Source: an uncultured Methanosarcinales archaeon (GTDB taxonomy: Archaea > Nanobdellota > Nanobdellia > Woesearchaeales > JAGWAF01). Taken from it: a stretch of 42,232 nt of DNA. Below the pieces are notes generated by a model. It worked only from the letters and a program-made list of their open reading frames with translations. It had not been told where the DNA came from and ran no database searches. Numbering within the stretch: position 1 is the first letter of the stretch; the number at the start of each line of letters is the position of its first letter. Below, piece after piece: positions 1 through 42,232 of this stretch. The DNA lies in contig CAZGZA010000002.1 of NCBI GenBank assembly GCA_964529655.1, positions 10,705-52,936 on the forward strand, written 5' to 3'. Both the position numbers and the translations under genes were made by a program.

Positions 1-434
1 AAAATAAGTGATGTATTGTTGTCAGTTATTTCAATAAGCAGTTTAATGCTGGAGGAAACATTTGAAAGTGTACAGGTTTTTTCGCAGGCATTCTCAAATT
101 CCAAATTGGAGAGGGAGGAACTGTCTAGCACTAGAGAACCAGTGTTTGCAAGATAAACCCTGACAGTTCCCCCTCCAATAAGATACCCACTAAGGGATAA
201 TGATGCAGGGCTTCCATTCAGGTTAAATTCAAGGATTTGTGTAGAATTAATAACAAGAGGGCTGTTAAGCGCCTCTTTCGCATCCAAAAAATAAAGCCCT
301 GATAAAGAGTAGTAATTAACTGTTATTATAATGCCTGCAAAAATAAGCCCCAGAACAAATAGTCCGAGGGCATTAATTTTATTCCTCTGAACAAATGTCT
401 GAGCAGTGCTAATGCGAAAGTGTTCTCTAAACAA
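1..434 (-). CDS. Partial ORF running off the left edge: hypothetical membrane-anchored, Asn/Ser/Thr-rich surface protein with no canonical start codon
   Basis: I translated this by hand; it is not in the ORF track. The frame is open from the TAG at 435-437 down to position 1 (more than 140 codons). It begins ..RISTAQTFVQRNKINALGLFVLGLIFAGIIITV (one TM helix) followed by repeated N-x-S/T. There is no in-frame ATG, GTG or TTG before the TM segment. Confidence 0.3.
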   Translation of the reverse strand, partial: MFREHFRISTAQTFVQRNKINALGLFVLGLIFAGIIITVNYYSLSGLYFLDAKEALNSPLVINSTQILEFNLNGSPASLSLSGYLIGGGTVRVYLANTGSLVLDSSSLSNLEFENACEKTCTLSNVSSSIKLLIEITDNNTSLI

Positions 435-613
435 CCTATCCCCCTTTTTAAAAAATGTCAAAGCTAAGAGATATGCTTCATCCCTTTGTTTGGGTTATCT
501 TGCTTAATTTATACTGGAAATCCGATTATAAAAAGGTTTCGTAGCGACGAATTTTTCAAGAATTCAGCAAATAACCGCTAAAGGTATTCTGCTGTTAGTT
601 GACTTGTTTAGTG

Positions 614-1768
614 TTAGTCAATAAATTCTATTCCAAGCTCGTTTTCTATCTCCTCTTTCTTTAGAGAGGATATCCTGCGCGCAGGCCCGAAAATCTGGGC
701 TGATTTTACCCCTGTGACAATAAGCATGACTCTTACTGTGCGGTCCATATCATCATAAATCTGTGCTCCCCAGATGATTCTTGCATCCTTATCCAGTTTA
801 TTAGAAACTGTTTCAACAACCTTTCTTGCTTCATCCAGCGTCATTTCATTGTTGCCCGCAATATTAATCAAAGCGCCGGTAGCGCCGGTTATATCAACAT
901 CCAACAGGGGGTTGCTAATTGCTTTGTCTACCGCCTCTAAAGCTCTGTTTTCTGAGTCGCTTTCGCCAACGCCAATCAGGGCAACACCACCATCTCCCAT
1001 GACAGCTCTTACATCTGCAAAATCCAGATTAACAAGGCCGGCTTTTGTTACCATTTCGGCAATTCCCTTTACAGCGTTTGTTAAGATTTCATCAGCGACC
1101 TTAAAGGCAGTATGCAAGGGCAAATCAGGGGCTAACTCCAGCAGCTTATCGTTTGGAATAACAATTAATGTATCAACTGATTGTTCAAGTTTTTCAAGGC
1201 CAAAGGTGGCATTTTCGTATCTCCTATTGCCCTCCATTGTAAATGGCACTGTTACAATGCCTACAACAAGGGCGCCAATCTTTTTTCCAATCTCAGCTAT
1301 AACAGGAGCCGAACCAGTTCCTGTTCCACCCCCTAATCCGCAGGTTATAAAAACCATATCAGCTCCCTGCAAAGCCTCTTTTATTTCATGTTCACTTTCC
1401 CTTGCTGCCTCCTCGCCTAATTTGGGGTCAGAGCCAGCGCCAAGCCCTTTTGTTAGCTCTCGGCCGATAAGGATTTTTTTGTCAGCGGTTGTATAAAGAA
1501 GGTCCTGTGCATCAGTATTAATTGCAATTGTTTCAGAGCCTTTAATCCCCACTTCAGTAATACGGTTGATTGTGTTATTGCCTCCGCCGCCAGCTCCAAC
1601 AACTTTGATGGTTGCCTTTTGCCTTGCAAGCATTTCCTCTAGTTCCATATCAATATCATGCGTGGTTTTAAGCTTGCTAGTAGTCGATTCCTGCTTTTCT
1701 CTTTTCTCAACCTCGATAGAAATCTTATCTTTTTGTGTAGAAGCGTTGCTAAACTCCAATTTATCCAC
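614..1768 (-). CDS. ftsZ: Cell division GTPase FtsZ
   Basis: Tubulin/FtsZ motifs VVGAGGGGNNTINR and GLGGGTGTGSAPVIA. The track start is a GTG, so the true start may be the internal MELEEM. Confidence 0.95.
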   Translation of the reverse strand: MDKLEFSNASTQKDKISIEVEKREKQESTTSKLKTTHDIDMELEEMLARQKATIKVVGAGGGGNNTINRITEVGIKGSETIAINTDAQDLLYTTADKKILIGRELTKGLGAGSDPKLGEEAARESEHEIKEALQGADMVFITCGLGGGTGTGSAPVIAEIGKKIGALVVGIVTVPFTMEGNRRYENATFGLEKLEQSVDTLIVIPNDKLLELAPDLPLHTAFKVADEILTNAVKGIAEMVTKAGLVNLDFADVRAVMGDGGVALIGVGESDSENRALEAVDKAISNPLLDVDITGATGALINIAGNNEMTLDEARKVVETVSNKLDKDARIIWGAQIYDDMDRTVRVMLIVTGVKSAQIFGPARRISSLKKEEIENELGIEFID

Positions 1769-1808
1769 CCAAAATAGACTAAACCGGAGCTATATTTAAA
1801 TTTTCTTA

Positions 1809-1890
1809 TTTTATAGTAACAGACATTAATTTCTATACATAAGCTACCGTTACTATATTCGGCGGGCATAACCTATTTGTATAATTGCTT
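1809..1890 (-). promoter_or_regulatory. 82-nt conserved element upstream of ftsZ, containing the inverted repeat TATAGTAAC..GTTACTATA
   Basis: About 89% identical by hand alignment to 28200-28281 upstream of smc. The inverted repeat is at 1812-1857. A TATA-like TTTAAATATA lies between the element and the ftsZ start. Confidence 0.55.
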
Positions 1891-1900
1891 ATGTTCACTG

Positions 1901-2608
1901 TTATATATGTTCCTTAACAACTTCAGTTTTTGTATCTTTTTTTGCATCCGCTTTTGCGTTTGTAGCCTCTTTTAAGAATTCAACCTCTTTGAGTTTTACC
2001 AAGCGTTTGATGTCCTCTTTTAGCTTATCCTGAAGCGGTGCAGGCAACTCGTGCTTTAATTTTATCCGCGCTTTTTCCTCTGCAATTGTAATCTCAGCAT
2101 CCTGAATGCCCAAAACAATATATAGGATTGAGCTGGCCTGCTCTTTTTTGTCGGCTACAATTCTTCTGATTTTAACATCATAAATAATATCCCTGCCAGA
2201 TAGCGGATGATTGAAATCAACAAGGGTTCTGCCTCCGGTTACTGTTCTTATAGTGCCTACCATTCCATCAATGTTGATTTGCAGCCCTGGAAATGGCCGG
2301 ATGTTTTGTTTAAGGAATTTGTTTGTTTGAACAAGCTGGATAAGCTTTGGATCTTTTTTGCCGAATGATTCCTCGCATTTAATCTCAAAAGAGTATTCCC
2401 CTCCAGGCTCAACGCCTGCAAGATGCCTGTCCAGCCCGGTAATAATATTTTTTTCACCAATACAGATAATAACTGGCTGGTAGCTCATTTTCTGCGAGAG
2501 TCCATTGGCTTTAGCAACTACTTCGTTGGTAGTATCAAACACCTCCTTAGTGTCTTTAAGCCGGCCCGTATATTCTATTTCAACAAAGTCCCCGTTTTTG
2601 ATTGGCAT
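1901..2608 (-). CDS. FKBP-type peptidyl-prolyl cis-trans isomerase (archaeal long FKBP/SlyD-like)
   Basis: The N-terminus GDFVEIEYTGRLKD..VFDTT and GLDRHLAG..GE are typical of FKBP PPIases with an insert-in-flap domain. Confidence 0.8.
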   Translation of the reverse strand: MPIKNGDFVEIEYTGRLKDTKEVFDTTNEVVAKANGLSQKMSYQPVIICIGEKNIITGLDRHLAGVEPGGEYSFEIKCEESFGKKDPKLIQLVQTNKFLKQNIRPFPGLQINIDGMVGTIRTVTGGRTLVDFNHPLSGRDIIYDVKIRRIVADKKEQASSILYIVLGIQDAEITIAEEKARIKLKHELPAPLQDKLKEDIKRLVKLKEVEFLKEATNAKADAKKDTKTEVVKEHI

Positions 2609-2649
2609 GTTTAGCAGGATTTGATTAGCTTATTTAAAATTGTCGGTTT

Positions 2650-2739
2650 CTAGACTTTTGCGTTTTTTGTTTTGATATCAAGCAAAAGGCTAGATACGTA
2701 AACTTTTGCCTATTTGTGTATAAAACGCAAAAGTTTACG
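2650..2739. repeat. Tandem pair of AACTTTTGC..GCAAAAGTT hairpins (family also at 32204-32343 and 40683-40772)
   Basis: CTAGACTTTTGC (2650-2661) pairs with GCAAAAGGCTAG (2682-2693). CGTAAACTTTTGC (2697-2709) pairs with GCAAAAGTTTACG (2727-2739), a perfect 13-bp stem. The loops are AT-rich and TATA-like. Confidence 0.6.
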
Positions 2740-3288
2740 GTTTACTATCCCATTATTTTTCTTAATAAAAGTTATTATGTTTTCCGCAACCGCAGCCGGG
2801 CTGATTCGTGTTGTATCAATAATTATATCATAATATTTTTTATCATAGGGGTCGAGATTGTAATATTTTTTATATCGCTGCTTTTCCGAGTTTTCCCTTC
2901 TCAGGATATTCTTTTCAGTTTCTTCCTTGCTGATATTCTCCTTTTCATTTGGCCTTAAATCATTAAAGATTCTTCTTGCTGCCTCCTTTAATTCCACATC
3001 AAGAAAAATCTTGATTGAATCGGCTATAAAATGGAAGGCCAGCCTTGAATCAATGATAAAATTGTCCTTTGTTTTGCCAAGCTCTTCGGTTCTTCTGTCG
3101 ATTTCCCTGTCAATTGACGGGTCTTTTTCAGCTTCGCGGCTTAGCTCCAGAAGCGACATTCCACGCTCAGTGGCTAATTCTCTCATCAGCTCGCCCATGG
3201 AATAATGTGCCAGCCCAAGTTGCTTAATAATGATTTTTGCAACAGTGCTCTTTCCTGATCCGGCCCTGCCTGAGATTGTTATTTTCAC
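2710..3288 (-). CDS. cmk: Cytidylate kinase (archaeal type)
   Basis: P-loop MKITISGRAGSGKSTVAK, then HYSMGELMRELATERGMSLLEL and DREIDRR, as in archaeal Cmk. Confidence 0.75.
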   Translation of the reverse strand: MKITISGRAGSGKSTVAKIIIKQLGLAHYSMGELMRELATERGMSLLELSREAEKDPSIDREIDRRTEELGKTKDNFIIDSRLAFHFIADSIKIFLDVELKEAARRIFNDLRPNEKENISKEETEKNILRRENSEKQRYKKYYNLDPYDKKYYDIIIDTTRISPAAVAENIITFIKKNNGIVNRKLLRFIHK

Positions 3289-3346
3289 TGAGGGGCAAAA
3301 GTTATTTAAGGTTTATAATTCTTTTTCTCATTGAACCCGTGTTTGC

Positions 3347-3360
3347 AAAAGGTTTATAAG
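3347..3360 (+). promoter_or_regulatory. BRE/TATA-like promoter AAAAGGTTTATAAG
   Basis: The same AAAAG-G/T-TTTATAAA word occurs upstream of tRNA-iMet (14681), PGI/PMI (37326) and 16S (41616). Confidence 0.4.
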
Positions 3361-3417
3361 CTTAAAGCTATTTGTGCCTGAAATAGCATAGAAGAAGTTT
3401 TTCTTTTATGTTGGAAA

Positions 3418-3609
3418 TTGAATATGGAGGAAATGAATATGGACAGACCTAATCGAGGTGGCTTCAGACGAGATTTTGGGCCACGCGAGATGCATGACGC
3501 GGTTTGCTCTGAATGCGGCAAGAACTGTCAAGTTCCATTTAAGCCGACAGCAGACAGACCTGTTTATTGCCAGGATTGCTATAAGAAGAGAAAGTTCGGT
3601 GGAGAGTAA
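3418..3609 (+). CDS. Small zinc-ribbon protein (CxxC-x17-CxxC type)
   Basis: CSECGKNCQVPFKPTADRPVYCQDCY is the CxxC..VPFKP..RPVYCxxCY pattern of the CxxC-x17-CxxC domain family. Confidence 0.6.
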   Translation: MNMEEMNMDRPNRGGFRRDFGPREMHDAVCSECGKNCQVPFKPTADRPVYCQDCYKKRKFGGE

Positions 3610-3759
3610 AAACTTTATTCTTGCCGGTGTATAGCACTGCAAATGCAAAAAATATTTTTGTTTTATTTTTTATTGTATATAAAGTATGAAATGCTTTATA
3701 TGCTTAAAAAATTATTTATAATTTTTTATTGGTTATTTGTTTTTTAAGGTTTATTTCTA

Positions 3760-6366
3760 GTGCCTGATAGAAAAATCACTGGCGAAAGGTTTATATTTGT
3801 TTTGCAGCTTCTTAATAGTATGTTGCCGGATAAGGAGCTAAAGGCGCATTACAGACCAATTTTTTGGAAGACTCCGGAAAAATATTATGCCGTACAAATC
3901 CTGAAAGAGGATGGTTTCACAAGGCACATTTGCAAAAAGTGCGGCAAGCCATTTTGGAGTATTGACAGTGCAAGGGAGGCCTGCGGTGATCCCAGCTGCG
4001 CTGAGGATGAAAGTTTTGCTTTTATCGGGAAGAGCCCTGCAAAACATTCGCTCGAATATGTTGAAGTTTGGAAAAAATTCTCCAGAATGTTCAGCGAGTT
4101 TGGCTATAAGCCAATAAAAAGGTATCCTGTTGTTGCACGCTGGAATCCCACTATGGATTATACAAATGCTTCTATTGCGGCATTCCAGCCATATGTTATA
4201 TCAGGTGAAGTTGAGCCGCCCGCCAATCCCCTGATAATTCCCCAGTTCTGCCTGCGATTTGGAGATATTGATAATGTTGGGATAACAGAGTCGCATAACA
4301 CAGGTTTTGTTATGATAGGCCAGCACTCCTTCCAGGAGCCAAAAAACTGGAATCAGAATATGGCCTTTTGGCACATCAAGCAGTGGCTGAACCACGGGCT
4401 TGGATTAGAGGATAAGGAATTAATATTTCACGAAGATGCCTGGGCTGGTGGCGGCAATCTCGGATGCTGCATGGAATTTTATTCAAGAGGATGCGAACTA
4501 GGAAACCAGGTGTATATGTTATATGAACAAACACCCTCGGGTGTAAAAGACCTCAAAATCAAGGTATTGGATATGGGGATGGGCATGGAGAGGAATGCCT
4601 GGTTCTCGCAGGGAAAAAATACTATTTACAATGCAACATTTCCAAAAGTAATCAAAAAATTGCTGGCCGCAACAGGGGTAAAGCAGGATTCGAAACTGCT
4701 TGAAAGGTATATCCCCTACGCTGGGCTGCTTAATCTTGATGAGGTTGAGGATATCAACAAAGCATGGCAGATTGTAGCGGAAAAGGTTGGTATCAGCGCA
4801 GAAGAGCTAAAACAAAAAATACTGCCCCTGAGGTCAGTTTACGCAATAGCCGAACATGCAAGAAGCCTTTTGGTTGTATTAAATGATGGTGCTCTTCCCT
4901 CAAATATTGGTGGAGGCTACAACTTAAGGGTGCTTGCACGCAGGGCCATGTCCTTTATTGAGGATAACCATTGGAATATCTATCTGCCGGATGTATGCAA
5001 ATGGCATGCAGAAGAACTAAAGGGGCTGTTCCCGGAACTCAGCGAGAATCTGGAGAACATCCAAAAAATAATTGAGGTTGAAAAGGAAAAGTTTGAAAGC
5101 ACCAAACAGAAAACAAGGTATATTATCACAAAGGTTGCAAAAGAAAAATTAACTGAAGAAAAACTCCTGCAATACTATGACTCTTATGGCATCACTCCGG
5201 AAATGGTGCAGGAGGAAGCGCTTAAGCATTCTCTCCAGGTTAAGGTTCCTGAAGATTTTTATAATAAGGTTGCAGCACGCCATCTTGACACAAAGCCGAA
5301 GGAAATTGTCCCTGGCATAAAAGAGCTGAAAATTGATACATCCGGCATTCAGCCGACAGAAACATCTTATTATGAAGACTGGAAAAAGAGAGAGTTCAAA
5401 GCTAAAATCACAAAGGTAGAGGGTAATCTTGTTGTTCTTGATGAAACATACTTTTATCCAACATCGGGCGGACAGGACCATGATACTGGAGAGGTTTCCC
5501 TAAATAGTGAAACCGCAAAGGTAATTAATATCTTTAAATATGGCCCGCACATCGTTCATGTCCTTGACAGAACGCTTAAGCTAAAGGCTGGCGACAGTAT
5601 ACAATGCCGGATTGATTTCAGGCGCAGAATGCAACTGACGCAGCATCATACAGCCGCTCATATAATTAATGCAGCAGCCAGAAGGGTTCTAGGCCACCAT
5701 ATTAATCAGGCAGGTGCTAAAAAGAGCGTTGAGAGGGGGCATCTTGATGTTACCCATTATAAGTCAATTTCTGAAGATGAGCTTGCGCAAATCGAAAAAG
5801 AGGCGAATAAAATTATTCAGGATGCTATTGAGGTCAGAAAAATGTCTCTGCCGCGAAGCGAGGCAGAAAAGAGGTATGGGCTGGCTATCTATCAGGGAGG
5901 AGCTGTGCCTGGAAAAATTATTAGGATTGTGGAAATCCCTGAGGTAGACGTGGAAGCATGCGGCGGAACGCATGTGGATAACACAAAAGAGGTTGAGGTA
6001 ATAAATATTTTTAAGAGCATCAAAATTGCGGATGGTGTTGTTAGGCTGTTATATGTTGCAGGCGAGGCGGCAAAACAAACAGCAAAGCACGATCAGGACC
6101 TGCTGAAACAGGCTGCTGAGATTTTAAATGTCAGCCAGTCTGAAGTGCCGGGCCGTGCAGAAGAGCTGTTTGAAGCGTGGAAAAAATTAAGGAAGGATGC
6201 CAAAAGAAAAAAGATTCTTGACAAAACAGTTTATAAACTCTCAAAAAAAGAGGAATATTTTGGCGACAGCCTTGCGAAAACAGCTGAGATACTGAATACA
6301 CAGCCAGAACACATACCTCAAACAATAAAGCGGTTTTTGGCGGATATTGAAGCTTGGTTAAGATGA
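3760..6366 (+). CDS. alaS: Alanine--tRNA ligase (archaeal type)
   Basis: 868 aa. The editing-domain motifs HHTAAHIINAA and CGGTHV are present and the N-terminal catalytic region is of archaeal AlaRS type. The GTG start is uncertain. Confidence 0.95.
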   Translation: MPDRKITGERFIFVLQLLNSMLPDKELKAHYRPIFWKTPEKYYAVQILKEDGFTRHICKKCGKPFWSIDSAREACGDPSCAEDESFAFIGKSPAKHSLEYVEVWKKFSRMFSEFGYKPIKRYPVVARWNPTMDYTNASIAAFQPYVISGEVEPPANPLIIPQFCLRFGDIDNVGITESHNTGFVMIGQHSFQEPKNWNQNMAFWHIKQWLNHGLGLEDKELIFHEDAWAGGGNLGCCMEFYSRGCELGNQVYMLYEQTPSGVKDLKIKVLDMGMGMERNAWFSQGKNTIYNATFPKVIKKLLAATGVKQDSKLLERYIPYAGLLNLDEVEDINKAWQIVAEKVGISAEELKQKILPLRSVYAIAEHARSLLVVLNDGALPSNIGGGYNLRVLARRAMSFIEDNHWNIYLPDVCKWHAEELKGLFPELSENLENIQKIIEVEKEKFESTKQKTRYIITKVAKEKLTEEKLLQYYDSYGITPEMVQEEALKHSLQVKVPEDFYNKVAARHLDTKPKEIVPGIKELKIDTSGIQPTETSYYEDWKKREFKAKITKVEGNLVVLDETYFYPTSGGQDHDTGEVSLNSETAKVINIFKYGPHIVHVLDRTLKLKAGDSIQCRIDFRRRMQLTQHHTAAHIINAAARRVLGHHINQAGAKKSVERGHLDVTHYKSISEDELAQIEKEANKIIQDAIEVRKMSLPRSEAEKRYGLAIYQGGAVPGKIIRIVEIPEVDVEACGGTHVDNTKEVEVINIFKSIKIADGVVRLLYVAGEAAKQTAKHDQDLLKQAAEILNVSQSEVPGRAEELFEAWKKLRKDAKRKKILDKTVYKLSKKEEYFGDSLAKTAEILNTQPEHIPQTIKRFLADIEAWLR

Positions 6367-6590
6367 ACCGGTTTGAAAGGAACCACATCCGCAAAGAGAT
6401 AGAAAAACTAAAACAGGCTAATACAGCCCTGACATCCGGGCAGGTTGTCTGGCTTTTTCTTGGAGTTTTGGCATCGCCAACCATAATCCTTCCCTATCTT
6501 TGTTATGGCTATATCAAAAAGTATAGCCGGCAAAAAAGCAAAAACCTCGCAACAATGGCCACACTAAGAGAAGAAATCACAAAATCCTAA
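6354..6590 (+). CDS. Hypothetical small membrane protein
   Basis: 78-aa ORF overlapping the alaS stop, with one predicted TM helix (VVWLFLGVLASPTIILPYLCYGY). No recognisable family. Confidence 0.3.
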   Translation: MVKMNRFERNHIRKEIEKLKQANTALTSGQVVWLFLGVLASPTIILPYLCYGYIKKYSRQKSKNLATMATLREEITKS

Positions 6591-6674
6591 AAATCCGCCT
6601 GCCAAAGGATTTTTAGGATGCGGAAAGACGAGCTAGTATCCACAAGCAAACAACATAGTTTTATGCTCGTCTTT
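6589..6674. repeat. Two-hairpin element (AAAAATCC..GGATTTTTAGGATGC + AAAGACGAGC..GCTCGTCTTT), copy 1
   Basis: A second copy at 18054-18137 has the same order and conserved stems. Confidence 0.6.
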
Positions 6675-6682
6675 TTAGCACC

Positions 6683-7435
6683 CTAAACAAACAGCCTGTC
6701 AACTAGATCATAGGTGTACAGCATGATTGCTTTTGTCTGGATTTTTGTCGGAATAAATGCCTCTGCCCTTTGATGGACAGAGAAAACCCTGACCTGATTT
6801 ACTAAATGCACCTGCTGCATTATCGCAGGGTCAATGTTAATGTTTTTTTCTTTTATTTTGGCAACTAAGCTGCCTAGGCCTATCCCGGGGCTTTTTTCAA
6901 GGGAATCCATTCCTGTTGCCTCATAATACTTTCGGTGCAATGCAATCTCCAGAATTCTGCCGCAGAGGATTACCGCAGACCTGTAACAGCCGCTGTTAAA
7001 ACATTTTTCAGCCTCGGAAAAATCAGCCAGCACACTATCCCTTATATCTAAAGGCAACTTTTTGGGAGAAATGGAATTCTGCTCCTGCTTTTCAATTTTC
7101 AGGCAGGAAGTCAGCTCTGCCAGTTTTTGTATTTTTTCAGCTATGCCCTCTGCAATGTTAAGCTGCTCAATAACCTCAATGATTGCAATTAGTGTCCCGC
7201 TGTCGCTATCCTTGTTGGTGTTGTTGTACTCCTCGGATTTATGCAGCTCCTTGGAGCAGGTTTTAACTTTTTCAAGTGCATTAAGAAACTTTTTTCGGAG
7301 GCAGTCCTCCATATTCTGCTGAAAATTGTAGACCTTGGGGTGTGTTAAACTGCTGATTTTGATATTTTTCTGTTCTAGAACATCAAAGGCGCTCTTAAGC
7401 TCAAGAACAGCTTTACTGAAATCATAGGTATTCAT
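6683..7435 (-). CDS. DUF4145-like domain protein (hypothetical)
   Basis: The C-terminal FSEAEKCF..GCYRSAVILCGRILEIALHRKY ... VHLVNQVRVFSVHQ resembles the DUF4145 pattern. I placed the start at MNTYDF (7435), which forms an ATGA overlap with the upstream VKOR gene. Confidence 0.45.
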   Translation of the reverse strand: MNTYDFSKAVLELKSAFDVLEQKNIKISSLTHPKVYNFQQNMEDCLRKKFLNALEKVKTCSKELHKSEEYNNTNKDSDSGTLIAIIEVIEQLNIAEGIAEKIQKLAELTSCLKIEKQEQNSISPKKLPLDIRDSVLADFSEAEKCFNSGCYRSAVILCGRILEIALHRKYYEATGMDSLEKSPGIGLGSLVAKIKEKNINIDPAIMQQVHLVNQVRVFSVHQRAEAFIPTKIQTKAIMLYTYDLVDRLFV

Positions 7436-7857
7436 TCTCTGTTGAGCCCAATAATAGAAAGCATGAATATAAATGTTATGCAAAGTGCAGAGACTGTGCA
7501 AATATAACAGATTGTTTTTAATTCAAAGAACTCCAGATAGTTAAGATAAACAGTAAAGCCGAAACCGACCAATGCCATTAGGAAGATATAAAAATTAAGG
7601 TCCTTAAACAGCTGGTTATTCTTGATTTTAACTATGCTTGTAAGAAACAGCGCAAGATATCCTCCAATGCCAATAACCGGAATCGGCATTCCAAAGATTT
7701 CAGAAAACCTGCTTTTGTTAACAGCATCGCAGCTGTTTCCAACCGCCGCTGCACAGATGCTTGCTGAATCGTAGTGTGCAAGAGTCATGTATATACTAAT
7801 AGCAAAACCAACTGCGGCAAAAAATGCTATTGCCTTGAAAACAGTATCTGTCTTCAT
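7432..7857 (-). CDS. Vitamin K epoxide reductase (VKOR) family membrane protein
   Basis: Four TM segments. The Cys pair C..C is followed by SRFSEIFGMPIPVIGIGGY, and CYIC sits in the last TM. I placed the start at MKTDTVF. Confidence 0.65.
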   Translation of the reverse strand: MKTDTVFKAIAFFAAVGFAISIYMTLAHYDSASICAAAVGNSCDAVNKSRFSEIFGMPIPVIGIGGYLALFLTSIVKIKNNQLFKDLNFYIFLMALVGFGFTVYLNYLEFFELKTICYICTVSALCITFIFMLSIIGLNRE

Positions 7858-7915
7858 ATAATATCTCCTATTGTATCTTTTGACAGTGCGCATAAATCTT
7901 TAAAATTATATAAAC

Positions 7916-8818
7916 TTATCGGGAGCTGAGATTTATAATGGACTGGCTGAGATGTATCAGCGCTAAAATAATTGCGGAATGCGCTTTTATACGTCTGCCT
8001 AAGGGTATGGTTGCCGGGGTTTCCACGACAATCACGCATTCAGCAGCCGGCCCTGTATGAATTTTGTGGCGGATAATAATTTTTTTTGCAGAAAGAAGCT
8101 CATCAATAGAGCCATCGCTTGACATTGCTGCAATGCCGTTGCAGACAGGCTCATTAAATCTGGTTTTGCCAGACATTCTAATTGGAATATTATTGCTTAT
8201 TAGGATTTTAATGATTTTTGCAGAAACCTTACCCATTAAAGTTGGGTTAGTGCCGGAACAATAGATATAACCCTTATCAGCTATATCATCCTCGTGCAGG
8301 TCTATTACCATTAGAGGCGGGTATTCAGTGGCAAGCTCCAAAACCTTTGAGGTAATAGCTTTTGCTTCAGGGCATGAGAATGCACTGGCTCTTTGTTTAG
8401 AGGTGTCTTTCAAATCCGGCAAATAATACTCAGAATCCCCAACGCTTCTGTTGTTTCCGTTAGGGAGCCATGTCTTCTGATTTGGGTATCTATATCTTTT
8501 ATAGTATCCATGCGGATTGCAAAGAGGGAGCAAAACAACCGGCATAATAATGCCGAGTTTTTCAATTGTTTCAGCATTTATGGCAATAGCATTCGGGCCA
8601 GCTGGCTCATTTCCGTGTATGCCTGAAATAATCCACATCGCTCTCCCGCGATTAGGCGAGGCTAAACTTATTATTGGAAAACTGATTTTTTTCCCTCTCC
8701 ATTTTTCTGTGGAAGAATAAATTTCTCTGTAATCCCATCTATAACCCTCTTTTAGATTTTGCAGGAGAGGATAAATCTCGGCAATCTCAAGTTGGTTATC
8801 AAAAGTCTTTAATTTCAT
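7916..8818 (-). CDS. M14-like zinc carboxypeptidase / succinylglutamate desuccinylase-aspartoacylase family protein
   Basis: SGIHGNEPAG (HxxE zinc site) and DLHED. Confidence 0.6.
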   Translation of the reverse strand: MKLKTFDNQLEIAEIYPLLQNLKEGYRWDYREIYSSTEKWRGKKISFPIISLASPNRGRAMWIISGIHGNEPAGPNAIAINAETIEKLGIIMPVVLLPLCNPHGYYKRYRYPNQKTWLPNGNNRSVGDSEYYLPDLKDTSKQRASAFSCPEAKAITSKVLELATEYPPLMVIDLHEDDIADKGYIYCSGTNPTLMGKVSAKIIKILISNNIPIRMSGKTRFNEPVCNGIAAMSSDGSIDELLSAKKIIIRHKIHTGPAAECVIVVETPATIPLGRRIKAHSAIILALIHLSQSIINLSSR

Positions 8819-8900
8819 AATAGGCCTGTCTCAGTTTTATTCACTGATTAAAATATAATAAAAGACATAAATAATTATACGAATAGTTATGTCTTTTAAA

Positions 8901-8945
8901 TATAGTAACTGACATTTTGTCTAAATGTTAAGGTCAGTTACTATA
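8901..8945. promoter_or_regulatory. Third copy of the TATAGTAAC-N-GTTACTATA palindrome
   Basis: TATAGTAACTGAC (8901-8913) pairs with GTCAGTTACTATA (8933-8945). The arm sequence and ~45-bp span match those at 1812-1857 and 28203-28248. Confidence 0.45.
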
Positions 8946-10172
8946 ATTGGTTAATTTAGCCTGTTTTGTCAGTTTGTAAACTAGCTTGCTTTCTTTTAAT
9001 ATTTTGCGTATATCATACCCAAACTTTTTATGAACGAGTATTCTGGCATAGTTAAGCATATAACTCCTGTCTGCGAATTCAATGGGTTTAGTTGCCAGCG
9101 CTTTTCTGATTGCCTCCCGGCATACCCAGACTCCAAGAGGCACTGCATATTCTCCTGTAATAAACCGCAGAACAAGGGATGATGCCTGCTTTTTTAGCTT
9201 TATTAATTTTTCTGCCAGTGGAAGCCTTGCGGCATAATACCCTCCCGAGGTGTTGTTTGCATAGCCCTTTCTGCCTTCATAAGGTTCGTAATCACTAGAA
9301 GATTGTATCTCGCTGGTTTGATTCCATATGGCATTGGGCAGGTATGTTTCAAACAGTTCATACGACCAGATGTCAGGAAATAGAAGTATAAGATAGTAAT
9401 TGCCCAGATACCCGCCAAAATACGAAGTGCATATGTCTATTTTTGTAAAGTTTCTTAAGGTGTTTAGCAGGTTTTTTGCAATTATATCATCTGTTGCGGT
9501 AATGGCCCATCTAGTTGGAACAAGCTTTCTGCTGGCGCCAACACCAACATTGCCAACGCTTAATATCTTTGTTAAAAAGTGTTCATCAAATCCTTTATTG
9601 TAGAGGTATACAAGAGCGTCGGAGGCCCTCCAGTCGATGTCATTAACCACCTTTTCAACCTTTGAGGAAACAAAAGGATTTGAGGTAATTCTTGCCCCCT
9701 CAATAAAGGCGTTAGGGCCCATTGGCGGGAGAATATCATCGTTTCTTACTCTGAAAGATGGCTTGTCCTTAAAGGTTATCTCGACCTCAACAGGTTTTGA
9801 GGCTATCCCAATCTCTTTAGAGATATCCACCAATCCACAGCCGGACTTGATATTGCTTTTGAACAGTGCGTTTATCAGCCCGCTTCTATAAGCGATAATC
9901 TCACTGGAACCGATATTATTAGCAGCCCAAAAGCGTGGCGCATCATACCTCCAGCTTTCTATGTTTACCAATGGCGCTAGTATCCCAACATTAACCAATG
10001 GGTAGCCAAACCTTCCAATAAATGGTGCAGGGGAGCTTGAGGCTAAACATGTTAGTGGTAATCCTTTGTTTATTTTGAATATAGCTTCAGATTTTGCGAG
10101 GATTGGGCAGAACTCTCTTCCGCAGCTTTGTTTTGGGTTTTTGCCTTTGCATTGGATACATGGGATTCTCAT
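8934..10172 (-). CDS. nreA: NreA-like DNA repair protein (archaeal Nre N- and C-terminal domains)
   Basis: The N-terminal Cys cluster is CIQCKGK..CGREFCPIL. LVPTRWAITATDD and EPYEGRKGYANNTSGGYYAARL match conserved Nre blocks as I recall them. Confidence 0.65.
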   Translation of the reverse strand: MRIPCIQCKGKNPKQSCGREFCPILAKSEAIFKINKGLPLTCLASSSPAPFIGRFGYPLVNVGILAPLVNIESWRYDAPRFWAANNIGSSEIIAYRSGLINALFKSNIKSGCGLVDISKEIGIASKPVEVEITFKDKPSFRVRNDDILPPMGPNAFIEGARITSNPFVSSKVEKVVNDIDWRASDALVYLYNKGFDEHFLTKILSVGNVGVGASRKLVPTRWAITATDDIIAKNLLNTLRNFTKIDICTSYFGGYLGNYYLILLFPDIWSYELFETYLPNAIWNQTSEIQSSSDYEPYEGRKGYANNTSGGYYAARLPLAEKLIKLKKQASSLVLRFITGEYAVPLGVWVCREAIRKALATKPIEFADRSYMLNYARILVHKKFGYDIRKILKESKLVYKLTKQAKLTNYSN

Positions 10173-10224
10173 TGAAAGCGGTAAGATGGCAAAGCTTTTA
10201 AATTTTGATTACGCTTAAAGTATT

Positions 10225-11379
10225 ATGGCTGCTTTGAGGAAAATAGCTTCAATTATAGTGTTAACCACTGTTTTTGGATTTGCCAGGTCACAGTTAGACC
10301 CGATTTTATCACCCTATGCCAAGAGCCTTGGCTTTAGCACTTTTCAGATAAGCTTATTTTTTGCGGTTTTCTCTCTTGTGATGATATTAATGTCGCCGCT
10401 TATCGGAAGAATTTCAGATGGCATTGGCAGAAAGAGGGTGATTCTTGCCGGCCTGCTTGCCTCAGCCATAGCTTTAGTGCTTTATACTCTTAGCAGTTCA
10501 TGGATAGTCTTTATCGGTGCAAGAGTGCTGGACGCAATGGGTTTTATGTCTGTGGGGTTAATTGCAATATCCAAGCTTGAGGATGGCATTGATGATAGGC
10601 AAAGAGGTGCATTTACAGGATTTAGCGAAAGCATCAACAGCGTTGGAGCAATACTCGGGCCTTTATTAGGCGGCTTTATAGCTGATTATTATACTGTTAA
10701 GATGCCATTTTTCACTGCAGCATTTATAACATTGCTGCTGTTCTTTTTTGTCTTATTCTGGAAAGAGCCTCCTAAAAGGGCATTGCAGCTGTCAGACATT
10801 AACTTTATTCAAAGCTTAGCCAAATTTCTAAAAATCCGGGAGCTAAGGGCAATAGCTCTCCTTGGATTTTTTATGTACGCAACTATCCCGGTAACATACA
10901 TTTTTATTCCTCTTATGATTGTTGAGGAGTTTCATAAACCTTATTCTTATGTGGGGTATTTTTTAGTGGCATATGTTTTCTTTAACCTCTTCCAGTTTGC
11001 TTACGGTAAAATAAGCGATACCATGGGTCAAACCCCAATCTTAGTCCTTGGCGGGGTTATGAGCGGGATAATACTTATTCTTTACGCACAGACGCCATCC
11101 TTTGGCATTCTGCTGTTGCTAACGCTCGCCAGGTCATTTGCAGACGCCAACTGGAGTGTTACTACCTGGGCTTTCATATCGAAAATAGGTGAAAAAAAGC
11201 AGTTTGAGGGCCAGGTTACTGGTTCATATTACTCGCTTGTTAGAATTGGCTCCTTTTCAAGCTATGCGCTCAGCAGCCTGGTGGTGTTGTATTTTAATGT
11301 GCAGGTGCTATTTGTTTTATACGGGGTGTTGCTGATTGCCGCGGCATTGGTTGCAGAAAGAATGCTTGCAAAAGCGTAA
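10225..11379 (+). CDS. MFS transporter
   Basis: About 12 TM segments and MFS motif A, GRISDGIGRKRVILAG. Confidence 0.85.
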   Translation: MAALRKIASIIVLTTVFGFARSQLDPILSPYAKSLGFSTFQISLFFAVFSLVMILMSPLIGRISDGIGRKRVILAGLLASAIALVLYTLSSSWIVFIGARVLDAMGFMSVGLIAISKLEDGIDDRQRGAFTGFSESINSVGAILGPLLGGFIADYYTVKMPFFTAAFITLLLFFFVLFWKEPPKRALQLSDINFIQSLAKFLKIRELRAIALLGFFMYATIPVTYIFIPLMIVEEFHKPYSYVGYFLVAYVFFNLFQFAYGKISDTMGQTPILVLGGVMSGIILILYAQTPSFGILLLLTLARSFADANWSVTTWAFISKIGEKKQFEGQVTGSYYSLVRIGSFSSYALSSLVVLYFNVQVLFVLYGVLLIAAALVAERMLAKA

Positions 11380-11497
11380 TGGAAACCTTAGCTTTCCATT
11401 TGTATTTTTCGTAACACTTTAGTATTCTGAAGTATGCCAATAAAAATTCTGCTTTTATGAGTACGTACAGGAAAATACTTTCCTCAGTTCCGGTTGC

Positions 11498-11779
11498 CTG
11501 CCTCCCTACTGTAAAATCCGAGATTTTACAGTCCCTCAAATTTGTTCCAAATTTGAGTTGTCTTGGCTTTGCCAAGATTAAATTTTCTCCCCCTCGCTTG
11601 CGCAGGGGGAGAAAATACCTCAAAATCAGAGATTTTGCGGTACTTCAAATTTAGCCAGAACCCTTTCTTGATTTTGAGGTACTGCAAATTTAGCGAAAAG
11701 CTAAATTTGAAGTATAACCCAACTTTGTTCTGAACAAAGTTGAGCAGGGAGGCAGCAGATGAATAATAACAGCAGCAAA
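11498..11779 (-). repeat. 282-bp multi-hairpin element, copy 1 (perfect inverted copy of 18152-18433)
   Basis: Its reverse complement matches 18152-18433 at both ends on direct comparison. The two track ORFs crossing the copies share an identical 85-residue stretch. Confidence 0.9.
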
Positions 11780-11821
11780 GCATTTTTGCTTCAGAAAGCT
11801 GAACAACTACATTTTAACCTG

Positions 11822-12775
11822 CTACAGCTTCCTGATTCTTGCGACATAGAACCCCTCTGTATCATTATCCTGAGGCCAGATTCTAAGCGTTTTGCTTATT
11901 TCATCAGAATACTTTTTGTCCTCAAAAAATAATACAGGAGGAGAGGACTTCAAATGCGGAAGATTAACTTCTTCTATAACCGCGTTATCATGCCTCTTTA
12001 ACAAGAAGTCAACAACGCCCTCATTCTCCTCTGGCTCGAGTGAGCAGGTAGAATAAACCAGAACGCCATCCTGCTTTAAAACCTTAAAGCCGGTCTCTAT
12101 AAGATTTTTTTGGACAAAACTTAATTTTGTCACCATCTTTGGATTCCATGCCTCAATCGTCGACAATGACTTTCTGATTGTACCTGTTCCTGAACAGGGA
12201 GCATCAGCCAAAACATAATCAAATTGTGTTTTGATATTACTAAACCATTGGCCTTGCATTAGTGTGATAATAGCATTTCTTACACCGCACCTTTGCAGGT
12301 TTAAACCAAGCGGCGCAAGCCTGATTCCGATATGGTCATTTGCTATAATAACCCCCTTATTGTTGAGCATCTGCGCAATTTGCGTTGTTTTACTGCCAGG
12401 GGATGCGCACATGTCCAAAATAGCTGGTTCCTCAAACTGTTCATTGTACAATAATGCCAGTGGAGGTATCATAGAAACTGCCTCCTGAACATAAAAATAC
12501 CCTAAGCTGTGCTCCAGAGTGTTGCCGATTGCCTCCTCACGCTTTTCAATCCAAAACCCTTCGTTGCACCATGGAATCTGCTCAAAACCCCATGTCGCAG
12601 CTAGGCGTTTATGCAACCTATCAATCGATGTTTTAAGTGTATTAACTCTTATAGACTTTCTAAGAAAAGCAAGAGAATATTTCTTAAACTCCTCGAATTC
12701 CGTTAATTTGCTGTATCTTGCGATAAACTCTTTTTTGAATTTTAATGATTCTGTTCCAGGTATTGGAGTTAACAT
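11822..12775 (-). CDS. NOL1/NOP2/Sun family RNA (cytosine-C5)-methyltransferase
   Basis: DMCASPGSKT (SAM site), DAPCSGTGTIRK and YSTCSLEPEENE (the two catalytic Cys motifs). Confidence 0.9.
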   Translation of the reverse strand: MLTPIPGTESLKFKKEFIARYSKLTEFEEFKKYSLAFLRKSIRVNTLKTSIDRLHKRLAATWGFEQIPWCNEGFWIEKREEAIGNTLEHSLGYFYVQEAVSMIPPLALLYNEQFEEPAILDMCASPGSKTTQIAQMLNNKGVIIANDHIGIRLAPLGLNLQRCGVRNAIITLMQGQWFSNIKTQFDYVLADAPCSGTGTIRKSLSTIEAWNPKMVTKLSFVQKNLIETGFKVLKQDGVLVYSTCSLEPEENEGVVDFLLKRHDNAVIEEVNLPHLKSSPPVLFFEDKKYSDEISKTLRIWPQDNDTEGFYVARIRKL

Positions 12776-12839
12776 CAGAGCTTTAACAGGATTTTAATAT
12801 TTATAAAATGTTGCTGACAAATAGCACTATTCTATATAT

Positions 12840-13217
12840 CTACTTATCCTGATTTTGTTTTTGGTATTTTATTCCGGTTGCCCTTATTATGTACTCACGA
12901 AACAACCCAAAGAAAGCTCTTTCACCAAAGTATTCCCTGAATTCTACAATCTCATCATATTGTTTGGCGACTGCGTTAAAATTTTTATATGCCACACCCA
13001 TTCCCATCCAAGCAATGGAGATCGCATCAACCCTTATTGGCTCGGCTACAACACCTTTTTGTGTTACATACTGCTCCAGAGATAGCCTTTCCTGCGCGGC
13101 TTTTAGTGCAAGAAAATCTCCTAAACTGCTATTCCAGTGCGGCGCTTTTAGGCATAATGAGTCCCACCACGCACCGATATGCGGCACAAACAGGTTAGCC
13201 CACGTCTTCTCTTTCAT
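12840..13217 (-). CDS. Hypothetical protein
   Basis: 125-aa ORF filling the gap between flanking genes. No recognisable motif. Confidence 0.35.
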   Translation of the reverse strand: MKEKTWANLFVPHIGAWWDSLCLKAPHWNSSLGDFLALKAAQERLSLEQYVTQKGVVAEPIRVDAISIAWMGMGVAYKNFNAVAKQYDEIVEFREYFGERAFFGLFREYIIRATGIKYQKQNQDK

Positions 13218-13271
13218 AAACTCTGGGTATTAACATTAATTATATAAAGCTTTGTTCACTTCTCATGGAAA

Positions 13272-13925
13272 ATGAGAGGGAGCAGTGCTAAAAGTTTGTA
13301 CAAGTTTATTCTAAAGGGTTTTATCGGAAGGAAAAATACAAAAGAATTCTATAACAGGGTTGCTGGCATCTATGAGTCGGCTATGAGCAGCCAACAAAAG
13401 CATGCTACAGAAATTATTGACCGACTTCCGAGAGGAGATATCTGCCTTGATTTAGGCTGCGGTACCGGCCTTTCAACCCTGGAATTAATGACAAAAGCTG
13501 ATTTTACTGTTGGTATTGATTTTTCCAGAAGCATGCTCAATGAGGCAAAAAAGAAGGGATTGGAAAGGCTTATCAACGGAAATATTTTGGAGCTTCCTTT
13601 CAGAAGCAATACAATAGACTGCACCACTGCCATAGGTGTAGTTCGGCATTTGCCTTATGGTTCAGAACAAACCTTCTTTAATGAGATTTATAGAGTTTTA
13701 AAAAAGAATGGTGTATTTATGACACCGGCAGTAAAATACACCTTCTGCAACCGATTGGTTTTAGGGTTGTACGATAAATTCATGAAACTACTAGGCTATG
13801 ATGAACAACTGGCAAGATTTAGTGTAGAAAATTTTAAGATTTTGGGAGAAAATGCTGGTTTTGCCGTTCAAGCTTATCCTTTCAGGGGATTAAGAGACGG
13901 ATTTCTAGTTTATTTCATTAAATAA
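13272..13925 (+). CDS. Class I SAM-dependent methyltransferase
   Basis: Motif I is ICLDLGCGTG. The acidic post-I residue and the LKKNGVF motif are present. Confidence 0.8.
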   Translation: MRGSSAKSLYKFILKGFIGRKNTKEFYNRVAGIYESAMSSQQKHATEIIDRLPRGDICLDLGCGTGLSTLELMTKADFTVGIDFSRSMLNEAKKKGLERLINGNILELPFRSNTIDCTTAIGVVRHLPYGSEQTFFNEIYRVLKKNGVFMTPAVKYTFCNRLVLGLYDKFMKLLGYDEQLARFSVENFKILGENAGFAVQAYPFRGLRDGFLVYFIK

Positions 13926-14007
13926 TCAACAATCTTTGAGCAGATATACAATCAATTCAGCTTTAATCTCCAAAAGATTTAATAAATCAGGATTTTTAGG
14001 ATAGGCT

Positions 14008-14664
14008 ATGGTCTTGTTATGCGGAATTGATGAAGCTGGCCGGGGACCAATCATTGGCCCGATGGTAATGTGCGGCGTAGTTATAGAAGAAAAAGATGAG
14101 CTTAAACTTGCGGCTATAGGAGCAAGAGATTCAAAACTTTTAAGCCCCAAGGCGCGCGAAATAACCTACAAAAAGATTATAGGCATTGTCAAGGATTACA
14201 AGGTTGAAATAATTTCTCCTGAGGAGATAGATGCTGCTTTAAAATCTGCAACCTTAAACCTTAATTGGCTTGAGGCGCATAAAACAGCTGCAATAGTAAA
14301 CTACCTTAATCCTGATAAAGTACTCATGGACTGCCCAAGCCCAAATTGCAGGGCTTACACAAACTATGTTAAACCGCTTATTACAAACAAAAACATCAAG
14401 CTAATAGCAGAGCCGAAAGCTGACGTTAACTACCCGGTTGTTAGCGCTGCCTCAATAATTGCAAAGGTAATCAGAGACCAGCAGATTGAGGAAATTAAAA
14501 AAAGGATTGGCATCGATTTCGGTTCAGGCTATATTGCCGATGAGCGCACGCTTAATTTTGTAAAGGAAAACTATGATGTTTATCCTGAAATTTTTAGAAA
14601 AGAATGGGCGCCGTATAAAAAAGCCATGCAGTCAAAAAAGCAAAAGAGCATTAAGGAGTTTTAA
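14008..14664 (+). CDS. rnhB: Ribonuclease HII
   Basis: GIDEAGRGPIIGPMV plus the DSK and SAASIIAK motifs. Confidence 0.9.
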   Translation: MVLLCGIDEAGRGPIIGPMVMCGVVIEEKDELKLAAIGARDSKLLSPKAREITYKKIIGIVKDYKVEIISPEEIDAALKSATLNLNWLEAHKTAAIVNYLNPDKVLMDCPSPNCRAYTNYVKPLITNKNIKLIAEPKADVNYPVVSAASIIAKVIRDQQIEEIKKRIGIDFGSGYIADERTLNFVKENYDVYPEIFRKEWAPYKKAMQSKKQKSIKEF

Positions 14665-14680
14665 CTGATTTGGACATTTC

Positions 14681-14695
14681 AAAAGGCTTATAAAC
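14681..14695 (+). promoter_or_regulatory. BRE/TATA-like promoter AAAAGGCTTATAAAC for tRNA-iMet
   Basis: It is centred ~28 nt upstream of the tRNA 5' end and is the same word as upstream of 16S. Confidence 0.5.
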
Positions 14696-14718
14696 AACAA
14701 GCAGTTATTTGCGTGCAT

Positions 14719-14793
14719 AGCGAGGTAGGGCAGACAGGAGTGCCCGGGGGGCTCATAACCCCCAGGTCGGTGGTTCAAATCCACCCCTCGCTA
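14719..14793 (+). tRNA. Initiator tRNA-Met (CAT)
   Basis: Hand-folded cloverleaf: acceptor AGCGAGG/CCTCGCT with A1:U72, anticodon arm GGGGG-CTCATAA-CCCCC (a G:C run typical of initiators), T arm GGTGG-TTCAAAT-CCACC. Confidence 0.9.
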
Positions 14794-14933
14794 TTTTTAT
14801 GTTTGTAGTTTGTGGGACTTCATGAAGTGAATGTCCCATTCTTTTTGATCAAACTTTTCGTTAGTTCATGAGCGCGCTCATGAACTAAGCCACGCATGGC
14901 CGTAAAAGTTTGGTGAATATCCACCTCTCGTTA
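14794..14933 (+). repeat. tRNA-iMet trailer cassette ending in a degenerate copy of the tRNA 3' end
   Basis: CCACCTCTCGTTA (14921-14933) matches the tRNA 3' end CCACCCCTCGCTA (14781-14793) at 11/13. It is preceded by AAAAGTTTGGTGAATAT. It contains the module 14814-14860, shared with the tRNA-Pro trailer, and a 28-nt perfect palindrome at 14861-14888. Confidence 0.75.
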
Positions 14934-14981
14934 GTTTCTTTTGTTCCTCAAACAAGAATTAATTAAAATTATAACGCGGAT

Positions 14982-15320
14982 TCATCCGTAACTTTTAGGT
15001 TTTTGGTTGTCTGTATGCAGCTTATCCTTTATTTCGTTTTCAAGGTCATTAAAGGCCTTATGAAGTGTTCTCGCCAAATCCCAATCAACTGCCTTTGTCG
15101 ACTCAAAAATACGTGTTGGCGCAACCAACTTTAGGTGAACGGAAAATTTTTCCCTGCCCCCGCCTTTACTATGCGTTTTAATGTGTACTGTTATTGAGGT
15201 AAAGTTTTTTATGGTGCGTTTTAGCTTTTGGTAGTATTCTGTGGCAAGACTATTAACTGTTTGTTGCTCTTCAGGTTTTAATTCACTCACTCCAATATAT
15301 TGAATGACTTCAGCTACCAT
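14982..15320 (-). CDS. Possible HPF/RaiA-like (S30AE family) ribosome-associated protein
   Basis: About 110 aa from MVAEVIQYIG. The layout ..EEQQTVNSLATEYYQKLKR.. ITVHIKTH.. KFSVHLKLVAP.. STKAVDWDLARTLHKAFNDLENEIKDKLH resembles HPF/YfiA. This is pattern recognition only. Confidence 0.4.
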   Translation of the reverse strand: MVAEVIQYIGVSELKPEEQQTVNSLATEYYQKLKRTIKNFTSITVHIKTHSKGGGREKFSVHLKLVAPTRIFESTKAVDWDLARTLHKAFNDLENEIKDKLHTDNQKPKSYG

Positions 15321-15467
15321 CTTGAAGGTATATTGCAGTTTTTGAGGTTTATATGTTTTACTGATAAGTAATGCCAGACATAAATAACACATAAAATTGT
15401 TATGTTCTGGCAACCTTTAGTAAGCAATTTATTTCATAACTTATTTTTGTCGCTTACTAAAACTTAG

Positions 15468-16886
<1,419 letters not shown>

Positions 16887-16942
16887 TTAATATCACCAAA
16901 CCCTATTTTATGATGTGTTTTAAATATATTTTGATTGGTATG

Positions 16943-17992
16943 TTAGACAACATCTTTCACTTCAGCTTTAAGATTTTCAATGAATCTGCTGAAATCCTTT
17001 TCCTTGACGCTTCCGCCGCAGGCAAACTCATGCCCTCCGCCAAAGCCATCAATGCCTCTTAACGCTATTTCCAGAACTTTTCTTAGGTCTATTGTATTGT
17101 TATCCCCTCTTCTTAAGCTTAGCTTAAACTCATCCCCTTTTTTTCTGCAGATAACCACTATCTTATCCGGATGCAGATAAGAAATTTCATTGGAAAGCCC
17201 GCTTGTGAAGCTGTACCCCTTTTCAGAATAGACAAACAAAACAACTTTCCCATTAATATGGTTCAGCGCTTCATCCCTTAACTTTTCGTAAAGCATGTTA
17301 ATTTTTTCGAAGCGCTTAAAGAGAAATTTACCTTGAGGTGTTTTCTGTTCAAGAATATCTTCTGGAGCGGTGATTCGCGTCAAAATTTTAAGAGAAGCCA
17401 TTACCTCTTTTGTTTTGCCTTTAAGATTAGTTGCAAGGATTGCCACCAATTTTCCAAGCCTGCTTTTATACAGAATATCCCCTGGTTTTTTTAAATCCTC
17501 TCCGATTAGATTGGGGTAATCCTGCCTAAACTCATTTATAAAATGTGGGATATACCAATCGCCAATGCAGCCACATGCCGCTATCCACATATCCTGCTTG
17601 ACTATATCATAACAGACAGCTGTTGGGGGAATTGGCGGGCCATACTGGCGTGTATTAAAATAGGTTACATTCTCCCTTTTTAAGATGTCATGATGGTCTA
17701 GCCATACAACCGGCTTTTTAACCTCATCAATAAAATCCTGTTCAACAACCGCTAAATCCAAAACAAAAATCTTATCCGCATCATAATCCAATACCTTTTT
17801 TGCGTAAATGCTCTTTGTAACGCACGGCGTTGATTTTACGATTATTCCCCTGCCGCGTTTTATAAACCTGTAAAGCAGCAGAAACGAGCACAGGCCATCC
17901 GGGTCGTCGTGGAAAAAGAATATCGGCCTTTTGCTTGTTAAAAGCTCATCCTTTATCTGGCTAATCTGTTCTGCAGGAAGCATAAAAAGCAT
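16943..17992 (-). CDS. DHH/DHHA1 family phosphoesterase (NrnA/RecJ-like)
   Basis: FFHDDPDGLCS, LDHHD and the C-terminal GGGHEFACGG. Confidence 0.8.
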   Translation of the reverse strand: MLFMLPAEQISQIKDELLTSKRPIFFFHDDPDGLCSFLLLYRFIKRGRGIIVKSTPCVTKSIYAKKVLDYDADKIFVLDLAVVEQDFIDEVKKPVVWLDHHDILKRENVTYFNTRQYGPPIPPTAVCYDIVKQDMWIAACGCIGDWYIPHFINEFRQDYPNLIGEDLKKPGDILYKSRLGKLVAILATNLKGKTKEVMASLKILTRITAPEDILEQKTPQGKFLFKRFEKINMLYEKLRDEALNHINGKVVLFVYSEKGYSFTSGLSNEISYLHPDKIVVICRKKGDEFKLSLRRGDNNTIDLRKVLEIALRGIDGFGGGHEFACGGSVKEKDFSRFIENLKAEVKDVV

Positions 17993-18053
17993 AAGAATAC
18001 TGTTATTTAAAAGATTATTGAAAAATAGTACTTATTTAGCTTTCTGAAGTCAT

Positions 18054-18137
18054 AAAAATCCACTGTAGGTGGATTTTTAGGATGCCAAAGACGAGCCAGC
18101 ATCTACACCGTTAAGATAGGGTTTTAGGCTCGTCTTT
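18054..18137. repeat. Two-hairpin element, copy 2 (see 6589-6674)
   Basis: AAAAATCCACTGTAGGTGGATTTTTAGGATGCC followed by AAAGACGAGC..GCTCGTCTTT. It lies 14 nt from the 282-bp repeat. Confidence 0.6.
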
Positions 18138-18151
18138 GTGCATAAAGATAA

Positions 18152-18433
18152 TTTGCTGCTGTTATTATTCATCTGCTGCCTCCCTGCTCAACTTTGTTCA
18201 GAACAAAGTTGGGTTATACTTCAAATTTAGCTTTTCGCTAAATTTGCAGTACCTCAAAATCAAGAAAGGGTTCTGGCTAAATTTGAAGTACCGCAAAATC
18301 TCTGATTTTGAGGTATTTTCTCCCCCTGCGCAAGCGAGGGGGAGAAAATTTAATCTTGGCAAAGCCAAGACAACTCAAATTTGGAACAAATTTGAGGGAC
18401 TGTAAAATCTCGGATTTTACAGTAGGGAGGCAG
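18152..18433 (+). repeat. 282-bp multi-hairpin element, copy 2
   Basis: Perfect inverted copy of 11498-11779. The terminal pairing is GCTGCCTCCCT / AGGGAGGCAGC, with about seven internal stem-loops. Confidence 0.9.
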
Positions 18434-18561
18434 CGGCGGGAGCAGAGAAAATCATTTTTCTGAGGTTACAACACAGAACATTCATCACACTTCAGAATAA
18501 TAAAAGGTTCTGCTAAAACGAAAGGTAAATAAAAGAAATTGTCCACTATAAACAAGGAAAA

Positions 18562-19326
18562 ATGGACAAATTTAAGGTTGCAGCTGCGCAAATAAACCTC
18601 AATCAAACATTTGCGTTGGTGCTGAAGGATATGCTGAACTATATTGACCGCGCCAAGGCAAAGGGGGTTGATATCATCTGCTTTCCAGAATCCTCACTTT
18701 TAGGAGGTGACACAAAGAACAGATGGGCGCTCGGAAAGCTAAGGCAGAAATGTAAAGAGAAAAAGATATGGGTCATTGTTGCCGGACGCGTTCGGGAAAA
18801 GAAGCATGTTTATAACACTGCTTTTTTAATAAATAATCAGGGAAGAATTCACGGAAAACACAAGAAGGTCCACCTTTCTGAATGCCTGACACCCTCACTA
18901 AGAGCAGGTTCGGCATTTAAAGTCTATGACACGCCTTTCTGCAAAATAGGGCTGGCAATCTGCTGGGATGTTGCATTTCCTAATGCAGTTCAGAGCATGG
19001 TTAAGAAAGGAGCAAAGTTAATATTCTGTCCAATGTATTGGTGCTTTGAGGAATGGGTGCACAGGAAAGAGCCTAAAAAGTTCGAGAAAAAGCTTCTCAG
19101 GGCGCTGGTCCTTACAAGGGCGTTTGAAAATCTTGCTTATACTATTGTCTGCAATGCTTATGACCAGAAAAGGCCTGACCTGACTTCATACTCTGCAATA
19201 GCAGAGCCGCACAAGATAATAAGCGAAATTTTCGAAAAAGAGGGTATGATTACGGCTGAGGTTGACCTTAATTATCTTAAGAAAGTAAGAAAGAAGTATG
19301 CAGAAGATTATAACAAGGTTTTTTAA
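18562..19326 (+). CDS. Carbon-nitrogen hydrolase (nitrilase superfamily)
   Basis: The E-K-C triad context is CFPES, HGKHKKVHL and GLAICWD. Confidence 0.85.
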   Translation: MDKFKVAAAQINLNQTFALVLKDMLNYIDRAKAKGVDIICFPESSLLGGDTKNRWALGKLRQKCKEKKIWVIVAGRVREKKHVYNTAFLINNQGRIHGKHKKVHLSECLTPSLRAGSAFKVYDTPFCKIGLAICWDVAFPNAVQSMVKKGAKLIFCPMYWCFEEWVHRKEPKKFEKKLLRALVLTRAFENLAYTIVCNAYDQKRPDLTSYSAIAEPHKIISEIFEKEGMITAEVDLNYLKKVRKKYAEDYNKVF

Positions 19327-20210
19327 CCTAGCTTCCTGCAAATCCCGTATAAGTAACTAACCAGCAGCCTTGCCAGCCTTGGGGCGTCATGATTGATAAA
19401 AAAGAGGTCTGGACAGCTGTTTGCCTCAATAATATACCACCTGTTCTGGGCGTAGATAAGGTCTAGCCCGCAAACCTCCAGTCCGCAAACCCTTGAAGTC
19501 TGTTCACACAACGCTTTTAGTCTCTTGCCGATTCTTGCCAGCATAAAATGTTCTTTATGGCTGCTGCCGGTTTGTTTCCAGCTTCTCCCGCCAAGTTTGC
19601 CAACAGCCTGTTTTACCTTATAATTAATCAACGTAACTCTATAACTTCTGTGATCACTCGGAATATATTCCTGAGCAAGGACAGGGGAAACCGGATTTCT
19701 CCTTAAAATTTTAGACAATTTTTTGAAAAAGTCTTTTGGCGTCGCGGCCCTCTCAACGCACACTCCGTTATCAGAAAAAACTGCTTTAATAACTAATGGC
19801 TGCTTCTTAAGAAGGTTCCTGATAAAAGGATTGTTTGATTTTAAATCACGCGGGATAAAATAGGTTCTCGGAGTGGGAATTCCATTCTCAATGCACTTAA
19901 GATAGAACATCCATTTATCCTCCTGATAATAAAAGGAATGCGTCGGAGAGACAACCCTCTTGCCAAGCTCTTCAAGGGTTTTGGAAAGCTCAACAGACTC
20001 CTGTAATTCAGGGCCGGCGGCGGCATAATTAAGAATAACCTTGCAGGATTTTACCTTTTTTTTAAAGGATATTGGGTCAAGCTGCTCCTCTACTGGCAGG
20101 AGAACTACATCCAGCCTTCTGCCAAGCGTGGAGATAAGAAGTTTGTCTATGTTATCAACTGACTCTTTGTAATAGATATAGCCGATAGAATATCTCTTTT
20201 GTTTCATCAA
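19323..20210 (-). CDS. ATP-grasp family ligase (RimK-like)
   Basis: The size, the central lysine-containing region LVIKAV and the C-terminal LDLIY..WYIIEANSCPDL are typical of ATP-grasp folds. Confidence 0.55.
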   Translation of the reverse strand: MMKQKRYSIGYIYYKESVDNIDKLLISTLGRRLDVVLLPVEEQLDPISFKKKVKSCKVILNYAAAGPELQESVELSKTLEELGKRVVSPTHSFYYQEDKWMFYLKCIENGIPTPRTYFIPRDLKSNNPFIRNLLKKQPLVIKAVFSDNGVCVERAATPKDFFKKLSKILRRNPVSPVLAQEYIPSDHRSYRVTLINYKVKQAVGKLGGRSWKQTGSSHKEHFMLARIGKRLKALCEQTSRVCGLEVCGLDLIYAQNRWYIIEANSCPDLFFINHDAPRLARLLVSYLYGICRKLG

Positions 20211-20245
20211 AGATTAATAAGGCAAAAAGGGTATTTATATTTTGG

Positions 20246-20278
20246 GATTTTAGTCCAAAAAAATGCGCTGGCCGGGAT
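20246..20278 (-). repeat. Duplicate of the tRNA-Gly(TCC) 3' end plus its trailer
   Basis: GATTTTAGTCCAAAAAAATGCGCTGGCCGGGAT (20246-20278) matches 20333-20364 with a 1-nt indel. A CCAGATTTTT..AAAAATCTGG hairpin lies between the two copies. Confidence 0.85.
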
Positions 20279-20349
20279 ACCCACCAGATTTTTAAAAAAA
20301 TCTGGTAAAAACATTGGACATAAAATCTTTGAGATTTTAGTCCAAAAAA

Positions 20350-20420
20350 TGCGCTGGCCGGGATTCGAACCCGGATAATCAGCTTGGAAGGCTGAAGTCA
20401 TGCCATTAGACCACCAGCGC
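20350..20420 (-). tRNA. tRNA-Gly (TCC)
   Basis: Hand fold: GCGCTGG..CCAGCGC acceptor, anticodon arm TCAGC-CTTCCAA-GCTGA, T arm CCGGG-TTCGAAT-CCCGG. Confidence 0.9.
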
Positions 20421-20606
20421 ATTTGTTATGATAGCAGAAGACATAAAAAAATATACAATTAGCAGGTCTTCTGCTATTAGCCAAAGGCATACTAATTGTA
20501 TAAACAATTATGTCTTTGGCTATAAAATGGCGGGTTGTATTATAAAGTTTTTGCTCTTTTTAAAAAGCAAATCTTTAAATTTCTCTTGCGCTTTGTCTCT
20601 TAATAC

Positions 20607-20680
20607 GGGGCTGTGGTCTAGCTTGGTATGATACACGCATGGGGTGCGTGTGATCGGGAGTTCAAATCTCCCCAGCCTCA
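20607..20680 (+). tRNA. tRNA-Pro (GGG)
   Basis: Acceptor GGGGCTG/CAGCCTC, anticodon arm ACGCA-TGGGGTG-TGCGT, T arm GGGAG-TTCAAAT-CTCCC. Confidence 0.85.
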
Positions 20681-20929
20681 TTTGGAATTAAAGCTGTAGC
20701 GCAGGTTTAATTCCAGCTTTTTACCAGATTTTTACCGAAAAATCTGGTGGTAATCTCCCCAGCCCCAGTTATTTGTTTGTAGTGGGTAATTCTTGGGACT
20801 TCACGAAGTGAATGTCCCATTCTTTTTGATCAAACTTTTCGCCAAAACACTCAAAAATCCATTAAGATTTTTGGTGTCCTAAAAATTCCCGGAATTTTTA
20901 TGAGTTTGGTGAATATCTCCCCAGCCTCA
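20681..20929 (+). repeat. Two tandem tRNA-Pro trailer cassettes, each ending in a copy of the tRNA 3' end
   Basis: ATCTCCCCAGCCCCA (20753-20767, 1 mismatch) and ATCTCCCCAGCCTCA (20915-20929, exact) both match the tRNA at 20666-20680. Confidence 0.85.
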
Positions 20930-20960
20930 TTTTAGGATATCTTTTTAAACAGCTTTTTGT

Positions 20961-21758
20961 TTGCAGTCAAATATGGAAGATTATCCCTGTGCTTGTATTG
21001 AGGACAAGATAGATAATACGGATATTACAATTTTGGGGGTTCAGCATGTTGAGCCATTTCTCTTGCAGCATTATTCTTTTTTGCAAAGCCAGATTAATAA
21101 AGCAGATGCAGTAGTTCTTGAACAGGTCGTTGGCGGCTCATCTGTGACAGACAGCTTCTTTGGCCATCTTGCTATGATAGCAATTCCAAAGCCGGTTTAT
21201 GTTGTTGATCCGATTAATACCGCTTTGTTTTTTACTGATAGGGTACTCGGATTTCTTGGATTATGTATAATGTTAACCAGTCCAATGCGTTATGCCACCC
21301 GTTTCGTAGCAAAGAAAGTGTTTAAAGGTAAGGAAAGCAAAAAAGCGCCTACAAGAAGGGAGTTTTTAGGAAGCCTTTTCAAAAGCGCTGCAATATTTGG
21401 TGCAGGAACTTCGCTTTTTTCAGGCAGTCTTAGTTCGCTTTCATTAAAGGATGCTATATCCCCCAATATGGTTTTGAACTATGGTGTTGAAGATGTTTTA
21501 TCGTACGGCTCAATAGACTTTAGGAATATTATAATAGCAGAGGGTTTAAACAAGATTATAACCACACAAAAAGAAAAGAAGATTCTTACTATTCATGGCG
21601 ATGCGCACTCAAAACCTATTCATTATTATTTAACGCACCCGGCTTTTAGAGCTAAAAAGCTTGCTTACCTGCCATTTGCGCTGATATGCCGGAATGAGAT
21701 TAAGAAATACCAGTTTATGGGATTTGACTGGAGAATGGAGGCGACATTACCATTCTAG
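20961..21758 (+). CDS. Hypothetical protein, possibly TraB/GumN-like
   Basis: DITILGVQHVEP near the N-terminus and TIHGDAHS near the C-terminus weakly recall the TraB/GumN family. The likely true start is the ATG at 20973. Confidence 0.35.
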   Translation: MQSNMEDYPCACIEDKIDNTDITILGVQHVEPFLLQHYSFLQSQINKADAVVLEQVVGGSSVTDSFFGHLAMIAIPKPVYVVDPINTALFFTDRVLGFLGLCIMLTSPMRYATRFVAKKVFKGKESKKAPTRREFLGSLFKSAAIFGAGTSLFSGSLSSLSLKDAISPNMVLNYGVEDVLSYGSIDFRNIIIAEGLNKIITTQKEKKILTIHGDAHSKPIHYYLTHPAFRAKKLAYLPFALICRNEIKKYQFMGFDWRMEATLPF

Positions 21759-21802
21759 AGCCTTAGAAAATCTTATATATTATCAAGAGAATGTTTTAAG
21801 AT

Positions 21803-22450
21803 ATGCCTAACACAATTCTTGTTATTTGCGCGCATAACGATGATGGGATTATTGGCGCCGGTGGCACGCTCGCGAGATACGCAGAGGAGGGCAAAAGGAT
21901 TAGGACAATTGTTTTCTCTTACGGTGAACTAATCAAGTTTCATCTCCAAAAAGAGCTTGCAATAAAAATGCGGGTTAAGGAAGCGCTTGATTGTGACAGG
22001 ATTCTTGGAGGCAAGGGTATACTTCATCTGGGCATTAGCGAAAACAATTTTGACGAAGAAATTAAAAAAAGACATATCAAGGAAAAGCTTGCTGGCATTA
22101 TCAAAAAAGAGAATCCGGAAAAGATATTCACACATTCGGTCAATGATCCGCATCGTGACCATAAAGCAGTTTACCGGCTTGTAAAGGAAATGAAGAGCGA
22201 ACATTTAATGAAATGCGAGGTTTACTCTTTTGAGATATGGAATATTATTAACCTGTTTGAGAGGGATCAGCCAAAGCTTATTGTTGATATTACCTCTACT
22301 TTCAGAAAAAAAAGCAGGGGGATTATGGCACATAAAAGCCAAAACCTGCTGATTGTTAAGCCATTTCTTATCAAGGCCTTCTTCAAGGATTTAATAAATG
22401 GCTTCAATAATAGCTGCTGGTTTGCTGAGGTATTTAACAAATTCCAATGA
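21803..22450 (+). CDS. PIG-L family deacetylase (LmbE-like)
   Basis: VICAHNDDGIIGAGGT and HSVNDPHRDH. Confidence 0.85.
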   Translation: MPNTILVICAHNDDGIIGAGGTLARYAEEGKRIRTIVFSYGELIKFHLQKELAIKMRVKEALDCDRILGGKGILHLGISENNFDEEIKKRHIKEKLAGIIKKENPEKIFTHSVNDPHRDHKAVYRLVKEMKSEHLMKCEVYSFEIWNIINLFERDQPKLIVDITSTFRKKSRGIMAHKSQNLLIVKPFLIKAFFKDLINGFNNSCWFAEVFNKFQ

Positions 22451-23526
22451 AGATTGCGATTGTTTCAGACAGGTATTATCCAAGTATGGACGGAATTGTG
22501 AGGTTTCTGGAGGCTGTTATTCCCGGGCTGGAAAAGAGGATGGAGCTGCAGCTCTTAGTCCCGGGCTATAGCAAGAGCCAAAAAAGTATCTCAGCTAAGA
22601 CAACAGTTGTTCCAGCGTTTAAAGCTGAATTTCTTGGCCTGCCATATATGGTTATTCCTAAGAAGATTAAATACTTAAAGGAGGCAATTAAAAACAGCGA
22701 TAAGGTCTGGGTTCAGACAATGGGACTTTTTGGAATGGCAGCATTTTATTATGCTAGAAAATACAAAAAGCCTGTTTATGTTTTTGTCCATAGTATAGAA
22801 TGGGAGCTGTTGTTGCATTCTCTAAAGGCGCCGAGGATTGTTAAGCTAATTCTCGCCAGGATTATAAAATGTGTAATTTTGCATTTTTACAAAAAGGCAG
22901 AGCTGCTGATGGTGCCATCAAAAGATATGCAGCATTTGTTTCCGACAATGAAAACAGGGGTTATACCTCTAGGGGTTGACCGCAATATATTCCGGCCTTT
23001 AGCCGGAAAAAGCCATGGCTTTACAGTAGGGTATTGCGGCAGGCTTTCAGAAGACAAGAATCTTATGGTTCTTAAGCAGGCCTTTAAGATGCTGCATGAA
23101 AAAGTGCCGAACAGCAGCCTTTTGCTGGTTGGTGATGGCCCGCTTAAGGAAAAGCTTAAAGGCATTGGAATTACAATTACAGGTTTTGTTTATGATGTTG
23201 TTGGATATCTAAATAAGATGGATGTTTTTGTTTTGCCCTCACTTACAGAAACAACATCACTGGCAACGCTTGAGGCCATGGTATGCGGGCTTCCTGTGAT
23301 TGTTACTAAATCCTCACCTGTCCTGCGCAGGATAATTCAGGATGGCAAAAATGGCTTTTTCTTCCATAAGCTTAATGCAAATGAGCTTGAGGAGCGACTG
23401 ATGCTGTTGTACAGCAAACCAAAGCTAAGAAAATCAATGGGTAGACTAAACCAAAAGATTATAGCAAAAAGGTTTAGCTGGAGCACTGCGATTGAGAGGA
23501 TTGCGGGAATTCTGAACAAGATTTAA
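22447..23526 (+). CDS. Glycosyltransferase family 4 (GT-B fold)
   Basis: The C-terminal EX7E-type region is PSLTETTSLATLEAMVCGLPVI. It overlaps the PIG-L stop by 4 nt. Confidence 0.85.
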   Translation: MKIAIVSDRYYPSMDGIVRFLEAVIPGLEKRMELQLLVPGYSKSQKSISAKTTVVPAFKAEFLGLPYMVIPKKIKYLKEAIKNSDKVWVQTMGLFGMAAFYYARKYKKPVYVFVHSIEWELLLHSLKAPRIVKLILARIIKCVILHFYKKAELLMVPSKDMQHLFPTMKTGVIPLGVDRNIFRPLAGKSHGFTVGYCGRLSEDKNLMVLKQAFKMLHEKVPNSSLLLVGDGPLKEKLKGIGITITGFVYDVVGYLNKMDVFVLPSLTETTSLATLEAMVCGLPVIVTKSSPVLRRIIQDGKNGFFFHKLNANELEERLMLLYSKPKLRKSMGRLNQKIIAKRFSWSTAIERIAGILNKI

Positions 23527-24545
23527 ATACTAGCATTAGAGGGAGTTGACAAGAATAACGCAGACTTGCTGATTAATGCTATAATAGTAAGCAAGTCTGC
23601 GGAATGTACAAGAATGACAAACAATCCATTAATAAATATTGATAAAATCAAGAGCAGGATTTATACTATTAGAAGCCTACAAGTAATGCTCGATGCAGAT
23701 CTTGCAGAGCTTTATAATGTAGAGACAAAAACATTAAATCAAGCAGTTAAAAGAAACAGTGAAAGATTTCCAAAAGAGTTTATGTTTCAAATAGCTCAAG
23801 AAGAGTTTGATAATTTGAAGTCACAATTTGTGGCCTCAGGTGCAAAAGATTTAAGGTCACAAAATGTTACCTTAAAAAACAGAAGAGGGCATCACCGGAA
23901 GTATCTTCCATATGTTTTTACAGAGCAGGGAGTTGCAATGCTTTCAGGAGTCTTAAAAAGCAACACTGCGGTAAAGATAAGCATACAAATAATGAGCGCA
24001 TTTGTCGCAATGAGGCAGTTTATCTATTCAAATGCCCAAATATTTTATAGGTTAAATGTTGTAGAAAAAAAGCAAATAGAATATGACAATAAATTTGATG
24101 AAATATTCGATGCCATACAAAGCAAAGATATAGTCCCTGAGAAAGGAATATTTTTTGATGGGCAGATATTTGATTCATACCAATTTGTTTCTGGCTTAAT
24201 TAGAAGCGCTAATAAGTCCATTATCCTTATTGATAATTATATAGATGATTCTGTATTGACTCTATTCAGCAAGAGAAATAAAAATGTGCAAGCCACTATA
24301 TTCACTAAAGAGATTTCCAAGCAATTAGCTCTTGATTTAACCAAATACAATTCACAATACCCATCAATCGAAGTAAAAGAGTTTAAACAGTCGCATGATA
24401 GGTTTCTTATAATAGATAATAAGGATGTTTACCATTTTGGGGCATCATTAAAAGATTTAGGCAAAAAGTGGTTTGCATTCTCAAAATTTGACAGGGAAGC
24501 AGTTAAGCTGCTGGATAAGCTGGGGTTGAAATGAAAGAGGGGTAT
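23527..24545 (+). mobile_element. Candidate inserted cassette carrying an ORF6N-domain gene, bounded by duplicated glycosyltransferase 3' ends
   Basis: It is flanked by the direct repeats 23411-23526 and 24546-24658. No integrase or transposase is present. Confidence 0.45.
23614..24534 (+). CDS. ORF6N (KilA-N-like) DNA-binding domain protein with a C-terminal PLD-like degenerate HKD region
   Basis: IRSLQVMLDADLAELYNVETKTLNQAVKRNSERFPKEFMFQ is the ORF6N signature. The C-terminal HDRFLIIDNKDVYHFGASLKDLG resembles an HxK-x4-D...GS motif with K replaced. I placed the start at MTNNPL. Confidence 0.7.
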   Translation: MTNNPLINIDKIKSRIYTIRSLQVMLDADLAELYNVETKTLNQAVKRNSERFPKEFMFQIAQEEFDNLKSQFVASGAKDLRSQNVTLKNRRGHHRKYLPYVFTEQGVAMLSGVLKSNTAVKISIQIMSAFVAMRQFIYSNAQIFYRLNVVEKKQIEYDNKFDEIFDAIQSKDIVPEKGIFFDGQIFDSYQFVSGLIRSANKSIILIDNYIDDSVLTLFSKRNKNVQATIFTKEISKQLALDLTKYNSQYPSIEVKEFKQSHDRFLIIDNKDVYHFGASLKDLGKKWFAFSKFDREAVKLLDKLGLK

Positions 24546-24658
24546 ACAGCAAACCCAAGCTAAGAAAATCAATGGCTAGCTTAAACCAAAGGATTATAGC
24601 AAAAAGGTTCGGCTGGAGCACTGCGATTGATAGTATTGAGAGAATTCTGAAAGATTAG
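24546..24658 (+). pseudogene. Detached duplicate of the glycosyltransferase C-terminal coding end
   Basis: It translates in frame to YSKPKLRKSMASLNQRIIAKRFGWSTAIDSIERILKD*, compared with YSKPKLRKSMGRLNQKIIAKRFSWSTAIERIAGILNKI* at 23411-23526. Confidence 0.7.
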
Positions 24659-27600
24659 CTTATCTTCAAGCACACAACATTGCTCATGCTGTGCTCATCC
24701 ATGCTCACGCCATACAGGTTGTTTGCCTCTGCAATAAGCGCGTCGTTATGGGAGATAATAATATACTGAGCTCTGGAGGAGTATGCGCCTACCAGTTTGG
24801 AAAATTTCTGGGAGTTTATCTTGTCAAGTGAGGCATCCACTTCATCAAAAACATAAAAGCTTGCTGGTTCATGTTCTTGCATGGCAAAAAGGAATGCGAG
24901 CGCCGTCATTGTCTTCTCGCCTCCGCTTAAGCTTCTTATATCCAGGAATTTGTCTCCGGATTGCTTTACCATGATTTTTGTCCCGCCCTCAAATATGTTT
25001 TCAGGCGTTTCAAGCACTAGCGACGCCTCGCCTTTGGTTGAGAGTTCACTGAAGCATTTCTGGAAATGGCCATTAATCTTGTTGAATGTAGTCATGAACA
25101 GCTCTTTTTTCTTTTCCTCTATTACGGCCATTAAATTTGTTACAGACTGCTTTTCATTTTCAAGCTGTTCCCTTTTTTCAAGCAAAGATTTGTATTCACG
25201 TTCAACTGTTTCATAAATTTCCAGAGCGCGCATATTTACTGAGCCTATTTGTTCCCTTAATTTCTCAAATTCCTCTATCTCTTTTTTAAGCTGTTCCTCT
25301 GTTTTTTGGGTATCCAGAGCTATGCCTCGGTATTGCTCAAACGCTGCCTCAAGGCCGGCCAGCTCTGCCTTTATCTTTGCATTTTCAAGCGAGGCAGTAT
25401 TAAGGCTGTATTCAACCCGCCTTGCCTCCTCCTCTTTTTTGTAAGTTTCATTTTCTTTTCCGGCTATCATGTCATTTAGTTCGTTGCGTTGGTTATACAA
25501 ACTTTTAAAATTGGCAAAAAACTTCTGCTGTTCCTGCTCCTTTCCTTTTAGGTTTATCTCCTGGTTTAGAATAAGCTCCTCCAATGCTTTTATCTCCTCA
25601 GAAAACAGGATTTCCTCTTTTTCATGGTCTTTTGTTATTTTTGCAATGTTCTGCCGGTCTCGTCCGATGACCTCTCCTATCTGCAGGTTGATTCCGCCTA
25701 TTTTTGCCTCAAGCTTGATAATCTCCTCTATGATTTCAGTTTTTTTCTGCTCAAATGCGTTGAGCTCAGCCAGCAGAGTCGGATTTCTTAGCTCGTTTAT
25801 CTGGTTTCTAAGCTGTTGTTTTTTAATTTTTGCATCCGCCAACTCTCTATTGGTTTCGGTAATTATGCCAGTCAATTCATCAAAAGCTTTATCCCGCTCT
25901 TTTTGTTTGAGGAGCAGCTCCTCCTTATAGGCAAGCGATGCATCTAAGTCAGCCTCCTCAAGGTGAAGCCCCTTTTCAGTTCTGATTATTTCCCCCTCTG
26001 TTACTGCCTTTAGCTCCCGCTGCAGGCTTATCTTCTTCTCATTATCCTCTTTTTTTGCCTCCAGCTCACGGAGATTATCTTCCATGTCATTAACGCTGTC
26101 GCGTATTCGCTCAATATCAGTCTCAAGCTCCTTTTCCCTGAAACCTATGCCCCTCTTTCTTTCCCTGTAGCCACCAACCATGGCCCCGCTAACATCACAA
26201 AGGTCCCCGTCAAGTGTCGCCATTCGTATCCTTCCAACCCCTATCTTTCTGGCAGAGTCAATATTGTCTACAATAATAGTATCGCCAAAAATATAGTCAA
26301 ACACATTTTTGAACATAGGCTTATATTTTATAAGGCCGCCAGCAAGGCCATGGACACCGTTCATCTTTAGGATGCTCTCTGTCTCCATTGGCTTTGCGGA
26401 CTTAATCTTATTTAGTGGAAAAAAATGTACTATGCCGAGTTTGTCGTGTTTAAGGTATTTTATGCATTTGGCTGCTGTGGCATCATCCTTGACAACAACC
26501 CCCTTAAGCCTTGGCCCGGCAGCTATCTCCAGGGCAAGGCTGTATTTCGAGCTGACTGTTCCAAGCTCTGAAACAGCGCCGTATATTTCGCCAAGGCTTT
26601 CCCTATTTTTTAGGACGCTCTTGACTGCTATATTGCCTGAGATGCTTTCTTTTAGTGAGATATTTTTTGCCTCAAGCTTGGCCAATTCGGTTTTGTCGCG
26701 CAGGAGGTTTTTTCGCAACTCTGCAAGCTGTGCGGCAAGCGTTGAATCCATATTCAGGAGGGCATTAAGCTCAAGCGTTGCCTTTTTGAATATATCCTGT
26801 TTTTGTTTAAGCTGTTTTAATTCTGCCTCGTGTTCCCTCTCTACTTCAGCAACCTTTTTAATTCTGTCCTGGATTGTCTGAACCTGAAACTCCAACTTGT
26901 CCTTTTCCCTTAAAAGCCCCTGCTGTTTTTCACGCAGGCTGTTTATTGCCCTCTGCCTTTCCTCTATGAACAGGTCTTTTTCCTCTATTTCTTTTTCTAT
27001 CTTTTCAGCCTCCTCCCCTAACTTATGCCTTTTCTTGAAATTGAAAATATTTTTTTCCAGCTCCCGCTGCCCAAAAGCCAGGGTTTTTTTCTCGTCTTCA
27101 AGCGTTTCTATTTCAGTAGTAAAATTCTTTGTTTTTTCATCCAATTCAGCGATATTCTTCCTGAACTGGTCCTTTCTTGCCCCAATTCTTGCAATCTCAT
27201 TTTTGCAGGAGCTTATGCGGTTTTTTCCGGTGCCAATATCAACCTTAAGTTTTTCTATGTCTTTTTGCAGCTGCCGCTGCTCTCTGTCACCCTTTTCCTC
27301 AACGACTTTGGTGATCTCCTTTATTTTGTCGCGCTTTTCTTTTATTGCATCCCTGATTGTGCTGATTTCAGCTTTTACTTTTTCCAGTTCGTCATTGCGG
27401 GCGCTTATTTGGTGTTCATAATCCTCTTTTACAGCAATTCTTTTGTCAATATCCCGCTTAATGTACGAAGCCTTGTTTACGGCGATTTGATTGTTCAGCT
27501 CCCTGTATTTTAAGGCCTGGTCCCTGTCCTTTTTTAGTTCGCGCATGTAGCTCTTTCTTTCCTTAAGTATTATGTCTGCCTCGCCAAGCTTCTGCCCGAC

Positions 27601-28152
27601 TTTCTCAAGCTCCCTCAGTGTTTTTTCTTTTTTGTCCTCGTAAATTGAAATGCCCGAGATTTCCTCGATAGTCTGCCTTCTTTCAAGCGGCGACATCTCA
27701 ACAGAGTGTATGACATCTCCCTGGAGGATAATATTATACCCATCAGGATTAATTTTCGCCATAGAAAGCAGGTCAAGTATCTGTTGCCTTGTCCTAGTTT
27801 TATCGTTTATTTTGTAGATGCTCAGGCCATTCTGTCTTACAATTCGGGTTACTTTTACAGAGTCCTCCTCGGTTGGGAATATCCTTGTTGAATTGTCAAA
27901 ATATATGCTTACCTCGCCGTGGCTGGCTGGCTTTTTTGTTTTTCCTCCGTTGTAAATCAGGTTTGCGCTTTTTTCAGCCCTGAGGGATTTTGATGAGGAT
28001 TTTCCAAGGACGAAGCAGACAGCATCTATAATATTGCTTTTTCCACTGCCATTAGGTCCAAGAACTACATTAAATTTGTCTCCAAACAGCAGTTCAGTCC
28101 TCTTTCCAAAGGACTTAAAGCCAGTCATTACAATTCTATTAATTCTAGTCAT
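24655..28152 (-). CDS. smc: Chromosome segregation protein SMC
   Basis: 1165 aa. It has the N-terminal Walker A GPNGSGKSN, long coiled coils, a hinge, and the C-terminal LSGGEKTMTALAF and FDEVDASLD. Confidence 0.95.
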   Translation of the reverse strand: MTRINRIVMTGFKSFGKRTELLFGDKFNVVLGPNGSGKSNIIDAVCFVLGKSSSKSLRAEKSANLIYNGGKTKKPASHGEVSIYFDNSTRIFPTEEDSVKVTRIVRQNGLSIYKINDKTRTRQQILDLLSMAKINPDGYNIILQGDVIHSVEMSPLERRQTIEEISGISIYEDKKEKTLRELEKVGQKLGEADIILKERKSYMRELKKDRDQALKYRELNNQIAVNKASYIKRDIDKRIAVKEDYEHQISARNDELEKVKAEISTIRDAIKEKRDKIKEITKVVEEKGDREQRQLQKDIEKLKVDIGTGKNRISSCKNEIARIGARKDQFRKNIAELDEKTKNFTTEIETLEDEKKTLAFGQRELEKNIFNFKKRHKLGEEAEKIEKEIEEKDLFIEERQRAINSLREKQQGLLREKDKLEFQVQTIQDRIKKVAEVEREHEAELKQLKQKQDIFKKATLELNALLNMDSTLAAQLAELRKNLLRDKTELAKLEAKNISLKESISGNIAVKSVLKNRESLGEIYGAVSELGTVSSKYSLALEIAAGPRLKGVVVKDDATAAKCIKYLKHDKLGIVHFFPLNKIKSAKPMETESILKMNGVHGLAGGLIKYKPMFKNVFDYIFGDTIIVDNIDSARKIGVGRIRMATLDGDLCDVSGAMVGGYRERKRGIGFREKELETDIERIRDSVNDMEDNLRELEAKKEDNEKKISLQRELKAVTEGEIIRTEKGLHLEEADLDASLAYKEELLLKQKERDKAFDELTGIITETNRELADAKIKKQQLRNQINELRNPTLLAELNAFEQKKTEIIEEIIKLEAKIGGINLQIGEVIGRDRQNIAKITKDHEKEEILFSEEIKALEELILNQEINLKGKEQEQQKFFANFKSLYNQRNELNDMIAGKENETYKKEEEARRVEYSLNTASLENAKIKAELAGLEAAFEQYRGIALDTQKTEEQLKKEIEEFEKLREQIGSVNMRALEIYETVEREYKSLLEKREQLENEKQSVTNLMAVIEEKKKELFMTTFNKINGHFQKCFSELSTKGEASLVLETPENIFEGGTKIMVKQSGDKFLDIRSLSGGEKTMTALAFLFAMQEHEPASFYVFDEVDASLDKINSQKFSKLVGAYSSRAQYIIISHNDALIAEANNLYGVSMDEHSMSNVVCLKIS

Positions 28153-28199
28153 TTCCCCCGTATGTTAATGGGCAGATTGCTTTTATAAAATTATTGTTG

Positions 28200-28281
28200 T
28201 TTTATAGTAACAGACGTTAATTTTTATGTATAATCTACTGTTACTATATTCGGCAGGCATAATCTATTTGTATAATTACTT
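28200..28281 (-). promoter_or_regulatory. 82-nt conserved element upstream of smc (paralog of 1809-1890)
   Basis: The inverted repeat is TATAGTAACAGAC..CTGTTACTATA at 28203-28248. A TATA-like TTTTATAAAA lies between it and the smc ATG. Confidence 0.55.
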
Positions 28282-28389
28282 CAAAAAGCCGAAAGCTCCG
28301 CACTTTAGTACTGAGATGAAAGCTTTTTGAAGTTTAAAAATGCGAACGTTGAAGCCACGCACTTTAGTGTACAGATAGTTCGCATTTTT
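28279..28389. other. Two tandem stem-loops with a shared loop motif CGCACTTTAGT
   Basis: CTTCAAAAAGC/GCTTTTTGAAG spans 28279-28332 and AAAAATGCGAAC/GTTCGCATTTTT spans 28336-28389. Both ~30-nt loops contain CGCACTTTAGT. Confidence 0.5.
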
Positions 28390-28529
28390 TTTATTTATGT
28401 CTGCCGTGATAGTAAGCGACAAAAATAAGCCATAGGATAAATCGCTTACTATTTAAGGTACAGTAATACAAAAACTTTTTAAACTATCTTTTTATAGAAG
28501 CGCAAAGAATACCTTAATCGCTTTAAAAA

Positions 28530-30815
28530 ATGGATAAAAAAGAGATTAGCCTGAAAGTTGCGGAGGCAGTCCAAGACGATGTAAACAAGGGTATAGTTAG
28601 AATTGACTCTACTTCAATGAAGCAGCTTGGCATTAAGCCAGGCGAGATAGTTGAACTGCAGGGTACAAGGATAACCGTAGCGATTGCCGACAGGGGATAC
28701 CCGGGAGATATTGGCCTGAATATGGTAAGAATGGATGGCCTGGTTAGACGAAATGCTAGAACAAGCATCGGGGAGTTAGTTAAGGTCAGGAAAAGTGATG
28801 TTGTTGCGGCAAAAAAGGTAACTATCGCTCCGGCAAGAAAGGGCATTATAGTGAAGGCATCACCAGCCCTTTTTAAGAATGGAATAATGGGCAGGGCTAT
28901 AATAAAGGGTGACATAATTTCTCTTGGCGGAACAAGAACAAGAAGAACAACCCTGTCAGGCTCTCCTTTTGATGATATTTTCAGAAATTTGGGGATGGAT
29001 GACCCTTTTATGAATTTTAGCCTTGGCGACCTTAAATTCGTGGTTGTTTCAACACACCCAAAGCAAGCTGTAATTGTAGCAGAGGAAACTGCAGTTGAGT
29101 TTAACCCGGAAGCAATTGAGGTTGAAGAGGAAAACATTCCTGAGGTAGCCTATGAGGACATTGGCGGATTAGATGAGGAAATCAAAAAGATAAGGGAAAT
29201 GGTTGAGCTTCCGCTAAAGCATCCTGAAATTTTTGAAAGATTGGGGGTAGAGCCTCCAAAAGGTGTTCTTCTGCACGGCCCTCCTGGAACCGGAAAAACC
29301 CTCCTGGCAAAAGCAGTTGCAAATGAAACAAATTCGCACTTTGTCACAATCAACGGCCCTGAAATTATGAGCAAGTTCTACGGCCAGTCAGAGGAAAACC
29401 TTAGAAAGAAGTTTGAGGATGCTGAAAAGAATGCTCCTGCAATTATTTTTATTGATGAGATAGATGCAATTGCAATTAAAAGAGAGGAAACCCATGGCGA
29501 GGTTGAGAGAAGGGTTGTTGCACAGCTTCTAGCGCTTATGGATGGCCTAAAATCACGAGGCAAGGTTGTTGTTATTGCCGCAACAAATGTCCCGAATATT
29601 CTGGACCCTGCTATTAGGCGGCCCGGAAGGTTTGACAGGGAGATTGAAATAGGGGTGCCTAGTGTTGAGGGCAGGCTTAAGGTATTAAAGATTCATACAA
29701 GGAATATGCCGCTTGCAAAAGATGTTGACCTTAATGAATTGGCCAGACAGACTCATGGATTTGTCGGCGCGGATTTGGCAAGTTTGACAAAGGAGGCGGC
29801 TATGGTGCTGCTAAGGAGAATGCTGCCTGACTTGAAGTACGATAAAGATGAAGCAATCCCAAAAGAGATTTTGGAGAAGCTGCAGGTTACTAAAAATGAT
29901 TTTAAGGAGGCATTAAAATACGTCAGGCCCTCTGCATTAAGGGAAGTCCTTGTGGAAATTCCCAATGTTAAATGGGTGGATATTGGAGGATTGGATGATG
30001 TTAAACGAGAACTTAACGAGGCAGTTGAATGGCCGTTAAAGTATCCGAATGCCTTTAAACGATTAGGTGTTAATCCGCCAAAGGGTGTTTTACTGTATGG
30101 CCCACCTGGAACCGGAAAAACAATGCTAGCAAAGGCGGTTGCTAATGAGAGCGAGGCAAACTTTATACTGGTCAATGGCCCGTCATTGCTTTCAAAATGG
30201 GTTGGAGAGAGTGAAAAAGCTGTAAGAAAGGTTTTTGAAAAGGCGCGGCAGACAGCTCCAACAATTGTTTTCTTTGATGAGATAGATAGTTTAGCGCCGC
30301 GAAGGGGAATGCATAACAGCGATTCAGGAGTTACAGAAAGGGTGGTAAACCAGCTCTTATCTGAAATTGACGGTCTTGAGGCGCTGCATGATGTTGTTAT
30401 TGTAGGTGCAACAAACAGGCCTGATATTCTTGATACTGCTTTATTAAGGCCCGGAAGGTTTGACAGGATTGTATTTGTCCCCTCACCAGACCAAAAGGGT
30501 AGGGAGCAGATATTTAAGGTCCATACAAAAGCCATGCCTCTTGCAAAGGGTATAGACATTAAGGAGTTGGCAACAAAAACAGAGGGTTATGTGGGTGCTG
30601 ATATTGAATCTGTATGCAGAGAGGCTGCAATCATGGCGCTGCGAAAGGACATGGACAGTAAAGAGGTAGGGGTGGAGCACTTTGAGGAAGCGCTTGATAA
30701 GGTTAAGCCATCCTCTACAGCAGATATTGAAAAATCCTATAAAGAGCTGGAGGAAAACTTTAGGACAGCAAGGGCAAAGCAAATGCAGGAAGATAAGCCA
30801 GCCTATCTTGGGTGA
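28530..30815 (+). CDS. cdc48: Cdc48/VCP-like AAA+ ATPase
   Basis: It has the N-domain ([23 protein letters not shown]) and two AAA modules, each with GPPGTGKT and DEID. Confidence 0.95.
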
Positions 30816-30819
30816 TTAA

Positions 30820-31206
30820 ATGGACGGCCTGCCAGTATATTACCTGCATATTTTTGGGAATGAATTAAGAGGGCAGTATGCAAAAAATAGCGGGAGAATT
30901 TTAGAATTCGGAATAGTTTATGATATTCTTGAGGACAGCCCATTAAAATTGGTGCTTCGCCCATTAAGAGAAATAGAGGGCTTTATCTCTAAAAGGCTTA
31001 ATCCAAAAGGGCTGGAATCCAAAGTATTTTTCTTTAATGCAGAGAATCATATTGGCATGGGGGTTAATGTTGCAGCTGGCGTTTTAGTTGAGTATGCTCT
31101 GGAAACTAATGATTTCAAATGCTCTCCACAGGATGGCGTAATAATTCTAGGGAGAGAAATTAAAGGCCAGGGAATAAAAACAATCGTTAAGAGTCCTTTG
31201 GCGTAA
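30820..31206 (+). CDS. Hypothetical protein
   Basis: 128-aa ORF starting 4 nt after the cdc48 stop. No recognisable motif. Confidence 0.35.
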   Translation: MDGLPVYYLHIFGNELRGQYAKNSGRILEFGIVYDILEDSPLKLVLRPLREIEGFISKRLNPKGLESKVFFFNAENHIGMGVNVAAGVLVEYALETNDFKCSPQDGVIILGREIKGQGIKTIVKSPLA

Positions 31207-31295
31207 TTTAGCGCCCTATGCCGGCATTTTCAACTGTACGATTTTATCGTACGGTTCAAGTTTGGACGAATTCTCCACTAACCACCAACAATTAA

Positions 31296-31439
31296 TGGGC
31301 CCATCCAGATACCTACCAGATTTTTTAGAAAATGCACAAAAATCTAAAATATTTTTGGCATCCTGGAAATCCGCAGATTTCCATGAATCTGGTAAAAATA
31401 TGCGACATAAAATCCTTCTGGGATTTTAGTCGCAAAAAC
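31296..31439 (-). repeat. tRNA-Val trailer cassette ending in a copy of the tRNA 3' end
   Basis: TGGGCCCATCCAGAT (31296-31310) matches TGGGCCCAACCGGAT (31440-31454) at 13/15. The hairpin GACATAAAATCC..GGATTTTAGTC is at 31404-31431. Confidence 0.75.
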
Positions 31440-31511
31440 TGGGCCCAACCGGATTTGAACCGGTGACCTTCGCCTTGTAAGGGCGACGTTCTGCCGCTGA
31501 ACTATGAGCCC
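31440..31511 (-). tRNA. tRNA-Val (TAC)
   Basis: Sense GGGCTCA..TGGGCCC acceptor, anticodon arm TCGCC-CTTACAA-GGCGA, T arm ACCGG-TTCAAAT-CCGGT. Confidence 0.9.
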
Positions 31512-31546
31512 AATGAAGTTTTAACGTGCTTGATTCTCCCAAAAAA

Positions 31547-31704
31547 TCTGGGCCCACGGGGATTTTCACAAGATTTTTACCAAAGCACAAAAATCCCAGA
31601 GGATTTTTGGCTCCCAAAAAACTTTTGGTTTTTTGTGGAAATCTTGTAAAAAGTGGGCGACATAAAATCCCTTCAGGATTTTAGTCCCTCTAAACTTTGA
31701 AATC
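31547..31704 (-). repeat. tRNA-Ile trailer cassette ending in a copy of the tRNA 3' end
   Basis: TCTGGGCCCACGGGGATTT at 31547-31565 is identical (19/19) to 31703-31721. The hairpin is at 31659-31686. Confidence 0.85.
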
Positions 31705-31824
31705 TGGGCCCACGGGGATTTGAACCCCAGACCTTCGGCTTTCCTAGCGCCGAAAGCGGCCGTATAAGACCGACGCTCTAACTGCCCGAAAGTTTTAGCT
31801 TCCTCCAGGCTGAGCTATGGGCCC
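31705..31824 (-). tRNA. tRNA-Ile (TAT) with two introns (D-loop and canonical 37/38)
   Basis: Removing 31782-31804 (23 nt) and 31741-31762 (22 nt) gives a 75-nt cloverleaf, GGGCCCATAGCTCAGCCTGGTTAGAGCGTCGGTCTTATAAGCCGAAGGTCTGGGGTTCAAATCCCCGTGGGCCCA. The anticodon loop is CTTATAA. Confidence 0.7.
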
Positions 31825-31868
31825 GATTGTTATACCTAAATTGTTTATACTTTTTAAATATTGTTAAG

Positions 31869-31977
31869 TGCAACAGCCGGGATTTTCACCAAACTTTTTT
31901 TGACAAAAGGTTTGATCAAAAGCAGCGACATAAAATCCCTACAGGATTTTAGTCGCAAACACGACCAACACATTCTA
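31869..31977 (-). repeat. tRNA-Gly(GCC) trailer cassette ending in a copy of the tRNA 3' end
   Basis: TGCAACAGCCGGGATTT (31869-31885) matches TGCGACAGCCGGGATTT (31978-31994) at 16/17. The hairpin is at 31927-31954. Confidence 0.8.
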
Positions 31978-32048
31978 TGCGACAGCCGGGATTTGAACCC
32001 GGGTTCCCACCGTGGCAGGGTGGAGTCCTACCACTAGACTACTGTCGC
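31978..32048 (-). tRNA. tRNA-Gly (GCC)
   Basis: Sense GCGACAG..CTGTCGC acceptor, anticodon arm CCACC-CTGCCAC-GGTGG, T arm CCGGG-TTCAAAT-CCCGG. Confidence 0.9.
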
Positions 32049-32053
32049 ATATA

Positions 32054-32156
32054 TGCCCCTGACGGGACTTTCAGATTTCAGTCAAACTGAAAACTTTTGA
32101 ACCCATGTCACTGCCTCGAAAGGGCAGTATGATTGACCGGACTACACCACAGGGGC
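32054..32156 (-). tRNA. tRNA-Glu (TTC) with an intron in the T-loop
   Basis: Sense GCCCCTG..CAGGGGC acceptor, anticodon arm CTGCC-CTTTCGA-GGCAG. The T stem ATGGG/CCCGT is interrupted by ~26-28 extra nt (about 32070-32097) inside the TTCAAA..GT loop. Confidence 0.75.
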
Positions 32157-32203
32157 GTTAGTTAGCATCAGAGATTGTCTCTATTTAAAAAACTTGCTTA
32201 CTG

Positions 32204-32343
32204 AACTTTTGCATTTTTAGTTTATTGTATCCTGCAAAAGTTAAGTTCGTAAACTGTCAAGAATCCGGGATTCTTGAGCATGCTCATAAAAGCTTTGCTT
32301 TTATAACATTTTGCCTATTTTAGCTAAAACGCAAAAGTTTACG
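32204..32343. repeat. Pair of AACTTTTGC..GCAAAAGTT hairpins, the second split by a 54-nt insertion
   Basis: AACTTTTGCA (32204-32213) pairs with TGCAAAAGTT (32233-32242). CGTAAAC (32248-32254) + [32255-32308] + TTTTGC..GCAAAAGTTTACG (to 32343) is the same 13-nt arm as at 2697-2739. Confidence 0.55.
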
Positions 32344-32438
32344 CTTAAAAGTTTTCTGATTGAAAAATCGTGCTGGACTTCAGAAAAAATGCCGAAAAAG
32401 CATAATATTTATATAATTCAAATGTGGTTGTAATAGTA

Positions 32439-32648
32439 ATGCCGAACAAGGTTATAATAACAGTTTCAATGGTTGTTTTGCTTACTATTATGGTTGTTAT
32501 TGCCATTATGGGGACACAGGCTCCAACAGCGGCGGTAACATACACAATCGGGCCAGAAGAGGCAGAAGCAATAAAGCTGTGCGAAGAGGCAGGCAAAACA
32601 CCCTGGATTTCTAGCGAAAACAGTCAAACATCTATACAGTGTGAATAA
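32439..32648 (+). CDS. Hypothetical small membrane/secreted protein
   Basis: MPNKVIITVSMVVLLTIMVVIAIMG is a TM or signal anchor, followed by a short soluble tail with 2 Cys. Confidence 0.3.
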   Translation: MPNKVIITVSMVVLLTIMVVIAIMGTQAPTAAVTYTIGPEEAEAIKLCEEAGKTPWISSENSQTSIQCE

Positions 32649-32720
32649 ACCGTAAACTTTTATCTATATATTCCTAATAACCAACATCCTTTTAAATCTG
32701 TAGCTAATCAACTTGGTATT

Positions 32721-33512
32721 ATGAACCCTCTTATTCATGTGCAGCTAAATCTGGAATTATTTAGGAAGTTAAGGCTTGAGCTGGACCGTGATTTATTTAT
32801 TGTAGGCAGTGTGCTTCCGGACATATATTTTGGAGGATCAATTTCAGAGAATGAGTCGCACTACCAATCAAAAAGGTTTTTGAGCTACCTGTTGAAGAAC
32901 GACCCCAACTATGCTTCTATGGGTGTGGGATTCATGTTCCATGGGGAGGAACCGAATGGGCTTGATTTTTATGCGCATAAAAAGAATGGATTTATTGAAA
33001 AAAAGCTGCAGCATGTTAAACCACTTGTATTGGCTGAACACCCAAAGATTCGTGAAGCAGACCTTACAAAGATAGGCCATTCGCTGATTGAATTTGCCTG
33101 CGACTACCTTAGCGATGAGGATGCCGCCAGTGCGCTGAACTTTGCATTTAAGAGGACTGATTTGAAGAGAATTGCTTTCCATCTTACGGCTTTTTTCGGG
33201 GCTCACCAGCATAAAACTTATAAGATGCTGAAGTTTTTCAGCAAGTTCAATTTCCAGAAATTGAGAACAAAAAAAGGTGTTTCATCAAGCGTTAAGAGGT
33301 TTCTGCTCTGGAATGATGTTGGTGCAGTTACAATGCTGCAAAAGTATCGGCATCTTAAGACACAGCTTTATTTTATGCGAAAGAAAGGTGTTGAAATGGT
33401 TTTTAATGAAGTTAAAAATGCAGTCCAGCCTGATTTGGATAAGTTTCTGAAATCAGCAAAAAAAGAGATGGCAAAGAACCTGCCTAAACACCTGCCTCCT
33501 GAATTAGTTTAG
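32721..33512 (+). CDS. Hypothetical protein
   Basis: 263-aa ORF with no confidently recognised family. The N-terminal H..GSVLPD weakly recalls metal-dependent hydrolases. Confidence 0.4.
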   Translation: MNPLIHVQLNLELFRKLRLELDRDLFIVGSVLPDIYFGGSISENESHYQSKRFLSYLLKNDPNYASMGVGFMFHGEEPNGLDFYAHKKNGFIEKKLQHVKPLVLAEHPKIREADLTKIGHSLIEFACDYLSDEDAASALNFAFKRTDLKRIAFHLTAFFGAHQHKTYKMLKFFSKFNFQKLRTKKGVSSSVKRFLLWNDVGAVTMLQKYRHLKTQLYFMRKKGVEMVFNEVKNAVQPDLDKFLKSAKKEMAKNLPKHLPPELV

Positions 33513-34266
33513 CCCCAAGCTTAACAGTTAAATTGTTTATATCCTTTTTGGGGTTTATCTCAACAATGTCAATCCATTTAAGGTTTTTAAGCAGCTTTAG
33601 CTTCTGCAGGAGGGTAATCAGTTCTCTGGAGGAAATGCCCCCAACTTCGCAATAACCCGTGCCTGGAGCAAATGCCGGGTCAACAACATCAATATCAATA
33701 GAAAGGTAGACTGCATCAAATTTCTGCAGGCGCTCCATAACATGCAATATTAATTCTGGATCAGCATGCAACTGTTTTATTTGGCAAGCCATGATTTTTT
33801 GTTTGCGCATGAACATTAACTCCTCTTTATCAACCGCGCGGATCCCCGCTAAAATGACATTTTCAGGTTTGATAGTTCCATCCTCCATCAGCATTCGCAG
33901 GTAGTTATCATGCGTTGCAGGGTTAAAGCCTGGCATTAAGTCAGGATGCGCATCAAAAATGATAATGCCAGGGTTTTTTGCCTTGGAGCAGAAGGCCTTT
34001 GCCAAAGAATAGGTTATTGAATGGTCGCCTCCAATAAAAATAGTATGGCTTAAATCGAGCGCTTTGGCCTGCTCAAAAATAAGGTTGTGGTTTTGTTCAA
34101 GATTTGTATTGTCAACCTCAAACTCTTTGATGTTAAAATTTTGCAAAAAACTGTTTTCATTAAGCAGGGCATTGGATAATTCCTTTGTTATTTCTTCCGG
34201 AGCTGTCTCGCACCCGATATTTTTTCCAAGGTTTCCTCCAGAAAAACTGATTTGTATGATATTCAT
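33484..34266 (-). CDS. speB: Agmatinase / ureohydrolase family protein
   Basis: GGDHSITY, FDAHPDL and SIDIDVVDPAFAPGTG are the Mn-binding motifs of the arginase family. Confidence 0.85.
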   Translation of the reverse strand: MNIIQISFSGGNLGKNIGCETAPEEITKELSNALLNENSFLQNFNIKEFEVDNTNLEQNHNLIFEQAKALDLSHTIFIGGDHSITYSLAKAFCSKAKNPGIIIFDAHPDLMPGFNPATHDNYLRMLMEDGTIKPENVILAGIRAVDKEELMFMRKQKIMACQIKQLHADPELILHVMERLQKFDAVYLSIDIDVVDPAFAPGTGYCEVGGISSRELITLLQKLKLLKNLKWIDIVEINPKKDINNLTVKLGAKLIQEAGV

Positions 34267-34459
34267 ATTAAGTGTCTAGAATTGGAGTATAGCAAGCTCC
34301 TCAACAGTTCTGGCTTTCAGCGAGCATTCCTTTTTGCCCTCCCAGTAAACCCAGCAGTCTTTTTTGTGCTTTTCCCATCTCAGGCAGTCTTTGCATATCT
34401 CATTCATTGCACAGAAGGTAGAGCTGATGATTTAAATAGTTTACGGCGATTTTTTGCTG

Positions 34460-36040
34460 TTAGCCTAAAGTTGAAACAACAGAGCCAGCTGCTTTTCTGA
34501 TTTCCTCCTCAATATAGCGCTGGTTGACACGGTAGTATCCAACATAGCGCCCATCTGAATCGCGCTCGCGATGGTTTTTCATCATCGATTCCTCAGTTGG
34601 CCTGATTAAGCCGCTGCATTCATCGCCGCAGTCATCTCCGCAGGAGGTGAAATAGCCGATAGTTCCTAAACCTGTTCCTGTTCCAGCAAGACTGCCCCAT
34701 GCCTCGGTTGCTGATTGCTGGTTTCCCCTGCAATTATGCCCAAAGTTGGAGTAATAATTCTCAGCTGCGCCCTGAGCCCAGCCACTTACAGCGCCGGGTA
34801 TTTGGTCAACATTATTGTGGTATTCATCATTAAGCTCGCCAAAGGAATGCCCAAACTCATGCAGGATAAGCCTGCTGTCAGAGCTGTCTATGTATCCGCC
34901 TACTGAATTCAAGGCAATGTTTTGCGAGGGATAAGCACGAGACCTATAGCCTGTTACTGAAAGAACAATAGTCTGATCAGGGATAATAGGGCATGCTTTG
35001 CTGACAAAATTGATATCGCCCATACTCGGGCCAGCGCCTTCACCGTCTCCAAACTGCTGAGTATGGCGAATCATATCCTTGCCATTAACCGCCCAGACAT
35101 TAAACTTATCTCTATTGGATTTGAATGGTTCCTCAGAGAATATACCATAATAGGCGTTATTTCCATCATAATCCACTAAGTTTATAACAGCGTTGTCCAG
35201 CTGGCTGTCTGAAACAAACCCGTCTCCAACAAATAATAGGTCTATCTTGTTCTGCGAATCTCCATTGTCTATAAGCTTTTTGCAGGTTATGTCAGAGGTT
35301 ATTTGCGCATCATAACAGGAGTAGGTTTCTGACAATTTAAAATTGAGTTCATCTATGCTTACCCTGAAATTGCTTTTGGTATAACCCTCAATCATCTTCT
35401 CAATTTTTTCAATTGTTTCAGGCAGATCTGCCTCCCCTGCACAGAATGTATCTTGTGGAACACAGCCCTCTTCTGTTTCTGTTACACAAATAGTGATATA
35501 AACTGGAATAAGCATTAAAGCAGTCCATTCCCCGGGTGCAATAAAATGCAGTAGAATTGCTAAATTTCTTATCTGAGGAATATTAAACATTCTTTTGATA
35601 GTGACATCATCAACAAATTCAAGGCCGTATTTATCCCTGCAAAAGTCGCTTGGCTTCGCAAATGGGGCAAAACCAATTTTATAGGGTTGCACTTTGCATT
35701 TCAGCCCTTTCATTGCAACTGTTTTAACGCAATCTCCGGCAGCACTGCAGCTAAAGCTGTCAGGACAGCCGCATTGAGTGCAGTTATTAACTATTGTTTG
35801 ATTTTCGTCGCAGTATTTTGGTGGATTGCCAGCCAAACAAACATTTGCACCAGAGCATGTCAATACAGTAGTATCAGGCCCTGAAACGCAGGTTGGAGGC
35901 TCATCAGCTGACACACTGCATTGCCTTGCACCATTTACAAGCGGGCAGCAAGAAATGCCCTCGCAGGTTGGATCTATTTTTGGGGGCATGTACATCCATA
36001 CCTGTCTACTTCCTCCTGTGACACTGCTCCTTGCTGACAA
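34460..36040 (-). CDS. Secreted Cys-rich protein with an M64 (IgA peptidase)-like zinc metalloprotease domain
   Basis: HEFGHSFGELNDEY is the M64-type HExxH..DEY motif. The N-terminal ~100 aa are very Cys-rich. A more likely start is MYMPPK at about 35995. Confidence 0.65.
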   Translation of the reverse strand: MSARSSVTGGSRQVWMYMPPKIDPTCEGISCCPLVNGARQCSVSADEPPTCVSGPDTTVLTCSGANVCLAGNPPKYCDENQTIVNNCTQCGCPDSFSCSAAGDCVKTVAMKGLKCKVQPYKIGFAPFAKPSDFCRDKYGLEFVDDVTIKRMFNIPQIRNLAILLHFIAPGEWTALMLIPVYITICVTETEEGCVPQDTFCAGEADLPETIEKIEKMIEGYTKSNFRVSIDELNFKLSETYSCYDAQITSDITCKKLIDNGDSQNKIDLLFVGDGFVSDSQLDNAVINLVDYDGNNAYYGIFSEEPFKSNRDKFNVWAVNGKDMIRHTQQFGDGEGAGPSMGDINFVSKACPIIPDQTIVLSVTGYRSRAYPSQNIALNSVGGYIDSSDSRLILHEFGHSFGELNDEYHNNVDQIPGAVSGWAQGAAENYYSNFGHNCRGNQQSATEAWGSLAGTGTGLGTIGYFTSCGDDCGDECSGLIRPTEESMMKNHRERDSDGRYVGYYRVNQRYIEEEIRKAAGSVVSTLG

Positions 36041-36444
36041 AGGTCTTCATCATCAGGAATTCCATCATGGTCTTCATCTGCAAAGTTATTGGTTCCTGGC
36101 GAAAAAGGCAGCGCTAAATTAAAGCCAGCTTCAAGATTGTCCTCTGCTATAATATGATTAGTTTGAAAATATCTTTTTGAGCCTTGGGCAACATAAACCT
36201 CAAATTGTGAAAATGCCGGGGCTGATATGTAACAGCTAAACTCTCCGCTTGAAATAGCGCATTCTGTAACTGAGCCGCTGGCGCGTATTAAAAATAGAAC
36301 ACTGCCACTTTCTACATTAGTGCTATCTGAATAATTAACAGTTCCATAAACCATATTTCTGTACCATGGTGCGGTTTCATTTTGTGCAATTGCAACAGGA
36401 ATGGACAAAAGCATGAAAGCAATTAAACAGGCAAAGAATTTCAT
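35974..36444 (-). CDS. Secreted protein with a thrombospondin type 3-like calcium-binding repeat
   Basis: The signal peptide is MKFFACLIAFMLLSIPVAIAQ. The C-terminal DEDHDGIPDDEDLCQQGAVSQEEVDRYGC fits DxDxDGxxDxxDxC..VDxxGC. Its start forms an ATGA overlap with the upstream gene. Confidence 0.55.
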   Translation of the reverse strand: MKFFACLIAFMLLSIPVAIAQNETAPWYRNMVYGTVNYSDSTNVESGSVLFLIRASGSVTECAISSGEFSCYISAPAFSQFEVYVAQGSKRYFQTNHIIAEDNLEAGFNLALPFSPGTNNFADEDHDGIPDDEDLCQQGAVSQEEVDRYGCTCPQK

Positions 36445-37268
36445 CCTACACACTCTCCAACAACATCAACATTCTTCAGCCCTATCCTGAATTCAAACGG
36501 CGGGTAAGATTTCTCGTATAGTGGCTGGACATCAACAACTCGGATTGCATGAAGCTTGAGGAATTTTCCAGGCAATAAGTACACATTAACAAACTCATTC
36601 CCGTATTCCAGGCAATGCAGGGAGATATCATAGGGCTGGTTGTCTTTTACAGCTCTTAAAAGCTTATAAACAACATCATAAATATGCCCTAATCTTATTG
36701 GAATATCAGCCATAACCTTTGGTGCAGTATATTCCTGACTGTTTCTTAAAAGTTTAAGAGGGTAATCTGCAGTTATAATAATAGAGTTGGTCCCAAGTTC
36801 AGTTAAAATAGACGGGCTTAGCGGTTTTACAACCTTAAAGCCCTCTTTTTCAAAATCCTCGGATTTTATGCACTGGCCTAATTCAAAGAGGACAAAATTG
36901 TTGATTCTGTTTTTTATGTCTTTTTTTGAAGATAGGGAAACATTTTTTTTATCAAGGCCGTATGGAAAGCTGCTTTGGCCGTAAAAATAAAGCTGCCAGT
37001 CAGGAAGCCCATCCTCTTTGTATCTGTCATCTCCAGCCGGTGCGATATAACCACCATGCTTACCGATAGCATAGACCGCTCTTATGCCGGCATCTGCAAG
37101 GCAGCTTTGCAGGTAGTTTTGCAGTTTAAGGTTAGTGCCCTCAGAAGGCAATGGCAGGAATGTTTCCTGGCTCTCACGGGATGAGAGGTATATAATTATG
37201 GAAGCCGCTAAAATAAGGATTACCGCTATTATCATTACTAAAGTAAGTTGGGCATTTTTATCAGGCAT
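36441..37268 (-). CDS. Hypothetical membrane-anchored protein, possible class III (pilin-like) signal
   Basis: MPDKNAQLTLVMIIAVILILAASIIIYL at the N-terminus. The track ORF extends to 37310. Confidence 0.45.
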   Translation of the reverse strand: MPDKNAQLTLVMIIAVILILAASIIIYLSSRESQETFLPLPSEGTNLKLQNYLQSCLADAGIRAVYAIGKHGGYIAPAGDDRYKEDGLPDWQLYFYGQSSFPYGLDKKNVSLSSKKDIKNRINNFVLFELGQCIKSEDFEKEGFKVVKPLSPSILTELGTNSIIITADYPLKLLRNSQEYTAPKVMADIPIRLGHIYDVVYKLLRAVKDNQPYDISLHCLEYGNEFVNVYLLPGKFLKLHAIRVVDVQPLYEKSYPPFEFRIGLKNVDVVGECVG

Positions 37269-37325
37269 GACGAATATATACTTCAAAAGAAGATTTAAAT
37301 GTTTCGGCAAGGGGCTTTTGAGCCG

Positions 37326-37343
37326 GGAAAAGTTTATATAAAC
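37326..37343 (+). promoter_or_regulatory. BRE/TATA-like promoter GGAAAAGTTTATATAAAC
   Basis: It lies ~25 nt upstream of the PGI/PMI ATG, consistent with a near-leaderless transcript. Confidence 0.45.
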
Positions 37344-37363
37344 TGCTGGTTTAGAGGATAACT

Positions 37364-38338
37364 ATGCCTGACATGCTCGAAACATTGAACAGCTATGCCT
37401 CACAGCTAAGGGATGCACTGGAGCTGGGAAAGGGTGTAGAAGTTAATAGCAACATCAACAGAATAATCATTGCAGGCATGGGAGGAAGCGCATGGCCCGG
37501 TGATATTCTGGCTGCTATTCTCAGGGAGGAAAAAATAAAGATCCCAATTGAAATTGTGAGGGATTATTTTCTGCCGGCTTATGTTGATGAAAAAACTCTT
37601 GTTTTTGTTGTATCCTATTCAGGCAATACAGAGGAAACAATACTTATGTATTCCAGCGCCCTGAAAAAGAACGCTCAAACTGTTGTAATCACCTCTGGTG
37701 GAAAGTTAAGATGGCTGATTAAAGAAGCTGACAAGCAGGTTTCTTTGATAAGAATACCCTCGGGCTATGAGCCTCGTTTGGCAACTGGATTTATACTGGT
37801 TTCAATGCTGAATGTTTTGAGGGGTATTCTTCCTGTAAACCCTTTGATGAATATTAATAAAACAGTTGAGGCGCTGGCAAAAACAAATGCTTATTCGCAA
37901 AAAGCGCTGGAAGTAGCTGAGCGCCTATTCGGAAAGATTCCGCTGATTTATACGTCCAATCGTTTTTTCCCGGCAGCCTATGTCTGGAAAATTTCAATCA
38001 ATGAGACCGCAAAGATGCATGCATTCTGCAACAGCTTTTCTGAAATAAACCATAATGAGCTCTCAGGGTTTATCCAGCCTAACGGCAGCTATCATGTTCT
38101 TATAATCAAGGATGAGATGGACTATGGCCAGGTCAAAAAGAGGATGAATCTCACAAAGGCAATAATCAGGGAGCATGGTGTTGATGTTACTGAGCTACTG
38201 GTAAAGGGGGATTCTTTTATGACTAAAATGCTGACAGTTATCTATCTTGGGTTGTTTACAGCCTACCATCTTGCGCTAAAAAATAATGTTAACCCATCAT
38301 CTGTGGATTTGCAGGAAAACCTGAAGAAGATGTTATAG
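37364..38338 (+). CDS. Bifunctional phosphoglucose/phosphomannose isomerase (SIS domain, archaeal PGI/PMI family)
   Basis: GMGGSAWPGDIL and VSYSGNTEET. The size is ~320 aa. Confidence 0.8.
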   Translation: MPDMLETLNSYASQLRDALELGKGVEVNSNINRIIIAGMGGSAWPGDILAAILREEKIKIPIEIVRDYFLPAYVDEKTLVFVVSYSGNTEETILMYSSALKKNAQTVVITSGGKLRWLIKEADKQVSLIRIPSGYEPRLATGFILVSMLNVLRGILPVNPLMNINKTVEALAKTNAYSQKALEVAERLFGKIPLIYTSNRFFPAAYVWKISINETAKMHAFCNSFSEINHNELSGFIQPNGSYHVLIIKDEMDYGQVKKRMNLTKAIIREHGVDVTELLVKGDSFMTKMLTVIYLGLFTAYHLALKNNVNPSSVDLQENLKKML

Positions 38339-40417
38339 CTACTGCAGTCTTGTTTCTCTTGCAGCTGAAGAGCTTATATGGTCTGTTTTGCTTATATCAA
38401 TAACATGGTCAACAAATGTCTCAATCTTTGGCTCGTGGCTGACGATAATAAGCTGTTTGGTTGAAAGCAGCTCTAATACTTTTTTAAGGTTGTCCAGCTG
38501 TTCTGTGCTGAAGCCGTCGGTTGGTTCATCAAGTATTAGCAGGTCATTTGTTTTAATTGAGGTGATAAGGTCATTGATGACTTTATTAAGCGCCAGGCGA
38601 TAGGCAAGGGCGCAGCTTGTCTTTTCTCCTCCGCTTAGGTTTTCAGTTTCAACCTCATAGCCGTTTTGCATAAAAATAGGGGTAAAGCTGTCATCAAGCC
38701 TTGCAGAGGTGTTATCATCTTCAAGAAGTTCCTTAAAGAAGAATGTGAACATTTCATTAAACTTAGTGTGAATGTTTGCCATCACCTGCTTTTCAATAAG
38801 GTCCACTAATACCAGAAGGTAGTTTTCAAGCCATGCTCTGATAGAGTTTGTTCGTTCTAAAAATTTGATTGCAGCCTGTTTTCTTTTAAGCTCGATGTCC
38901 AGCCTTGCAATATTTGCGGCTAAGTTTTCTCTTTCATTTTTTAGCGCCGCACTTCGAATTGCAATATCTCTCTCCTGATACGCCAGCAACTCTAGTTTTT
39001 CTATCTCATTGCTGTATTTTTCCTCAAGATTGCCGAAGCTTTCAAGCCGCTCAAACAGCTCCTGTTTTTTGGCATTTGCCTGTGCAATCCTGGTTTGCAG
39101 CAATGCCTGCTCATTTTGTATTTTGTTGTGCAACTCCTTTTTTTCAGCGAGATTTTTAAGCTTAAACTTAAGCAGGAGGTTGTCCCGCTCCTGGCTCTTG
39201 AGCTGCTCAAGCTCCTCTTTGATAAGCCTGATTTTTGTTTCGTTGCTTTTCAGGGAATTATCCTGTTCCTCAAGTGTTTTTTCGACAGCCTCAAGGGATT
39301 TGTTTTCTTTGTTGGTAATATACTGCTTGTGGGTGATATTAACCTCCTGAAGGCATACCGGGCATACATTCAGTTTTTTTATTTTTTCAATCAGGGTTAA
39401 AGAGTTAGTTTGTTTGCCTGTCAGCTCTCCAATGCTGCTGCTAGCGGATTTAACCTGCCTTTCAAGGATTGTAATCTCATCCTGTTTTAGTTTGATTTTT
39501 GCCTGAAGGTTTTTTTCAGGTTCCTCTTTTCCGCTAAACTCTGCCTGAAGAGAGGCAATTTGTTTCTGCAGCTCCTCAAGCTGAAAGCCGTTGCTATTTG
39601 ATTGGTGGAGTATATGTTTTAGTTCTACGCAAAGCCCCTCAAATGTGCCCTTAACCAAAGAAAGTGTTTTGCGCTCCTGTTCAACCGCCTCCATTTTATT
39701 TTTTTGGGATGCAAGCTCCAGCTGGAATAGCACAAGTTTAGGCGTTAGTTCATCAAGTTTGGATTCTGCTTCCTTAAGCTTCTGATGAAAGGCCAGCAGC
39801 TCTTTTTCTGTCAAAGAAATATCCTCCGCCATGCCCTCAAAGCGTTTTTGCCTTTCTTTAAGTTCATGTATGTAAAGTTGCGTGTTCTCCTTTATCCGTT
39901 TGTATTTGTCTATTCCAAAAACCTTTCTTAGGATATCGAGCCTTGCCTCCTTATCCTCAAAGAGTATCTGTTTCATCTCCTCCTGAGGTGTGTAAACTGT
40001 GTAGCGGTATATCAGCTGTTTTTTTGTAATCAGCTCTCGTGGGTAGCCTAGCAAAGAAAGGATTTTTGATTTAAGTTCTATGGCGGTGCAGTCCTGAATA
40101 GTGCCGTCAATAATAATATATCCTGTTGACTGGACAATGCTGTCACGCATCCGCTTGAGCGTTCTTTTCAGTATAACCTCCAGTTTGCTTATTTCAAAAA
40201 CAAGCTCAACAGAACCCTCGTTCTTTCCTGCCCTTAAGAGCGCCTGGCCGGAGAGAGCGCCTCTCTGGATGCCAAACAGGGCAAACTCAATTGCCAGGAG
40301 TATCGTTGATTTTCCAGTTCCAATATCCCCACTGAGAAGCAATGACCCAGCTGGGAAGATTATTTCCTCATCTAGATAGCTTCTGATGTTCCTAAGCTTG
40401 AGGGATTTTAAAATCAC
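38339..40417 (-). CDS. rad50: Rad50-like SMC-family ATPase (short form)
   Basis: Walker A GDIGTGKST, a central coiled coil with the CPVC zinc hook, the signature LSGGEKTSCALAYRLAL and Walker B LLILDEPT. Confidence 0.8.
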   Translation of the reverse strand: MILKSLKLRNIRSYLDEEIIFPAGSLLLSGDIGTGKSTILLAIEFALFGIQRGALSGQALLRAGKNEGSVELVFEISKLEVILKRTLKRMRDSIVQSTGYIIIDGTIQDCTAIELKSKILSLLGYPRELITKKQLIYRYTVYTPQEEMKQILFEDKEARLDILRKVFGIDKYKRIKENTQLYIHELKERQKRFEGMAEDISLTEKELLAFHQKLKEAESKLDELTPKLVLFQLELASQKNKMEAVEQERKTLSLVKGTFEGLCVELKHILHQSNSNGFQLEELQKQIASLQAEFSGKEEPEKNLQAKIKLKQDEITILERQVKSASSSIGELTGKQTNSLTLIEKIKKLNVCPVCLQEVNITHKQYITNKENKSLEAVEKTLEEQDNSLKSNETKIRLIKEELEQLKSQERDNLLLKFKLKNLAEKKELHNKIQNEQALLQTRIAQANAKKQELFERLESFGNLEEKYSNEIEKLELLAYQERDIAIRSAALKNERENLAANIARLDIELKRKQAAIKFLERTNSIRAWLENYLLVLVDLIEKQVMANIHTKFNEMFTFFFKELLEDDNTSARLDDSFTPIFMQNGYEVETENLSGGEKTSCALAYRLALNKVINDLITSIKTNDLLILDEPTDGFSTEQLDNLKKVLELLSTKQLIIVSHEPKIETFVDHVIDISKTDHISSSAARETRLQ

Positions 40418-40467
40418 AAAAGCCTATAATTCGCCTGATTTTTTAAAAGTTTAGATATTTTGGCGTT

Positions 40468-40619
40468 ATTGAAAAGTTCAGTTATCGCGCCTGCTCTGTC
40501 CAAGCTAATGCTTGGATAATTTCTTTCTCCCCGCACAGGTGAGGGGAGAAAGAAATTAGTCTGCAAGACCAAAGCAGGCTGGACAGGTATAACCAAGAGC
40601 AATACAACCGCTTTTCAAT
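40468..40619. other. Hairpin-rich intergenic segment closed by ATTGAAAAG/CTTTTCAAT (candidate structured RNA or repeat)
   Basis: It contains CCAAGC-TAAT-GCTTGG and a perfect 15-bp stem, AATTTCTTTCTCCCC (40518-40532) / GGGGAGAAAGAAATT (40543-40557). The latter is similar to the TCTCCCCC hairpin inside the 282-bp repeat. Confidence 0.35.
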
Positions 40620-40682
40620 GTCGCCGATATTTTAGAATTATATCCGACCAAATTCTTCGGGCGGCAAAAAATTTTCTTTCCC

Positions 40683-40772
40683 TGAACTTTTGCGTTTTGT
40701 ATATAAAACTAGGCAAAAGTTCATGTAGTTAACTTTTGCAGGATATAATAAATTTAAAGTACAAAAGTTAAC
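40683..40772. repeat. Tandem pair of AACTTTTG..CAAAAGTT hairpins
   Basis: TGAACTTTTGC (40683-40693) pairs with GCAAAAGTTCA (40713-40723). GTTAACTTTTG (40728-40738) pairs with CAAAAGTTAAC (40762-40772). Both are perfect 11-bp stems. Confidence 0.6.
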
Positions 40773-40826
40773 TTCCGATAAATTTATAAACCTCTTCAAA
40801 AAGTAATAATAACTGTGGCATGACCA

Positions 40827-41057
40827 ATGGATGATATTAATGAGAATGAAGAGACTGTATATAATGAAGAGTCTAGAGAAAAATATATAGAGTCTGACAG
40901 TATCTCAGTAGAGGAAGAGGGATTTATGAAAGGCTACGACGAAGCAGAAACGGATGAAGAGGAAAAAGAAACAGAGGAAAAAGAAACAGGAGAGAAGGGC
41001 GAAAATAAAAAAGAAGAAGATAAAGATGAGGATAACACAAATTTAGAAGAGGAATAA
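40827..41057 (+). CDS. Hypothetical highly acidic protein
   Basis: 76 aa and very rich in Glu/Asp. Low complexity, so coding status is uncertain. Confidence 0.35.
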   Translation: MDDINENEETVYNEESREKYIESDSISVEEEGFMKGYDEAETDEEEKETEEKETGEKGENKKEEDKDEDNTNLEEE

Positions 41058-41061
41058 ACTA

Positions 41062-41166
41062 ATGAAGAGAAGTTCACGACGCTGGAAAAAAAAGGGGCAG
41101 ATGCGCTGGAAGTGGCAGCGCAAGAAGATGCGAAAGGAAAAAAGAAAGAGGCATGCTAAAATCTAA
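41062..41166 (+). CDS. rpl41e: Ribosomal protein L41e
   Basis: I translated this by hand; it is too short for the ORF track. The product is MKRSSRRWKKKGQMRWKWQRKKMRKEKRKRHAKI. The KRSSRRWKKKG-MRWKW-KK-R block matches archaeal L41e as I recall it. Confidence 0.7.
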   Translation: MKRSSRRWKKKGQMRWKWQRKKMRKEKRKRHAKI

Positions 41167-41539
41167 TACTCTTAATTTTGGTATTCCAATACTCATTTAG
41201 AAAAGAGATTTTATTCCCTATCATTTTAAGGATCATGATGCCAACCATATGATGTTGCTCTTTTTTATGGATGTTCTTGCATTCCCATTCTGCAAAACCT
41301 GTTTTTCCATCTTCAGACACATAACATTTTCCAACTTTAAATTTTGTTTTTGTAGTTTCTTGCTTCACTACTCTGTCCCAAAATCGCTTAATTTCTTTGT
41401 GCGACTGGTAGGGTTTTGCTAATGGGCTTTCTTGATAGATTCCATTTTTTGTAAAACATTCAAGAAGCAAATTGGAATCCTGAGTTTCCCAAGCTTTTCC
41501 ATATTTTTTCATCACTTCTTTTATTTGTTGAATATCCAT
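41156..41539 (-). CDS. SnoaL/NTF2-like fold protein
   Basis: MDIQQIKEVMKKYGKAWETQDSNLLLECFTKNGIY is a typical N-terminus for SnoaL-like/NTF2 domains, and the size is ~125 aa. Confidence 0.55.
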   Translation of the reverse strand: MDIQQIKEVMKKYGKAWETQDSNLLLECFTKNGIYQESPLAKPYQSHKEIKRFWDRVVKQETTKTKFKVGKCYVSEDGKTGFAEWECKNIHKKEQHHMVGIMILKMIGNKISFLNEYWNTKIKSIRF

Positions 41540-41615
41540 ATCAGATTTTCCCTCAGGATATTGCACTAAATTTCAGTGCAGGTAAGTAATTTGTTTTCAC
41601 CCATTTTTAATAATC

Positions 41616-41630
41616 AAAAGGTTTATAAAC
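41616..41630 (+). promoter_or_regulatory. BRE/TATA-like promoter AAAAGGTTTATAAAC upstream of 16S
   Basis: It is nearly the same 15-mer as upstream of tRNA-iMet and lies ~135 nt upstream of the mature 16S 5' end. Confidence 0.45.
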
Positions 41631-41763
41631 AACTGTCCTTTCATAGCATAACAATATCAGCGCCCAAATTATTCTCATAAAATTATGAGTGCTCAATGTT
41701 AACTATTGAGTATGATGTAGGCATTACTTATTCCTGAAAGTTATATTATAAGCGACGTACAGA

Positions 41764-42232
<469 letters not shown>

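Follow-up and report, generated by a model that had tools for sequence, protein, structure and literature searches.

A 6.4-kb block of housekeeping genes lies between identical inverted copies of a hairpin-array element, and inverted relative to its relatives, in a contig of a Woesearchaeota-like archaeon

The window analyzed here, a stretch of 42,232 nucleotides (42 kb) from a Woesearchaeota-like DPANN archaeon, carries a block of housekeeping genes between two long inverted repeats, which raises the question of whether the block has been inverted and by what means. A base-by-base check showed that positions 11498-11779 (plus strand, the left copy) and the reverse complement of positions 18152-18433 (minus strand, the right copy) are identical at 282/282 positions with no mismatch, as a preliminary description of the locus had claimed. 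Our repeat search of the window gave slightly longer arms, 11498-11787 and 18144-18433 (290 nt, 99% complementarity), and the first mismatches beyond the 282-nt core are at 11780, 11781, and 11784. A perfect match of 282 nt cannot have arisen by chance. The preliminary description had also suggested a count of the unit; within the window, blastn with the unit as query found only two full copies, the remaining matches being self-hits of internal palindromes and chance matches of less than 25 bits. The left and right copies have the same covariance-model score (138.8 bits).

The repeat unit is non-coding. The identical 85-residue stretch that had been noticed in the translations is present, but it comes merely from spurious ORFs that cross the repeat (11526-11783, minus strand, and 18136-18405, plus strand). 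We rejected this ORF as a real gene because homologous elements (see below) have no such ORF, and a comparison of these elements yielded no conserved ORF. A Shine-Dalgarno-like GGAGG followed by ATG at 11749-11762 was likewise rejected as a regulated small ORF and is probably spurious; only seven codons lie within the repeat, the downstream ORFs of the two copies differ, and the ATG is absent from the homologue in the relative L001.

The block between the repeats (11780-18151, 6372 bp, by gene calls and by the junctions in relatives) contains seven complete protein genes and one tRNA. From left to right, these encode an RsmB/F-Nop2-type methyltransferase (minus strand, hereafter Nop2), a hypothetical protein of 125 aa (minus), a SAM methyltransferase (plus), RNase HII (plus), tRNA-Met (plus), a hypothetical protein of 112-143 aa (minus), adenylosuccinate synthetase (purA, minus), and a DHH/DHHA1 protein (DHH, minus). 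This gene content, assigned using Pfam for the proteins and ARAGORN for tRNA-Met(CAT), agrees with that given earlier, except that the "HPF-like" label of one gene has no Pfam support.

Homology between the two copies continues beyond the perfect core, where identity falls to about 70-83%. On the outer side, the diverged flank of the left copy (11418-11491, plus strand, containing TTTAGTATTCTGAAG) is homologous to that of the right copy (18439-18504, minus strand, TTTATTATTCTGAAG), with 52/74 identical columns in the alignment of 11418-11491 with 18504-18439, a score that was reached in 1/2000 shuffles; the weaker similarity mentioned in the preliminary description is therefore real and significant. 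The right outer flank stops just ahead of a block upstream of the CN-hydrolase gene (AAAACGAAAGGTAAATAAA) that is conserved in relatives. On the inner side, the diverged flank of the left copy (11783-11815, plus strand, CTTCAGAAAGCTGAACAACTACATTTT) ends 6 nt short of the Nop2 stop codon and matches the inner flank of the right copy (18022-18056, minus strand) at 29/35 columns when aligned with 18056-18022; none of 2000 shuffles reached this score. Between core and inner flank, the flank comparison revealed a segment of about 93 nt that only the right copy has (18057-18151, minus strand), holding two extra hairpins (CAAAGACGAGCC...GGCTCGTCTTTG and AAAAATCCAC...GTGGATTTTT). An 8-nt pair, TTCTGAAG/CTTCAGAA, is subterminal in all four flanks, which account for four of its six occurrences in the window; complementarity beyond this pair is uninformative on how outer and inner flanks were paired originally.

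The gene order in the nearest relatives bears directly on the orientation of the block. Locus L094 (GCA_053532575.1) has the order Nre (minus), MFS (plus), DHH (plus) with a 40-bp spacer. In L091, L092, and L093 (GCA_053531995.1 and two Logan runs), the order is MFS>DHH, the spacer measures 37 bp, and purA and rnhB come next. At the other junction, the order Nop2>CN-hydrolase>RimK, with a spacer of 47 bp, is present in L082 and in L001, which belongs to one and the same MAG as L094. The MFS>DHH and Nop2>CN-hydrolase spacers of these relatives (37-47 bp) are element-free, and the orthologous sites are empty in L094, L092, L001, and L082. Flipping 11780-18151 restores exactly the two adjacencies of the relatives, so the block in the window is inverted relative to them, a comparison that draws on two to three informative lineages with 64-76% protein identity. 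Both inversion breakpoints fall within the two repeat copies. The best database match of Nop2 is 76%, and the databases contain no strain-level relative; look-ups with the proteins of the window and with its own Nop2 cluster returned no strain variant that has the block the other way round. In L083, yet another gene lies beside the Nop2 3' end, which marks the neighborhood as rearrangement-prone. No synteny is left in 50 more distant Woesearchaeota loci fetched via Nop2 (51-62% identity). GC skew, a check proposed in the preliminary description, simply tracks the coding strand and says nothing on orientation.

Either orientation would be open to a short-read assembler across a perfect 282-bp repeat, and the inversion could therefore be an assembly choice. 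Under this explanation, the copies are real and the genome has the orientation of the relatives, the block having been misplaced by the assembler or representing one path of a mixed population. A perfect inverted repeat of this length should give two equally valid graph paths, and every informative relative has precisely the alternative orientation. In addition, a tentative 5-bp direct repeat, AACCT, read from the sequence by eye where the wider element ends, is found only for the combination of right outer and left inner flank, which makes up one intact copy in the orientation of the relatives. However, the contig crosses both repeats, which usually needs read-pair or long-read support; ordinary paired-end inserts can reach across 282 bp; and the contig has no other sign of chimerism, its synteny with L001 running about 10 kb to the right. 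We consider such an assembly ambiguity unlikely, though to be reckoned with, and infer that the orientation in the contig is the true one.

The best explanation, which we regard as reasonably probable, is that two inverted copies of a lineage-specific hairpin-array element underwent homologous recombination. The perfect repeats would be the homogenized cores of two element copies of about 400 and 480 bp, one at the junction of MFS with DHH and the second, in the opposite orientation, at that of Nop2 with CN-hydrolase. General homologous recombination (RadA-type, with no dedicated recombinase) between these copies would have swapped their inner flanks and flipped the 6.4-kb block, giving the gene order of the window. 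Through gene conversion, possibly in the conversion tract of the same event, the two copies would have become identical over 282 nt within flanks of 70-83% identity. An identical core embedded in such flanks argues for gene conversion within older copies and not for a fresh duplication. Both parts of this mechanism agree with what had been proposed from the repeats themselves, namely that they are substrates for recombination that would flip the block, in line with the opposite junctions of the relatives, and that perfect identity implies recent copying or gene conversion, of which the diverged flanks fit the latter.

The sharp edges of the core could also reflect recent insertion of a 282-bp mobile unit into similar contexts. 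Replicative intramolecular transposition in one step, of the IS26 or Tn3 type, by which a single copy moving into the second junction made both the inverted copy and the inversion, would give the observed geometry of identical inverted copies around an inverted segment, with an empty target in the relatives. A fresh copy should not look like this, however: identity ends sharply at 282 nt, yet homology of 70-83%, interrupted by an indel of 93 nt, goes on beyond. As neither junction carries an element in the relatives, two insertions would be needed anyway, and clear terminal inverted repeats and target duplications are absent. Pfam scans of 30 proteins encoded in the window revealed no transposase, and no recombinase, resolvase, or integrase either. 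Replicative transposition is thus very unlikely.

The same scans bear on the idea of a programmed invertible segment of the inverton or shufflon type, in which a site-specific recombinase would act within the repeats to toggle expression. The segment is bracketed by inverted repeats, and their palindromic hairpins could in principle bind a protein, but no serine or tyrosine recombinase is encoded in the 42-kb window, and the repeats exceed those of typical invertons about tenfold in length. Eight complete housekeeping genes move with their own upstream regions, and neither a promoter nor alternative gene segments are exchanged. The Hin/Gin/Cin, FimB/E, and Bacteroides inverton systems share the bracketing by inverted repeats; their repeats, however, are about 10-40 bp long and adjoin an invertase gene, and they flip promoters or gene ends, none of which applies here. 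We therefore assign hardly any probability to a programmed switch. The upstream blocks of CN-hydrolase and DHH remain with their genes, and since the inversion carries whole genes together with their upstream regions, its effect is probably neutral.

Recombination between inverted repeats is known to invert DNA between rrn operons, inverted IS copies, and tufA/tufB in Salmonella, and it also underlies the flip-flop seen with the inverted repeat of chloroplasts and the inversion isomers of Halobacterium pNRC100. The present locus resembles such repeat-mediated chromosomal inversions in its long identical inverted repeats, in breakpoints inside the repeats, in concerted evolution by gene conversion, in the lack of a dedicated recombinase, and in the intact movement of whole genes. 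Unlike in the rrn, IS, and tuf cases, the repeat is a 282-nt non-coding hairpin array and not a gene, an rRNA operon, or a recognizable IS; unlike in the classical cases, the host is a DPANN archaeon with a small genome, and the inversion is known from a single contig orientation. With IS26, Tn3, and Mu inversions it shares two identical inverted copies around an inverted segment, but there is no transposase, identity stops short of the homologous ends, and reverse-complement target duplications are not evident. The locus is best read as a clear case of inversion through recombination of inverted repeats, and in its mechanism as an ordinary one. DPANN archaea have very small genomes with few recognizable mobile elements, and we know of no cultures in which their recombination could be studied. 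For such an archaeon, the locus offers a clean case, resolved at the sequence level, of a genome rearrangement that repeats would have mediated; a short non-coding repeat, itself probably subject to gene conversion, can thereby reorder housekeeping genes. In practical terms, such repeats make the orientation of a block in metagenome assemblies unreliable.

The repeat unit itself is highly structured. A 10-bp closing stem surrounds about seven near-perfect hairpins, which in the left copy (plus strand) are laid out as follows: 5' arm of the closing stem, 11498-11507; H1, 11508-11532; H2, 11535-11557; H3, 11560-11578; H4, a CTCCCCC/GGGGGAG hairpin, 11582-11616; an internally duplicated H5/H6 module, 11617-11715; H7, 11720-11742; 3' arm of the closing stem, 11746-11755; and the 24-nt tail of the core, 11756-11779. 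The closing stem (CTGCCTCCCT/AGGGAGGCAG) thus begins at the 5' edge of the core and ends 24 nt from its 3' edge. The left copy folds with a minimum free energy of -128.9 kcal/mol (z -11.3), and the two strands are about equally strong (z -11.3 and -9.9). Neither copy reaches the gathering score of any family in Rfam 15; the best sub-threshold match, snoR136, with 30 bits where the gathering score is 43, is due to generic hairpins. The element and its flanks gave no blastn match in phage and plasmid collections.

Shorter and more diverged relatives of the unit exist at other loci. L001, from the closest relative genome, carries, at about 695-880 and at a different locus than the window copies, a shorter homologue with the same architecture (z -8.4) that lacks the 100-nt internally duplicated H5/H6 module of the window unit. 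A total of eight compensatory base-pair changes distinguish the two. In H1-H3, a comparison of two distinct sequences, all 29 pairs (100%) are paired, with five double changes, which sit in H1 and H3, and no broken pair, whereas slid controls gave 22-48% paired; three more double changes, read directly from the sequences, lie in the closing stem. Palindromes can be kept equally well at the DNA level, and the compensatory changes therefore do not prove an RNA. A third, strongly diverged family member lies at 40452-40636 in the window (plus strand; covariance model 29 bits, E 2e-4; z -7.5), where a long outer helix encloses three hairpins, one of them H3-like (TCCAAGC/GCTTGGA) and another H4-like (TTTCTTTCTCCCC/GGGGAGAAAGAAA). 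The window has two identical copies and one diverged copy, and the 10-kb L001 has two.

Exact-pattern scans returned no family members for a 25-mer from the internal repeat (in GTDB genomes, JGI metagenomes, and IMG/VR), for hairpin H2 (IMG/VR and JGI metagenomes, where seven metagenome matches are unrelated single hairpins), or for hairpin H4 (IMG/VR), and a literature search for inverted repeats in Woesearchaeota and for MITEs in DPANN archaea returned nothing specific. The hairpin-rich element is previously undescribed and lineage-specific. Like MITEs, REP/BIME, pneumococcal BOX, ERIC, and Correia elements, it is short, non-coding, intergenic, and strongly self-complementary, occurs in several copies per genome, is present or absent at orthologous sites, and is modular with a variable number of hairpins; the variation of the H5/H6 module between window and L001 resembles the varying boxB copies of BOX elements. 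It departs from these elements in that neither terminal inverted repeats nor target-site duplications are convincing (the edges of the 282-nt core have no such duplication, and the AACCT repeat of the wider element is a tentative one), and no cognate transposase or RAYT gene is found in the window. Its architecture is a multi-branch "star" of three to seven distinct hairpins inside a closing helix instead of a single long hairpin, and the changes that separate its copies are compensatory, as is seen more typically in a structure under selection than in MITEs undergoing decay.

This undescribed family of intergenic elements with compensatory evolution could represent genes for RNAs, modules serving as terminators or insulators, or mobile DNA, and the element may act as RNA, as ssDNA, or as a palindromic DNA site. 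A bolder reading, which we think unlikely, is that the hairpin arrays form a new class of structured ncRNA or ssDNA-mobilized elements in Woesearchaeota/DPANN, whose inverted pair here is kept identical by ongoing conversion and flips the block within the population; the hallmark of the class may then be a YCTCCCC-loop-GGGGAGR hairpin in a multi-branch fold under selection, as seen through compensatory changes. As to the strand, there are weak hints for the plus orientation: H3 is closed by a G·U pair that is conserved among four family members, and the outer helix in the copy at 40452-40636 contains two U·G pairs.

A repeat search of the window returned two inverted arms, 11498-11787 and 18144-18433, that are 99% complementary over 290 nt. 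A base-by-base comparison showed that 11498-11779 (+) is identical to the reverse complement of 18152-18433 at 282 of 282 positions, as the preliminary description had claimed, and identity between the copies is first broken at 11780, 11781, and 11784. These are the only two full copies of the unit in the window (blastn, unit against the whole window). The weaker similarity claimed outside the core was also confirmed: on the outer flanks, facing away from the enclosed block, 11418-11491 and 18504-18439 are identical in 52 of 74 columns (a score reached by 1 of 2000 shuffles). On the inner, block-facing flanks, 11783-11815 and 18056-18022 are identical in 29 of 35 columns (0 of 2000 shuffles), and the right copy has approximately 93 extra nt, forming two hairpins, between its core and its inner flank. 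Complementary 8-mers (TTCTGAAG in the outer and CTTCAGAA in the inner flanks) are found in all four flanks, which hold four of their six occurrences in the window. The step in identity from approximately 75% to 100% is of the kind that gene conversion gives, whether it is still going on or left its tract at the crossover itself; a fresh duplication or one-step replicative transposition would not give such a step. Perfect identity had been attributed to recent copying or gene conversion, and this pattern fits the latter. The edges of the 282-nt core show no target-site duplication. A tentative 5-bp AACCT (element orientation) is located at 11816-11820 and 18505-18513, bordering the outer end of the right copy and the inner end of the left copy, that is, one intact copy in the orientation of the relatives described below; this short repeat could have arisen as a target-site duplication or by chance.

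The 6372-bp block between the core copies (11780-18151) contains an RsmB/F-Nop2 methyltransferase gene (Nop2; 11822-12775, −), a hypothetical ORF of 125 aa, genes for a SAM methyltransferase and RNase HII, tRNA-Met, a hypothetical ORF of 112-143 aa, purA, and a DHH/DHHA1 gene (DHH; 16943-17992, −). Nre (8934-10172, −) and an MFS transporter gene (10225-11379, +) lie to the left of the block, and a CN-hydrolase gene (18562-19326, +) lies to the right. Apart from the two hypothetical ORFs and the tRNA, these assignments are based on Pfam, which supported the gene names proposed earlier but not the "HPF-like" label of the 112-143-aa ORF. At its end the window has an archaeal 16S rRNA gene; it also contains archaeal tRNAs, and the Nop2 homologues with a named organism mostly carry Woesearchaeota or Nanoarchaeota labels. 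In addition, a 120-nt match to the Rfam tRNA model at 31705-31824 (−; 47.8 bits), not called by ARAGORN, is probably an intron-containing archaeal tRNA.

We compared the gene order with that of relatives reached through homologous genes. Fifty Woesearchaeota loci with Nop2 identities of 51-62% shared no synteny with the window and were uninformative on block orientation. In the closest relative contig, L001 (MAG GCA_053532575.1; Nop2 identity 76%), and in L082, a hexapeptide-transferase gene (−) precedes Nop2 (+) and CN-hydrolase (+), which are 47 bp apart; RimK (−) follows CN-hydrolase in L001. L094, which shares its MAG with L001, shows the order Nre (−), MFS (+), and DHH (+) with a 40-bp spacer, and in L091, L092, and L093 (GCA_053531995.1 and two Logan assemblies) the MFS C-terminus is followed after 37 bp by DHH (+) and then by purA and rnhB. 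By contrast, MFS faces Nop2 and DHH faces CN-hydrolase in the window. Flipping 11780-18151 recreates both adjacencies of the relatives, so both breakpoints lie within the two repeat copies. The block is thus inverted relative to the relatives, in agreement with the flip by recombination between the repeats that had been put forward. GC skew, which had been suggested as a check, was uninformative because it tracks only the coding strand. The conserved block upstream of CN-hydrolase (AAAACGAAAGGTAAATAAA) begins immediately past the outer flank of the right copy, and the block upstream of DHH (TTAAA.AACA..AGTATT) is still attached to DHH; the inversion breaks no gene and no promoter and was probably neutral. 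L083, a third Nop2 relative (Logan run SRR22388287; 76% identity), differs again: there the Nop2 stop codon is overlapped (1195-1296) by a convergent gene that is unrelated and absent from the window. This result indicates that the neighbourhood is prone to rearrangement, with at least three different Nop2 3′ junctions within the clade.

We moderately favour a history in which two copies of the element would have been acquired at the two junctions in inverted orientation, RadA-type homologous recombination between them would have inverted the block, and gene conversion would have made, or would be keeping, the cores identical. A less likely reading, to which we give some weight, is orientation ambiguity in the assembler, because a graph of the form A-R-B-R′-C fits either orientation of B equally unless reads span the 282 bp. 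In the relatives, neither orthologous junction is long enough for an element; these two empty sites, together with the diverged flanks and the absence of a transposase from the Pfam-scanned window proteins, make one-step replicative transposition improbable. Pfam scans of 20 further window proteins detected no recombinase, integrase, or transposase. A programmed site-specific switch is very improbable: no recombinase was found among the scanned proteins, and neither the excessive repeat length nor the housekeeping content of the block suits it. Classical examples of inversion through homologous recombination at inverted repeats are rrn operons, IS copies, and tuf genes, as well as the chloroplast inverted repeat and pNRC100. 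The window rearrangement works alike and resembles them in every feature tested, whereas the defining features of site-specific invertons are absent from the block. A 322-aa ORF6N (KilA-N-like) domain protein is encoded at 23566-24534 (+), between a glycosyltransferase gene and SMC; L001 has no counterpart of it in the interval from the 265-aa gene (window 20961-21758) to SMC. ORF6N domains are frequent in viral or mobile contexts.

On either strand, the repeat unit folds into a 10-bp closing stem (CTGCCTCCCT/AGGGAGGCAG) enclosing a multiloop with approximately seven near-perfect hairpins (H1-H7), followed by a 24-nt tail. The minimum free energies of the two strands were −128.9 and −133.3 kcal/mol (z = −11.3 and −9.9), and none of 100 shuffles was as stable. 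The unit had no gathering-score match in Rfam, where sub-threshold hits were generic-hairpin noise, and no blastn match in phage and plasmid collections. ORFs running through the unit were rejected as genes because they are not conserved in homologous elements, indicating that the unit is non-coding. An approximately 100-nt module within it (11617-11715) consists of variants of H1 and H2 and contains a 25-nt direct repeat, 39 nt apart (11631-55 and 11670-94). Pairing is perfect between its segments A (11618-27) and A′ (11670-79) and likewise between B (11641-55) and B′ (11700-14), and the module can, by predicted pairing, adopt either two local one-mismatch hairpins or an interleaved pseudoknot-like arrangement. 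In both copies (11749-11779, 18152-18182), an SD-like GGAGG lies in the closing stem's 3′ arm, with an ATG six nt beyond it and seven codons (MNNNSSK) in the repeat tail; the ORFs part ways beyond the repeat (57 versus approximately 31 aa) and have no equivalent in L001. This arrangement is probably spurious, though it resembles a sequestered ribosome-binding site.

The 10-kb contig L001 carries a shorter homologue of the unit (z = −8.4) at a different locus, the Nop2 upstream spacer (approximately 695-880), with the same architecture except that the H5/H6 module is missing. The window unit and this homologue do not differ in H2 and its flanks (27 nt) or in the H4 arms, and H1 and H3 show five double compensatory substitutions and no broken pair. 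Over 29 pairs, 100% were paired, compared with 22-48% in a control with partners slid by 1-3 columns, and direct reading of the closing stem revealed three more compensatory pairs (GCC.../...GGC to CAA.../...TTG). Using a covariance model of H1-H4 and an H4-motif scan, we found a strongly diverged member at window 40452-40636 (+; z = −7.5), whose outer helix of 18 bp, with two U·G pairs, encloses H3-like and H4-like hairpins and one more hairpin. A second L001 member lies at approximately 9900-10159, and L027, which is more distant, has a miniature version; the hallmark common to the family is a YCTCCCC-loop-GGGGAGR hairpin. The compensatory changes would fit RNA, single-stranded DNA, or palindromic binding sites equally, and weak hints in favour of the + orientation come from a conserved G·U pair that closes H3 and from the outer-helix U·G pairs of the third copy. 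No further members turned up when GTDB genomes, JGI metagenomes, and IMG/VR were scanned with exact patterns, suggesting that the family is narrow or too divergent for such patterns to catch. The member at 40452-40636 lies between a Rad50/SMC-like gene (start 40417, −) and a small acidic ORF. Both L001 copies share a 21-nt leader, GCTGTCAACTTAAGTGACAAA (668-690, 9915-9938), itself a small hairpin, which is absent from the window copies.

The element does not clearly qualify as a MITE: the 10-bp closing stem and the flank 8-mers are putative terminal repeats, the one candidate target duplication is the tentative AACCT outside the core, and no transposase was found among the scanned window proteins. 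Its closest likeness, in modularity, is to structured intergenic repeats such as BOX and REP/BIME, but a multi-branch array of hairpins that evolves by compensatory change is unusual. Literature searches gave no description of such an element. Overall, the mechanism appears ordinary, whereas the repeat it acts on is undescribed and the archaeal lineage little studied.

The window contains 21 perfect hairpins (stem of at least 9 bp, loop of 3-12 nt), compared with 0-5 in shuffled sequence; all are within the intergenic 16% of the sequence, and 10 are inside the two repeat copies. The 377-bp SMC-Cdc48 spacer (28153-28529) is also hairpin-rich (z = −5.1), with a closing stem CGGCAGGCATAA/TTATGTCTGCCG around two 12-bp hairpins, both with CGCACTTTAGT in their loops, and further long hairpins on both sides. 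It has no detectable homology to the 282-nt unit; the orthologous position upstream of SMC in L001 is occupied by a family member. Near-identical palindromes (ACCAGATTTTT...AAAAATCTGGT) at 20283-20306 and 20723-20748 each follow a tRNA gene at a distance of approximately 43 nt (tRNA-Gly, −, and tRNA-Pro, +, respectively), and similar ones (AAAAATCC...GGATTTTT) are found at 6584, 18053, 20880, and 31588. These palindromes look like bidirectional terminators composed of a hairpin and oligo-T.

Follow-up and report, generated by a model that had tools for sequence, protein, structure and literature searches.

The DNA downstream of the initiator tRNA-Met gene (iMet) may well belong to a family of small, non-coding cassettes of Woesearchaeota-type archaea that are non-autonomous and have the tRNA T-loop as their insertion target, the iMet copy having come recently from tRNA-Pro; we hold this reading about as readily true as false. 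tRNA genes are classic landing sites of mobile DNA. In the window, i.e. the whole stretch of 42,232 nt analyzed here, every tRNA gene examined bears a tiny, gene-less cassette at one T-loop position, with the end of the gene regenerated. Direct support comes from the architecture of the cassettes, their cognate repeats, the empty orthologous sites, the near-identity of copies within the genome and the compensatory changes in the stems; insertion into the T-loop is the event that we infer. The window itself is a housekeeping stretch of an archaeal chromosome (FtsZ, AlaRS, Nre, RsmB, RNase HII, adenylosuccinate synthetase, CDC48, SMC, and others) with the 5' portion of an archaeal 16S rRNA at its end, and its best named protein relatives belong to Candidatus Woesearchaeota or Nanoarchaeota.

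The iMet cassette and its counterparts in the window

The initiator tRNA-Met(CAT) gene (14718-14793, forward strand, as are all the parts of its cassette) exhibits the Met-CAT anticodon, an A1:U72 pair, and a G/C-rich anticodon stem, as read from the sequence, the last two being a hallmark of archaeal initiator tRNAs. Its last 15 nt (14779-14793, ATCCACCCCTCGCTA) form the repeated unit. The cassette opens with the left spacer TTTTTATGTTTGTAGTTTGT (14794-14813), the TAGTTTGTGGGA portion of which is identical in the tRNA-Pro cassette of a relative, L017. The ensuing hairpin H1 is of type A (14814-14837; GGGAC-TTCA-loop-TGAA-T-GTCCC, with a bulged T) and is followed by the T-run ATTCTTTTTG (14838-14847), a probable stop for the archaeal RNA polymerase. 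Hairpin H2 (14848-14914) has the arms ATCAAACTTTT (14848-14858) and AAAAGTTTGGT (14904-14914). The tetranucleotide GAAT (14915-14918) completes a T-loop-like right end, GGTGAAT(AT), and the pseudo-3' end ATCCACCTCTCGTTA (14919-14933) matches the true end at 13 of 15 positions, both changes being C to T, a score equalled by 1 of 5000 shuffles. The proximal 3' end reads ...CCTCGCUA / CCUCGCUA and the distal one ...UCUCGUUA.

A preliminary description of this locus had reported a 47-nt module shared between the trailers of iMet (14814-14860) and tRNA-Pro (20795-20841). The two copies indeed differ by one mismatch, and 100 shuffles returned no match, but the similarity reaches further left and covers 56 nt at 93% identity (14805-14860 versus 20786-20841). 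The 28-nt perfect palindrome that it described, TTAGTTCATGAGCGCGCTCATGAACTAA (14861-14888), is confirmed and sits in the H2 loop, and the closing sequence AGTTTGGTGAATAT is present at both loci (14907-14920 and 20903-20916). Its decayed copy of the iMet 3' end, counted as 11/13, is the 13/15 match given above minus the leading AT, and the proposed pairing of CAAACTTTT with AAAAGTTTG corresponds to the base of H2, which is kept in all eight cassettes compared. The unit is also discrete, as had been claimed, but it begins right after the discriminator base, at 14794, and not at 14814. Finally, the sharing between iMet and Pro holds, but the architecture that had been missed is common to every tRNA of the window, with other hairpin types.

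Each of the window's six tRNA genes (iMet, Pro-GGG, Gly-UCC, Gly-GCC, Val-UAC, and an intron-containing tRNA) is followed by at least one cassette, eight cassettes of 71-147 nt in all. The tRNA-Pro(GGG) gene (20607-20680, forward strand, repeat unit 20666-20680) bears two of them in tandem. The first (20681-20767) possesses a third hairpin type, H2 arms ACCAGAT/ATCTGGT, and a pseudo end at 20753-20767 (14/15); the second (20768-20929) contains module A (20795-20841) and a pseudo end at 20915-20929 that is perfect (15/15), the match growing to 18/18 with the following TTT. The four other loci lie on the reverse strand and carry hairpin B, each with its own repeat. The tRNA-Gly(UCC) locus (20264-20421) comprises the tRNA (20350-20421), the cassette (20279-20349), and a pseudo end (20264-20278, 15/15), beyond which the identity continues into 20241-20263 (23 nt). 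The tRNA-Gly(GCC) locus (31869-32049) is organized likewise (tRNA 31978-32049, cassette 31884-31977, pseudo end 31869-31883, 14/15), as is the tRNA-Val(UAC) locus (31296-31512; tRNA 31440-31512, cassette 31311-31439, pseudo end 31296-31310, 13/15). The intron-containing tRNA is probably Ile-UAU (locus 31549-31824; tRNA 31705-31824, cassette 31564-31704, pseudo end 31549-31563, 15/15); default ARAGORN missed it and Rfam found it.

The order of the parts is the same throughout: the cassette starts directly after the discriminator base with a spacer, followed by the bulged hairpin H1, a run of four to seven T, hairpin H2, GGTGRNW, and AT with the cognate tRNA end. The iMet and second Pro cassettes have an H1 of type A, the first Pro cassette has the third type, and the cassettes of the other four tRNAs have type B (GACTAAAATC...GATTTTATGTC). 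The base of H2 occurs as ATCAAAC/GTTTGGT, ACCAGAT/ATCTGGT, or ACAAGAT/ATCTTGT, and its loop, which ranges from a couple of nucleotides (3) to ~75 nt, often contains further palindromes. At the right end, four bases and the end of H2 together give GGTGRNW, which precedes AT and is itself preceded by TTT in the consensus TTTGGTGRNW-AT; GGT and AT are common to seven to eight of the eight cassettes. The final 15 nt of the unit consist of AT, the 3' strands of the T-stem and the acceptor stem, and the discriminator of the cognate tRNA. The junction is fixed, every repeat beginning at the AT of the T-loop after a GGTGRNW-like sequence, and a complete tRNA lies upstream of every window cassette.

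The cognate 15-nt repeat was found for seven out of seven tRNAs tested (the six of the window and the L017 tRNA-Pro), 72-235 nt downstream and with 0-2 mismatches, each being reached in at most 1 of 5000 shuffles, while the tails of non-cognate tRNAs gave 3-7 mismatches. It measures 15 nt in five of the eight cassettes and apparently 20-38 nt in three; the identity runs past the tRNA end into the local flank by TTTTTAG in L017, GATTT at the intron-containing tRNA, and the 23 nt at Gly-UCC. With up to two mismatches allowed in 14 positions, such a repeat is present at 6/6 tRNAs of the window versus 1/45 in unrelated viral loci, and at 3/22 in further Woesearchaeota loci, duplicate contigs among them; counted as distinct tRNAs, the latter amount to ~3/16 (two within 2/14 mismatches, and the iMet of L141 at three). 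Loop-free perfect palindromes are numerous. The core AAAATC-N3-9-GATTTT is found 12 times in the window versus 0.23 expected (~50-fold enrichment), its sites being cassettes, H2 loops, and a 290-nt hairpin-array repeat.

Conservation, relatives, and cassettes outside tRNA trailers

Covariation across the copies, a check that the preliminary description had suggested, supports the stems. The 7-bp base of H2 is paired in 56 out of 56 cells over eight cassettes, and four of the seven pairs are changed on both sides, one pair alternating between U.G and C-G. In H1 of type A, the outer pair has been exchanged on both sides, from GGGAC/GTCCC in the window to GGGAT/ATCCC in L017. Module A differs at 1 position out of 47 within the window and is 84-87% identical to that of L017. 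This core is as conserved as the tRNA-Pro gene (85%), compared with 43% and 61% for two intergenic controls, which could mean a host function and not mobility. For hairpin B, Woesearchaeota loci with 23% 16S divergence over the part compared agree at all 21 bases that the search pattern specifies, although this exact-match pattern selected for the very identity and biases the recovery.

Three cassette-bearing lineages have been seen, and close relatives provide empty sites. The iMet gene is devoid of a cassette in L003 (RNase HII 75% identical) and L006 (61%); L009 and L010, also close RNase HII relatives, were left out of this comparison, their contigs stopping before the tRNA. In L018 (CDC48 81% identical; 5' part of the 16S 86%), the Glu, Gly-GCC, and Ile-type tRNA genes are packed with spacers of 17 nt and 1 nt and no cassette between them; the last one is followed by a hairpin-B-like stem, a T-run, and GATTGAACTTTT, i.e. 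half of H2, with no repeat. In L017 (RimK-like protein 74% identical), tRNA-Gly-UCC has two introns and no cassette, and tRNA-Pro carries a minimal module-A cassette, the H2 loop of which is just CCT, bracketed by a 24-nt repeat without mismatches that combines the L017 tRNA-Pro end with TTTTTAG. The tRNA-Pro ends of the window and L017 differ at 4 of 15 positions and each pseudo end equals the end of its own lineage, which requires independent insertions or a continued homogenization. In the more distant L141/L142 (RNase HII 59% identical), iMet is followed by ATCAAATCTTT-TGC-AAAGATTTGGT-GGTA-AT and a decayed iMet end (10/13), so that the L141 iMet cassette comprises an H2-type hairpin, TTTGGTGGTAAT, and a decayed pseudo end. 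The L141 tRNA-Gly-UCC presents a different single hairpin, then a 13/15 copy of its own end with a T6 terminator on the 3' side, as expected if the distal copy is the original gene end. The claim that the iMet trailer is a discrete cassette that moved or was copied, with tRNA-specific ends, is strengthened by the empty iMet orthologs, the L017 module, the 1/47 difference, and the occurrence of module A beside tRNA genes only (twice in the window, once in L017); a location mostly away from tRNA genes, which had been named as the outcome that would speak against it, was not seen in the window, the relatives' loci, or the viral and metagenome collections scanned.

Hairpin B is also present outside tRNA trailers. 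In L002, it follows the stop codon of a gene whose C-terminal residues presumably resemble a TGS-domain GTPase, and the final 60 nt of that gene are then repeated; in L013, hairpin B stands behind another ORF, 27 nt of which recur as a second copy. Of the 10 codons that differ between the copies in these two cases, 8 leave the amino acid or the stop unaltered (TAG to TAA and TAG to TGA among them), for which the probability is ~0.0004-0.012 under the null models considered. The two copies may accordingly have evolved as functional gene ends in different lineages, and substitutions that spare the encoded residue or the stop fit an imported functional allele better than a duplication in situ. 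In L012/L015, a cassette (H1, T-run, and H2) lies antisense within an intron between the T-stem and the T-loop of a multi-intron tRNA-Tyr, devoid of any flanking repeat; this tRNA was parsed by hand, as neither ARAGORN nor Rfam called it. Within the window, a GT4 glycosyltransferase gene has its last 107 nt in two copies of 90% identity, which enclose a 1-kb insert with an ORF6N-domain gene. The distal copy adjoins the convergent SMC gene, as GT4 does in relatives, which follows the same logic as the tRNA cassettes and would be expected if the distal end is the original. Comparison of the ORF6N-domain protein with Pfam, PHROGs, and PDB sequences recognized the N-terminal DNA-binding domain and nothing else.

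Origin of the cassettes

In the explanation that we favor, a non-coding cassette would enter a tRNA gene at the T-loop, and an intact version of the last 15 nt (T-loop positions 59-60, the 3' strands of the T-stem and the acceptor stem, and the discriminator) would end up upstream of it, so that the tRNA gene remains functional. The displaced original 3' end would be stranded downstream and decay slowly. The TTTGGTGRNW-AT right end is probably the part recognized by a putative enzyme, the H2 loop would be a hotspot for additional small palindromes, and the iMet copy would be a recent derivative of the module-A cassette that follows tRNA-Pro in this genome. The hairpin and the T-run directly behind the tRNA probably provide a new transcription stop. 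Archaeal termination depends on T-runs; a scan for bacterial-type terminators did not flag H1 and its T-run, since the latter begins 3-4 nt after the bulged stem, so that it is from this known dependence that the terminator role is drawn. Recent and repeated insertion is favored by the fixed junction, the right end conserved across distant lineages, the tandem cassettes, and the empty orthologous sites, as well as by the 1-in-47 difference between iMet and Pro set against 13-16% divergence from L017.

Two versions of the insertion may be considered. If the repeat is made in situ by a staggered cut, identity into the local flank and a modal length of 15 nt are accounted for; if the element brings the repeat along, the synonymous differences at the protein genes are. 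Against an insertion speak the cassette termini, which are not inverted repeats of each other, the repeats at protein genes, which measure 27-60 nt and not 15, and the antisense tRNA-Tyr intron cassette, which is repeat-free. No recombinase or transposase was identified by Pfam in the gene-like ORFs of the 42-kb window or in the ORFs around L002 and L013, nor an integrase near any cassette examined, the inserts being merely 71-147 nt long. Rfam 15 returned only tRNA and rRNA at the gathering score and nothing credible for the cassettes at E-values up to 5. Exact-pattern scans with module A matched no viral or metagenome contig, and those with hairpin B no viral contig; a relaxed hairpin-B pattern gave at least 120 viral matches, which were rejected, none having a real hairpin or context, and three other loci (L001, L011, and L014) probably matched by chance. 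As a search pattern for the right-end motif, a loose regular expression was too unspecific. By blastn, the iMet cassette matched nothing among plasmids, and the Ile-Val cassette region matched phages in its tRNA part alone. No description of cassettes like these from DPANN archaea was returned by a full-text literature search.

A partial tRNA duplicate beside inserted DNA is the established footprint of integrated elements in archaea (PMC9897764; PMC3293823), and the cassettes might be remnants of full-size plasmids or viruses with a tyrosine-type integrase, the 15-nt copies being attL and attR and the interior having been deleted save for a terminator hairpin and the other end. As in attL/attR elements, a direct repeat of the tRNA 3' part brackets an insert that is absent in relatives, with the intact gene on one side and a fragment on the other (PMC9897764). 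The H2 loop, variable from 3 to ~75 nt, resembles a site of lost cargo, the GT4 gene has its 1-kb ORF6N insert between two 3'-end copies, and the L002 and L013 copies differ mostly by synonymous changes, as an element-borne allele would. We nevertheless regard this origin as unlikely: unlike such elements, the cassette insert is 71-147 nt long, gene-free, and built of hairpins, its 15-nt repeat occupies a fixed T-loop position, all window tRNAs are affected, and one module is found at several tRNAs with cognate repeats (A at iMet and Pro; B at Gly-UCC, Gly-GCC, Ile, and Val), whereas an integrase element has one attP. Furthermore, eight independent deletions would have had to leave the same 70-150-nt architecture, the identity reaches the local flank past the tRNA, and neither an integrase near the copies nor a viral or plasmid match to the modules was found. 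The locus first described is best seen as part of a family of T-loop-associated hairpin cassettes with cognate 15-nt repeats. Unlikely, too, is a tRNA trailer functional for the host, acting in termination, 3' processing, or as a small RNA, the pseudo end of which would pair with the 5' acceptor strand or mimic a tRNA end. The module-A core is conserved like a tRNA between lineages, unpaired bases included, the compensatory changes of H1 and H2, with U.G alternating with C-G, fit RNA pairing on the sense strand, five of six pseudo-end substitutions preserve the ability to pair with the 5' strand (as read by eye), and L018 has H1, a T-run, and half of H2 after a tRNA operon, free of any repeat. 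However, the absence of the cassette at orthologous tRNAs of close relatives indicates that it is not required, the pseudo ends decay (iMet 2/15, Val 2/15, L141 iMet 3/13) while H2 stays intact, the T-runs located before H2 imply that transcription of the tRNA may stop short of H2, no Rfam family matches, and the hairpin types are interchangeable between tRNAs.

Repair of breaks at tRNA gene ends by template switching would need no dedicated enzyme: a trailer cassette would be copied from another tRNA, and, after a return through GGT..AT microhomology, at least the last 15 nt would be copied again. All cassettes have a right end like the universal T-loop (GGT and AT in seven to eight of eight), the repeats vary in length and include local flank, the many loop-free perfect palindromes are typical of DNA snap-back events, and repeat-rich sites of the genome show rearrangements in comparison with its relatives. 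On the other hand, at least eight events would share one common junction, the right-end motif is conserved in a lineage with RNase HII just 59% identical, and the 21-base identity of hairpin B across 23% 16S divergence suggests protein recognition or horizontal spread. Template switching is thus plausible for single events and less so for a family conserved in sequence, and as a general account we find it quite improbable. The distal copy might also be an alternative 3' exon behind a T-loop intron, the mature tRNA being produced from it by the archaeal splicing endonuclease. T-arm introns do exist in Woesearchaeota (at 60/61 in the L017 Gly-UCC, and at 53/54 in the L012/L015 Tyr with the antisense hairpin-B cassette inside), and the distal copy is the partner of the 5' acceptor strand in minimum-energy folds, a pairing to be expected simply from the likeness of the two copies. 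Yet a complete tRNA precedes every cassette, runs of five to seven T lie inside the supposed intron, no bulge-helix-bulge could be drawn at the junctions upon inspection by eye, and the mismatches sit in the distal copies (iMet, Val, and Gly-GCC); given the complete upstream tRNA, the internal T-runs, and the decaying distal copy, this reading was judged very unlikely. A diversity-generating retroelement was rejected, since the differences between the GT4, L002, and L013 copies involve all bases and not adenines alone.

Returning to T-loop insertion, one can tentatively imagine, though we think it rather unlikely, that DPANN archaea possess an integration system that reads the universal T-loop and inserts terminator-hairpin cassettes, with a ruler-like 15-nt duplication regenerating the tRNA 3' end, and with antisense insertions becoming T-arm introns. 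By analogy, and just as tentatively, the logic of such a system would resemble that of casposase or CRISPR leader-repeat integration, minus the terminal inverted repeats. If the cassettes are mobile, they would offer a concrete case for asking how elements target the universal T-loop, how essential single-copy tRNA genes survive insertion, and how the trailers, terminators, and introns of tRNA genes are renewed. The origin of oddly placed archaeal introns and split tRNA genes is a question on which they bear, and the elements of a T-loop integration system, if it exists, would give a direct and observable origin for non-canonical tRNA introns in archaea and for disrupted tRNA genes. In practice, tRNA annotation of DPANN genomes is confused by stranded 15-nt ends and by multi-intron tRNAs.

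Relation to known mobile elements

Among the closest known systems are mobile tRNA introns. Fujishima et al. (2010) reportedly described the transposition of bulge-helix-bulge introns among tRNA genes in Thermoproteales. Such introns, like the cassettes, are small, structured elements found at different tRNA genes and positions in one lineage, and a hairpin-B cassette lies within the T-arm intron of L012/L015. Unlike them, the window cassettes lie outside the mature tRNA, contain T-runs, duplicate an exon end, and involve no splicing.

The casposon is the closest mechanistic parallel, by analogy, and membership is not claimed. Casposons of Aciduliprofundum boonei integrate beside the T-psi-C-loop region with a 15-bp target duplication, occasionally of 16 or 22 bp (PMC5137440). 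The cassettes share with them the duplication of ~14-15 bp beside the T-psi-C region, and their tandem insertions resemble a leader-repeat-spacer array. However, the duplicated segment of A. boonei overlaps the tRNA by 5 bp only, whereas the cassette repeat is the last 15 nt of the tRNA. Casposons also need terminal inverted repeats and carry Cas1 and PolB, while the cassettes have neither such repeats nor such genes nearby; no Cas1-type casposase was found within the window. The left ends of the cassettes (TTTTTATGTTTGTAG...) are unrelated to the reverse-complemented right ends (ATTCACCAAACTTTT...), the inverted repeat (H2) being internal, and both a casposon and a MITE reading were rejected for this lack of terminal inverted repeats.

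REP/BIME, palindrome-associated transposable elements, and MITEs are, like the cassettes, short non-coding imperfect palindromes with bulges that proliferate in one genome, often after genes. In contrast to the cassettes, none of these elements duplicates at least 15 nt of the end of a target gene. No RAYT/TnpA gene, terminal inverted repeat, or short fixed target duplication was seen for the cassettes, and no duplication flanks the internal H2 arms, as it would in a MITE. Palindromic elements derived from REP or IS200-IS605 have subterminal imperfect hairpins, insert beside a fixed tetranucleotide, and make no target duplication. The cassettes have bulged hairpins, with GTAG upstream of H1 of type A and TAG directly before H1 of type B in L002, L012, and L013, but H1 and H2 are unlike in sequence and a duplication is present.

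Inverted segments around the iMet locus and the tRNA cluster

A 290-nt element is present in two copies in the window (11498-11787 and 18144-18433), which are in inverted orientation and share 99% identity. When folded, each copy gives about seven hairpins in a row, with a long-range stem closing the array (z = -11.5). Searches of the element against Pfam and Rfam gave no match. The two copies bound a 6.3-kb segment that contains the locus of iMet, the initiator tRNA-Met(CAT), and that is inverted as compared with the gene order of L017, a locus from another Woesearchaeota-type genome, where RsmB adjoins the CN-hydrolase gene. Upstream of stable-RNA genes, the motif AAAAGG(C/T)TTATAAACAAC (window 14658-14698 and 41593-41633) is common to iMet and the 16S rRNA gene, and probably represents the organism's strong promoter (BRE/TATA) for stable RNAs. 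Behind the Gly-GCC pseudo end, the second copy of the last 15 nt of that tRNA, and ahead of the next tRNA lies a similar AAAAAGTATAAACAA.

A second inversion is seen against L018, a locus from another such genome: the block with the tRNA cluster at one end and the SMC-like gene at the other (window 31296-40417) is inverted relative to L018 12359-19346. In or near this block are short repeats (window 2636-2666, 32187-32217, and 40668-40698) and a pair of inverted arms (window 32204-32255 and 40718-40769). The 16S rRNA gene of L018 has a tRNA operon just upstream, and a G+C-rich element of ~110 nt is directly repeated in this locus (~18907-19015 and 19444-19560), with one copy on each side of the Glu-Gly-Ile tRNA operon.

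Duplicated 3' ends and an intergenic repeat

The last 107 nt of the GT4 glycosyltransferase gene (window 23410-23516), within the GT4/ORF6N region (window 22447-24658), recur at 24545-24651 with 90% identity. Between the two copies lies a gene encoding a 322-residue ORF6N-domain protein (window 23566-24534), and scans of Pfam, PHROGs, and PDB sequences recognised nothing in the C-terminal half of this protein. The distal copy of the GT4 end overlaps with the end of SMC, a gene in convergent orientation. In relatives, GT4 directly abuts SMC or the block is absent. Regarding the viral contig L023, the 3' end of its tRNA at 3038-3110 recurs as an exact 14-nt copy 37 nt downstream, which may be a genuine attachment-site duplicate; such an exact copy was found for this tRNA only (1 of the 45 tRNAs of unrelated viral loci). 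The window also contains a 98-nt intergenic direct repeat (1793-1890 and 28184-28281, 85% identity), the copies of which precede the FKBP-type and CDC48 genes.

Intron-bearing tRNA genes overlooked by tRNA callers

An intron-containing tRNA on the minus strand of the window (31705-31824) receives no call from ARAGORN with default settings. When introns are allowed, it is reported as Arg-TCG and its L018 orthologue as Ile-TAT; the reading of its anticodon loop suggests that it is a tRNA-Ile-UAU. This tRNA carries an additional D-loop insertion of ~22 nt, of which the L018 orthologue is devoid. ARAGORN also returned no call for the L017 tRNA-Gly(UCC) (~5560-5760, minus strand), which contains two introns, one of them, 27 nt long, placed precisely where the T-loop meets the 3' strand of the T stem. 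Lastly, a multi-intron tRNA-Tyr, uncalled by both ARAGORN and Rfam, is located on the minus strand of L012 (130-400) and L015 (180-540), two further loci of this type. In L015 it exhibits three insertions, the canonical one, a second between the T-stem and the T-loop, and a third within the T-loop. The second insertion holds, in antisense orientation, a complete hairpin-B cassette, the short non-coding unit (bulged type B hairpin H1, T-run, and hairpin H2) found behind tRNA genes in the window.

Follow-up and report, generated by a model that had tools for sequence, protein, structure and literature searches.

An orphan, palindrome-rich 282-nt repeat in inverted copies at the ends of a 6.4-kb gene block in a Woesearchaeota-like genome

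What is a stretch of 282 nt in intergenic DNA that is built almost wholly of perfect hairpins and is closed upon itself by its own ends? The question arises in an archaeal window (the whole stretch of DNA that was analysed, 42,232 nt), for which a preliminary description made from the letters alone had proposed either a novel structured RNA or an unusual MITE. The window contains six tRNA genes and an archaeal SSU rRNA gene (5' part) and has a GC content of 40.6%. The homologues of its DHH phosphoesterase carry the names Woesearchaeota archaeon or Nanoarchaeota archaeon, which places the source among the DPANN archaea, and the nearest of them have 64-65% amino-acid identity.

Two inverted copies and the hairpins of their core

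The unit had been called a repeat, and this proved to be correct, since an exact copy of it is present 6.4 kb away in inverted orientation. The preliminary description had overlooked this twin and its arrangement around an inverted block, as well as the diverged homologous flanks of both copies and the other palindromic repeat families of the window. The twin (copy A) had escaped a direct-repeat scan because it is inverted with respect to the unit first described (copy B), and the two copies are arranged head to head across 6.4 kb of DNA. Copy A is placed between the convergent genes for MFS (10225-11379, +) and RsmB/F (11822-12775, -), while copy B occupies a spacer of 569 nt between the divergent genes for DHH (16943-17992, -) and a carbon-nitrogen hydrolase (18562-19326, +). 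The positions of both copies, of their flanks and of the hairpins are presented in Table 1.

Table 1 Positions of the repeat copies, their flanks, hairpins and associated features in the window
Feature	Coordinates	Strand	Remarks
Copy A, identical core, inverted	11498..11779	-	between MFS and RsmB/F
Tail flank of copy A	11413..11497	-	diverged homologue of 18434-18509
Block between the copies	11780..18151		RsmB, 125-aa ORF, methyltransferase, RNase HII, tRNA-Met, 143-aa ORF, AdSS (adenylosuccinate synthetase), DHH
Head-side flank of copy B	18022..18056	+	homologous to 11783-11815, which abuts the copy A head
Copy B, 282-nt identical core	18152..18433	+	282/282 against the reverse complement of 11498-11779; closed multibranch fold
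Core head sequence			TTTGCTGCTG
Left closing arm, candidate terminal inverted repeat	18175..18185	+	GCTGCCTCCCT; 23 nt inside the identity boundary
H1	18189-18211		palindrome CAACTTTGTTC-A-GAACAAAGTTG; 11-bp stem, 1-nt loop; paralogue of H6
H2	18217-18251		15 bp with 1 mismatch; perfect 10 bp at 18222-18246
H3	arms 18250-18262 and 18303-18315		13 bp
H2 + H3 region	18217..18315		with 39-nt tandem duplication
H4	18315-18349		13-bp stem ATTTTCTCCCCCT/AGGGGGAGAAAAT; GCAA in + strand loop
H5	18354-18370		TCTTGGC-AAA-GCCAAGA, 7 bp
H6	18374-18396		10 bp
H7	18399-18423		11 bp
Right closing arm	18424..18434	+	AGGGAGGCAGC; last base different in copy A
Tail flank of copy B	18434..18509	+	~70% identical to copy A tail flank
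Family 2, two-hairpin repeat of about 90 nt	18050..18141	+	beside the copy B head boundary, absent at copy A
Family 2, second copy	6585-6676		between convergent AlaRS and 272-aa genes; nhmmer E = 1.3e-6

Comparison of the sequences around the two copies showed that their homology continues beyond the core. At the tail it extends over ~76-85 nt (local alignment score 31, with a shuffle maximum of 29), and at the head side a segment of 33 nt at copy A reached a score of 36 (shuffle maximum 27); in neither case was the score equalled by any of 500 shuffles. In copy B the head-side homologous segment is separated from the core by ~95 nt of additional DNA, which is a repeat of another family (family 2 in Table 1). 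The bases just outside the head are ..AAATGC in one copy and ..AGATAA in the other. Overall, the identity of the flanks is ~70-80%, against 100% in the core. Since the flanks are homologous beyond the core, the repeat is longer (about 400-490 nt) and older than the 282 nt suggest. Moreover, the jump from 100% to ~70% is incompatible with uniform divergence, so that either gene conversion between the inverted copies has homogenised the core or a younger core was inserted twice into an older repeat. We consider that the core was probably homogenised by recombination between the copies.

All the stem-loops listed in the preliminary description were found in the sequence, and the closed chain of hairpins was confirmed. 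The closing arms are present as well, each displaced by one base from the position given there, and pair perfectly over 11 bp, or over 14 bp when extended with one G-T. The pattern of the left arm was matched 5 times with at most one mismatch, compared with 0.81 expected. H1 is a 23-bp palindrome around one central base, and the loops of H5, H6 and H7 are 3 nt in length. In contrast, a hairpin described as related and placed at 40518-40557 does exist at 40517-40558, but its likeness to H4 is loose. The similarity between AGGGAGGCAGC and ACGGGAGGCAGC, a region of bacterial 16S, was judged to be coincidental.

The internal hairpins are themselves repetitive. A 25-nt segment, GCTAAATTTG(C/A)AGTACC(T/G)CAAAATC, occurs in tandem at 18237-18261 (M1) and 18276-18300 (M2), as had been reported, and a third, diverged copy was found at 18385-18409. 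In each of these modules, a right arm from a hairpin of the CAAATTT type is joined to a left arm from one of the AAAATC type. H6 and H7 together (18374..18423) make up a second double-hairpin module, whose paralogue is H2 with a local hairpin at 18291-18313. The single arms at 18217-18231 and 18303-18315 can find their partner in M1 as well as in M2. The mutually exclusive folds proposed earlier therefore rest on a real tandem module, but a switch is needless, because the 39-nt tandem duplication gave the single left and right arms two partners each and suffices to explain the alternative pairings; riboswitch-like alternative folding was rejected on this ground.

The gene block between the copies and the origin of the repeat

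The genes between the copies are oriented differently from those of relatives. In the closest pair of relatives (assemblies GCA_053531995.1 and GCA_053532575.1, supplemented by Logan contigs), the order is Nre(-), MFS(+), a 38-nt spacer, DHH(+), AdSS(+), a homologue of the 143-aa ORF(+) and RNase HII(-), with orthology assigned by tblastn (56-75% identity), and Nre(-)...DHH(+) is likewise seen in two relatives that are more distant. The window agrees with this order in Nre(-) and MFS(+), but DHH, AdSS, the 143-aa ORF and RNase HII are reversed, and each of the two breakpoints is occupied by one copy of the repeat. The reversed order with breakpoints at the copies indicates that the block, as assembled, was inverted in this lineage and that the ancestral MFS-DHH junction was without the element. 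The element is absent from the 38-nt MFS-DHH spacer of relatives; given that even the nearest of these are distant (64-65% amino-acid identity in DHH), this absence is weak evidence for a recent insertion. The orientation of the 6.4-kb block could also be the assembler's choice rather than a fixed inversion, because the four repeat-to-unique junctions are the same either way and the 282-nt core exceeds a typical short read. GC skew across the block tracks the coding strand and is uninformative on the inversion. For the closest relative, three independent assemblies are interrupted at one and the same position within the MFS gene (192 nt upstream of DHH), and two further ones continue across it, a pattern that points to variation between strains or to a repeat at this site in the population concerned.

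Traces of transposition were looked for at every candidate boundary. No target-site duplication was found flanking either copy or in the cross-comparison expected after an inversion, and the flanks share at most a 'GC'. The perfect 11-bp arms resemble terminal inverted repeats, but the identical region begins 23 nt before the left arm, and homology runs past the right arm. In agreement with the preliminary description, which had reported no transposase, a Pfam search over the 42 kb detected no transposase, integrase or recombinase. The size of the core (282 nt) and of the whole unit (about 400-490 nt), together with the lack of any protein homologue, is that of a MITE.

Only two copies are present in the 42-kb window, and when the window and every fetched locus were searched with the unit by blastn and nhmmer, no third copy of the core was returned. 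When the gapped inverted-repeat pattern was searched in exact form, one chance match (Arthrobacter) was obtained in the GTDB representative genomes and two unrelated matches in the JGI metagenomes. The exact 25-nt module pattern had no match in the JGI metagenomes, four exact patterns from the element had none in IMG/VR, and a distant blastn search of plasmids and phages did not recover the element.

Of the two proposals made at the outset, the unusual MITE is the better one, although the missing target-site duplication, the left arm lying 23 nt inside, the copy number of two and the lack of a cognate transposase in the window do not fit it. We favour, with slightly better than even confidence, an orphan, lineage-specific, MITE-like palindromic dispersed repeat whose two inverted copies recombine. 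The element is most likely confined to this Woesearchaeota/Nanoarchaeota-like lineage, and it may have been mobile in the past by means of an unseen transposase acting in trans or of some other copying process. On this view a longer non-coding dispersed repeat (about 400-490 nt), rich in palindromes, would have the 282-nt unit as its identical core. Its hairpins would have arisen by repeated direct and inverted duplication of a double-hairpin module of ~25-39 nt, a CAAATTT..AAATTTG hairpin followed by an AAAATC..GATTTT hairpin, and the 39-nt tandem duplication would belong to the same history. Because the cores are long and identical, the copies could serve as substrates for homologous recombination; gene conversion would keep the core at 100% while the flanks drift to ~70%, and crossing-over between the inverted copies would flip the 6.4-kb housekeeping block. 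We infer that recombination is the cause of both the core identity and the inversion.

The same observations could also be produced without any mobility, if a single copying event, such as template switching at palindromes in the course of the rearrangement, had duplicated an intergenic region of ~400 nt in inverted orientation and the pair had evolved in concert since then. Such a segmental duplication would account for the two known copies, for the lack of target-site duplications and of a transposase in the window, for the position of the copies exactly at the ends of the rearranged block, and for the lower-identity homology beyond the core, which is the edge-erosion pattern of concerted evolution. 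We nevertheless regard it as rather unlikely. The 11-14-bp closing inverted repeat and the modular build are MITE-like, other dispersed palindromic repeats are present in the window, one of them inserted at the very boundary of the unit, and the ~30% divergence of the flanks implies an old duplication, whereas an origin coupled to the inversion predicts a single age.

These other palindromic repeats are numerous. The window contains 22 perfect hairpins with stems of at least 9 bp, 21 of which lie within its ~6.6 kb of intergenic DNA. The arrangement AAAATC-N(1-12)-GATTTT occurs 15 times (0.37 expected), nearly always between genes (e.g. at 690, 6590, 20854, 31543, 31590 and 36852), and was not found at all in ~57 kb of DNA fetched from relatives. 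Its members are heterogeneous, several being part of larger repeats, and the AAAATC-loop-GATTTT hairpin is a lineage-specific 'vocabulary'. In family 2 the stems are conserved (TAAAAATCC/GGATTTTTA, then AAAGACGAGC-N29-GCTCGTCTTT) and the loops have diverged; a scan with the family-2 pattern gave one match, an unrelated phage hairpin. The hairpin counts and the repeat families together indicate that the intergenic DNA of this lineage has been colonised by several palindromic repeat families. Such colonisation agrees with PMC11602168, which reports a woesearchaeal genome among the archaeal genomes of highest MITE density.

The element was then compared with known systems. Structured MITEs of prokaryotes include the Correia elements of Neisseria, the enterobacterial ERIC/IRU, the pneumococcal BOX and RUP, and SM1-SM4 of Sulfolobus. 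Like these, the present element is non-coding, intergenic, highly folded and short (50-800 bp, as in the MITE definition of PMC11602168), and its ends can pair by an inverted repeat; BOX-style modular internal repeats, identical copies at unrelated loci and the capacity for rearrangement are further similarities. Unlike them, the 282-nt element has no target-site duplication, its left arm is not at the identity boundary, and it has two copies, no known partner transposase and no sequence relative in the collections searched; seven perfect hairpins in a closed ring are also more elaborate than most.

PATEs, which are MITE-like, palindrome-associated derivatives of IS200/IS605 first named in Haloquadratum (PMC3119063), are likewise archaeal and non-coding, with asymmetric ends and no target-site duplication. 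They have subterminal hairpins near both ends, as does our element with H1 37 nt from the head and H7 10 nt from the tail. However, the tetra- or pentanucleotide that is conserved 5' of the left end in PATEs has no counterpart here (the two copies read ATGC and ATAA), the tail lacks a sharp boundary, as homology continues into its flank, and neither TnpA nor TnpB is encoded nearby. Inversions produced by homologous recombination between inverted IS or repeat copies have shuffled the chromosomes of Pyrococcus and Sulfolobus. The situation in the window is alike in that identical inverted repeats stand exactly at the ends of a block oriented differently from relatives, and unlike in that the repeat is a 282-nt non-coding unit, not an IS, with the orientation known as assembled only.

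In bacteria, REP/BIME mosaics (REPINs) are mobilised by RAYT Y1 transposases, and to our knowledge REP/RAYT systems have been described in bacteria, not in DPANN archaea. The over-represented, mostly intergenic AAAATC-loop-GATTTT hairpins appear to combine into larger mosaic clusters and have conserved stems with variable loops, somewhat in the manner of REP/BIME sequences. It is conceivable, though we consider it doubtful, that they form an archaeal REP/BIME- or PATE-like system in which short hairpins are copied in single-stranded form by an unseen Y1-type enzyme into mosaics, the 282-nt ring of seven hairpins being the largest of them, or else that transcription of the ring yields a stable RNA with many hairpins. 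The window has no RAYT-like gene, a conserved 5' tetranucleotide head is not evident, and the hairpins are heterogeneous. If the hairpin-copying system were real, it would provide an archaeal counterpart of the bacterial REPINs.

Structured, non-coding intergenic repeats that mediate rearrangements are already known, so the dispersed repeat favoured here would not surprise a specialist, and the present evidence gives no opening for a new class of RNA or mobile element. The genomes of DPANN archaea are tiny and streamlined, which makes dense palindromic intergenic repeats conspicuous, and on the favoured reading the locus would offer a concrete case of small non-coding repeats reshuffling gene order in them. 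Identical inverted repeats of 282 nt can also mislead short-read assemblies.

RNA, regulatory and coding readings of the core

Given the extent of pairing, the fold of the core was compared with that of shuffled sequences. The minimum free energy of the RNA is -140.8 kcal/mol, compared with -75.5 +/- 4.9 kcal/mol for dinucleotide shuffles (z = -13.4), and none of 100 shuffles folded as well. The reverse strand gave z = -11.0 and folding with DNA parameters z = -11.6. When folded from arm to arm, the two strands reach -126.7 and -123.1 kcal/mol with ~100 pairs each, including 2 and 3 G-U, respectively. About 77% of the bases lie in bulge-free stems that are nearly purely Watson-Crick (~98% of pairs), and the + strand is favoured by two hints only, the single G-U of the closing helix and the GCAA loop on H4. 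Since both strands fold alike and the stems are nearly all Watson-Crick, the pattern is the signature of palindromes at the DNA level and not of a strand-specific RNA.

These data bear on the other half of the preliminary description, according to which the unit is a novel structured RNA. As a non-coding RNA gene it would measure ~260-280 nt, with a closing helix and seven hairpins, and be present in two copies. Its extreme predicted stability (the z of -13.4), the G-U of the closing helix on the + strand, the GNRA-type H4 loop, which is confined to that strand, and the paired, stem-keeping changes between paralogous hairpins (H1/H6 and H2/H6) would be expected of such a gene. However, the reverse strand folds just as well, and long stems without bulges and with loops of 1-3 nt are typical of DNA palindromes and atypical of functional RNA. 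A search of Rfam at the gathering threshold over the whole window gave no match for the element, and one at E <= 10 over 17900-18650 gave only noise; among these matches, IS605-orfB-II reached 21 bits against a gathering score of 88. Moreover, the head flanks differ between the copies and contain no common promoter, the orientation to neighbouring genes is not fixed, and the element is absent from the syntenic loci of relatives and from the collections searched. The RNA proposal thus received no positive support, and we consider it improbable. A group II intron, RNase P RNA or SRP RNA was rejected, since Rfam gave no signal and the conserved motifs are absent. A replication origin was likewise rejected (two copies, no orc1/cdc6 gene nearby, no AT-rich unwinding region), as was a CRISPR remnant, for which the module spacing is irregular and the 'spacer' would be just 14 nt.

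A role in cis, in which the hairpins act on neighbouring genes as a bidirectional terminator, an insulator or a protein-binding array, appears very unlikely to us. It would be in line with the almost exclusively intergenic location of the perfect hairpins of the window (21/22), with the placement of AAAATC..GATTTT hairpins after tRNA genes and between convergent genes, and with copy A itself, which lies between convergent genes. Copy B, however, has divergent genes on its two sides, and the two contexts thus do not agree; no run of T longer than 4 can be read in the core, which makes it a poor archaeal terminator; the AAATTT cores are unevenly spaced (17, 39, 98 and 11 nt); and relatives manage with a 38-nt MFS-DHH spacer.

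That the element encodes a small protein is hardly credible: open frames of 85 and 89 aa do span the copies, each with a start codon just beyond the head, but these starts lie in non-homologous flanks, the translation mirrors the nucleotide repeats, and neither the 89-aa ORF nor the concatenated six-frame translation has a homologue in 5.8 billion protein clusters, which bears out the earlier view that the frames are by-products of the palindromes.

Further repeats and genes in the window

Several other sequences of the window were recorded in passing. Four tRNA genes are followed by a T-run and then by a conserved bulged hairpin, GCGACTAAAATCC-loop-GGATTTTATGTCGC (20303-20352, 31390-31439, 31645-31694 and 31913-31962), whose outer stem shows paired changes (GGAC/GTCC vs GCGAC/GTCGC). 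Downstream of tRNA-Gly and tRNA-Pro there is a perfect second hairpin, ACCAGATTTTT..AAAAATCTGGT, and the tRNA-hairpin group is also represented at 20283-20306 and 20723-20748. These tRNA-associated hairpins may serve as trailers, terminators or processing modules. Another repeat, of 56 nt and with 93% identity between its copies, lies downstream of tRNA-Met (14805-14860) and of tRNA-Pro (20786-20841). Between the divergent tRNA-Gly and tRNA-Pro, an imperfect palindrome of 93 nt (20431-20523) with 46-nt arms that are 74% complementary may be a symmetric divergent promoter region. On the minus strand, a 120-nt Rfam tRNA match at 31705-31824 that was not reported by ARAGORN probably marks an archaeal tRNA gene of the tRNA cluster, one interrupted by an intron.

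A 98-nt repeat (1793-1890 and 28184-28281, 85% identical) contains the palindrome TATAGTAAC..GTTACTATA, which is also present at a third intergenic site, 8898-8948; TATAGTAAC occurs 6 times where 0.73 are expected, and the 98-nt repeat is probably a shared operator or promoter module. Inverted pairs of AACTTTTGC/GCAAAAGTT were counted 9 times (0.47 expected), at 2697-2739, 32200-32246 and 40685-40773 (also 3295 and 32331). Those at 40685-40773 lie on either side of TATA-like sequences, with a small acidic ORF (40827-41057) downstream, and the pairs look like candidate binding sites of a regulator. Finally, a gene with an ORF6N domain (KilA-N/antirepressor-like; 23566-24534) is located between direct repeats of 107 nt that are 90% identical (23410-23516 and 24545-24651), the first of which overlaps the 3' end of a glycosyltransferase gene; this gene looks like an inserted mobile cassette with a duplicated target.

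Follow-up and report, generated by a model that had tools for sequence, protein, structure and literature searches.

Tandem hairpin cassettes behind tRNA genes of a narrow Woesearchaeota lineage: candidate small insertion elements that duplicate tRNA 3' ends

tRNA genes are classic landing sites of mobile DNA, and the users of tRNA genes known to us, integrase elements and casposons, are large and carry genes. The window analysed here (the whole stretch of DNA, 42,232 nucleotides) is archaeal, with the 5' part of a 16S rRNA at its end (Rfam), and the closest proteins to its CDC48 and RNase HII are labelled Woesearchaeota or Nanoarchaeota. Within it, a tRNA-Pro gene is followed by two different short cassettes in series, each ending in a copy of the 3' end of that tRNA. 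The locus raises the question of whether these cassettes are a static conserved terminator or the outcome of repeated insertion into a target that is regenerated each time. The pattern agrees with a small element, not described before, that enters the ends of tRNA genes again and again: a family of tiny, non-coding hairpins would then use many tRNA ends and duplicate its target, sparing the tRNA and forming stacks.

An earlier note, made from the sequence alone, had placed tRNA-Pro at 20607-20680 with two cassettes in series behind it, and these coordinates were confirmed by the sequence, ARAGORN and Rfam. The locus reads as follows:

20607..20680, plus strand: tRNA-Pro(GGG), intact, CCA not encoded (ARAGORN; Rfam, 53.4 bits; sequence)
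20681..20752, plus strand: cassette c1, 72 nt (sequence; fold z -5.5)
20753..20767, plus strand: middle copy of the tRNA-Pro 3' end, ATCTCCCCAGCCCCA, 14/15 (T71->C) (sequence match)
20768..20914, plus strand: cassette c2, 147 nt (sequence; fold z -3.5)
20915..20929, plus strand: distal copy of the tRNA-Pro 3' end, 15/15 (sequence match)

The repeated target comprises the last 15 nt of tRNA-Pro (20666-20680, ATCTCCCCAGCCTCA), which span T-loop A59-T60, the 3' strand of the T-stem, the 3' strand of the acceptor and the discriminator. Its claimed recurrence at 20915-20929 is exact (15/15), and in this distal copy the identity runs on through TTT to a total of 18 nt. With up to two mismatches allowed, the 15-mer has three matches in the window against 0.10 expected, a number reached in none of 100 shuffles. 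Cassette c1 consists of a 3-nt spacer, a hairpin H1 of a variant form, GGAATTAAAGC..TTTAATTCC (20684-20714), a T-run and a long helix H2, the latter formed by ACCAGATTTTT/AAAAATCTGGT plus a purine linker (20718-20753) and identical to the H2 of the tRNA-Gly(UCC) cassette; the TACCAGATTTTT..AAAAATCTGGTGG helix that had been described for the first cassette lies in this place (20718-20753). Cassette c2 starts with a 27-nt spacer containing GTAG, followed by the H1-B hairpin with a bulged T (20795-20818) and a T-run; the 5' strand of its H2, ATCAAACTTTT, occupies 20829-20839, the 3' strand with the linker, GAGTTTGGTGAAT, 20902-20914, and two inner hairpins (20852-20873 and 20880-20900) lie between them. 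Here, too, the GGGACTTCACGAAGTGAATGTCCC hairpin (20795-20818) and the TTGATCAAACTTTTCG module (20826-20841) were present as placed. From H1 to the 5' strand of H2, c2 is identical to the tRNA-Met cassette at 47 of 48 nt.

This arrangement recurs along the window: cassettes stand behind six of its seven tRNA genes, always in the orientation of the tRNA strand and each ending in the 3' end of its own tRNA. ARAGORN and Rfam find tRNA-Met, tRNA-Gly(UCC), tRNA-Pro, tRNA-Val, tRNA-Gly(GCC) and an intron-containing tRNA (31705-31824). The remaining features are:

14794..14933, plus strand: cassette of tRNA-Met (tRNA 14719-14793) (sequence; fold z -6.2)
20239..20349, minus strand: cassette of tRNA-Gly(UCC) (tRNA 20420-20350) (sequence; fold z -5.7)
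31296..31439, minus strand: cassette of tRNA-Val (tRNA 31511-31440) (sequence; fold z -6.9)
31544..31704, minus strand: cassette of the two-intron tRNA (tRNA 31824-31705) (sequence; fold z -4.4)
31869..31977, minus strand: cassette of tRNA-Gly(GCC) (tRNA 32048-31978) (sequence; fold)
32054..32156, minus strand: tRNA-Glu(UUC), the sole tRNA of the window without a cassette, with a T-loop intron (hand reading)

The tRNAs upstream of the cassettes are complete, scoring 48-74 bits with the Rfam tRNA model, and their mature sequence is uninterrupted by the cassettes. For tRNA-Glu(UUC), Rfam detects the 5' part only, below threshold. By our reading of the anticodon loop (CUUAUA, by hand), the two-intron tRNA at 31824-31705 is probably Ile-UAU; ARAGORN calls it Arg.

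Altogether, the 42 kb contain seven cassettes of 72-147 bp, all non-coding and each flanked by a tRNA 3' end, and all share one order of parts: a spacer whose length varies (3-27 nt), hairpin H1, a T-run, the long helix H2, a linker and the copy of the tRNA end, which begins directly after the linker. H1 has a foot of 4-5 bp, (G)NGAC/GTCN(C), an invariant bulged T on its 3' side and an upper stem opening with T-A; it occurs in form A (GACTAAAATC), in form B (GGGACTTCAC) and in the c1 variant. The 11-bp core of H2, A[CT][CA]A[GA]A[TC]TTTT / AAAA[AG]T[CT]T[GT]GT, occurs in the forms ACCAGAT, ATCAAAC and ACAAGAT, is lengthened by pairing of the T-run with the purine linker G(G/A)NWAT, and encloses 0-2 further hairpins, several of them again with a bulged T. 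The spacer between tRNA and H1 is so variable (3-27 nt) that the left end of the "element" is poorly delimited. The two cassettes of tRNA-Pro had been taken for separate kinds, a type A and a type B, but this division did not hold, as the cassettes are mosaic combinations of exchangeable modules and form one family: the tRNA-Gly(GCC) cassette, for example, joins the GACTAAAATC hairpin to the ATCAAAC helix, and c1 carries the third H1 variant.

Locus by locus, the tRNA-Met cassette combines H1-B (14814-14837) with an H2 of ATCAAAC type enclosing one GC-rich inner hairpin, and its distal copy, ATCCACCTCTCGTTA (14919-14933), matches the tRNA end at 13/15. The tRNA-Gly(UCC) cassette has H1-A (20343-20316), H2 (20306-20283) and a 15/15 copy (20278-20264), beyond which lies the truncated start (25 nt) of a second cassette, TTTTTTTGGACTAAAATCCCAAAAT (20263-20239). 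In the tRNA-Val cassette, H1-A is joined to an H2 of ACCAGAT type with two inner hairpins and to the distal copy ATCTGGATGGGCCCA (31310-31296, 13/15). The two-intron tRNA is followed by H1-A, an ACAAGAT-type H2, also with two inner hairpins, and a perfect distal copy of 20 nt, ATCCCCGTGGGCCCAGATTT (31563-31544), and the mosaic cassette of tRNA-Gly(GCC), H1-A with an ATCAAAC-type H2, ends in ATCCCGGCTGTTGCA (31883-31869, 14/15).

The cassettes fold far more stably than their shuffles (z -3.5 to -6.9). Across the window copies and those of four related loci (L001, L004, L006 and L008), double changes that preserve pairing were found at six of ten H1 pairs and four of 11 H2 pairs, with the bulged T invariant. 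Each cassette carries at least three T5 runs on the sense strand. In the 42-kb window and the related loci (about 150 kb), every cassette sequence stands behind a tRNA and in its orientation. A search for terminal inverted repeats, comparing the first with the last 25 nt of the seven cassettes, gave no inverted match better than those of shuffles, and the cassettes contain no ORF. In the Rfam scan only tRNA and rRNA reached the gathering score, the cassettes being unmatched even at E<=1; neither Rfam nor the literature yielded a description of such cassettes, and a viral origin was rejected when 2.9 million viral contigs, scanned with both H1 patterns, gave no match. Two RNA-level interpretations were tried and dropped. 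A tRNA-like fold of the distal copy, as a T-arm mimic or minihelix, is at odds with the linker GGTGAAWAT, which lengthens H2 by pairing with the T-run on its 5' side; in most cassettes, moreover, the linker shows no complementarity to the T-stem, and no 5' acceptor-like strand was seen in the spacers by eye. For a C/D-box, H/ACA or K-turn RNA, the box motifs are absent by eye and Rfam gives no match.

Most cassettes have repeats of 13-15 nt, and most repeats start at T-loop position 59-61. Longer repeats are found in c2 of tRNA-Pro and in c2 of L018, a locus of the related genome GCA_053532555.1 (18 nt each), at the intron-containing tRNA (20 nt), at tRNA-Pro of L001 (24 nt) and in c1 of L018 (26 nt). 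The length of the duplicated segment is not fixed at 15 nt and ranges from 13 to 26. The junction between cassette and repeat is precise in nine of ten cases (WAT followed by C61), which share one T-loop position across seven tRNAs; the junctions between tRNA end and cassette are ragged. The repeat of the proximal L018 cassette is perfect over its 26 nt and the others have 0-2 mismatches, which we count as support inasmuch as mismatches may serve as an age signal. Of six substitutions in distal copies, four are C->T opposite G and keep G-U pairing, and one change breaks a pair; selection at the RNA level on the distal copies was considered on these grounds, but the pattern is uninformative, because C->T is the mutation bias expected on a C-rich strand. 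Likewise, cDNA of mature tRNA was rejected as the source of the repeats, no CCA being found after any proximal or distal copy.

Related genomes differ in how many cassettes a given tRNA carries. The relatives compared are species-level and do not belong to one population: the closest have CDC48 at 80-81% and RNase HII at 75% identity, with other proteins at about 50-75%. For the ORF at 20961-21758, beside tRNA-Pro, the homologues number just three, all distant; one lies on a syntenic MAG contig (L001, GCA_053532575.1), and the contigs of the other two lack tRNAs. On L001, tRNA-Pro(GGG) is followed by a single c2-type cassette, whose H1 and H2 show compensatory changes and whose 24-nt repeat is perfect, and the neighbouring tRNA-Gly(UCC) has a T-loop intron instead of a cassette. 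In GCA_053531995.1 (L008/L012), tRNA-Met lacks a cassette and tRNA-Gly(GCC), also without one (L008), is separated by 2 nt from the next tRNA, which bears a partial cassette broken by another repeat. GCA_053532555.1 (L018) has kept the tRNA cluster of the window, with a stack of two cassettes behind tRNA-Gly(GCC). Of these, the distal cassette is the orthologue of the window Gly(GCC) cassette, the two being each other's best match (77/88), and the L018 copy of the tRNA end is perfect and reaches 3 nt past that end; the proximal one (c1) is closest to the window Gly(UCC) cassette (71/77 identical), and its 26-nt copy takes in the entire T-arm and the 3' strand of the acceptor, with the junction inside H2.

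Occupancy therefore varies from none (L008) through one (window) to two (L018) at tRNA-Gly(GCC), and is one (window) against none (L012/L013) at tRNA-Met, two (window) against one (L001) at tRNA-Pro, and one plus a truncated second (window) against none (L001) at tRNA-Gly(UCC). In both stacks, the cassette type that a relative also has stands farther from the tRNA, and the lineage-specific type stands next to it. Origin of the stacks by unequal crossing-over was ruled out for tRNA-Pro and for Gly-GCC of L018, since the stacked cassettes differ in type. Both the copy-number difference at tRNA-Pro in related genomes and the further stacked loci (two cassettes at tRNA-Gly(GCC) in L018, the truncated second start at tRNA-Gly(UCC) in the window) bear out what the earlier note had proposed, i.e. 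repeated insertion into a regenerated target, on the time-scale of species divergence. Its notion of an active process rather than a static terminator is sustained in part: the occupancy does not fit a static terminator, and the support for insertion comes from comparisons between species-level relatives. An alignment of a filled site with the exact empty site was not obtained, because the intergenic DNA of the relatives is too diverged, and a metagenome scan with the tRNA-Pro core for polymorphism within a population returned one unrelated GC-rich contig without a cassette. The contigs retrieved for P0012, P0007, P0126 and P0129 lack the tRNA loci, and a genome scan with H1-B found three species only.

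We suggest, with a probability of about 0.6, that the cassettes are insertion elements of small size (about 70-150 bp), non-coding and rich in hairpins, which are specific for tRNA 3' ends in a narrow lineage of Woesearchaeota, and our best reading is that the element is non-autonomous and duplicates, and so regenerates, its target. Insertion with target duplication is favoured because it is the simplest account of five observations, namely the matched repeats on seven different tRNAs, the single family, the fixed orientation, the variable occupancy and the proximal position of the lineage-specific cassette. In the proposed mechanism, trans-acting machinery would make staggered breaks in the tRNA gene, one of them within or close to the segment that codes for the T-loop (usually at position 59-61, once at position 48) and the other at the discriminator or a few bases beyond. 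The element would be joined in a single orientation, and gap filling would duplicate the 13-26 bp between the breaks, leaving the tRNA intact and a copy of its 3' end beyond the element. As the proximal copy is again a full target, a second element could enter there, which would yield the order tRNA-DR-c1-DR-c2-DR of tRNA-Pro with the newer element beside the tRNA. H1 and H2 would presumably be recognised by the machinery or by a single-stranded DNA or RNA intermediate. That the repeats are target-site duplications is inferred, as are the positions of the breaks, the order in which elements entered and the existence of a dedicated enzyme. The intermediate may be DNA (cut, joined and filled, as by casposase/Cas1) or RNA (target-primed reverse transcription, as in SINEs); we lean slightly towards an RNA route or break repair, since the 3' junction is precise, the 5' junction ragged and the duplication variable in length. 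No gene for a transposase, integrase, Cas1 or reverse transcriptase was found among the ORFs of the window or the related-locus ORFs tested. Against mobility, the cassettes are conserved, and their hairpins kept, between genomes whose proteins are 50-80% identical, a conservation that could equally be compatible with a function at the level of the host.

Such a function is the core of an alternative that we regard as unlikely, in which the cassettes are a 3' trailer kept by selection, either a terminator or insulator with multiple T-runs or a processed structured RNA. Oligo-T is the archaeal transcription termination signal, and the three or more sense-strand T5 runs per cassette, the fixed orientation relative to the tRNA, the strong folds with compensatory changes in the helices and an invariant bulged T, and the near identity of the H1-B hairpin in distant Woesearchaeota would all be expected of a trailer. 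A T-run directly after most tRNAs, however, should end transcription before H1 is reached, and the decay of distal copies (13/15 in Met and Val) also speaks against selection. A static conserved terminator is a poor fit because of the pattern of presence and absence, with orthologous tRNAs of close relatives lacking cassettes and 0, 1 or 2 at one tRNA, and because of the tRNA-specific repeats; the copying of each tRNA's own 3' end and the stacking of different variants are left unexplained. Once present, cassettes could nevertheless be useful as terminators through their many sense-strand T-runs. It is also rather unlikely that no dedicated enzyme was involved and that template switching or break repair at hairpin-prone, highly transcribed tRNA genes copied the cassettes. 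The variable duplication (13-26 bp), the one junction inside H2 (L018 c1), the long palindrome (H2) at the junction, the 2-3-nt overlap (AT/AAT) common to cassette end and T-loop, the lack of TIRs and the failure to find an enzyme gene in the window or the tested locus ORFs agree with such an origin, but the known products of template switching are much less regular than nine of ten right junctions at one T-loop position, on seven tRNAs and in one orientation, and the exclusive association with tRNAs would still demand a principle of targeting.

Direct repeats of tRNA 3' parts are the hallmark of integration by integrase-type viruses or plasmids of the SSV or pNOB8 kind, and tandem accretion of integrative elements at one tRNA is known (PMC4090602, PMC3293823), so that the cassettes might be scars, each the surviving arm beside an att core after deletion. 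In L001, an ORF about 170 nt past the distal copy has a C-terminal FMRHDDLETTMGYIWI that by eye resembles the end of a tyrosine recombinase; as a recombinase remnant, however, this ORF finds no support in Pfam. We consider integrase-type recombination improbable because the incoming element, through its attP, would need to bring along a separate tRNA fragment for every target, the single 70-150-bp family being found on seven tRNAs with matching repeats. Every copy would further need an independent deletion leaving exactly H1 and H2; the repeats are short (13-26 bp), no integrase fragments lie between them, Pfam was negative for the neighbouring ORFs and the viral contigs gave no match. An artefact of assembly or binning, with repeat-induced mis-joins making the tandem copies, is conceivable in a metagenome-type assembly, where short repeats can mislead assemblers, yet we think it very improbable: the same architecture is found at seven loci of the window and, with variants of their own, on two independently assembled MAG contigs (L001, L018), and the 15-nt repeats are shorter than assembly k-mers and flanked by cassettes unlike each other.

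If the cassettes are insertion elements, how do they compare with known ones? The nearest known parallel is the integration of casposons by Cas1. The family 2 casposon of Aciduliprofundum boonei targets the 3' end of tRNA-Pro, with the T-loop-coding segment serving as the recognition "leader"; at the native site its TSD is 15 bp, only 5 bp of which lie inside the tRNA, and, the target being regenerated, tandem insertion is expected (PMC5137440). The cassettes resemble it in the tRNA-Pro 3' end, in the T-loop segment just upstream of a duplication of about 15 bp and in the regenerated target. Casposons, however, are kilobase-sized and have Cas1, PolB and TIRs, whereas the cassettes are 72-147 bp long, non-coding and without TIRs, and the casposon TSD lies mostly outside the tRNA, whereas the cassette duplication of 13-26 bp is almost wholly inside it and affects many tRNAs. 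With MITEs, REP/BIME sequences and the palindromic elements derived from IS200/IS605 (PATEs), the cassettes have in common that they are small, non-coding, multi-copy and intergenic, form imperfect palindromes with an extrahelical base, occur in modular clusters and would presumably be mobilised in trans. MITEs have TIRs and short, fixed TSDs, and REP and IS200/IS605-type elements neither duplicate their target nor are specific for tRNAs. The cassettes thus show the small size, non-coding nature, multiple copies and direct duplications of MITEs but not the TIRs or the parent IS, no IS or transposase for a MITE parent being found in the window; they have the bulged-T hairpin of REP and IS200/IS605 elements, but a duplication delimits every one of them, and among the window ORFs no gene for TnpA/RAYT was found.

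Elements of the SSV/pNOB8 type are likewise flanked by a partial tRNA copy and restore the tRNA, and insertion has been linked to the formation of tRNA introns and split genes in the Caldiarchaeum tRNA-disruption model (PMC3293823, PMC4090602). Integrase elements, however, measure kilobases, carry a recombinase and use a fixed tRNA fragment, whereas the cassettes form a tiny family with host-matched repeats on many tRNAs; att scars are tied to one core, and the cassette family spans Pro, Met, Gly-UCC, Gly-GCC, Val and Ile-like tRNAs. SINEs, TREs and Ty3 share with the cassettes the tRNA targets, the lack of TIRs, the variable duplications and the precise 3' and ragged 5' junctions. To our knowledge, tRNA-gene-targeted retroelements (Dictyostelium TRE, Ty3) exist only in eukaryotes, where they are targeted through Pol III factors. 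The cassettes differ from SINEs in having no clear A-tail, and no reverse transcriptase was found among the ORFs examined. We would place the cassettes with site-specific, non-autonomous, target-duplicating insertion elements, and a new mechanism is a real possibility. If the reading as insertion elements is right, they pose a new problem of target recognition, the T-arm being the only element common to all targets, they offer a natural system of 0/1/2 occupancy for finding the enzyme, and they bear on how Cas1-type "leader plus repeat" integration relates to tRNA targeting.

A more far-reaching version, in which the cassettes are an archaeal mobile element specific for tRNA genes that works by a new kind of mechanism (without TIRs, with duplications of variable length and possibly through an RNA intermediate) and also seed non-canonical T-arm and T-loop introns, is tentative and on balance doubtful. 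A cassette would become an insert that must be spliced out if the proximal copy were lost or if the element entered with no stagger. The T-loop of tRNA-Glu holds a 29-nt insert (32095-32067) at the usual starting position of the cassette duplications. The 5' part of this insert agrees with H1-A at 16 of 19 positions (p about 0.01), and its 3' end, CTGAAAGT followed by CCC, parallels the cassette linker, GTGAAAAT followed by CCC. This insert is shared with L018 and absent from the L008 orthologue, and the folded precursor shows a hairpin flanked by 6-nt loops, in which inspection by eye demonstrated no bulge-helix-bulge motif. In three other species-level Woesearchaeota genomes with intron-rich tRNA genes, the 28-nt H1-B is almost unchanged. 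In one of the loci (L004), H1-B and an H2-like helix lie between the 5' strand of a T-stem and a downstream T-loop/3' end; parsed by hand, the host gene appears tRNA-Ser(UGA)-like with only the downstream 3' end intact, and ARAGORN and Rfam call no tRNA there. In L005, H1-B follows the T-loop of the orthologue of this tRNA-Ser-like gene, and in L006 it stands just upstream of an intron-rich tRNA.

These hints of a relationship between cassettes and T-arm introns, and of a route to intron gain, are suggestive only. The mechanism by which archaeal tRNA introns are gained or transposed has been stated to be unknown, and the transposed tRNA introns of Thermoproteales, near-identical short sequences in many tRNA genes according to the account of Fujishima et al. 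2010 given there, may be compared (PMC4090602); those introns lie inside the tRNA, whereas the window cassettes lie behind an intact tRNA whose 3' end is duplicated. If the reading as introns were true, the cassettes would show in concrete terms how introns are gained by archaeal tRNA genes, and their resemblance to T-arm introns makes the long-standing question of non-canonical intron gain directly testable by comparative genomics of the clade. As a practical matter, ARAGORN missed or mislabelled several tRNAs here, where cassettes and introns defeat standard tRNA finders.

The 28-nt hairpin H1-B, a variant of the first cassette hairpin (cGTGGGAYTTCACGAAGTGAATRTCCCAC), recurs in near-identical form in three other Woesearchaeota-type genomes, and in all three contigs it is contained in, or adjoins, heavily interrupted tRNA genes. 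Direct repeats of about 57 nt (GGTTACGCTCGACTGG...GGAAAAAC) lie on either side of the L005 hairpin. Other repeats were found at the tRNA loci of related contigs: the two copies in L008, which are 87% identical, enclose a tRNA cluster, the downstream copy lies inside a partial cassette, and the repeat is possibly a further small element, either mobile or structured. In the more distant Woesearchaeota-type contig L010, no cassette was found 3' of tRNA-Pro(CGG) (12440-12800), this stretch holding instead several GC-rich hairpin-like repeats, e.g., CAGGATGYCAC...GGTGG.

Repeats in contigs of other genomes
L004 3980-4008, H1-B hairpin
L005 2217-2253, H1-B hairpin
L006 174-203, H1-B hairpin
L008 18908-19025 and 19447-19565, GC-rich repeat, about 120 nt long, in two copies

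Two interrupted tRNA genes were examined in the window.

31705-31824, minus strand, tRNA carrying a D-loop intron as well as a canonical intron
32054-32156, minus strand, tRNA-Glu(UUC) with a 29-nt insert in the T-loop (32067-32095)

The tRNA-Glu(UUC) gene is overlooked by ARAGORN because of its insert. Hairpin variant H1-A matches this insert at 16/19 positions (p about 0.01), and the 3' linker of the cassette (the purine stretch before the tRNA-end copy) is a second sequence similar to it. ARAGORN labels the two-intron tRNA Arg(TCG); its anticodon loop (CUUAUA) and the orthologue in L008 indicate tRNA-Ile(UAU). Among the orthologues, both the T-loop insert and the D-loop intron are present in L018 and absent from L008.

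The surroundings of tRNA-Gly(UCC) and tRNA-Pro, together with candidate mobile-element genes, comprise the following features.

Window 20239-20263, minus strand, beginning of a second, truncated cassette (T-run and first half of H1-A)
Window 20431-20523, two adjacent palindromes with 12-bp and 14-bp arms
Window 23566-24534, plus strand, ORF6N-domain protein (Pfam E 5e-34)
L001 3622-3939, plus strand, short ORF with FMRHDDLETTMGYIWI, about 170 nt past the distal tRNA-Pro copy

The truncated cassette comes immediately after the distal repeat of the tRNA-Gly(UCC) 3' end and extends into the region upstream of a RimK-like gene. Between tRNA-Gly(UCC) and tRNA-Pro, which are divergent, the spacer is taken up by the two palindromes, which form an imperfect double palindrome of 46 nt. 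The ORF6N domain is common among regulators of phages and mobile elements, and this gene was the sole mobile-element-flavoured one seen in the window. FMRHDDLETTMGYIWI looks similar to the catalytic region at the C-terminus of tyrosine recombinases; a Pfam search of the L001 ORF did not support this likeness.

A further gene links the window to another assembly (ENA ERZ27284377).

41156-41566, minus strand, gene of a 136-aa protein, encoded identically on the 946-bp contig L016

Given this exact match, another sample contains the strain of the window or one very close to it, a fact of use in a population test.

What the first reader, a model, noticed from the sequence alone, without database searches (positions are those of the whole stretch)
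23411..24658. An ORF6N-domain gene is inserted at the glycosyltransferase 3' end and brings or duplicates ~115 bp of the target coding end
The last ~116 bp of the GT4 gene (23411-23526) recur at 24546-24658. By hand alignment they are ~85-90% identical, stay in frame and end in a stop codon. The 1.0 kb between them holds one gene. It has an ORF6N/KilA-N-like DNA-binding N-terminus and a C-terminal HDRFLIID...GASLKDLG region resembling a degenerate PLD/HKD motif. ORF6N domains are typical of phage, plasmid and bacterial mobile DNA. A 12-bp perfect palindrome, CGCAGACTTGCT/AGCAAGTCTGCG (23559-23601), brackets an AT-rich TATA-like stretch just upstream, like an autoregulatory operator. The layout looks like an integration that preserves the host gene by supplying a replacement 3' end. 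But there is no recombinase, so the mobility mechanism is unexplained.
Basis: partly seen in the sequence, partly recalled or inferred. Interest (0 to 1): 0.7.

Follow-up and report, generated by a model that had tools for sequence, protein, structure and literature searches.

The report
Defence gene inserted with duplicated gene end
A single foreign anti-phage-type gene was inserted exactly where two archaeal housekeeping genes meet, and about 110 bases of one gene's end were duplicated so both stayed intact; this rarely noticed insertion mode was previously described only for bacterial restriction-modification genes.

Summary
Bases 23410-23516 (the functional 3' end of the GT4 gene) recur at 24545-24651 with 90% identity. 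The 1.03 kb between them holds one intact 306-aa gene.

Three related contigs have the uninterrupted GT/SMC junction, with stop codons overlapping by 4 nt. The downstream copy keeps exactly that geometry. It is therefore the displaced original end, now decaying (pN/pS 0.77, against 0.23 between orthologues).

The inserted gene has low GC. It is a full-length member of the PADLOC candidate defence family PDC-S05: an ORF6N DNA-binding domain, a coiled coil and a PLD-fold domain with an HxR variant motif.

No recombinase or terminal inverted repeats are present. The functional copy looks resident rather than foreign.

The layout meets the criteria of "insertion with long target duplication", described for bacterial restriction-modification genes (Furuta et al. 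2010). Its mechanism is still unknown. The same signature brackets PDC-S05 genes in at least 10 other loci with unrelated targets.

The palindrome exists, but similar promoter-embracing palindromes occur throughout this genome, so it is not specifically an ORF6N operator.

Verdict: a new member of a known, obscure kind, and moderately interesting.

The parts
22447..23526 (+). GT4-family glycosyltransferase gene (359 aa). It is intact. Its last 3 codons and stop (AAC AAG ATT TAA) are new sequence at the left edge of the insert.
   Evidence: Pfam Glyco_trans_1_4 E=1e-31 and Glycos_transf_1 E=5e-30. Orthologues P0122-P0124 are 356-357 aa.
23410..23516 (+). Upstream copy of the repeat. It is the functional 3' end of the GT gene.
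   Evidence: It keeps orthologue-like residues (G, K, S, A) that the other copy has lost.
23517..24544 (.). Inserted DNA, about 1,028 nt, absent from relatives. GC is 32-33% against 40-44% in the flanking genes.
   Evidence: Empty sites in L022, L023 and L024. GC dip. No terminal inverted repeats. Nucleotide similarity to the closest homologues is confined to the ORF.
23559..23601 (.). Perfect 12-bp inverted repeat embracing a TATA-like loop (TATAATA about 27 nt upstream of the ATG). Probably the archaeal promoter of a leaderless transcript.
   Evidence: The promoter reading is inference. The same architecture recurs at 2697, 8859, 8901, 20431 and 40727 in the window.
23614..24534 (+). PDC-S05 family gene (306 aa). 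ORF6N domain aa 15-113 (nt 23656-23952). Long helix / coiled coil aa 117-171. PLD-fold domain about aa 176-300 (nt 24139-24513), with invariant H261-x-R263-x4-D268 (nt 24394-24417).
   Evidence: Pfam. PADLOC PDLC04869 E=6e-123 over the full length. Invariant columns. AlphaFold model. Foldseek matches to TrmBL2, NucT, Zucchini, PLD3 and Tdp1.
24545..24658 (+). Downstream copy. It is the displaced original GT 3' end (a relic) and has no start codon of its own. Its TAG (24656-24658) overlaps the SMC stop (24655-24657, minus strand) exactly as in relatives. It contains the A5 run near 24601-24605, which is T5 on the SMC strand.
   Evidence: pN/pS between the two copies is 0.77. The role as SMC 3' UTR or terminator is inference.
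24655..28152 (-). SMC gene (1165 aa), convergent with GT. It is intact and its junction with the relic is ancestral.
   Evidence: The SMC orthologue in L023 is also 1165 aa with the same 4-nt overlap.

Best explanation
The organism is a DPANN (Woesearchaeota-like) archaeon. After it diverged from its nearest sampled relatives, about 1.03 kb of AT-rich foreign DNA was inserted at the point where the convergent GT4 and SMC genes overlap by 4 nt. The DNA carries one gene with its own promoter.

The insertion event duplicated the resident last ~107-112 nt of GT. This is an 'insertion with long target duplication'. The copy left of the insert continues to serve as the GT 3' end. The copy right of the insert keeps the ancestral junction with SMC, probably including SMC's oligo-T terminator. 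It is no longer translated and decays neutrally.

The cargo is a PDC-S05-type candidate anti-phage protein. It most plausibly acts as a DNA-binding (ORF6N) dimer with a PLD-fold phosphodiesterase or nuclease-like effector domain.

Shown: the insertion, the empty sites, the duplication, the relaxed constraint on the relic, the family and fold of the cargo, and the recurrence of the same signature around other family members.

Inferred: the duplication arose from repair of a break with long staggered ends (fill-in on both sides of the incoming DNA). A DNA-breaking activity of the cargo may favour such events, as proposed for restriction-modification genes. The gene acts in defence.
For: Repeat and ORFs.

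Empty sites with the same 4-nt stop overlap in three relatives, and the downstream flank of the relic aligns with L022.

Relic decay: pN/pS is 0.77 between the copies and 0.23 for either copy against the orthologue. The upstream copy retains orthologue residues.

Foreign composition.

No mobility gene. The insert holds one gene, and 20 large ORFs of the window are housekeeping genes. No terminal inverted repeats.

Cargo identity. A RhuM-type PDC-S05 protected E. coli against T7, T5 and T4 (bioRxiv 10.1101/2024.09.26.614923).

Mobility of the gene. More than 100 homologues are 67-80% identical across Woesearchaeota, Nanoarchaeota, Micrarchaeota and bacteria. The closest ones lie in unrelated contexts, with similarity limited to the ORF.

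Recurrence. Unrelated, locus-specific direct repeats of 26-363 nt, spanning neighbouring gene starts or stops, bracket PDC-S05 genes in L036, L041, L049, L050, L057, L062, L078, L079, L092, L093 and L105. The rate is 8/52 against 2/121 control genes, Fisher p=0.0012, after excluding one confounded control locus. ALDH locus: the number of gene-end copies equals the number of cargo genes plus one (3 in L105, 2 in L191, 1 in L192, L193 and L195).

Precedent: PMC2853133.
Against: The molecular mechanism of long target duplication is unknown, so the 'staggered break' step is conjecture.

At the ALDH site, all five gene-end copies in L105 and L191 (carrying three different cargos) end exactly at the stop codon. 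This looks more site-specific or homology-driven than random staggered breaks.

The polarisation of differences rests on one outgroup that is only 76% identical, with near-saturated synonymous sites (pS 0.7-0.8). Counts are small (12 differences).

With the unfiltered control (4/59, all four in the PDC-S05 array locus L066) the enrichment is not significant (p=0.22).

Most PDC-S05 loci (about 85%) show no flanking repeat.

The defence function of this ORF6N-type member is untested. The HKD motif is non-canonical (K->R, N->L).
Confidence: 0.68

Rival explanations
1. Homologous (Campbell-type, 'ends-in') integration. A small circular or linear DNA already carrying the cassette plus a GT 3' end arose by loop-out from a related genome that had the duplication. 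It recombined with the resident GT end. The repeat would then be the homology segment, and the de novo duplication happened elsewhere.
For: Direct repeats of 107 nt can loop out and re-integrate. Within-genome copies share lineage-specific states at the ALDH site: GCG three times in L105 against GCC twice in L191. Different cargos and arrays occupy the same pad. L055 and L066 show mosaic recombining PDC-S05 arrays.
Against: It only moves the origin of the first duplication to another genome. No second carrier of this cassette at a GT end was found. The upstream copy shows almost no non-resident changes.
Confidence: 0.2
2. Site-specific integration by a tyrosine or serine recombinase. The element carried an attP that mimics the GT 3' end, as in the first reader's reading. 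The integrase acted in trans, or it was later deleted and only the cargo remained.
For: The repeat runs to within about 7 nt of the target gene's stop codon. At the ALDH site it ends exactly at the stop codon in every copy, as is typical of att sites in gene 3' ends. The same site is reused by different cargos. Tandem arrays occur.
Against: There is no recombinase in the insert or among the 20 large ORFs of the 42-kb window that were scanned. The insert is essentially one ORF with variable, untidy boundaries across loci (-24 to +70 nt from the stop). Repeats are locus-specific and range from 26 to 363 nt. The upstream, supposedly element-borne, copy is the more orthologue-like one. The longest identical run between the copies is only 19 nt.
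Confidence: 0.12
3. Self-mobilising single-gene element. The ORF6N-PLD protein itself nicks or transesterifies DNA and drives insertion of its own gene with long staggered cuts.
For: PLD-fold enzymes work through a covalent phosphohistidine intermediate (established knowledge). H261, R263 and D268 are invariant in 41 sequences. The repeat signature is enriched around this family. A nuclease-linked idea has been proposed for restriction-modification genes (PMC2853133).
Against: There are no conserved element ends. No multi-copy near-identical insertions were seen: the best homologue is 80% identical, and the clusters examined sit in one context each. Non-PDC-S05 cargos show the same signature (L105 insert A, the L191 229-aa gene). 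The motif is non-canonical, and the fold also matches non-catalytic PLD-like domains (TrmBL2, MITD1, FAM83).
Confidence: 0.08
4. Two-step origin. A spontaneous local tandem duplication of the GT end came first, creating a neutral 'safe harbour' between the copies. Foreign DNA was captured there later.
For: It would explain reuse of the same pad by different cargos. It would also explain why insert boundaries are untidy.
Against: No relative, and no ALDH-locus relative, shows a duplicated gene end without cargo. The number of copies equals the number of cargos plus one in 5 of 5 loci. It requires two rare events.
Confidence: 0.07

Closest known systems
Insertion with long target duplication of restriction-modification genes (Nobusato et al. 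2000, Gene 259:99; Furuta, Abe & Kobayashi 2010, NAR 38:2428, PMC2853133)
   Same: Nuclease-type defence cargo. Long (30-420 bp), variable, locus-unique direct repeats. One copy at the empty site of relatives. No integrase or transposase. Repeats often span a translation start or stop so that neighbours survive. Low-GC insert. A single-gene case (mcrA) is known.
   Different: The cargo is not a restriction-modification gene. It is a PDC-S05 ORF6N/PLD-fold gene. The host is a DPANN archaeon, and no archaeal case passed their screen. The target is a 4-nt overlap of two convergent essential-type genes. In a related case the same pad carries different cargos in sister genomes.
PDC-S05 / RhuM / 'ORF6N domain-containing protein' candidate defence genes found by 'guilt-by-embedding' (PADLOC; bioRxiv 10.1101/2024.01.29.577857)
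   Same: Full-length HMM match (E=6e-123). Single-gene system. In other loci the gene sits inside type I restriction-modification or Schlafen-like defence operons (L078, L093, L050).
   Different: In the window it is embedded between housekeeping genes, not in a defence system. How embedded genes get in was left open in that work. Junction duplication is seen here.
Integrative elements that target the 3' ends of tRNA or protein genes and restore them with an element-borne copy (att duplication)
   Same: Direct repeats made of the target gene's 3' end flank the insert. The host gene stays intact. The displaced end lies on the far side.
   Different: There is no recombinase. The insert is a single ORF with no defined ends. 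The functional copy looks resident rather than foreign. Repeat length and target differ at every locus.
TrmBL2 / TrmB-type archaeal DNA-binding proteins
   Same: Best whole-chain structural match (Foldseek E=1.7e-8). Both have an N-terminal DNA-binding domain, a long coiled-coil helix and a C-terminal PLD-like domain.
   Different: The N-terminal domain is ORF6N (KilA-N-like), not a TrmB winged helix. Sequence identity is 12-16%. The family keeps an invariant H-x-R…D motif, which suggests an active or ligand-binding site. There is no sequence-level PDB hit.
Single-HKD PLD-family nucleases (NucT/Nuc, Zucchini, BfiI; DrmC, MkoB and NsnC in defence systems)
   Same: The C-terminal domain has the same fold (NucT E=2e-6, TM 0.56). 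There are weak HMM matches to NsnC, DrmC and MkoB. A His-containing motif sits at the equivalent place.
   Different: The motif is H-D-R-x4-D-x7-G-A-S-L rather than HxK-x4-D-x6-GSxN. There is no Pfam PLDc hit at E<=0.1. Activity is untested.

Membership tests
Insertion with long target duplication (Furuta et al. 2010 criteria) | Inserted segment flanked by direct repeats longer than 30 bp | tested here: met
   107 nt at 89.7% identity, 23410-23516 / 24545-24651.
Insertion with long target duplication (Furuta et al. 2010 criteria) | Related genome has an empty site with a single copy of the repeated sequence | tested here: met
   L022, L023 and L024 have GT directly convergent with SMC, one GT end and no insert.
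Insertion with long target duplication (Furuta et al. 2010 criteria) | No integrase, transposase or other mobility gene in the insert | tested here: met
   The insert holds one gene, ORF6N/PDC-S05. 20 large window ORFs are housekeeping genes.
Insertion with long target duplication (Furuta et al. 2010 criteria) | Repeat is unique to the locus, not a dispersed repeat; length varies between events | tested here: met
   Only 2 copies in the window. Other PDC-S05 loci have unrelated repeats of 26-363 nt.
Insertion with long target duplication (Furuta et al. 2010 criteria) | Cargo is a restriction-modification system | tested here: not met
   The cargo is PDC-S05. There is no methyltransferase or restriction-enzyme domain.
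PDC-S05 (PADLOC candidate defence system) | Full-length match to a PDC-S05 HMM | tested here: met
   PDLC04869 E=6.2e-123, protein aa 6-303 on profile 11-300 of 306.
PDC-S05 (PADLOC candidate defence system) | Confers phage resistance | not testable with these tools
   Only a RhuM-type member has been tested in E. coli.
ORF6N domain (Pfam PF10543) | Score above the Pfam gathering threshold | tested here: met
   117 bits against a cut-off of 27.8, covering profile positions 2-86 of 86.
PLD / HKD phosphodiesterase superfamily | PLD fold | tested here: met
   AlphaFold pLDDT is 84-91 over aa 190-280. Foldseek matches NucT, Zucchini, PLD3, F13 and Tdp1 at E=2e-6 to 1e-3.
PLD / HKD phosphodiesterase superfamily | Canonical HxK(x)4D(x)6G(S/G)xN motif | tested here: not met
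   The sequence is H261-D-R263-FLII-D268-NKDVYHF-G276-A-S-L. K is replaced by R, N by L, and the spacer is 7 residues. H, R and D are invariant in 41 homologues.
PLD / HKD phosphodiesterase superfamily | Sequence-profile match (Pfam PLDc / PLDc_2) | tested here: not met
   No Pfam PLD hit at E<=0.1. Only weak matches were found: NsnC 6.6e-6, DrmC 5e-3, MkoB 8e-3, VPA1262_N 4e-7. No PDB sequence hit.
Integrase-mediated integrative element at a gene 3' end | Element encodes a tyrosine or serine recombinase | tested here: not met
Integrase-mediated integrative element at a gene 3' end | The gene-restoring copy is element-borne (foreign) and the displaced copy is native | tested here: inconclusive
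   The displaced copy is in the native position. However, the restoring copy is the more orthologue-like one, with about 2 changes against about 7. Relic decay confounds the test.
Transposon / insertion sequence | Terminal inverted repeats and a short target duplication of fixed length | tested here: not met
   No inverted repeat pairs the ends 23517 and 24544. The duplication is 107 nt, and its length varies among loci.
Free-standing homing endonuclease gene | Insertion without target duplication, and a known homing-endonuclease nuclease family | tested here: not met
   A duplication is present. No LAGLIDADG, GIY-YIG, HNH or similar domain was found.

The most novel reading that the evidence does not exclude
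PDC-S05 proteins (ORF6N DNA-binding domain plus a PLD-fold catalytic domain with an invariant His) may promote insertion of their own gene. They would make widely staggered breaks at gene junctions. This would be an autonomous single-gene mobile element with no canonical transposase or integrase. It would also explain mechanistically how defence genes become 'embedded' in operons and in compact DPANN genomes.
Probability: 0.08. Interest if true: 0.85.

Novelty: new member of a known kind. Interest (0 to 1): 0.55.

Why it matters
1. It gives a clean archaeal example, supported by empty sites, of 'insertion with long target duplication'. This mode of gene acquisition was described 25 years ago for bacterial restriction-modification genes. 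In the literature searched here it is little cited, and no mechanism has been established.

2. It extends that mode to a non-restriction, single-gene candidate defence family (PDC-S05). Across about 10 further loci, the same junction-duplicating signature accompanies this family in two settings. One is inside type I restriction-modification and Schlafen-like operons. The other is between housekeeping genes. This offers a concrete, testable route for the unexplained 'embedding' of defence genes.

3. It shows how a gene-dense genome with overlapping convergent genes can accept foreign DNA without losing either neighbour.

If the nuclease-like cargo proves to promote its own insertion, that would be a new kind of mobile element.

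Tried and rejected
- An exact look-up of the window's GT protein found nothing.
- The genome-contig scan with GT returned only distant bacterial GTs at 24-31% identity. The relatives were reached through the protein search instead.
- PDB sequence searches with the protein and with a 41-sequence profile gave no hits.
- IMG/VR viral contigs hold only half-length relatives (ORF6N-only or PLD-like-only, 62% identity or less). A viral vehicle is therefore not supported. Phage records gave the same result.
- Plasmid hits (Legionella, Bacteroidales, 55% identity or less) gave no informative context.
- L001 and L011, the first two contexts examined, have no flanking repeats.
- L055 was rejected as evidence for duplication. 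It holds three tandem mosaic PDC-S05 paralogues that share their own 3' ends.
- L075 was rejected because it is flanked by Ser_hydrolase paralogues.
- All four positives in the first control set came from L066. That locus is itself a PDC-S05 cassette array, so it was set aside and a second control set was added.
- Conserved cassette termini, microhomology at junctions and a conserved upstream palindrome were looked for and not found.
- An assembly artefact was rejected. The copies differ at 11 positions and each is continuous with unique sequence.
Full report
**1. The observation**

- A 107-nt ungapped direct repeat joins 23410-23516 to 24545-24651 at 89.7% identity. It is the strongest direct repeat in the 42-kb window. 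A 28-mer from it occurs twice, against none in 100 shuffles.
- The upstream copy forms the last codons of a GT4 glycosyltransferase gene, 22447-23526 (Pfam E=1e-31).
- The downstream copy is in the same frame, has no start codon of its own, and ends in TAG at 24656-24658.
- One ORF lies between the copies, 23614-24534, 306 aa.
- The 12-bp perfect palindrome at 23559-23601 is exact. Its 19-nt loop contains TATAATA about 27 nt upstream of the ATG.

**2. It is a derived insertion, and the downstream copy is the original gene end**

The three closest GT orthologues lie on contigs L022, L024 and L023 (76%, 57% and 55% identical). All three have the order PIG-L deacetylase, GT, then a convergent SMC gene. 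The GT and SMC genes overlap by 4 nt and nothing lies between them.

In the window the downstream copy ends at 24658 and SMC at 24655, which is the same 4-nt geometry. The sequence beyond it aligns base-for-base with L022.

The upstream copy departs from the repeat after GAATTCTGAA. It ends one codon later (…NKI*) than every orthologue.

So about 1,028 nt (23517-24544) were inserted after the split from the L022 lineage.

The inserted stretch has 32-33% GC, against 40-44% in the neighbouring genes.

**3. Which copy is under selection**

The two copies differ at 12 codon positions, 3 synonymous and 9 non-synonymous. That gives pN/pS of 0.77. Either copy compared with the L022 orthologue gives 0.23.

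Using L022 to polarise the differences, about seven changes fall on the downstream copy. They include G->A, K->R, S->G and A->E at positions conserved in orthologues. About two fall on the upstream copy.

The downstream copy is therefore a decaying relic rather than part of a separately expressed gene.

The upstream copy looks like resident sequence that was duplicated. It does not look like a foreign replacement end brought in by an element.

Caveat: there is only one usable outgroup, its synonymous sites are near saturation, and the counts are small.

One inference follows. The relic contains the A5 run near 24601-24605, which reads as T5 on the SMC strand. Keeping about 110 nt may therefore have preserved SMC's 3' untranslated region and oligo-T terminator. 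In the ancestor that terminator lay inside the GT coding end.

**4. The cargo**

- The protein has an ORF6N domain at aa 15-113 (PF10543, E=4.7e-34).
- Over its whole length it matches the PADLOC candidate defence family PDC-S05 (PDLC04869, E=6e-123).
- The C-terminal half gives only weak profile matches to PLD-type defence nucleases: NsnC, DrmC and MkoB, and VPA1262_N. There is no Pfam PLDc hit.
- An AlphaFold model built from a 41-sequence alignment has mean pLDDT 74, rising to 84-91 over aa 190-280.
- Foldseek matches the whole chain to TrmBL2, which has a DNA-binding domain, a coiled coil and a PLD-like domain. It matches the C-terminal domain to NucT, Zucchini, PLD3, vaccinia F13 and Tdp1.
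- The motif is H261-D-R263-x4-D268-x7-G-A-S-L. H, R and D are invariant in the alignment, but the canonical Lys and Asn are replaced.

The 'degenerate HKD' reading is therefore supported at the level of fold. Catalysis remains open, because non-catalytic PLD-like domains (TrmBL2, MITD1, FAM83) match equally well.

PDC-S05 was defined by 'guilt-by-embedding' in other defence systems (bioRxiv 10.1101/2024.01.29.577857). A RhuM-type member reduced plating of T7 and T5 by about 1000-fold and of T4 by about 10-fold in E. coli (bioRxiv 10.1101/2024.09.26.614923). The same C-terminal domain occurs in annotated RhuM proteins.

**5. The gene is horizontally mobile, but it has no element of its own**

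- More than 8000 database proteins match. The top 120 are 66-80% identical and come from Woesearchaeota, Nanoarchaeota, Micrarchaeota and some bacteria. The host GT, by contrast, falls to 42% identity or less after three hits.
- The closest homologues (78-80% identical) sit in unrelated contexts. Nucleotide similarity stops at the ORF boundaries, so the 97-nt upstream region is unique.
- The insert has no recombinase and no terminal inverted repeats. Twenty large ORFs of the window are ordinary housekeeping genes such as FtsZ, AlaRS, Nre, RNase HII and AdSS.
- No second copy of the cassette or of the repeat exists in the window.
- No near-identical copies at other sites were seen. This argues against IS-like activity.

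**6. The same signature recurs around this family**

I examined 80 metagenomic loci encoding close homologues.

Direct repeats tightly bracket the PDC-S05 gene in L036 (187 nt), L041 (61), L049 (26), L050 (363, with hsdM), L057 (44), L062 (43), L078 (37), L079 (62), L092 (240), L093 (34) and L105 (68).

- The repeats are unrelated to one another.
- Each is a copy of the local gene junction, either the 3' end of the upstream gene or the ribosome-binding site, promoter and 5' end of the downstream gene.
- Targets include hsdS, hsdM, Schlafen/AlbA_2 genes, recQ and an aldehyde dehydrogenase.
- Insert boundaries are untidy. They lie from 24 nt before to 70 nt after the PDC-S05 stop codon, and 12-270 nt upstream of its start. 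They show no shared termini or obvious microhomology.

With a 500-nt flank test, 8 of 52 PDC-S05 genes have such repeats. Among neighbouring control genes the figure is 4 of 59. All four are in L066, which is itself an array of PDC-S05 paralogues and cassettes. Among related single-domain genes on viral contigs it is 2 of 66. Setting L066 aside gives 8/52 against 2/121, p=0.0012. Without that exclusion, p=0.22. The enrichment is suggestive rather than proven.

A second set of comparators came from the aldehyde dehydrogenase locus.

- L105 has two cargos (a 144-aa ORF and PDC-S05) and three copies of the gene's last 64-68 nt.
- Its sister L191 (94% identical enzyme) has a different 229-aa cargo and two copies.
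- Three more distant relatives without cargo have one copy.
- All copies end exactly at the stop codon.

**7. Closest known phenomenon**

Furuta, Abe and Kobayashi (NAR 2010, PMC2853133) extended Nobusato et al. (Gene 2000). They describe 'insertion with long target duplication'.

- Restriction-modification genes of types I-IV, including a lone mcrA and orphan methyltransferases, are flanked by long (30-420 bp), variable, locus-unique direct repeats.
- Relatives have an empty site carrying one copy.
- No mobility gene is present.
- The repeats often span a start or stop codon.

They suggest that DNA breakage by the cargo may be involved and propose an amplify-and-release life cycle. The mechanism was not established, and no archaeal case passed their screen.

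The window meets every structural criterion. It differs in cargo (PDC-S05, not restriction-modification), in host (a DPANN archaeon) and in target (a 4-nt overlap of convergent genes).

The papers I could search on PDC-S05 and on embedding do not address how embedded genes are inserted. A text search for the term returned 32 papers. From the 25 titles and abstracts listed, none appeared to extend it to archaea or to non-restriction defence genes.

**8. Mechanism: what is shown and what is inferred**

Shown:
- Insertion of foreign DNA.
- Duplication of about 107-112 nt of resident sequence.
- Survival of both neighbouring genes.
- Neutral decay of the displaced copy.

Inferred:
- The duplication arose in the insertion event itself.
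- The most economical picture is a break with long staggered ends, with the incoming DNA joined and both overhangs filled in.

Rivals that the data do not exclude:
- Homologous 'ends-in' integration of a looped-out cassette from a genome that already had the duplication.
- A recombinase acting in trans on an att site formed by the gene end. The stop-codon-exact boundaries and the reuse of the ALDH pad by different cargos speak for one of these two.
- A duplication that came first. This is disfavoured, because the number of copies equals the number of cargos plus one in 5 of 5 loci.

Self-mobilisation by the PLD-fold protein is the most novel reading. Several observations count against it: unrelated cargos share the signature, conserved ends are lacking, and multi-copy insertions are absent.

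**9. The palindrome**

The palindrome is real but not special to this gene.

- The window has 13 perfect inverted repeats of at least 12 bp with 3-30-nt loops, against 0.03 expected. All are intergenic.
- At least five others (2697, 8859, 8901, 20431, 40727) likewise embrace an AT-rich TATA-like loop in promoter regions.
- Two other Woesearchaeota contigs show a similar density.
- It most likely marks the promoter of a leaderless transcript, in the style of the host lineage.
- An autoregulatory operator remains possible, but nothing here supports it. Only 16 of 78 homologous loci have any 8-bp inverted repeat upstream, and all of those are unrelated.

**10. Verdict**

The locus is a horizontally acquired PDC-S05 candidate defence gene. 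It was inserted at the GT/SMC junction with a long target duplication.

This is a new member of a known but little-studied kind. It is the first archaeal, non-restriction example I could document.

The added observation is that the signature recurs across the family. Interest is moderate (0.55). It would be high only if the cargo proves to drive its own insertion.

Noticed in passing
window 2697-2739, 8859-8898, 8901-8945, 20431-20477, 23559-23601, 28336-28389, 40727-40773: Unique 12-13-bp perfect inverted repeats embrace AT-rich, TATA-like loops in promoter regions. The window holds 13 perfect palindromes of at least 12 bp, against 0.03 expected from shuffles. Three share an AACTTTTGC / GCAAAAGTT core: 2697, 40727 and L023:4206-4251. 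This looks like a lineage-wide promoter or terminator architecture.
   Followed up: partly
window 1798-1890 and 28188-28281: A 94-nt sequence, 87% identical, lies just upstream of both ftsZ (614-1768, minus strand) and smc (24655-28152, minus strand). It may be a shared regulatory element for cell-division and chromosome-segregation genes.
   Followed up: no
window 14813-14860 and 20794-20841: A 48-nt repeat at 98% identity. One copy lies just downstream of tRNA-Met (14718-14794). The other lies about 110 nt downstream of tRNA-Pro (20607-20680). Shorter related repeats occur near the tRNA genes at 20241-20364 and 31386-31959.
   Followed up: no
window 11582-11616, 18315-18349, 40517-40558: G/C-rich hairpins of related sequence (ATTTTCTCCCCCT…AGGGGGAGAAAAT). 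Two copies are in opposite orientation with similar flanks, resembling a small dispersed palindromic element.
   Followed up: no
L105:3075-4992 and L191:6343-7201: The 3' end of an aldehyde dehydrogenase gene acts as a reused landing pad. There are 3 copies with 2 cargos in L105, 2 copies with a different 229-aa cargo in L191, and 1 copy in three cargo-free relatives. Every copy ends exactly at the stop codon. Cargo stop codons lie 0-40 nt before the next copy.
   Followed up: partly
L055:2173-4882 and L066:1-8885: Tandem arrays of PDC-S05 paralogues with mosaic blocks of identity. In L055, three genes share identical 5' or 3' segments. In L066, other small cassettes are separated by repeated 45-200-nt junction sequences. 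This suggests recombination-driven diversification.
   Followed up: partly
L093:397-1562: Between hsdM and a GIY-YIG gene lies a 75-aa RhuM-type PDC-S05 N-terminal fragment, followed by a full ORF6N-type PDC-S05 gene. The last 9 codons of that gene are a copy of the hsdM 3' end, so a gene fusion was created by the junction duplication.
   Followed up: partly
L050:1941-5364: A 363-nt non-coding repeat at 94% identity brackets a two-gene unit of hsdM plus PDC-S05. The nature of the repeated sequence (RNA or promoter) was not examined.
   Followed up: no
window 6683-8818: A DUF4145-containing ORF (6683-7501) and two ORFs without Pfam matches (7432-7893, 7916-8818) are bounded by palindromes at 6584-6619 and 8859-8945. 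This may be another accessory or defence-type insertion among housekeeping genes.
   Followed up: no

What the first reader, a model, noticed from the sequence alone, without database searches (positions are those of the whole stretch)
31296..31994. Each tRNA in the Gly-Ile-Val cluster is trailed by a hairpin cassette that ends in a second copy of that tRNA's own 3' end
On the minus strand the order is tRNA-Glu, tRNA-Gly(GCC), cassette, tRNA-Ile, cassette, tRNA-Val, cassette. Each cassette is 109-158 bp. It begins right after the tRNA with a T-rich stretch and a near-identical hairpin, which in sense reads GACTAAAATCC-N4/5-GGATTTTATGTC (plus-strand 31404-31431, 31659-31686, 31927-31954). It continues with a long-range helix of the type TTTTTACCAGATTT...AAAAATCTGGTG or CAAACCTTTT...AAAAGTTTGGTG. 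It ends with the T-loop 3' part, T-stem 3' strand, acceptor 3' strand and discriminator of the tRNA it follows. The matches are Val 31440-31454 vs 31296-31310 (13/15), Ile 31703-31721 vs 31547-31565 (19/19) and Gly 31978-31994 vs 31869-31885 (16/17). The copied segment is tRNA-specific while the sequence just before it is cassette-specific. The junction therefore always falls in the T-loop. The same architecture recurs at all three other tRNA loci in the window, so chance is excluded. I do not know a described archaeal element with this structure. One reading (inference) is a family of miniature tRNA-targeting insertion cassettes, where the repeat is a leftover attL/attR-like duplication but no integrase is present. 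Another is relics or alternative 3' exons of very large T-loop introns. A third is a processing or termination device that mimics the tRNA 3' end.
Basis: partly seen in the sequence, partly recalled or inferred. Interest (0 to 1): 0.88.

Follow-up and report, generated by a model that had tools for sequence, protein, structure and literature searches.

The report
Hairpin cassettes duplicating tRNA 3′ ends
In this Woesearchaeota (DPANN archaeon) genome piece, almost every tRNA gene is followed by a small two-hairpin DNA cassette that ends in a second copy of that tRNA's last 15 or more bases; the cassettes come and go between close relatives, are related to real tRNA T-arm introns, and may show how such introns arise.

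Summary
Six of the seven tRNA genes in the window are trailed by 86-162-nt cassettes; tRNA-Pro has two in tandem. Each cassette has a bulged-U hairpin (HP1) followed by oligo-T, a second helix closing variable arms, a GTGRRW tail, and a copy of tRNA positions 59-73 (13-15 of 15 bases; no or 1 of 5000 shuffles per tRNA give this).

The cassettes are absent from orthologous tRNA-Met and tRNA-Gly(GCC) sites in relatives. Pro has one cassette in a relative and two here. HP1 cassettes also follow stop codons of two protein genes in other Woesearchaeota, again ending in a copy of the gene's 3' end. Reversed HP1 sits inside genuine T-arm introns of two other tRNAs.

The cassette tail (GG-TGAA-WAT-T-stem strand) matches the 3' splice-site half of local T-loop bulge-helix-bulge (BHB) introns.

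Best reading (about 45%): a non-autonomous, intron-related insertion element that leaves the target's 3' end on both sides. The distal copy is a decaying footprint. No enzyme or insertion mechanism was identified. No match was found in Rfam, viral contigs, phage or plasmid collections, or in my literature searches.

The parts
32054..32156 (-). tRNA-Glu(TTC) with a 28-nt T-loop (59/60) BHB intron at 32068-32095. It has no cassette. The intron resembles the start of an A-type cassette.
   Evidence: The intron aligns 16/19 to the Gly-TCC cassette start, shuffle p=0.0055. The ortholog in L005 has no intron.
31978..32048 (-). tRNA-Gly(GCC)
31884..31977 (-). Gly(GCC) cassette body: HP1 at 31925-31956, helix 2 at 31905-31921 paired with 31884-31899, tail GGTGAAA
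   Evidence: Absent from the orthologous Gly-Ile junction in L005.
31869..31883 (-). distal copy of tRNA-Gly(GCC) positions 59-73 (14/15; C>T)
31705..31824 (-). tRNA-Ile with an anticodon-loop intron and an extra D-loop insert (31788-31803)
31564..31704 (-). Ile cassette body: HP1 at 31655-31688, helix 2 at 31639-31652 paired with 31564-31578 (CAAGA/TCTTG, a compensatory variant), tail TGTGAAA
31544..31563 (-). distal copy of tRNA-Ile positions 59-73 (31549-31563, 15/15) plus 5 nt of duplicated trailer
   Evidence: (D4)
31440..31511 (-). tRNA-Val(TAC)
31311..31439 (-). Val cassette body: HP1 at 31402-31433, helix 2 at 31385-31398 paired with 31311-31326, tail GGTAGGT
31296..31310 (-). distal copy of tRNA-Val positions 59-73 (13/15, degenerate)
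14719..14793 (+). tRNA-Met(CAT)
14794..14933 (+). Met cassette (B type): hairpin B at 14814-14837, helix 2 at 14842-14860 paired with 14901-14918, tail GGTGAAT, distal copy at 14919-14933 (13/15)
   Evidence: The orthologous site in L133/L134 is empty.
20350..20420 (-). tRNA-Gly(TCC)
20264..20349 (-). Gly(TCC) cassette, the minimal form: HP1 at 20316-20343, helix 2 at 20296-20311 paired with 20279-20293, tail GGTGGGT, distal copy at 20264-20278 (15/15)
   Evidence: The ortholog in L132 has a T-loop intron instead and no cassette.
20246..20263 (-). restart of the cassette after the distal copy (T7 plus the HP1 5' arm only), fused to the RimK promoter flank; probably a recombination breakpoint
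   Evidence: (D12)
20607..20680 (+). tRNA-Pro(GGG)
20681..20767 (+). Pro cassette 1 (proximal, newer): hairpin C at 20684-20714, A-type helix 2, tail GGTGGTA, copy at 20753-20767 (14/15; keeps the C71 seen in relatives)
20768..20929 (+). Pro cassette 2 (distal, B type, orthologous to the single cassette in L132): hairpin B at 20795-20818, tail GGTGAAT, copy at 20915-20929 (15/15)

Best explanation
The cassettes are members of a lineage-restricted family of small, non-coding, non-autonomous insertion elements. They colonise the T-arm and 3' end of tRNA genes, and occasionally the 3' end of protein genes, in some Woesearchaeota.

Shown:
- Each unit has a sequence-conserved hairpin with one bulged U (HP1: ..GAC-stem-loop-stem-U-GUC..), normally followed by T4-T7. 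A second helix closes a variable set of small arms. A purine-rich tail GTGRRW follows.
- The unit is flanked by direct repeats made of the target gene's own last 15-60 nt.
- Units are present, absent, or differ in number at orthologous sites in close relatives. Where a tandem pair can be compared with a relative (tRNA-Pro), the extra unit lies on the tRNA-proximal side.

Inferred:
- Insertion happens at the DNA level at the universally conserved T-loop (between positions 58 and 60). It leaves a complete gene 3' end upstream and the displaced or duplicated 3' end downstream, as in Campbell-type integration or a long staggered-cut duplication.
- In the forward orientation, HP1 plus oligo-T would stop transcription. 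Only insertions that keep a full 3' end upstream of the element would therefore survive. This would explain why every cassette is preceded by an intact tRNA.
- The distal copy is then a silent footprint that decays by C>T changes.
- The tail abuts T60/C61 of the distal copy and can pair with T54-R57. Tail plus distal copy therefore reproduce the 3' half of a T-loop (59/60) BHB intron. Read-through transcripts could be spliced, and loss of the proximal copy would turn a cassette into a real T-loop intron.
- In the reverse orientation, the same hairpin module persists inside true T-arm introns.

The enzyme or process that moves the units is unknown.
For: Architecture and non-chance repeats.

Selection on pairing:
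- In HP1, 94% of cells are paired, 4 pairs change on both sides, and 0 of 500 shuffles reach the covariation score. Eight core pairs are invariant in 9 copies from at least 5 genomes.
- Helix 2 variants are CCAGA/TCTGG, CAAGA/TCTTG, CAAAC/GTTTG and CGAAC/GTTCG. Hairpin B is GGGAC/GTCCC here and GGGAT/ATCCC in L132.
- A covariance model built on A-type hairpins also scores the window's two B-type hairpins (Met, Pro-2).

Presence and absence:
- L005 has tRNA-Gly(GCC) and tRNA-Ile 2 nt apart with no cassette.
- L133/L134 have tRNA-Met followed after about 20 nt by the next gene.
- L132 has one Pro cassette against two here.

Not tRNA-specific: L001 and L003 have stop codon, HP1, a short helix, then a second copy of the gene's 3' end including a stop codon. 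Nine of the 12 nucleotide differences are synonymous or stop-to-stop.

Link to introns:
- The tail is GG/TGAA/WAT/T-stem strand in 5 of 8 cassettes, with variants TGGG, TGGT and TAGG. Real T-loop introns end TGAA-AGT or CGAA-AGT.
- Reversed HP1 lies inside the 53/54 intron of tRNA-Tyr (L004) and inside a 115-nt T-loop intron in L003. Both spliced forms are accepted by ARAGORN, and the two introns are homologous at p about 0.001.
- The tRNA-Glu intron matches a cassette start at 16/19 (p=0.0055), and it is absent from the ortholog.

No mobility gene in the window.
Against: - No transposase, integrase or reverse transcriptase was found, and no autonomous parent element.
- The duplicated length is variable (15, 18, 20-22, 32, about 26 and about 57 nt). 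There are no terminal inverted repeats. No known transposition chemistry fits.
- The same cassette family at different tRNAs, each with a matching tRNA-specific repeat, is hard to produce by site-specific recombination.
- RNAfold pairs the purine-rich tail with the cassette's own T-run, extending helix 2, rather than with the T-loop. The BHB resemblance could therefore be incidental.
- The terminator role of HP1 plus oligo-T is untested, and one intron with reversed HP1 still has a T5 run in sense.
- The rest of this genome could not be retrieved. The whole family rests on about 15 copies.
Confidence: 0.45

Rival explanations
1. Functional giant T-loop introns or alternative 3' exons. Read-through pre-tRNAs pair their 5' strands with the distal copy. 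The splicing endonuclease then removes the proximal 3' end plus the cassette, which may be released as a circular RNA. The distal copy is a used 3' exon.
For: The tail has the register GG-H'(TGAA)-3-nt bulge-T-stem strand, the same as real 59/60 introns. H' pairs 4/4 with T54-R57 in 6 of 8 cassettes. With the proximal strand blocked, the RNA folds as a cloverleaf using the distal copy. Most distal substitutions keep pairing as G-U. Multiple DPANN lineages have endonucleases carrying the L3 loop, which has been associated with more disrupted tRNA genes (PMC5829648).
Against: The tRNAs are contiguous and most are followed directly by an oligo-T run. The 5' splice site would lie in a multiloop with only a 2-4 bp outer helix. 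The Val distal copy has an A-A mismatch in the T-stem and a 3/4 H helix. The substitutions are nearly all C>T, which AT-biased neutral decay also predicts. The protein-gene cassettes (L001, L003) have no helix to form a BHB. The minimum-free-energy fold pairs the tail with the T-run.
Confidence: 0.15
2. Ordinary scars of integrase-mediated integration. Viruses or plasmids integrated at the T-loop sublocation of tRNA genes, producing attL and attR identity blocks from the T-loop to the 3' end. Most of each element was later deleted.
For: One complete plus one partial tRNA copy is the known result of mobile-element integration (PMC9897764; PMC3293823). The identity block runs from the T-loop to a few nt past the 3' end. 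In the protein-gene cases the two copies differ mostly by synonymous changes, as expected when one copy is imported with the element.
Against: Near-identical cassette bodies of about 100 nt sit at Met, Pro, Gly (two), Ile and Val, each with its own matching repeat. Independent deletions would not converge on the same two-hairpin unit. There is no integrase in the window. The cassette motifs are absent from viral, phage and plasmid collections. The tail does not carry the T-stem 5' mimic expected in an attP.
Confidence: 0.12
3. A host-selected termination, insulation or processing module. HP1 plus oligo-T ends tRNA transcription or stabilises 3' ends, and the 3'-end copy is a by-product or a decoy for 3'-processing enzymes.
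For: Forward HP1 is followed by T4-T7 within 3-5 nt in all 9 tRNA-linked copies. HP1 sits 2-4 nt after stop codons in L001 and L003. L005 has HP1 downstream of tRNA-Ile with no copy. The HP1 core is invariant.
Against: This does not explain the gene-specific repeats, the tandem arrays, the rapid gain and loss, or HP1 in reverse orientation inside introns. Relatives manage without it.
Confidence: 0.1
4. Guide-RNA genes. The cassette is an RNA scaffold (omega-RNA- or crRNA-like) with a 15-18-nt 3' guide identical to the neighbouring gene's 3' end. It would serve an RNA-guided nuclease, recombinase or repressor encoded elsewhere.
For: The layout is a structured scaffold of 70-145 nt followed by an unpaired 15-22-nt gene-specific segment. 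In L001 the first 18 nt next to the scaffold are identical and differences start beyond that point.
Against: No TnpB, IscB, Cas or IS110-like gene is present in the window. There is no Rfam match. The guide would match the intact adjacent gene, giving self-targeting. Older copies carry mismatches inside the supposed guide (Met, Val). The homology extends to about 57 nt in L001.
Confidence: 0.05
5. No dedicated machinery. The cassettes spread by replication template switching or microhomology-mediated repair between tRNA loci. The polymerase would leave at the T-run and return at the shared ATCC of the T-loop/T-stem, helped by hairpin-induced stalling.
For: The repeats start at the universally shared A59-T60-C61 and often include the T-run. 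The cassette tail resembles the sequence just upstream of the repeat in each target: GGTGAAW against GGTTCAA, and L003 TTGGGTGAAG against TTGGGTTAAA. The duplication length is variable. Cassettes also appear to mediate an inversion of the Gly/Pro pair.
Against: Inter-locus template switching at 4-5-nt microhomology is rare. It does not explain the mostly synonymous divergence of the two copies at protein genes, nor the strong conservation of the HP1 core.
Confidence: 0.1

Closest known systems
Integration of mobile elements into tRNA genes, T-loop sublocation (attL/attR partial tRNA duplication; Williams 2002 and Reiter 1989 as cited in PMC9897764; Caldiarchaeum model of tRNA intron gain, PMC3293823)
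   Same: An intact tRNA plus a displaced partial 3' copy in direct repeat. The identity block runs from the T-loop to just past the 3' end. Presence and absence differ between relatives. Sugahara et al. also link this process to tRNA intron gain.
   Different: The inserted DNA here is 70-150 nt, non-coding and without an integrase. One family occupies many different tRNAs and also protein genes. Tandem arrays occur. The right end mimics a BHB 3' splice site.
Archaeal non-canonical BHB introns at T-loop position 59/60, and proposed intron transposition among tRNAs
   Same: The junction position is the same and the 3' end signature is GG-TGAA-(3 nt)-T-stem strand. The HP1 hairpin occurs in real T-arm introns of related archaea. 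Intron-like sequences are shared between different tRNAs.
   Different: The tRNA gene is not interrupted, because a full 3' end and oligo-T precede the intron-like body. Only a weak 5' half of the BHB can form. The same element is found after protein-coding genes.
MITEs and REP/PATE-type palindromic elements (IS200/IS605-derived, with subterminal imperfect hairpins)
   Same: Small, non-coding, hairpin-rich, multi-copy, intergenic at gene 3' ends, and recently gained or lost. From my own recollection, not tested here, the conserved single bulged base in the hairpin resembles hairpins recognised by HUH transposases.
   Different: There are no terminal inverted repeats, no fixed short target duplication, and long gene-specific direct repeats. 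No TnpA, TnpB or RAYT was seen. The window does hold a classical MITE (282 nt, with inverted terminal repeats), but it is unrelated in sequence.
Casposon / Cas1-type integration at tRNA 3' ends, and C-terminal displacement arrays (Rhs/CDI orphan tips). These are analogies from my own knowledge.
   Same: A 15-nt duplicated block at the tRNA 3' end in several cassettes. Growth of tandem arrays is polarised towards the gene, with older 3' ends pushed downstream.
   Different: No inverted terminal repeats and no Cas1. The duplication length is not fixed. There is no cargo.

Membership tests
Integrase-type integrative element (att duplication in tRNA) | Direct repeats comprising the 3' part of the target tRNA flank the element | tested here: met
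Integrase-type integrative element (att duplication in tRNA) | The element encodes, or lies next to, a tyrosine or serine recombinase | tested here: not met
   Pfam scans of 30 window ORFs found none. The rest of the genome was not available.
Integrase-type integrative element (att duplication in tRNA) | One element family targets one att sequence | tested here: not met
   The same cassette types sit at Met, Pro, Gly-TCC, Gly-GCC, Ile and Val, and at two protein genes.
BHB (bulge-helix-bulge) tRNA intron | The insert interrupts the mature RNA sequence and must be removed | tested here: not met
   All six tRNAs are contiguous and are scored as complete by ARAGORN and Rfam.
BHB (bulge-helix-bulge) tRNA intron | hBHBh' motif: two 3-nt bulges separated by a 4-bp helix and flanked by helices | tested here: inconclusive
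   The 3' half is present (T-stem with the distal copy, 3-nt bulge WAT, 4-bp H with T54-R57) in 6 of 8 cassettes at 4/4 and in 2 of 8 at 3/4. The outer helix at the 5' site is only 2-4 bp by my manual pairing from the junction table (not computed). The minimum-free-energy fold prefers tail-to-T-run pairing.
BHB (bulge-helix-bulge) tRNA intron | Spliced in vivo by EndA and RtcB | not testable with these tools
   No RNA data. An RtcB gene is present in relative L005.
MITE | Terminal inverted repeats and a short target-site duplication of fixed length | tested here: not met
   By reading the sequences (no separate test), the cassette ends (T-run plus HP1 on one side, GTGRRW tail on the other) are not inverted repeats. 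The duplications are 15 to about 57 nt.
MITE | Small, non-coding, multi-copy, polymorphic between relatives | tested here: met
IS200/IS605-derived PATE / REP | Subterminal imperfect hairpins, insertion 3' of a fixed 4-5-nt target, no duplication, cognate HUH transposase | tested here: inconclusive
   Hairpins with a bulged base are present. The T-loop TTCRA could be the fixed target, but the gene-specific duplication is not expected. No TnpA or TnpB is in the window.
Split-tRNA 3' half gene | The matching tRNA lacks its own 3' part, and the leader is complementary to the trailer of a 5' half | tested here: not met
   The adjacent tRNA is complete. Helix 2 is intramolecular.
Diversity-generating retroelement (TR/VR pair with a downstream hairpin) | Differences between the repeats are confined to adenines of the template repeat; reverse transcriptase nearby | tested here: not met
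   The L001 differences are T/C, T/C, A/G, C/T, T/A, G/A and G/A. No reverse transcriptase is in the window.
Any Rfam RNA family | Covariance-model match at or near the gathering score | tested here: not met
   Only tRNA matches. The cassettes give chance-level hits.

The most novel reading that the evidence does not exclude
The cassettes are snapshots of how archaeal non-canonical (T-loop) tRNA introns are born and move. A mobile hairpin element integrates at the universally conserved T-loop. Forward-oriented copies survive only with a duplicated 3' exon upstream, giving the cassette state. Loss of that proximal copy, or insertion in the other orientation, yields a spliceable BHB intron, as in tRNA-Glu here and in the HP1-bearing introns of L003 and L004. 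Read-through transcripts of the cassette state would be spliced to the distal exon, releasing a circular RNA that contains the whole element plus one exon copy.
Probability: 0.22. Interest if true: 0.85.

Novelty: new variant of a known kind. Interest (0 to 1): 0.7.

Why it matters
How archaeal tRNA introns at non-canonical positions arise and spread between tRNA genes is unresolved. The only concrete model links it to integration of mobile elements.

This locus shows, within one clade, three states that share one hairpin family: tRNAs with empty sites, tRNAs with cassettes, and tRNAs with true T-loop or T-arm introns. The cassette end already has the 3' splice-site geometry. That makes the question testable with small-RNA, circular-RNA and population data.

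Even if the cassettes prove to be only selfish DNA, they are an undescribed kind of element that duplicates gene ends in DPANN archaea. They reshape tRNA operons by adding T-runs, splitting polycistrons and probably mediating an inversion. They also create partial tRNA copies that can confuse annotation.

Tried and rejected
- **Rfam:** gathering and permissive scans of the window and loci gave nothing but tRNA and rRNA.
- **Genome and metagenome pattern scans for hairpin A:** only 4 hits, all used.
- **Viral-contig scans:** hairpin A strict, hairpin B and helix 2 gave zero hits. The relaxed hairpin A pattern gave only unrelated sequences.
- **blastn against phages and plasmids:** no match.
- **Retrieving the rest of this genome through exact-protein look-ups:** failed.
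- **CRISPR repeat, C/D or H/ACA guide, and K-turn readings of HP1:** rejected from the sequence. It is a single unit, a sense rather than antisense copy, and has a 1-nt bulge.
- **Degenerate tandem tRNA duplicate:** rejected, because cassette bodies resemble each other and not their own tRNA.
- **DGR, split tRNA and casposon readings:** rejected or unsupported (see the membership table).
- **The claim that distal-copy substitutions prove selection for pairing:** dropped. They are almost all C>T and fit neutral AT-biased decay.
- **Bacterial promoter and terminator scan:** uninformative for an archaeon.
Full report
**What the window is.** It is an ordinary chromosomal stretch of a DPANN archaeon. 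It has about 40% G+C and the start of an archaeal 16S rRNA at 41764-42232. It encodes housekeeping genes: FtsZ, AlaRS, SMC, CDC48, RNase HII, adenylosuccinate synthetase and others. The best named homologues are from Candidatus Woesearchaeota or Nanoarchaeota. No integrase, transposase, reverse transcriptase or Cas-like protein is encoded in it.

- On the minus strand the order is tRNA-Glu (32054-32156, with a T-loop intron), tRNA-Gly(GCC), tRNA-Ile (two inserts) and tRNA-Val.
- The last 15 nt of each tRNA recur downstream at 13/15 to 15/15. This holds for Val, Ile, Gly(GCC), Met and Gly(TCC), and twice for Pro.
- A copy that good appeared in 0 of 5000 shuffles for five tRNAs and 1 of 5000 for Pro.
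- The Ile repeat is 22 nt at 100%. The Gly(TCC) repeat continues 17-18 nt past the tRNA into a restart of the cassette.
- Cassette motifs occur nowhere else in the window.

**Anatomy.** All eight cassette bodies (seven here, one in a relative) fold the same way.
- First comes a trailer, usually T-rich.
- Hairpin 1 follows. It has a basal GAC/GUC stem, a single bulged U on the 3' side and a variable upper stem.
- T4-T7 follows within 3-5 nt.
- A long-range helix 2 closes zero to three small arms.
- A purine-rich tail GTGRRW comes next.
- The unpaired copy of positions 59-73 ends the unit.

Three hairpin-1 types exist:
- Type A: GGAC-UAAAAUCC...
- Type B: GGGAC-UUCA...UGAA-U-GUCC.
- Type C: a different hairpin, in Pro cassette 1.

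A covariance model built on A-type copies also scores the window's two B-type hairpins at 24-27 bits, so A and B are one family.

Pairing is under selection.
- In nine A-type copies from at least five genomes, 94% of cells pair and four pairs change on both sides. No shuffle reaches the covariation score. Eight core pairs never vary.
- Helix 2 shows CCAGA/TCTGG, CAAGA/TCTTG, CAAAC/GTTTG and CGAAC/GTTCG.
- Hairpin B is GGGAC/GTCCC here and GGGAT/ATCCC in L132.

**Gain and loss.** Closest relatives were reached through CDC48, RimK and RNase HII homologues.
- MAG GCA_053531995 has the same Glu-Gly(GCC)-Ile cluster. The genes are 17 and 2 nt apart, there are no cassettes, and tRNA-Glu has no T-loop intron. 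Only a variant HP1 lies about 45 nt after tRNA-Ile.
- The same genome has tRNA-Met followed after about 20 nt by the next gene.
- MAG GCA_053532575 has tRNA-Pro(GGG) with one B-type cassette ending in an exact copy plus 7 nt of duplicated trailer. Its tRNA-Gly(TCC) carries a real T-loop intron instead of a cassette.
- In the window, Pro has an extra cassette on the tRNA-proximal side.
- In a still closer relative (L131) the RimK gene follows a tRNA-Pro 3' end, whereas here it follows the Gly(TCC) cassette. The divergent Gly/Pro pair has therefore been inverted, probably between the oppositely oriented cassettes. This would explain the truncated cassette restart at 20246-20263.

**Not tRNA-specific.** Exact-pattern scans of the genome and metagenome collections found only four further hairpin-A copies.
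- Two of them (L001 and L003, other Woesearchaeota) have HP1 starting 2-4 nt after the stop codon of a protein gene. The short cassette ends in a second copy of the gene's last roughly 57 or 26 nt, including a stop codon.
- Nine of the 12 nucleotide differences between the copies are synonymous or stop-to-stop.
- This suggests both copies evolved under coding constraint, as when one copy arrives with the element. The numbers are small.
- The motif TAGAGG to the left of HP1 is shared by these two cases and by the Ile cassette. The new stop codon may therefore belong to the element.

**Link to introns.** The other two hits (L002, L004) lie on the antisense strand of a tRNA-Tyr(GTA) gene with three introns.
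- In-silico splicing gives a tRNA that ARAGORN accepts.
- HP1 sits, reversed, in a 92-nt intron at 53/54. By manual inspection of the sequence, this intron can form a relaxed BHB (CCCC/GGGG with bulges GGA and AAT).
- The covariance model found another reversed HP1-like hairpin inside a 115-nt T-loop intron of a tRNA in L003. Its spliced form is also accepted.
- The two introns are homologous over about 65 nt (p about 0.001).

Real T-loop introns in this clade end ...TGAA-AGT or CGAA-AGT directly before the T-stem 3' strand. The four bases pair with T54-R57 as the central BHB helix (window tRNA-Glu, L003, L132 Gly).

The cassette tails have the same register: GG, then TGAA (or TGGG, TGGT, TAGG), then a 3-nt WAT, then C61. 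Pairing with the T-loop is 4/4 in six of eight cassettes.

The 28-nt tRNA-Glu intron, absent from the ortholog, matches the first bases of the Gly(TCC) cassette at 16/19 (p=0.0055).

**Caveats on the BHB reading.**
- RNAfold prefers to pair the tail with the cassette's own upstream T-run. It also misses the central helix in the genuine Glu intron, so thermodynamics does not decide the matter.
- The outer helix at the would-be 5' site is only 2-4 bp by my manual pairing.
- Distal copies carry almost only C>T changes plus one disruptive change in Val. That keeps G-U pairing, but neutral AT-biased decay predicts the same pattern.
- The protein-gene cases cannot form a BHB.

**Interpretation.** The best-supported reading is a non-autonomous, intron-related insertion element. 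It leaves the target's 3' end on both sides, and the distal copy is a footprint.

I infer that orientation decides the outcome.
- Forward HP1 plus oligo-T would terminate transcription. Only insertions with a complete 3' end upstream would survive, giving cassettes.
- Reversed copies can persist as spliceable introns.

The mobility mechanism is unknown. Classical integrase, MITE, IS200/605, casposon, DGR, split-tRNA and guide-RNA models each fail at least one defining feature or remain untested (see the membership table).

**Comparison with what is known.** Partial tRNA copies from integration of mobile elements are well known (PMC9897764). An integration model for tRNA intron gain exists (PMC3293823). 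Multiple DPANN lineages have splicing endonucleases carrying the L3 loop, which has been associated with many disrupted tRNAs (PMC5829648).

I found no description of roughly 100-nt hairpin cassettes that duplicate gene 3' ends. There is no Rfam family for them, and no match in viral, phage or plasmid collections.

**Verdict.** This is a real feature that is not explained by anything already described. It is a new variant of tRNA-targeted insertion, with a credible but unproven link to the origin of T-loop introns. Interest is 0.7.

Noticed in passing
window 11498-11779 (+) and 18131-18412 (-): A 282-nt MITE-like repeat in two 100%-identical inverted copies. It has 10-nt terminal inverted repeats (CTGCCTCCCT/AGGGAGGCAG) and internal AAAATC..GATTTT hairpins. 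It is unrelated in sequence to the cassettes and shows that recently active small elements exist in this genome.
   Followed up: partly
window 31788-31803 (-), inside tRNA-Ile: tRNA-Ile has an extra insert of about 16-22 nt in the D-loop region (GGAAGCTAAAACTTTC) that the ortholog in L005 lacks. It is probably a second, recently gained small intron.
   Followed up: partly
window 20241-20263 and L131 1-60, L132 6480-6540: The RimK promoter flank is joined to a tRNA-Gly(TCC) cassette here but to a tRNA-Pro 3' end in L131 and L132. The divergent Gly/Pro tRNA pair therefore appears inverted, with a breakpoint inside hairpin 1.
   Followed up: partly
L005 18907-19025 and 19443-19556: A structured G+C-rich repeat of about 120 nt (82% identical) flanks the whole Glu-Gly-Ile tRNA cluster in the relative. 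The downstream copy follows the HP1 variant and a helix-2-like TTTTGATTGAACTTTT. Its nature is unknown.
   Followed up: partly
L004 208-503 (-) and L002: tRNA-Tyr(GTA) has three introns (37/38, 53/54 and T-loop) totalling 224 nt. In L002 the 5' 25 nt are replaced by other sequence next to an NN gap. This could be an assembly gap or a split gene.
   Followed up: partly
L003 10287-10640 (-): Consecutive tRNAs in this Woesearchaeote carry T-loop introns ending TGAA-AGT. One of them (115 nt) holds a reversed HP1-like hairpin.
   Followed up: yes
window 31825-31868 (-): About 45 nt with TATA-like A/T boxes lie between the Gly(GCC) distal copy and tRNA-Ile, whereas in L005 the two tRNAs are 2 nt apart. 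The insertion seems to have split a co-transcribed tRNA pair and supplied a new promoter-like stretch.
   Followed up: no
window 23566-24534 (+): An ORF with an ORF6N (KilA-N-like) DNA-binding domain. This domain is often phage- or mobile-element-associated. It is the only such hint among otherwise housekeeping genes.
   Followed up: no
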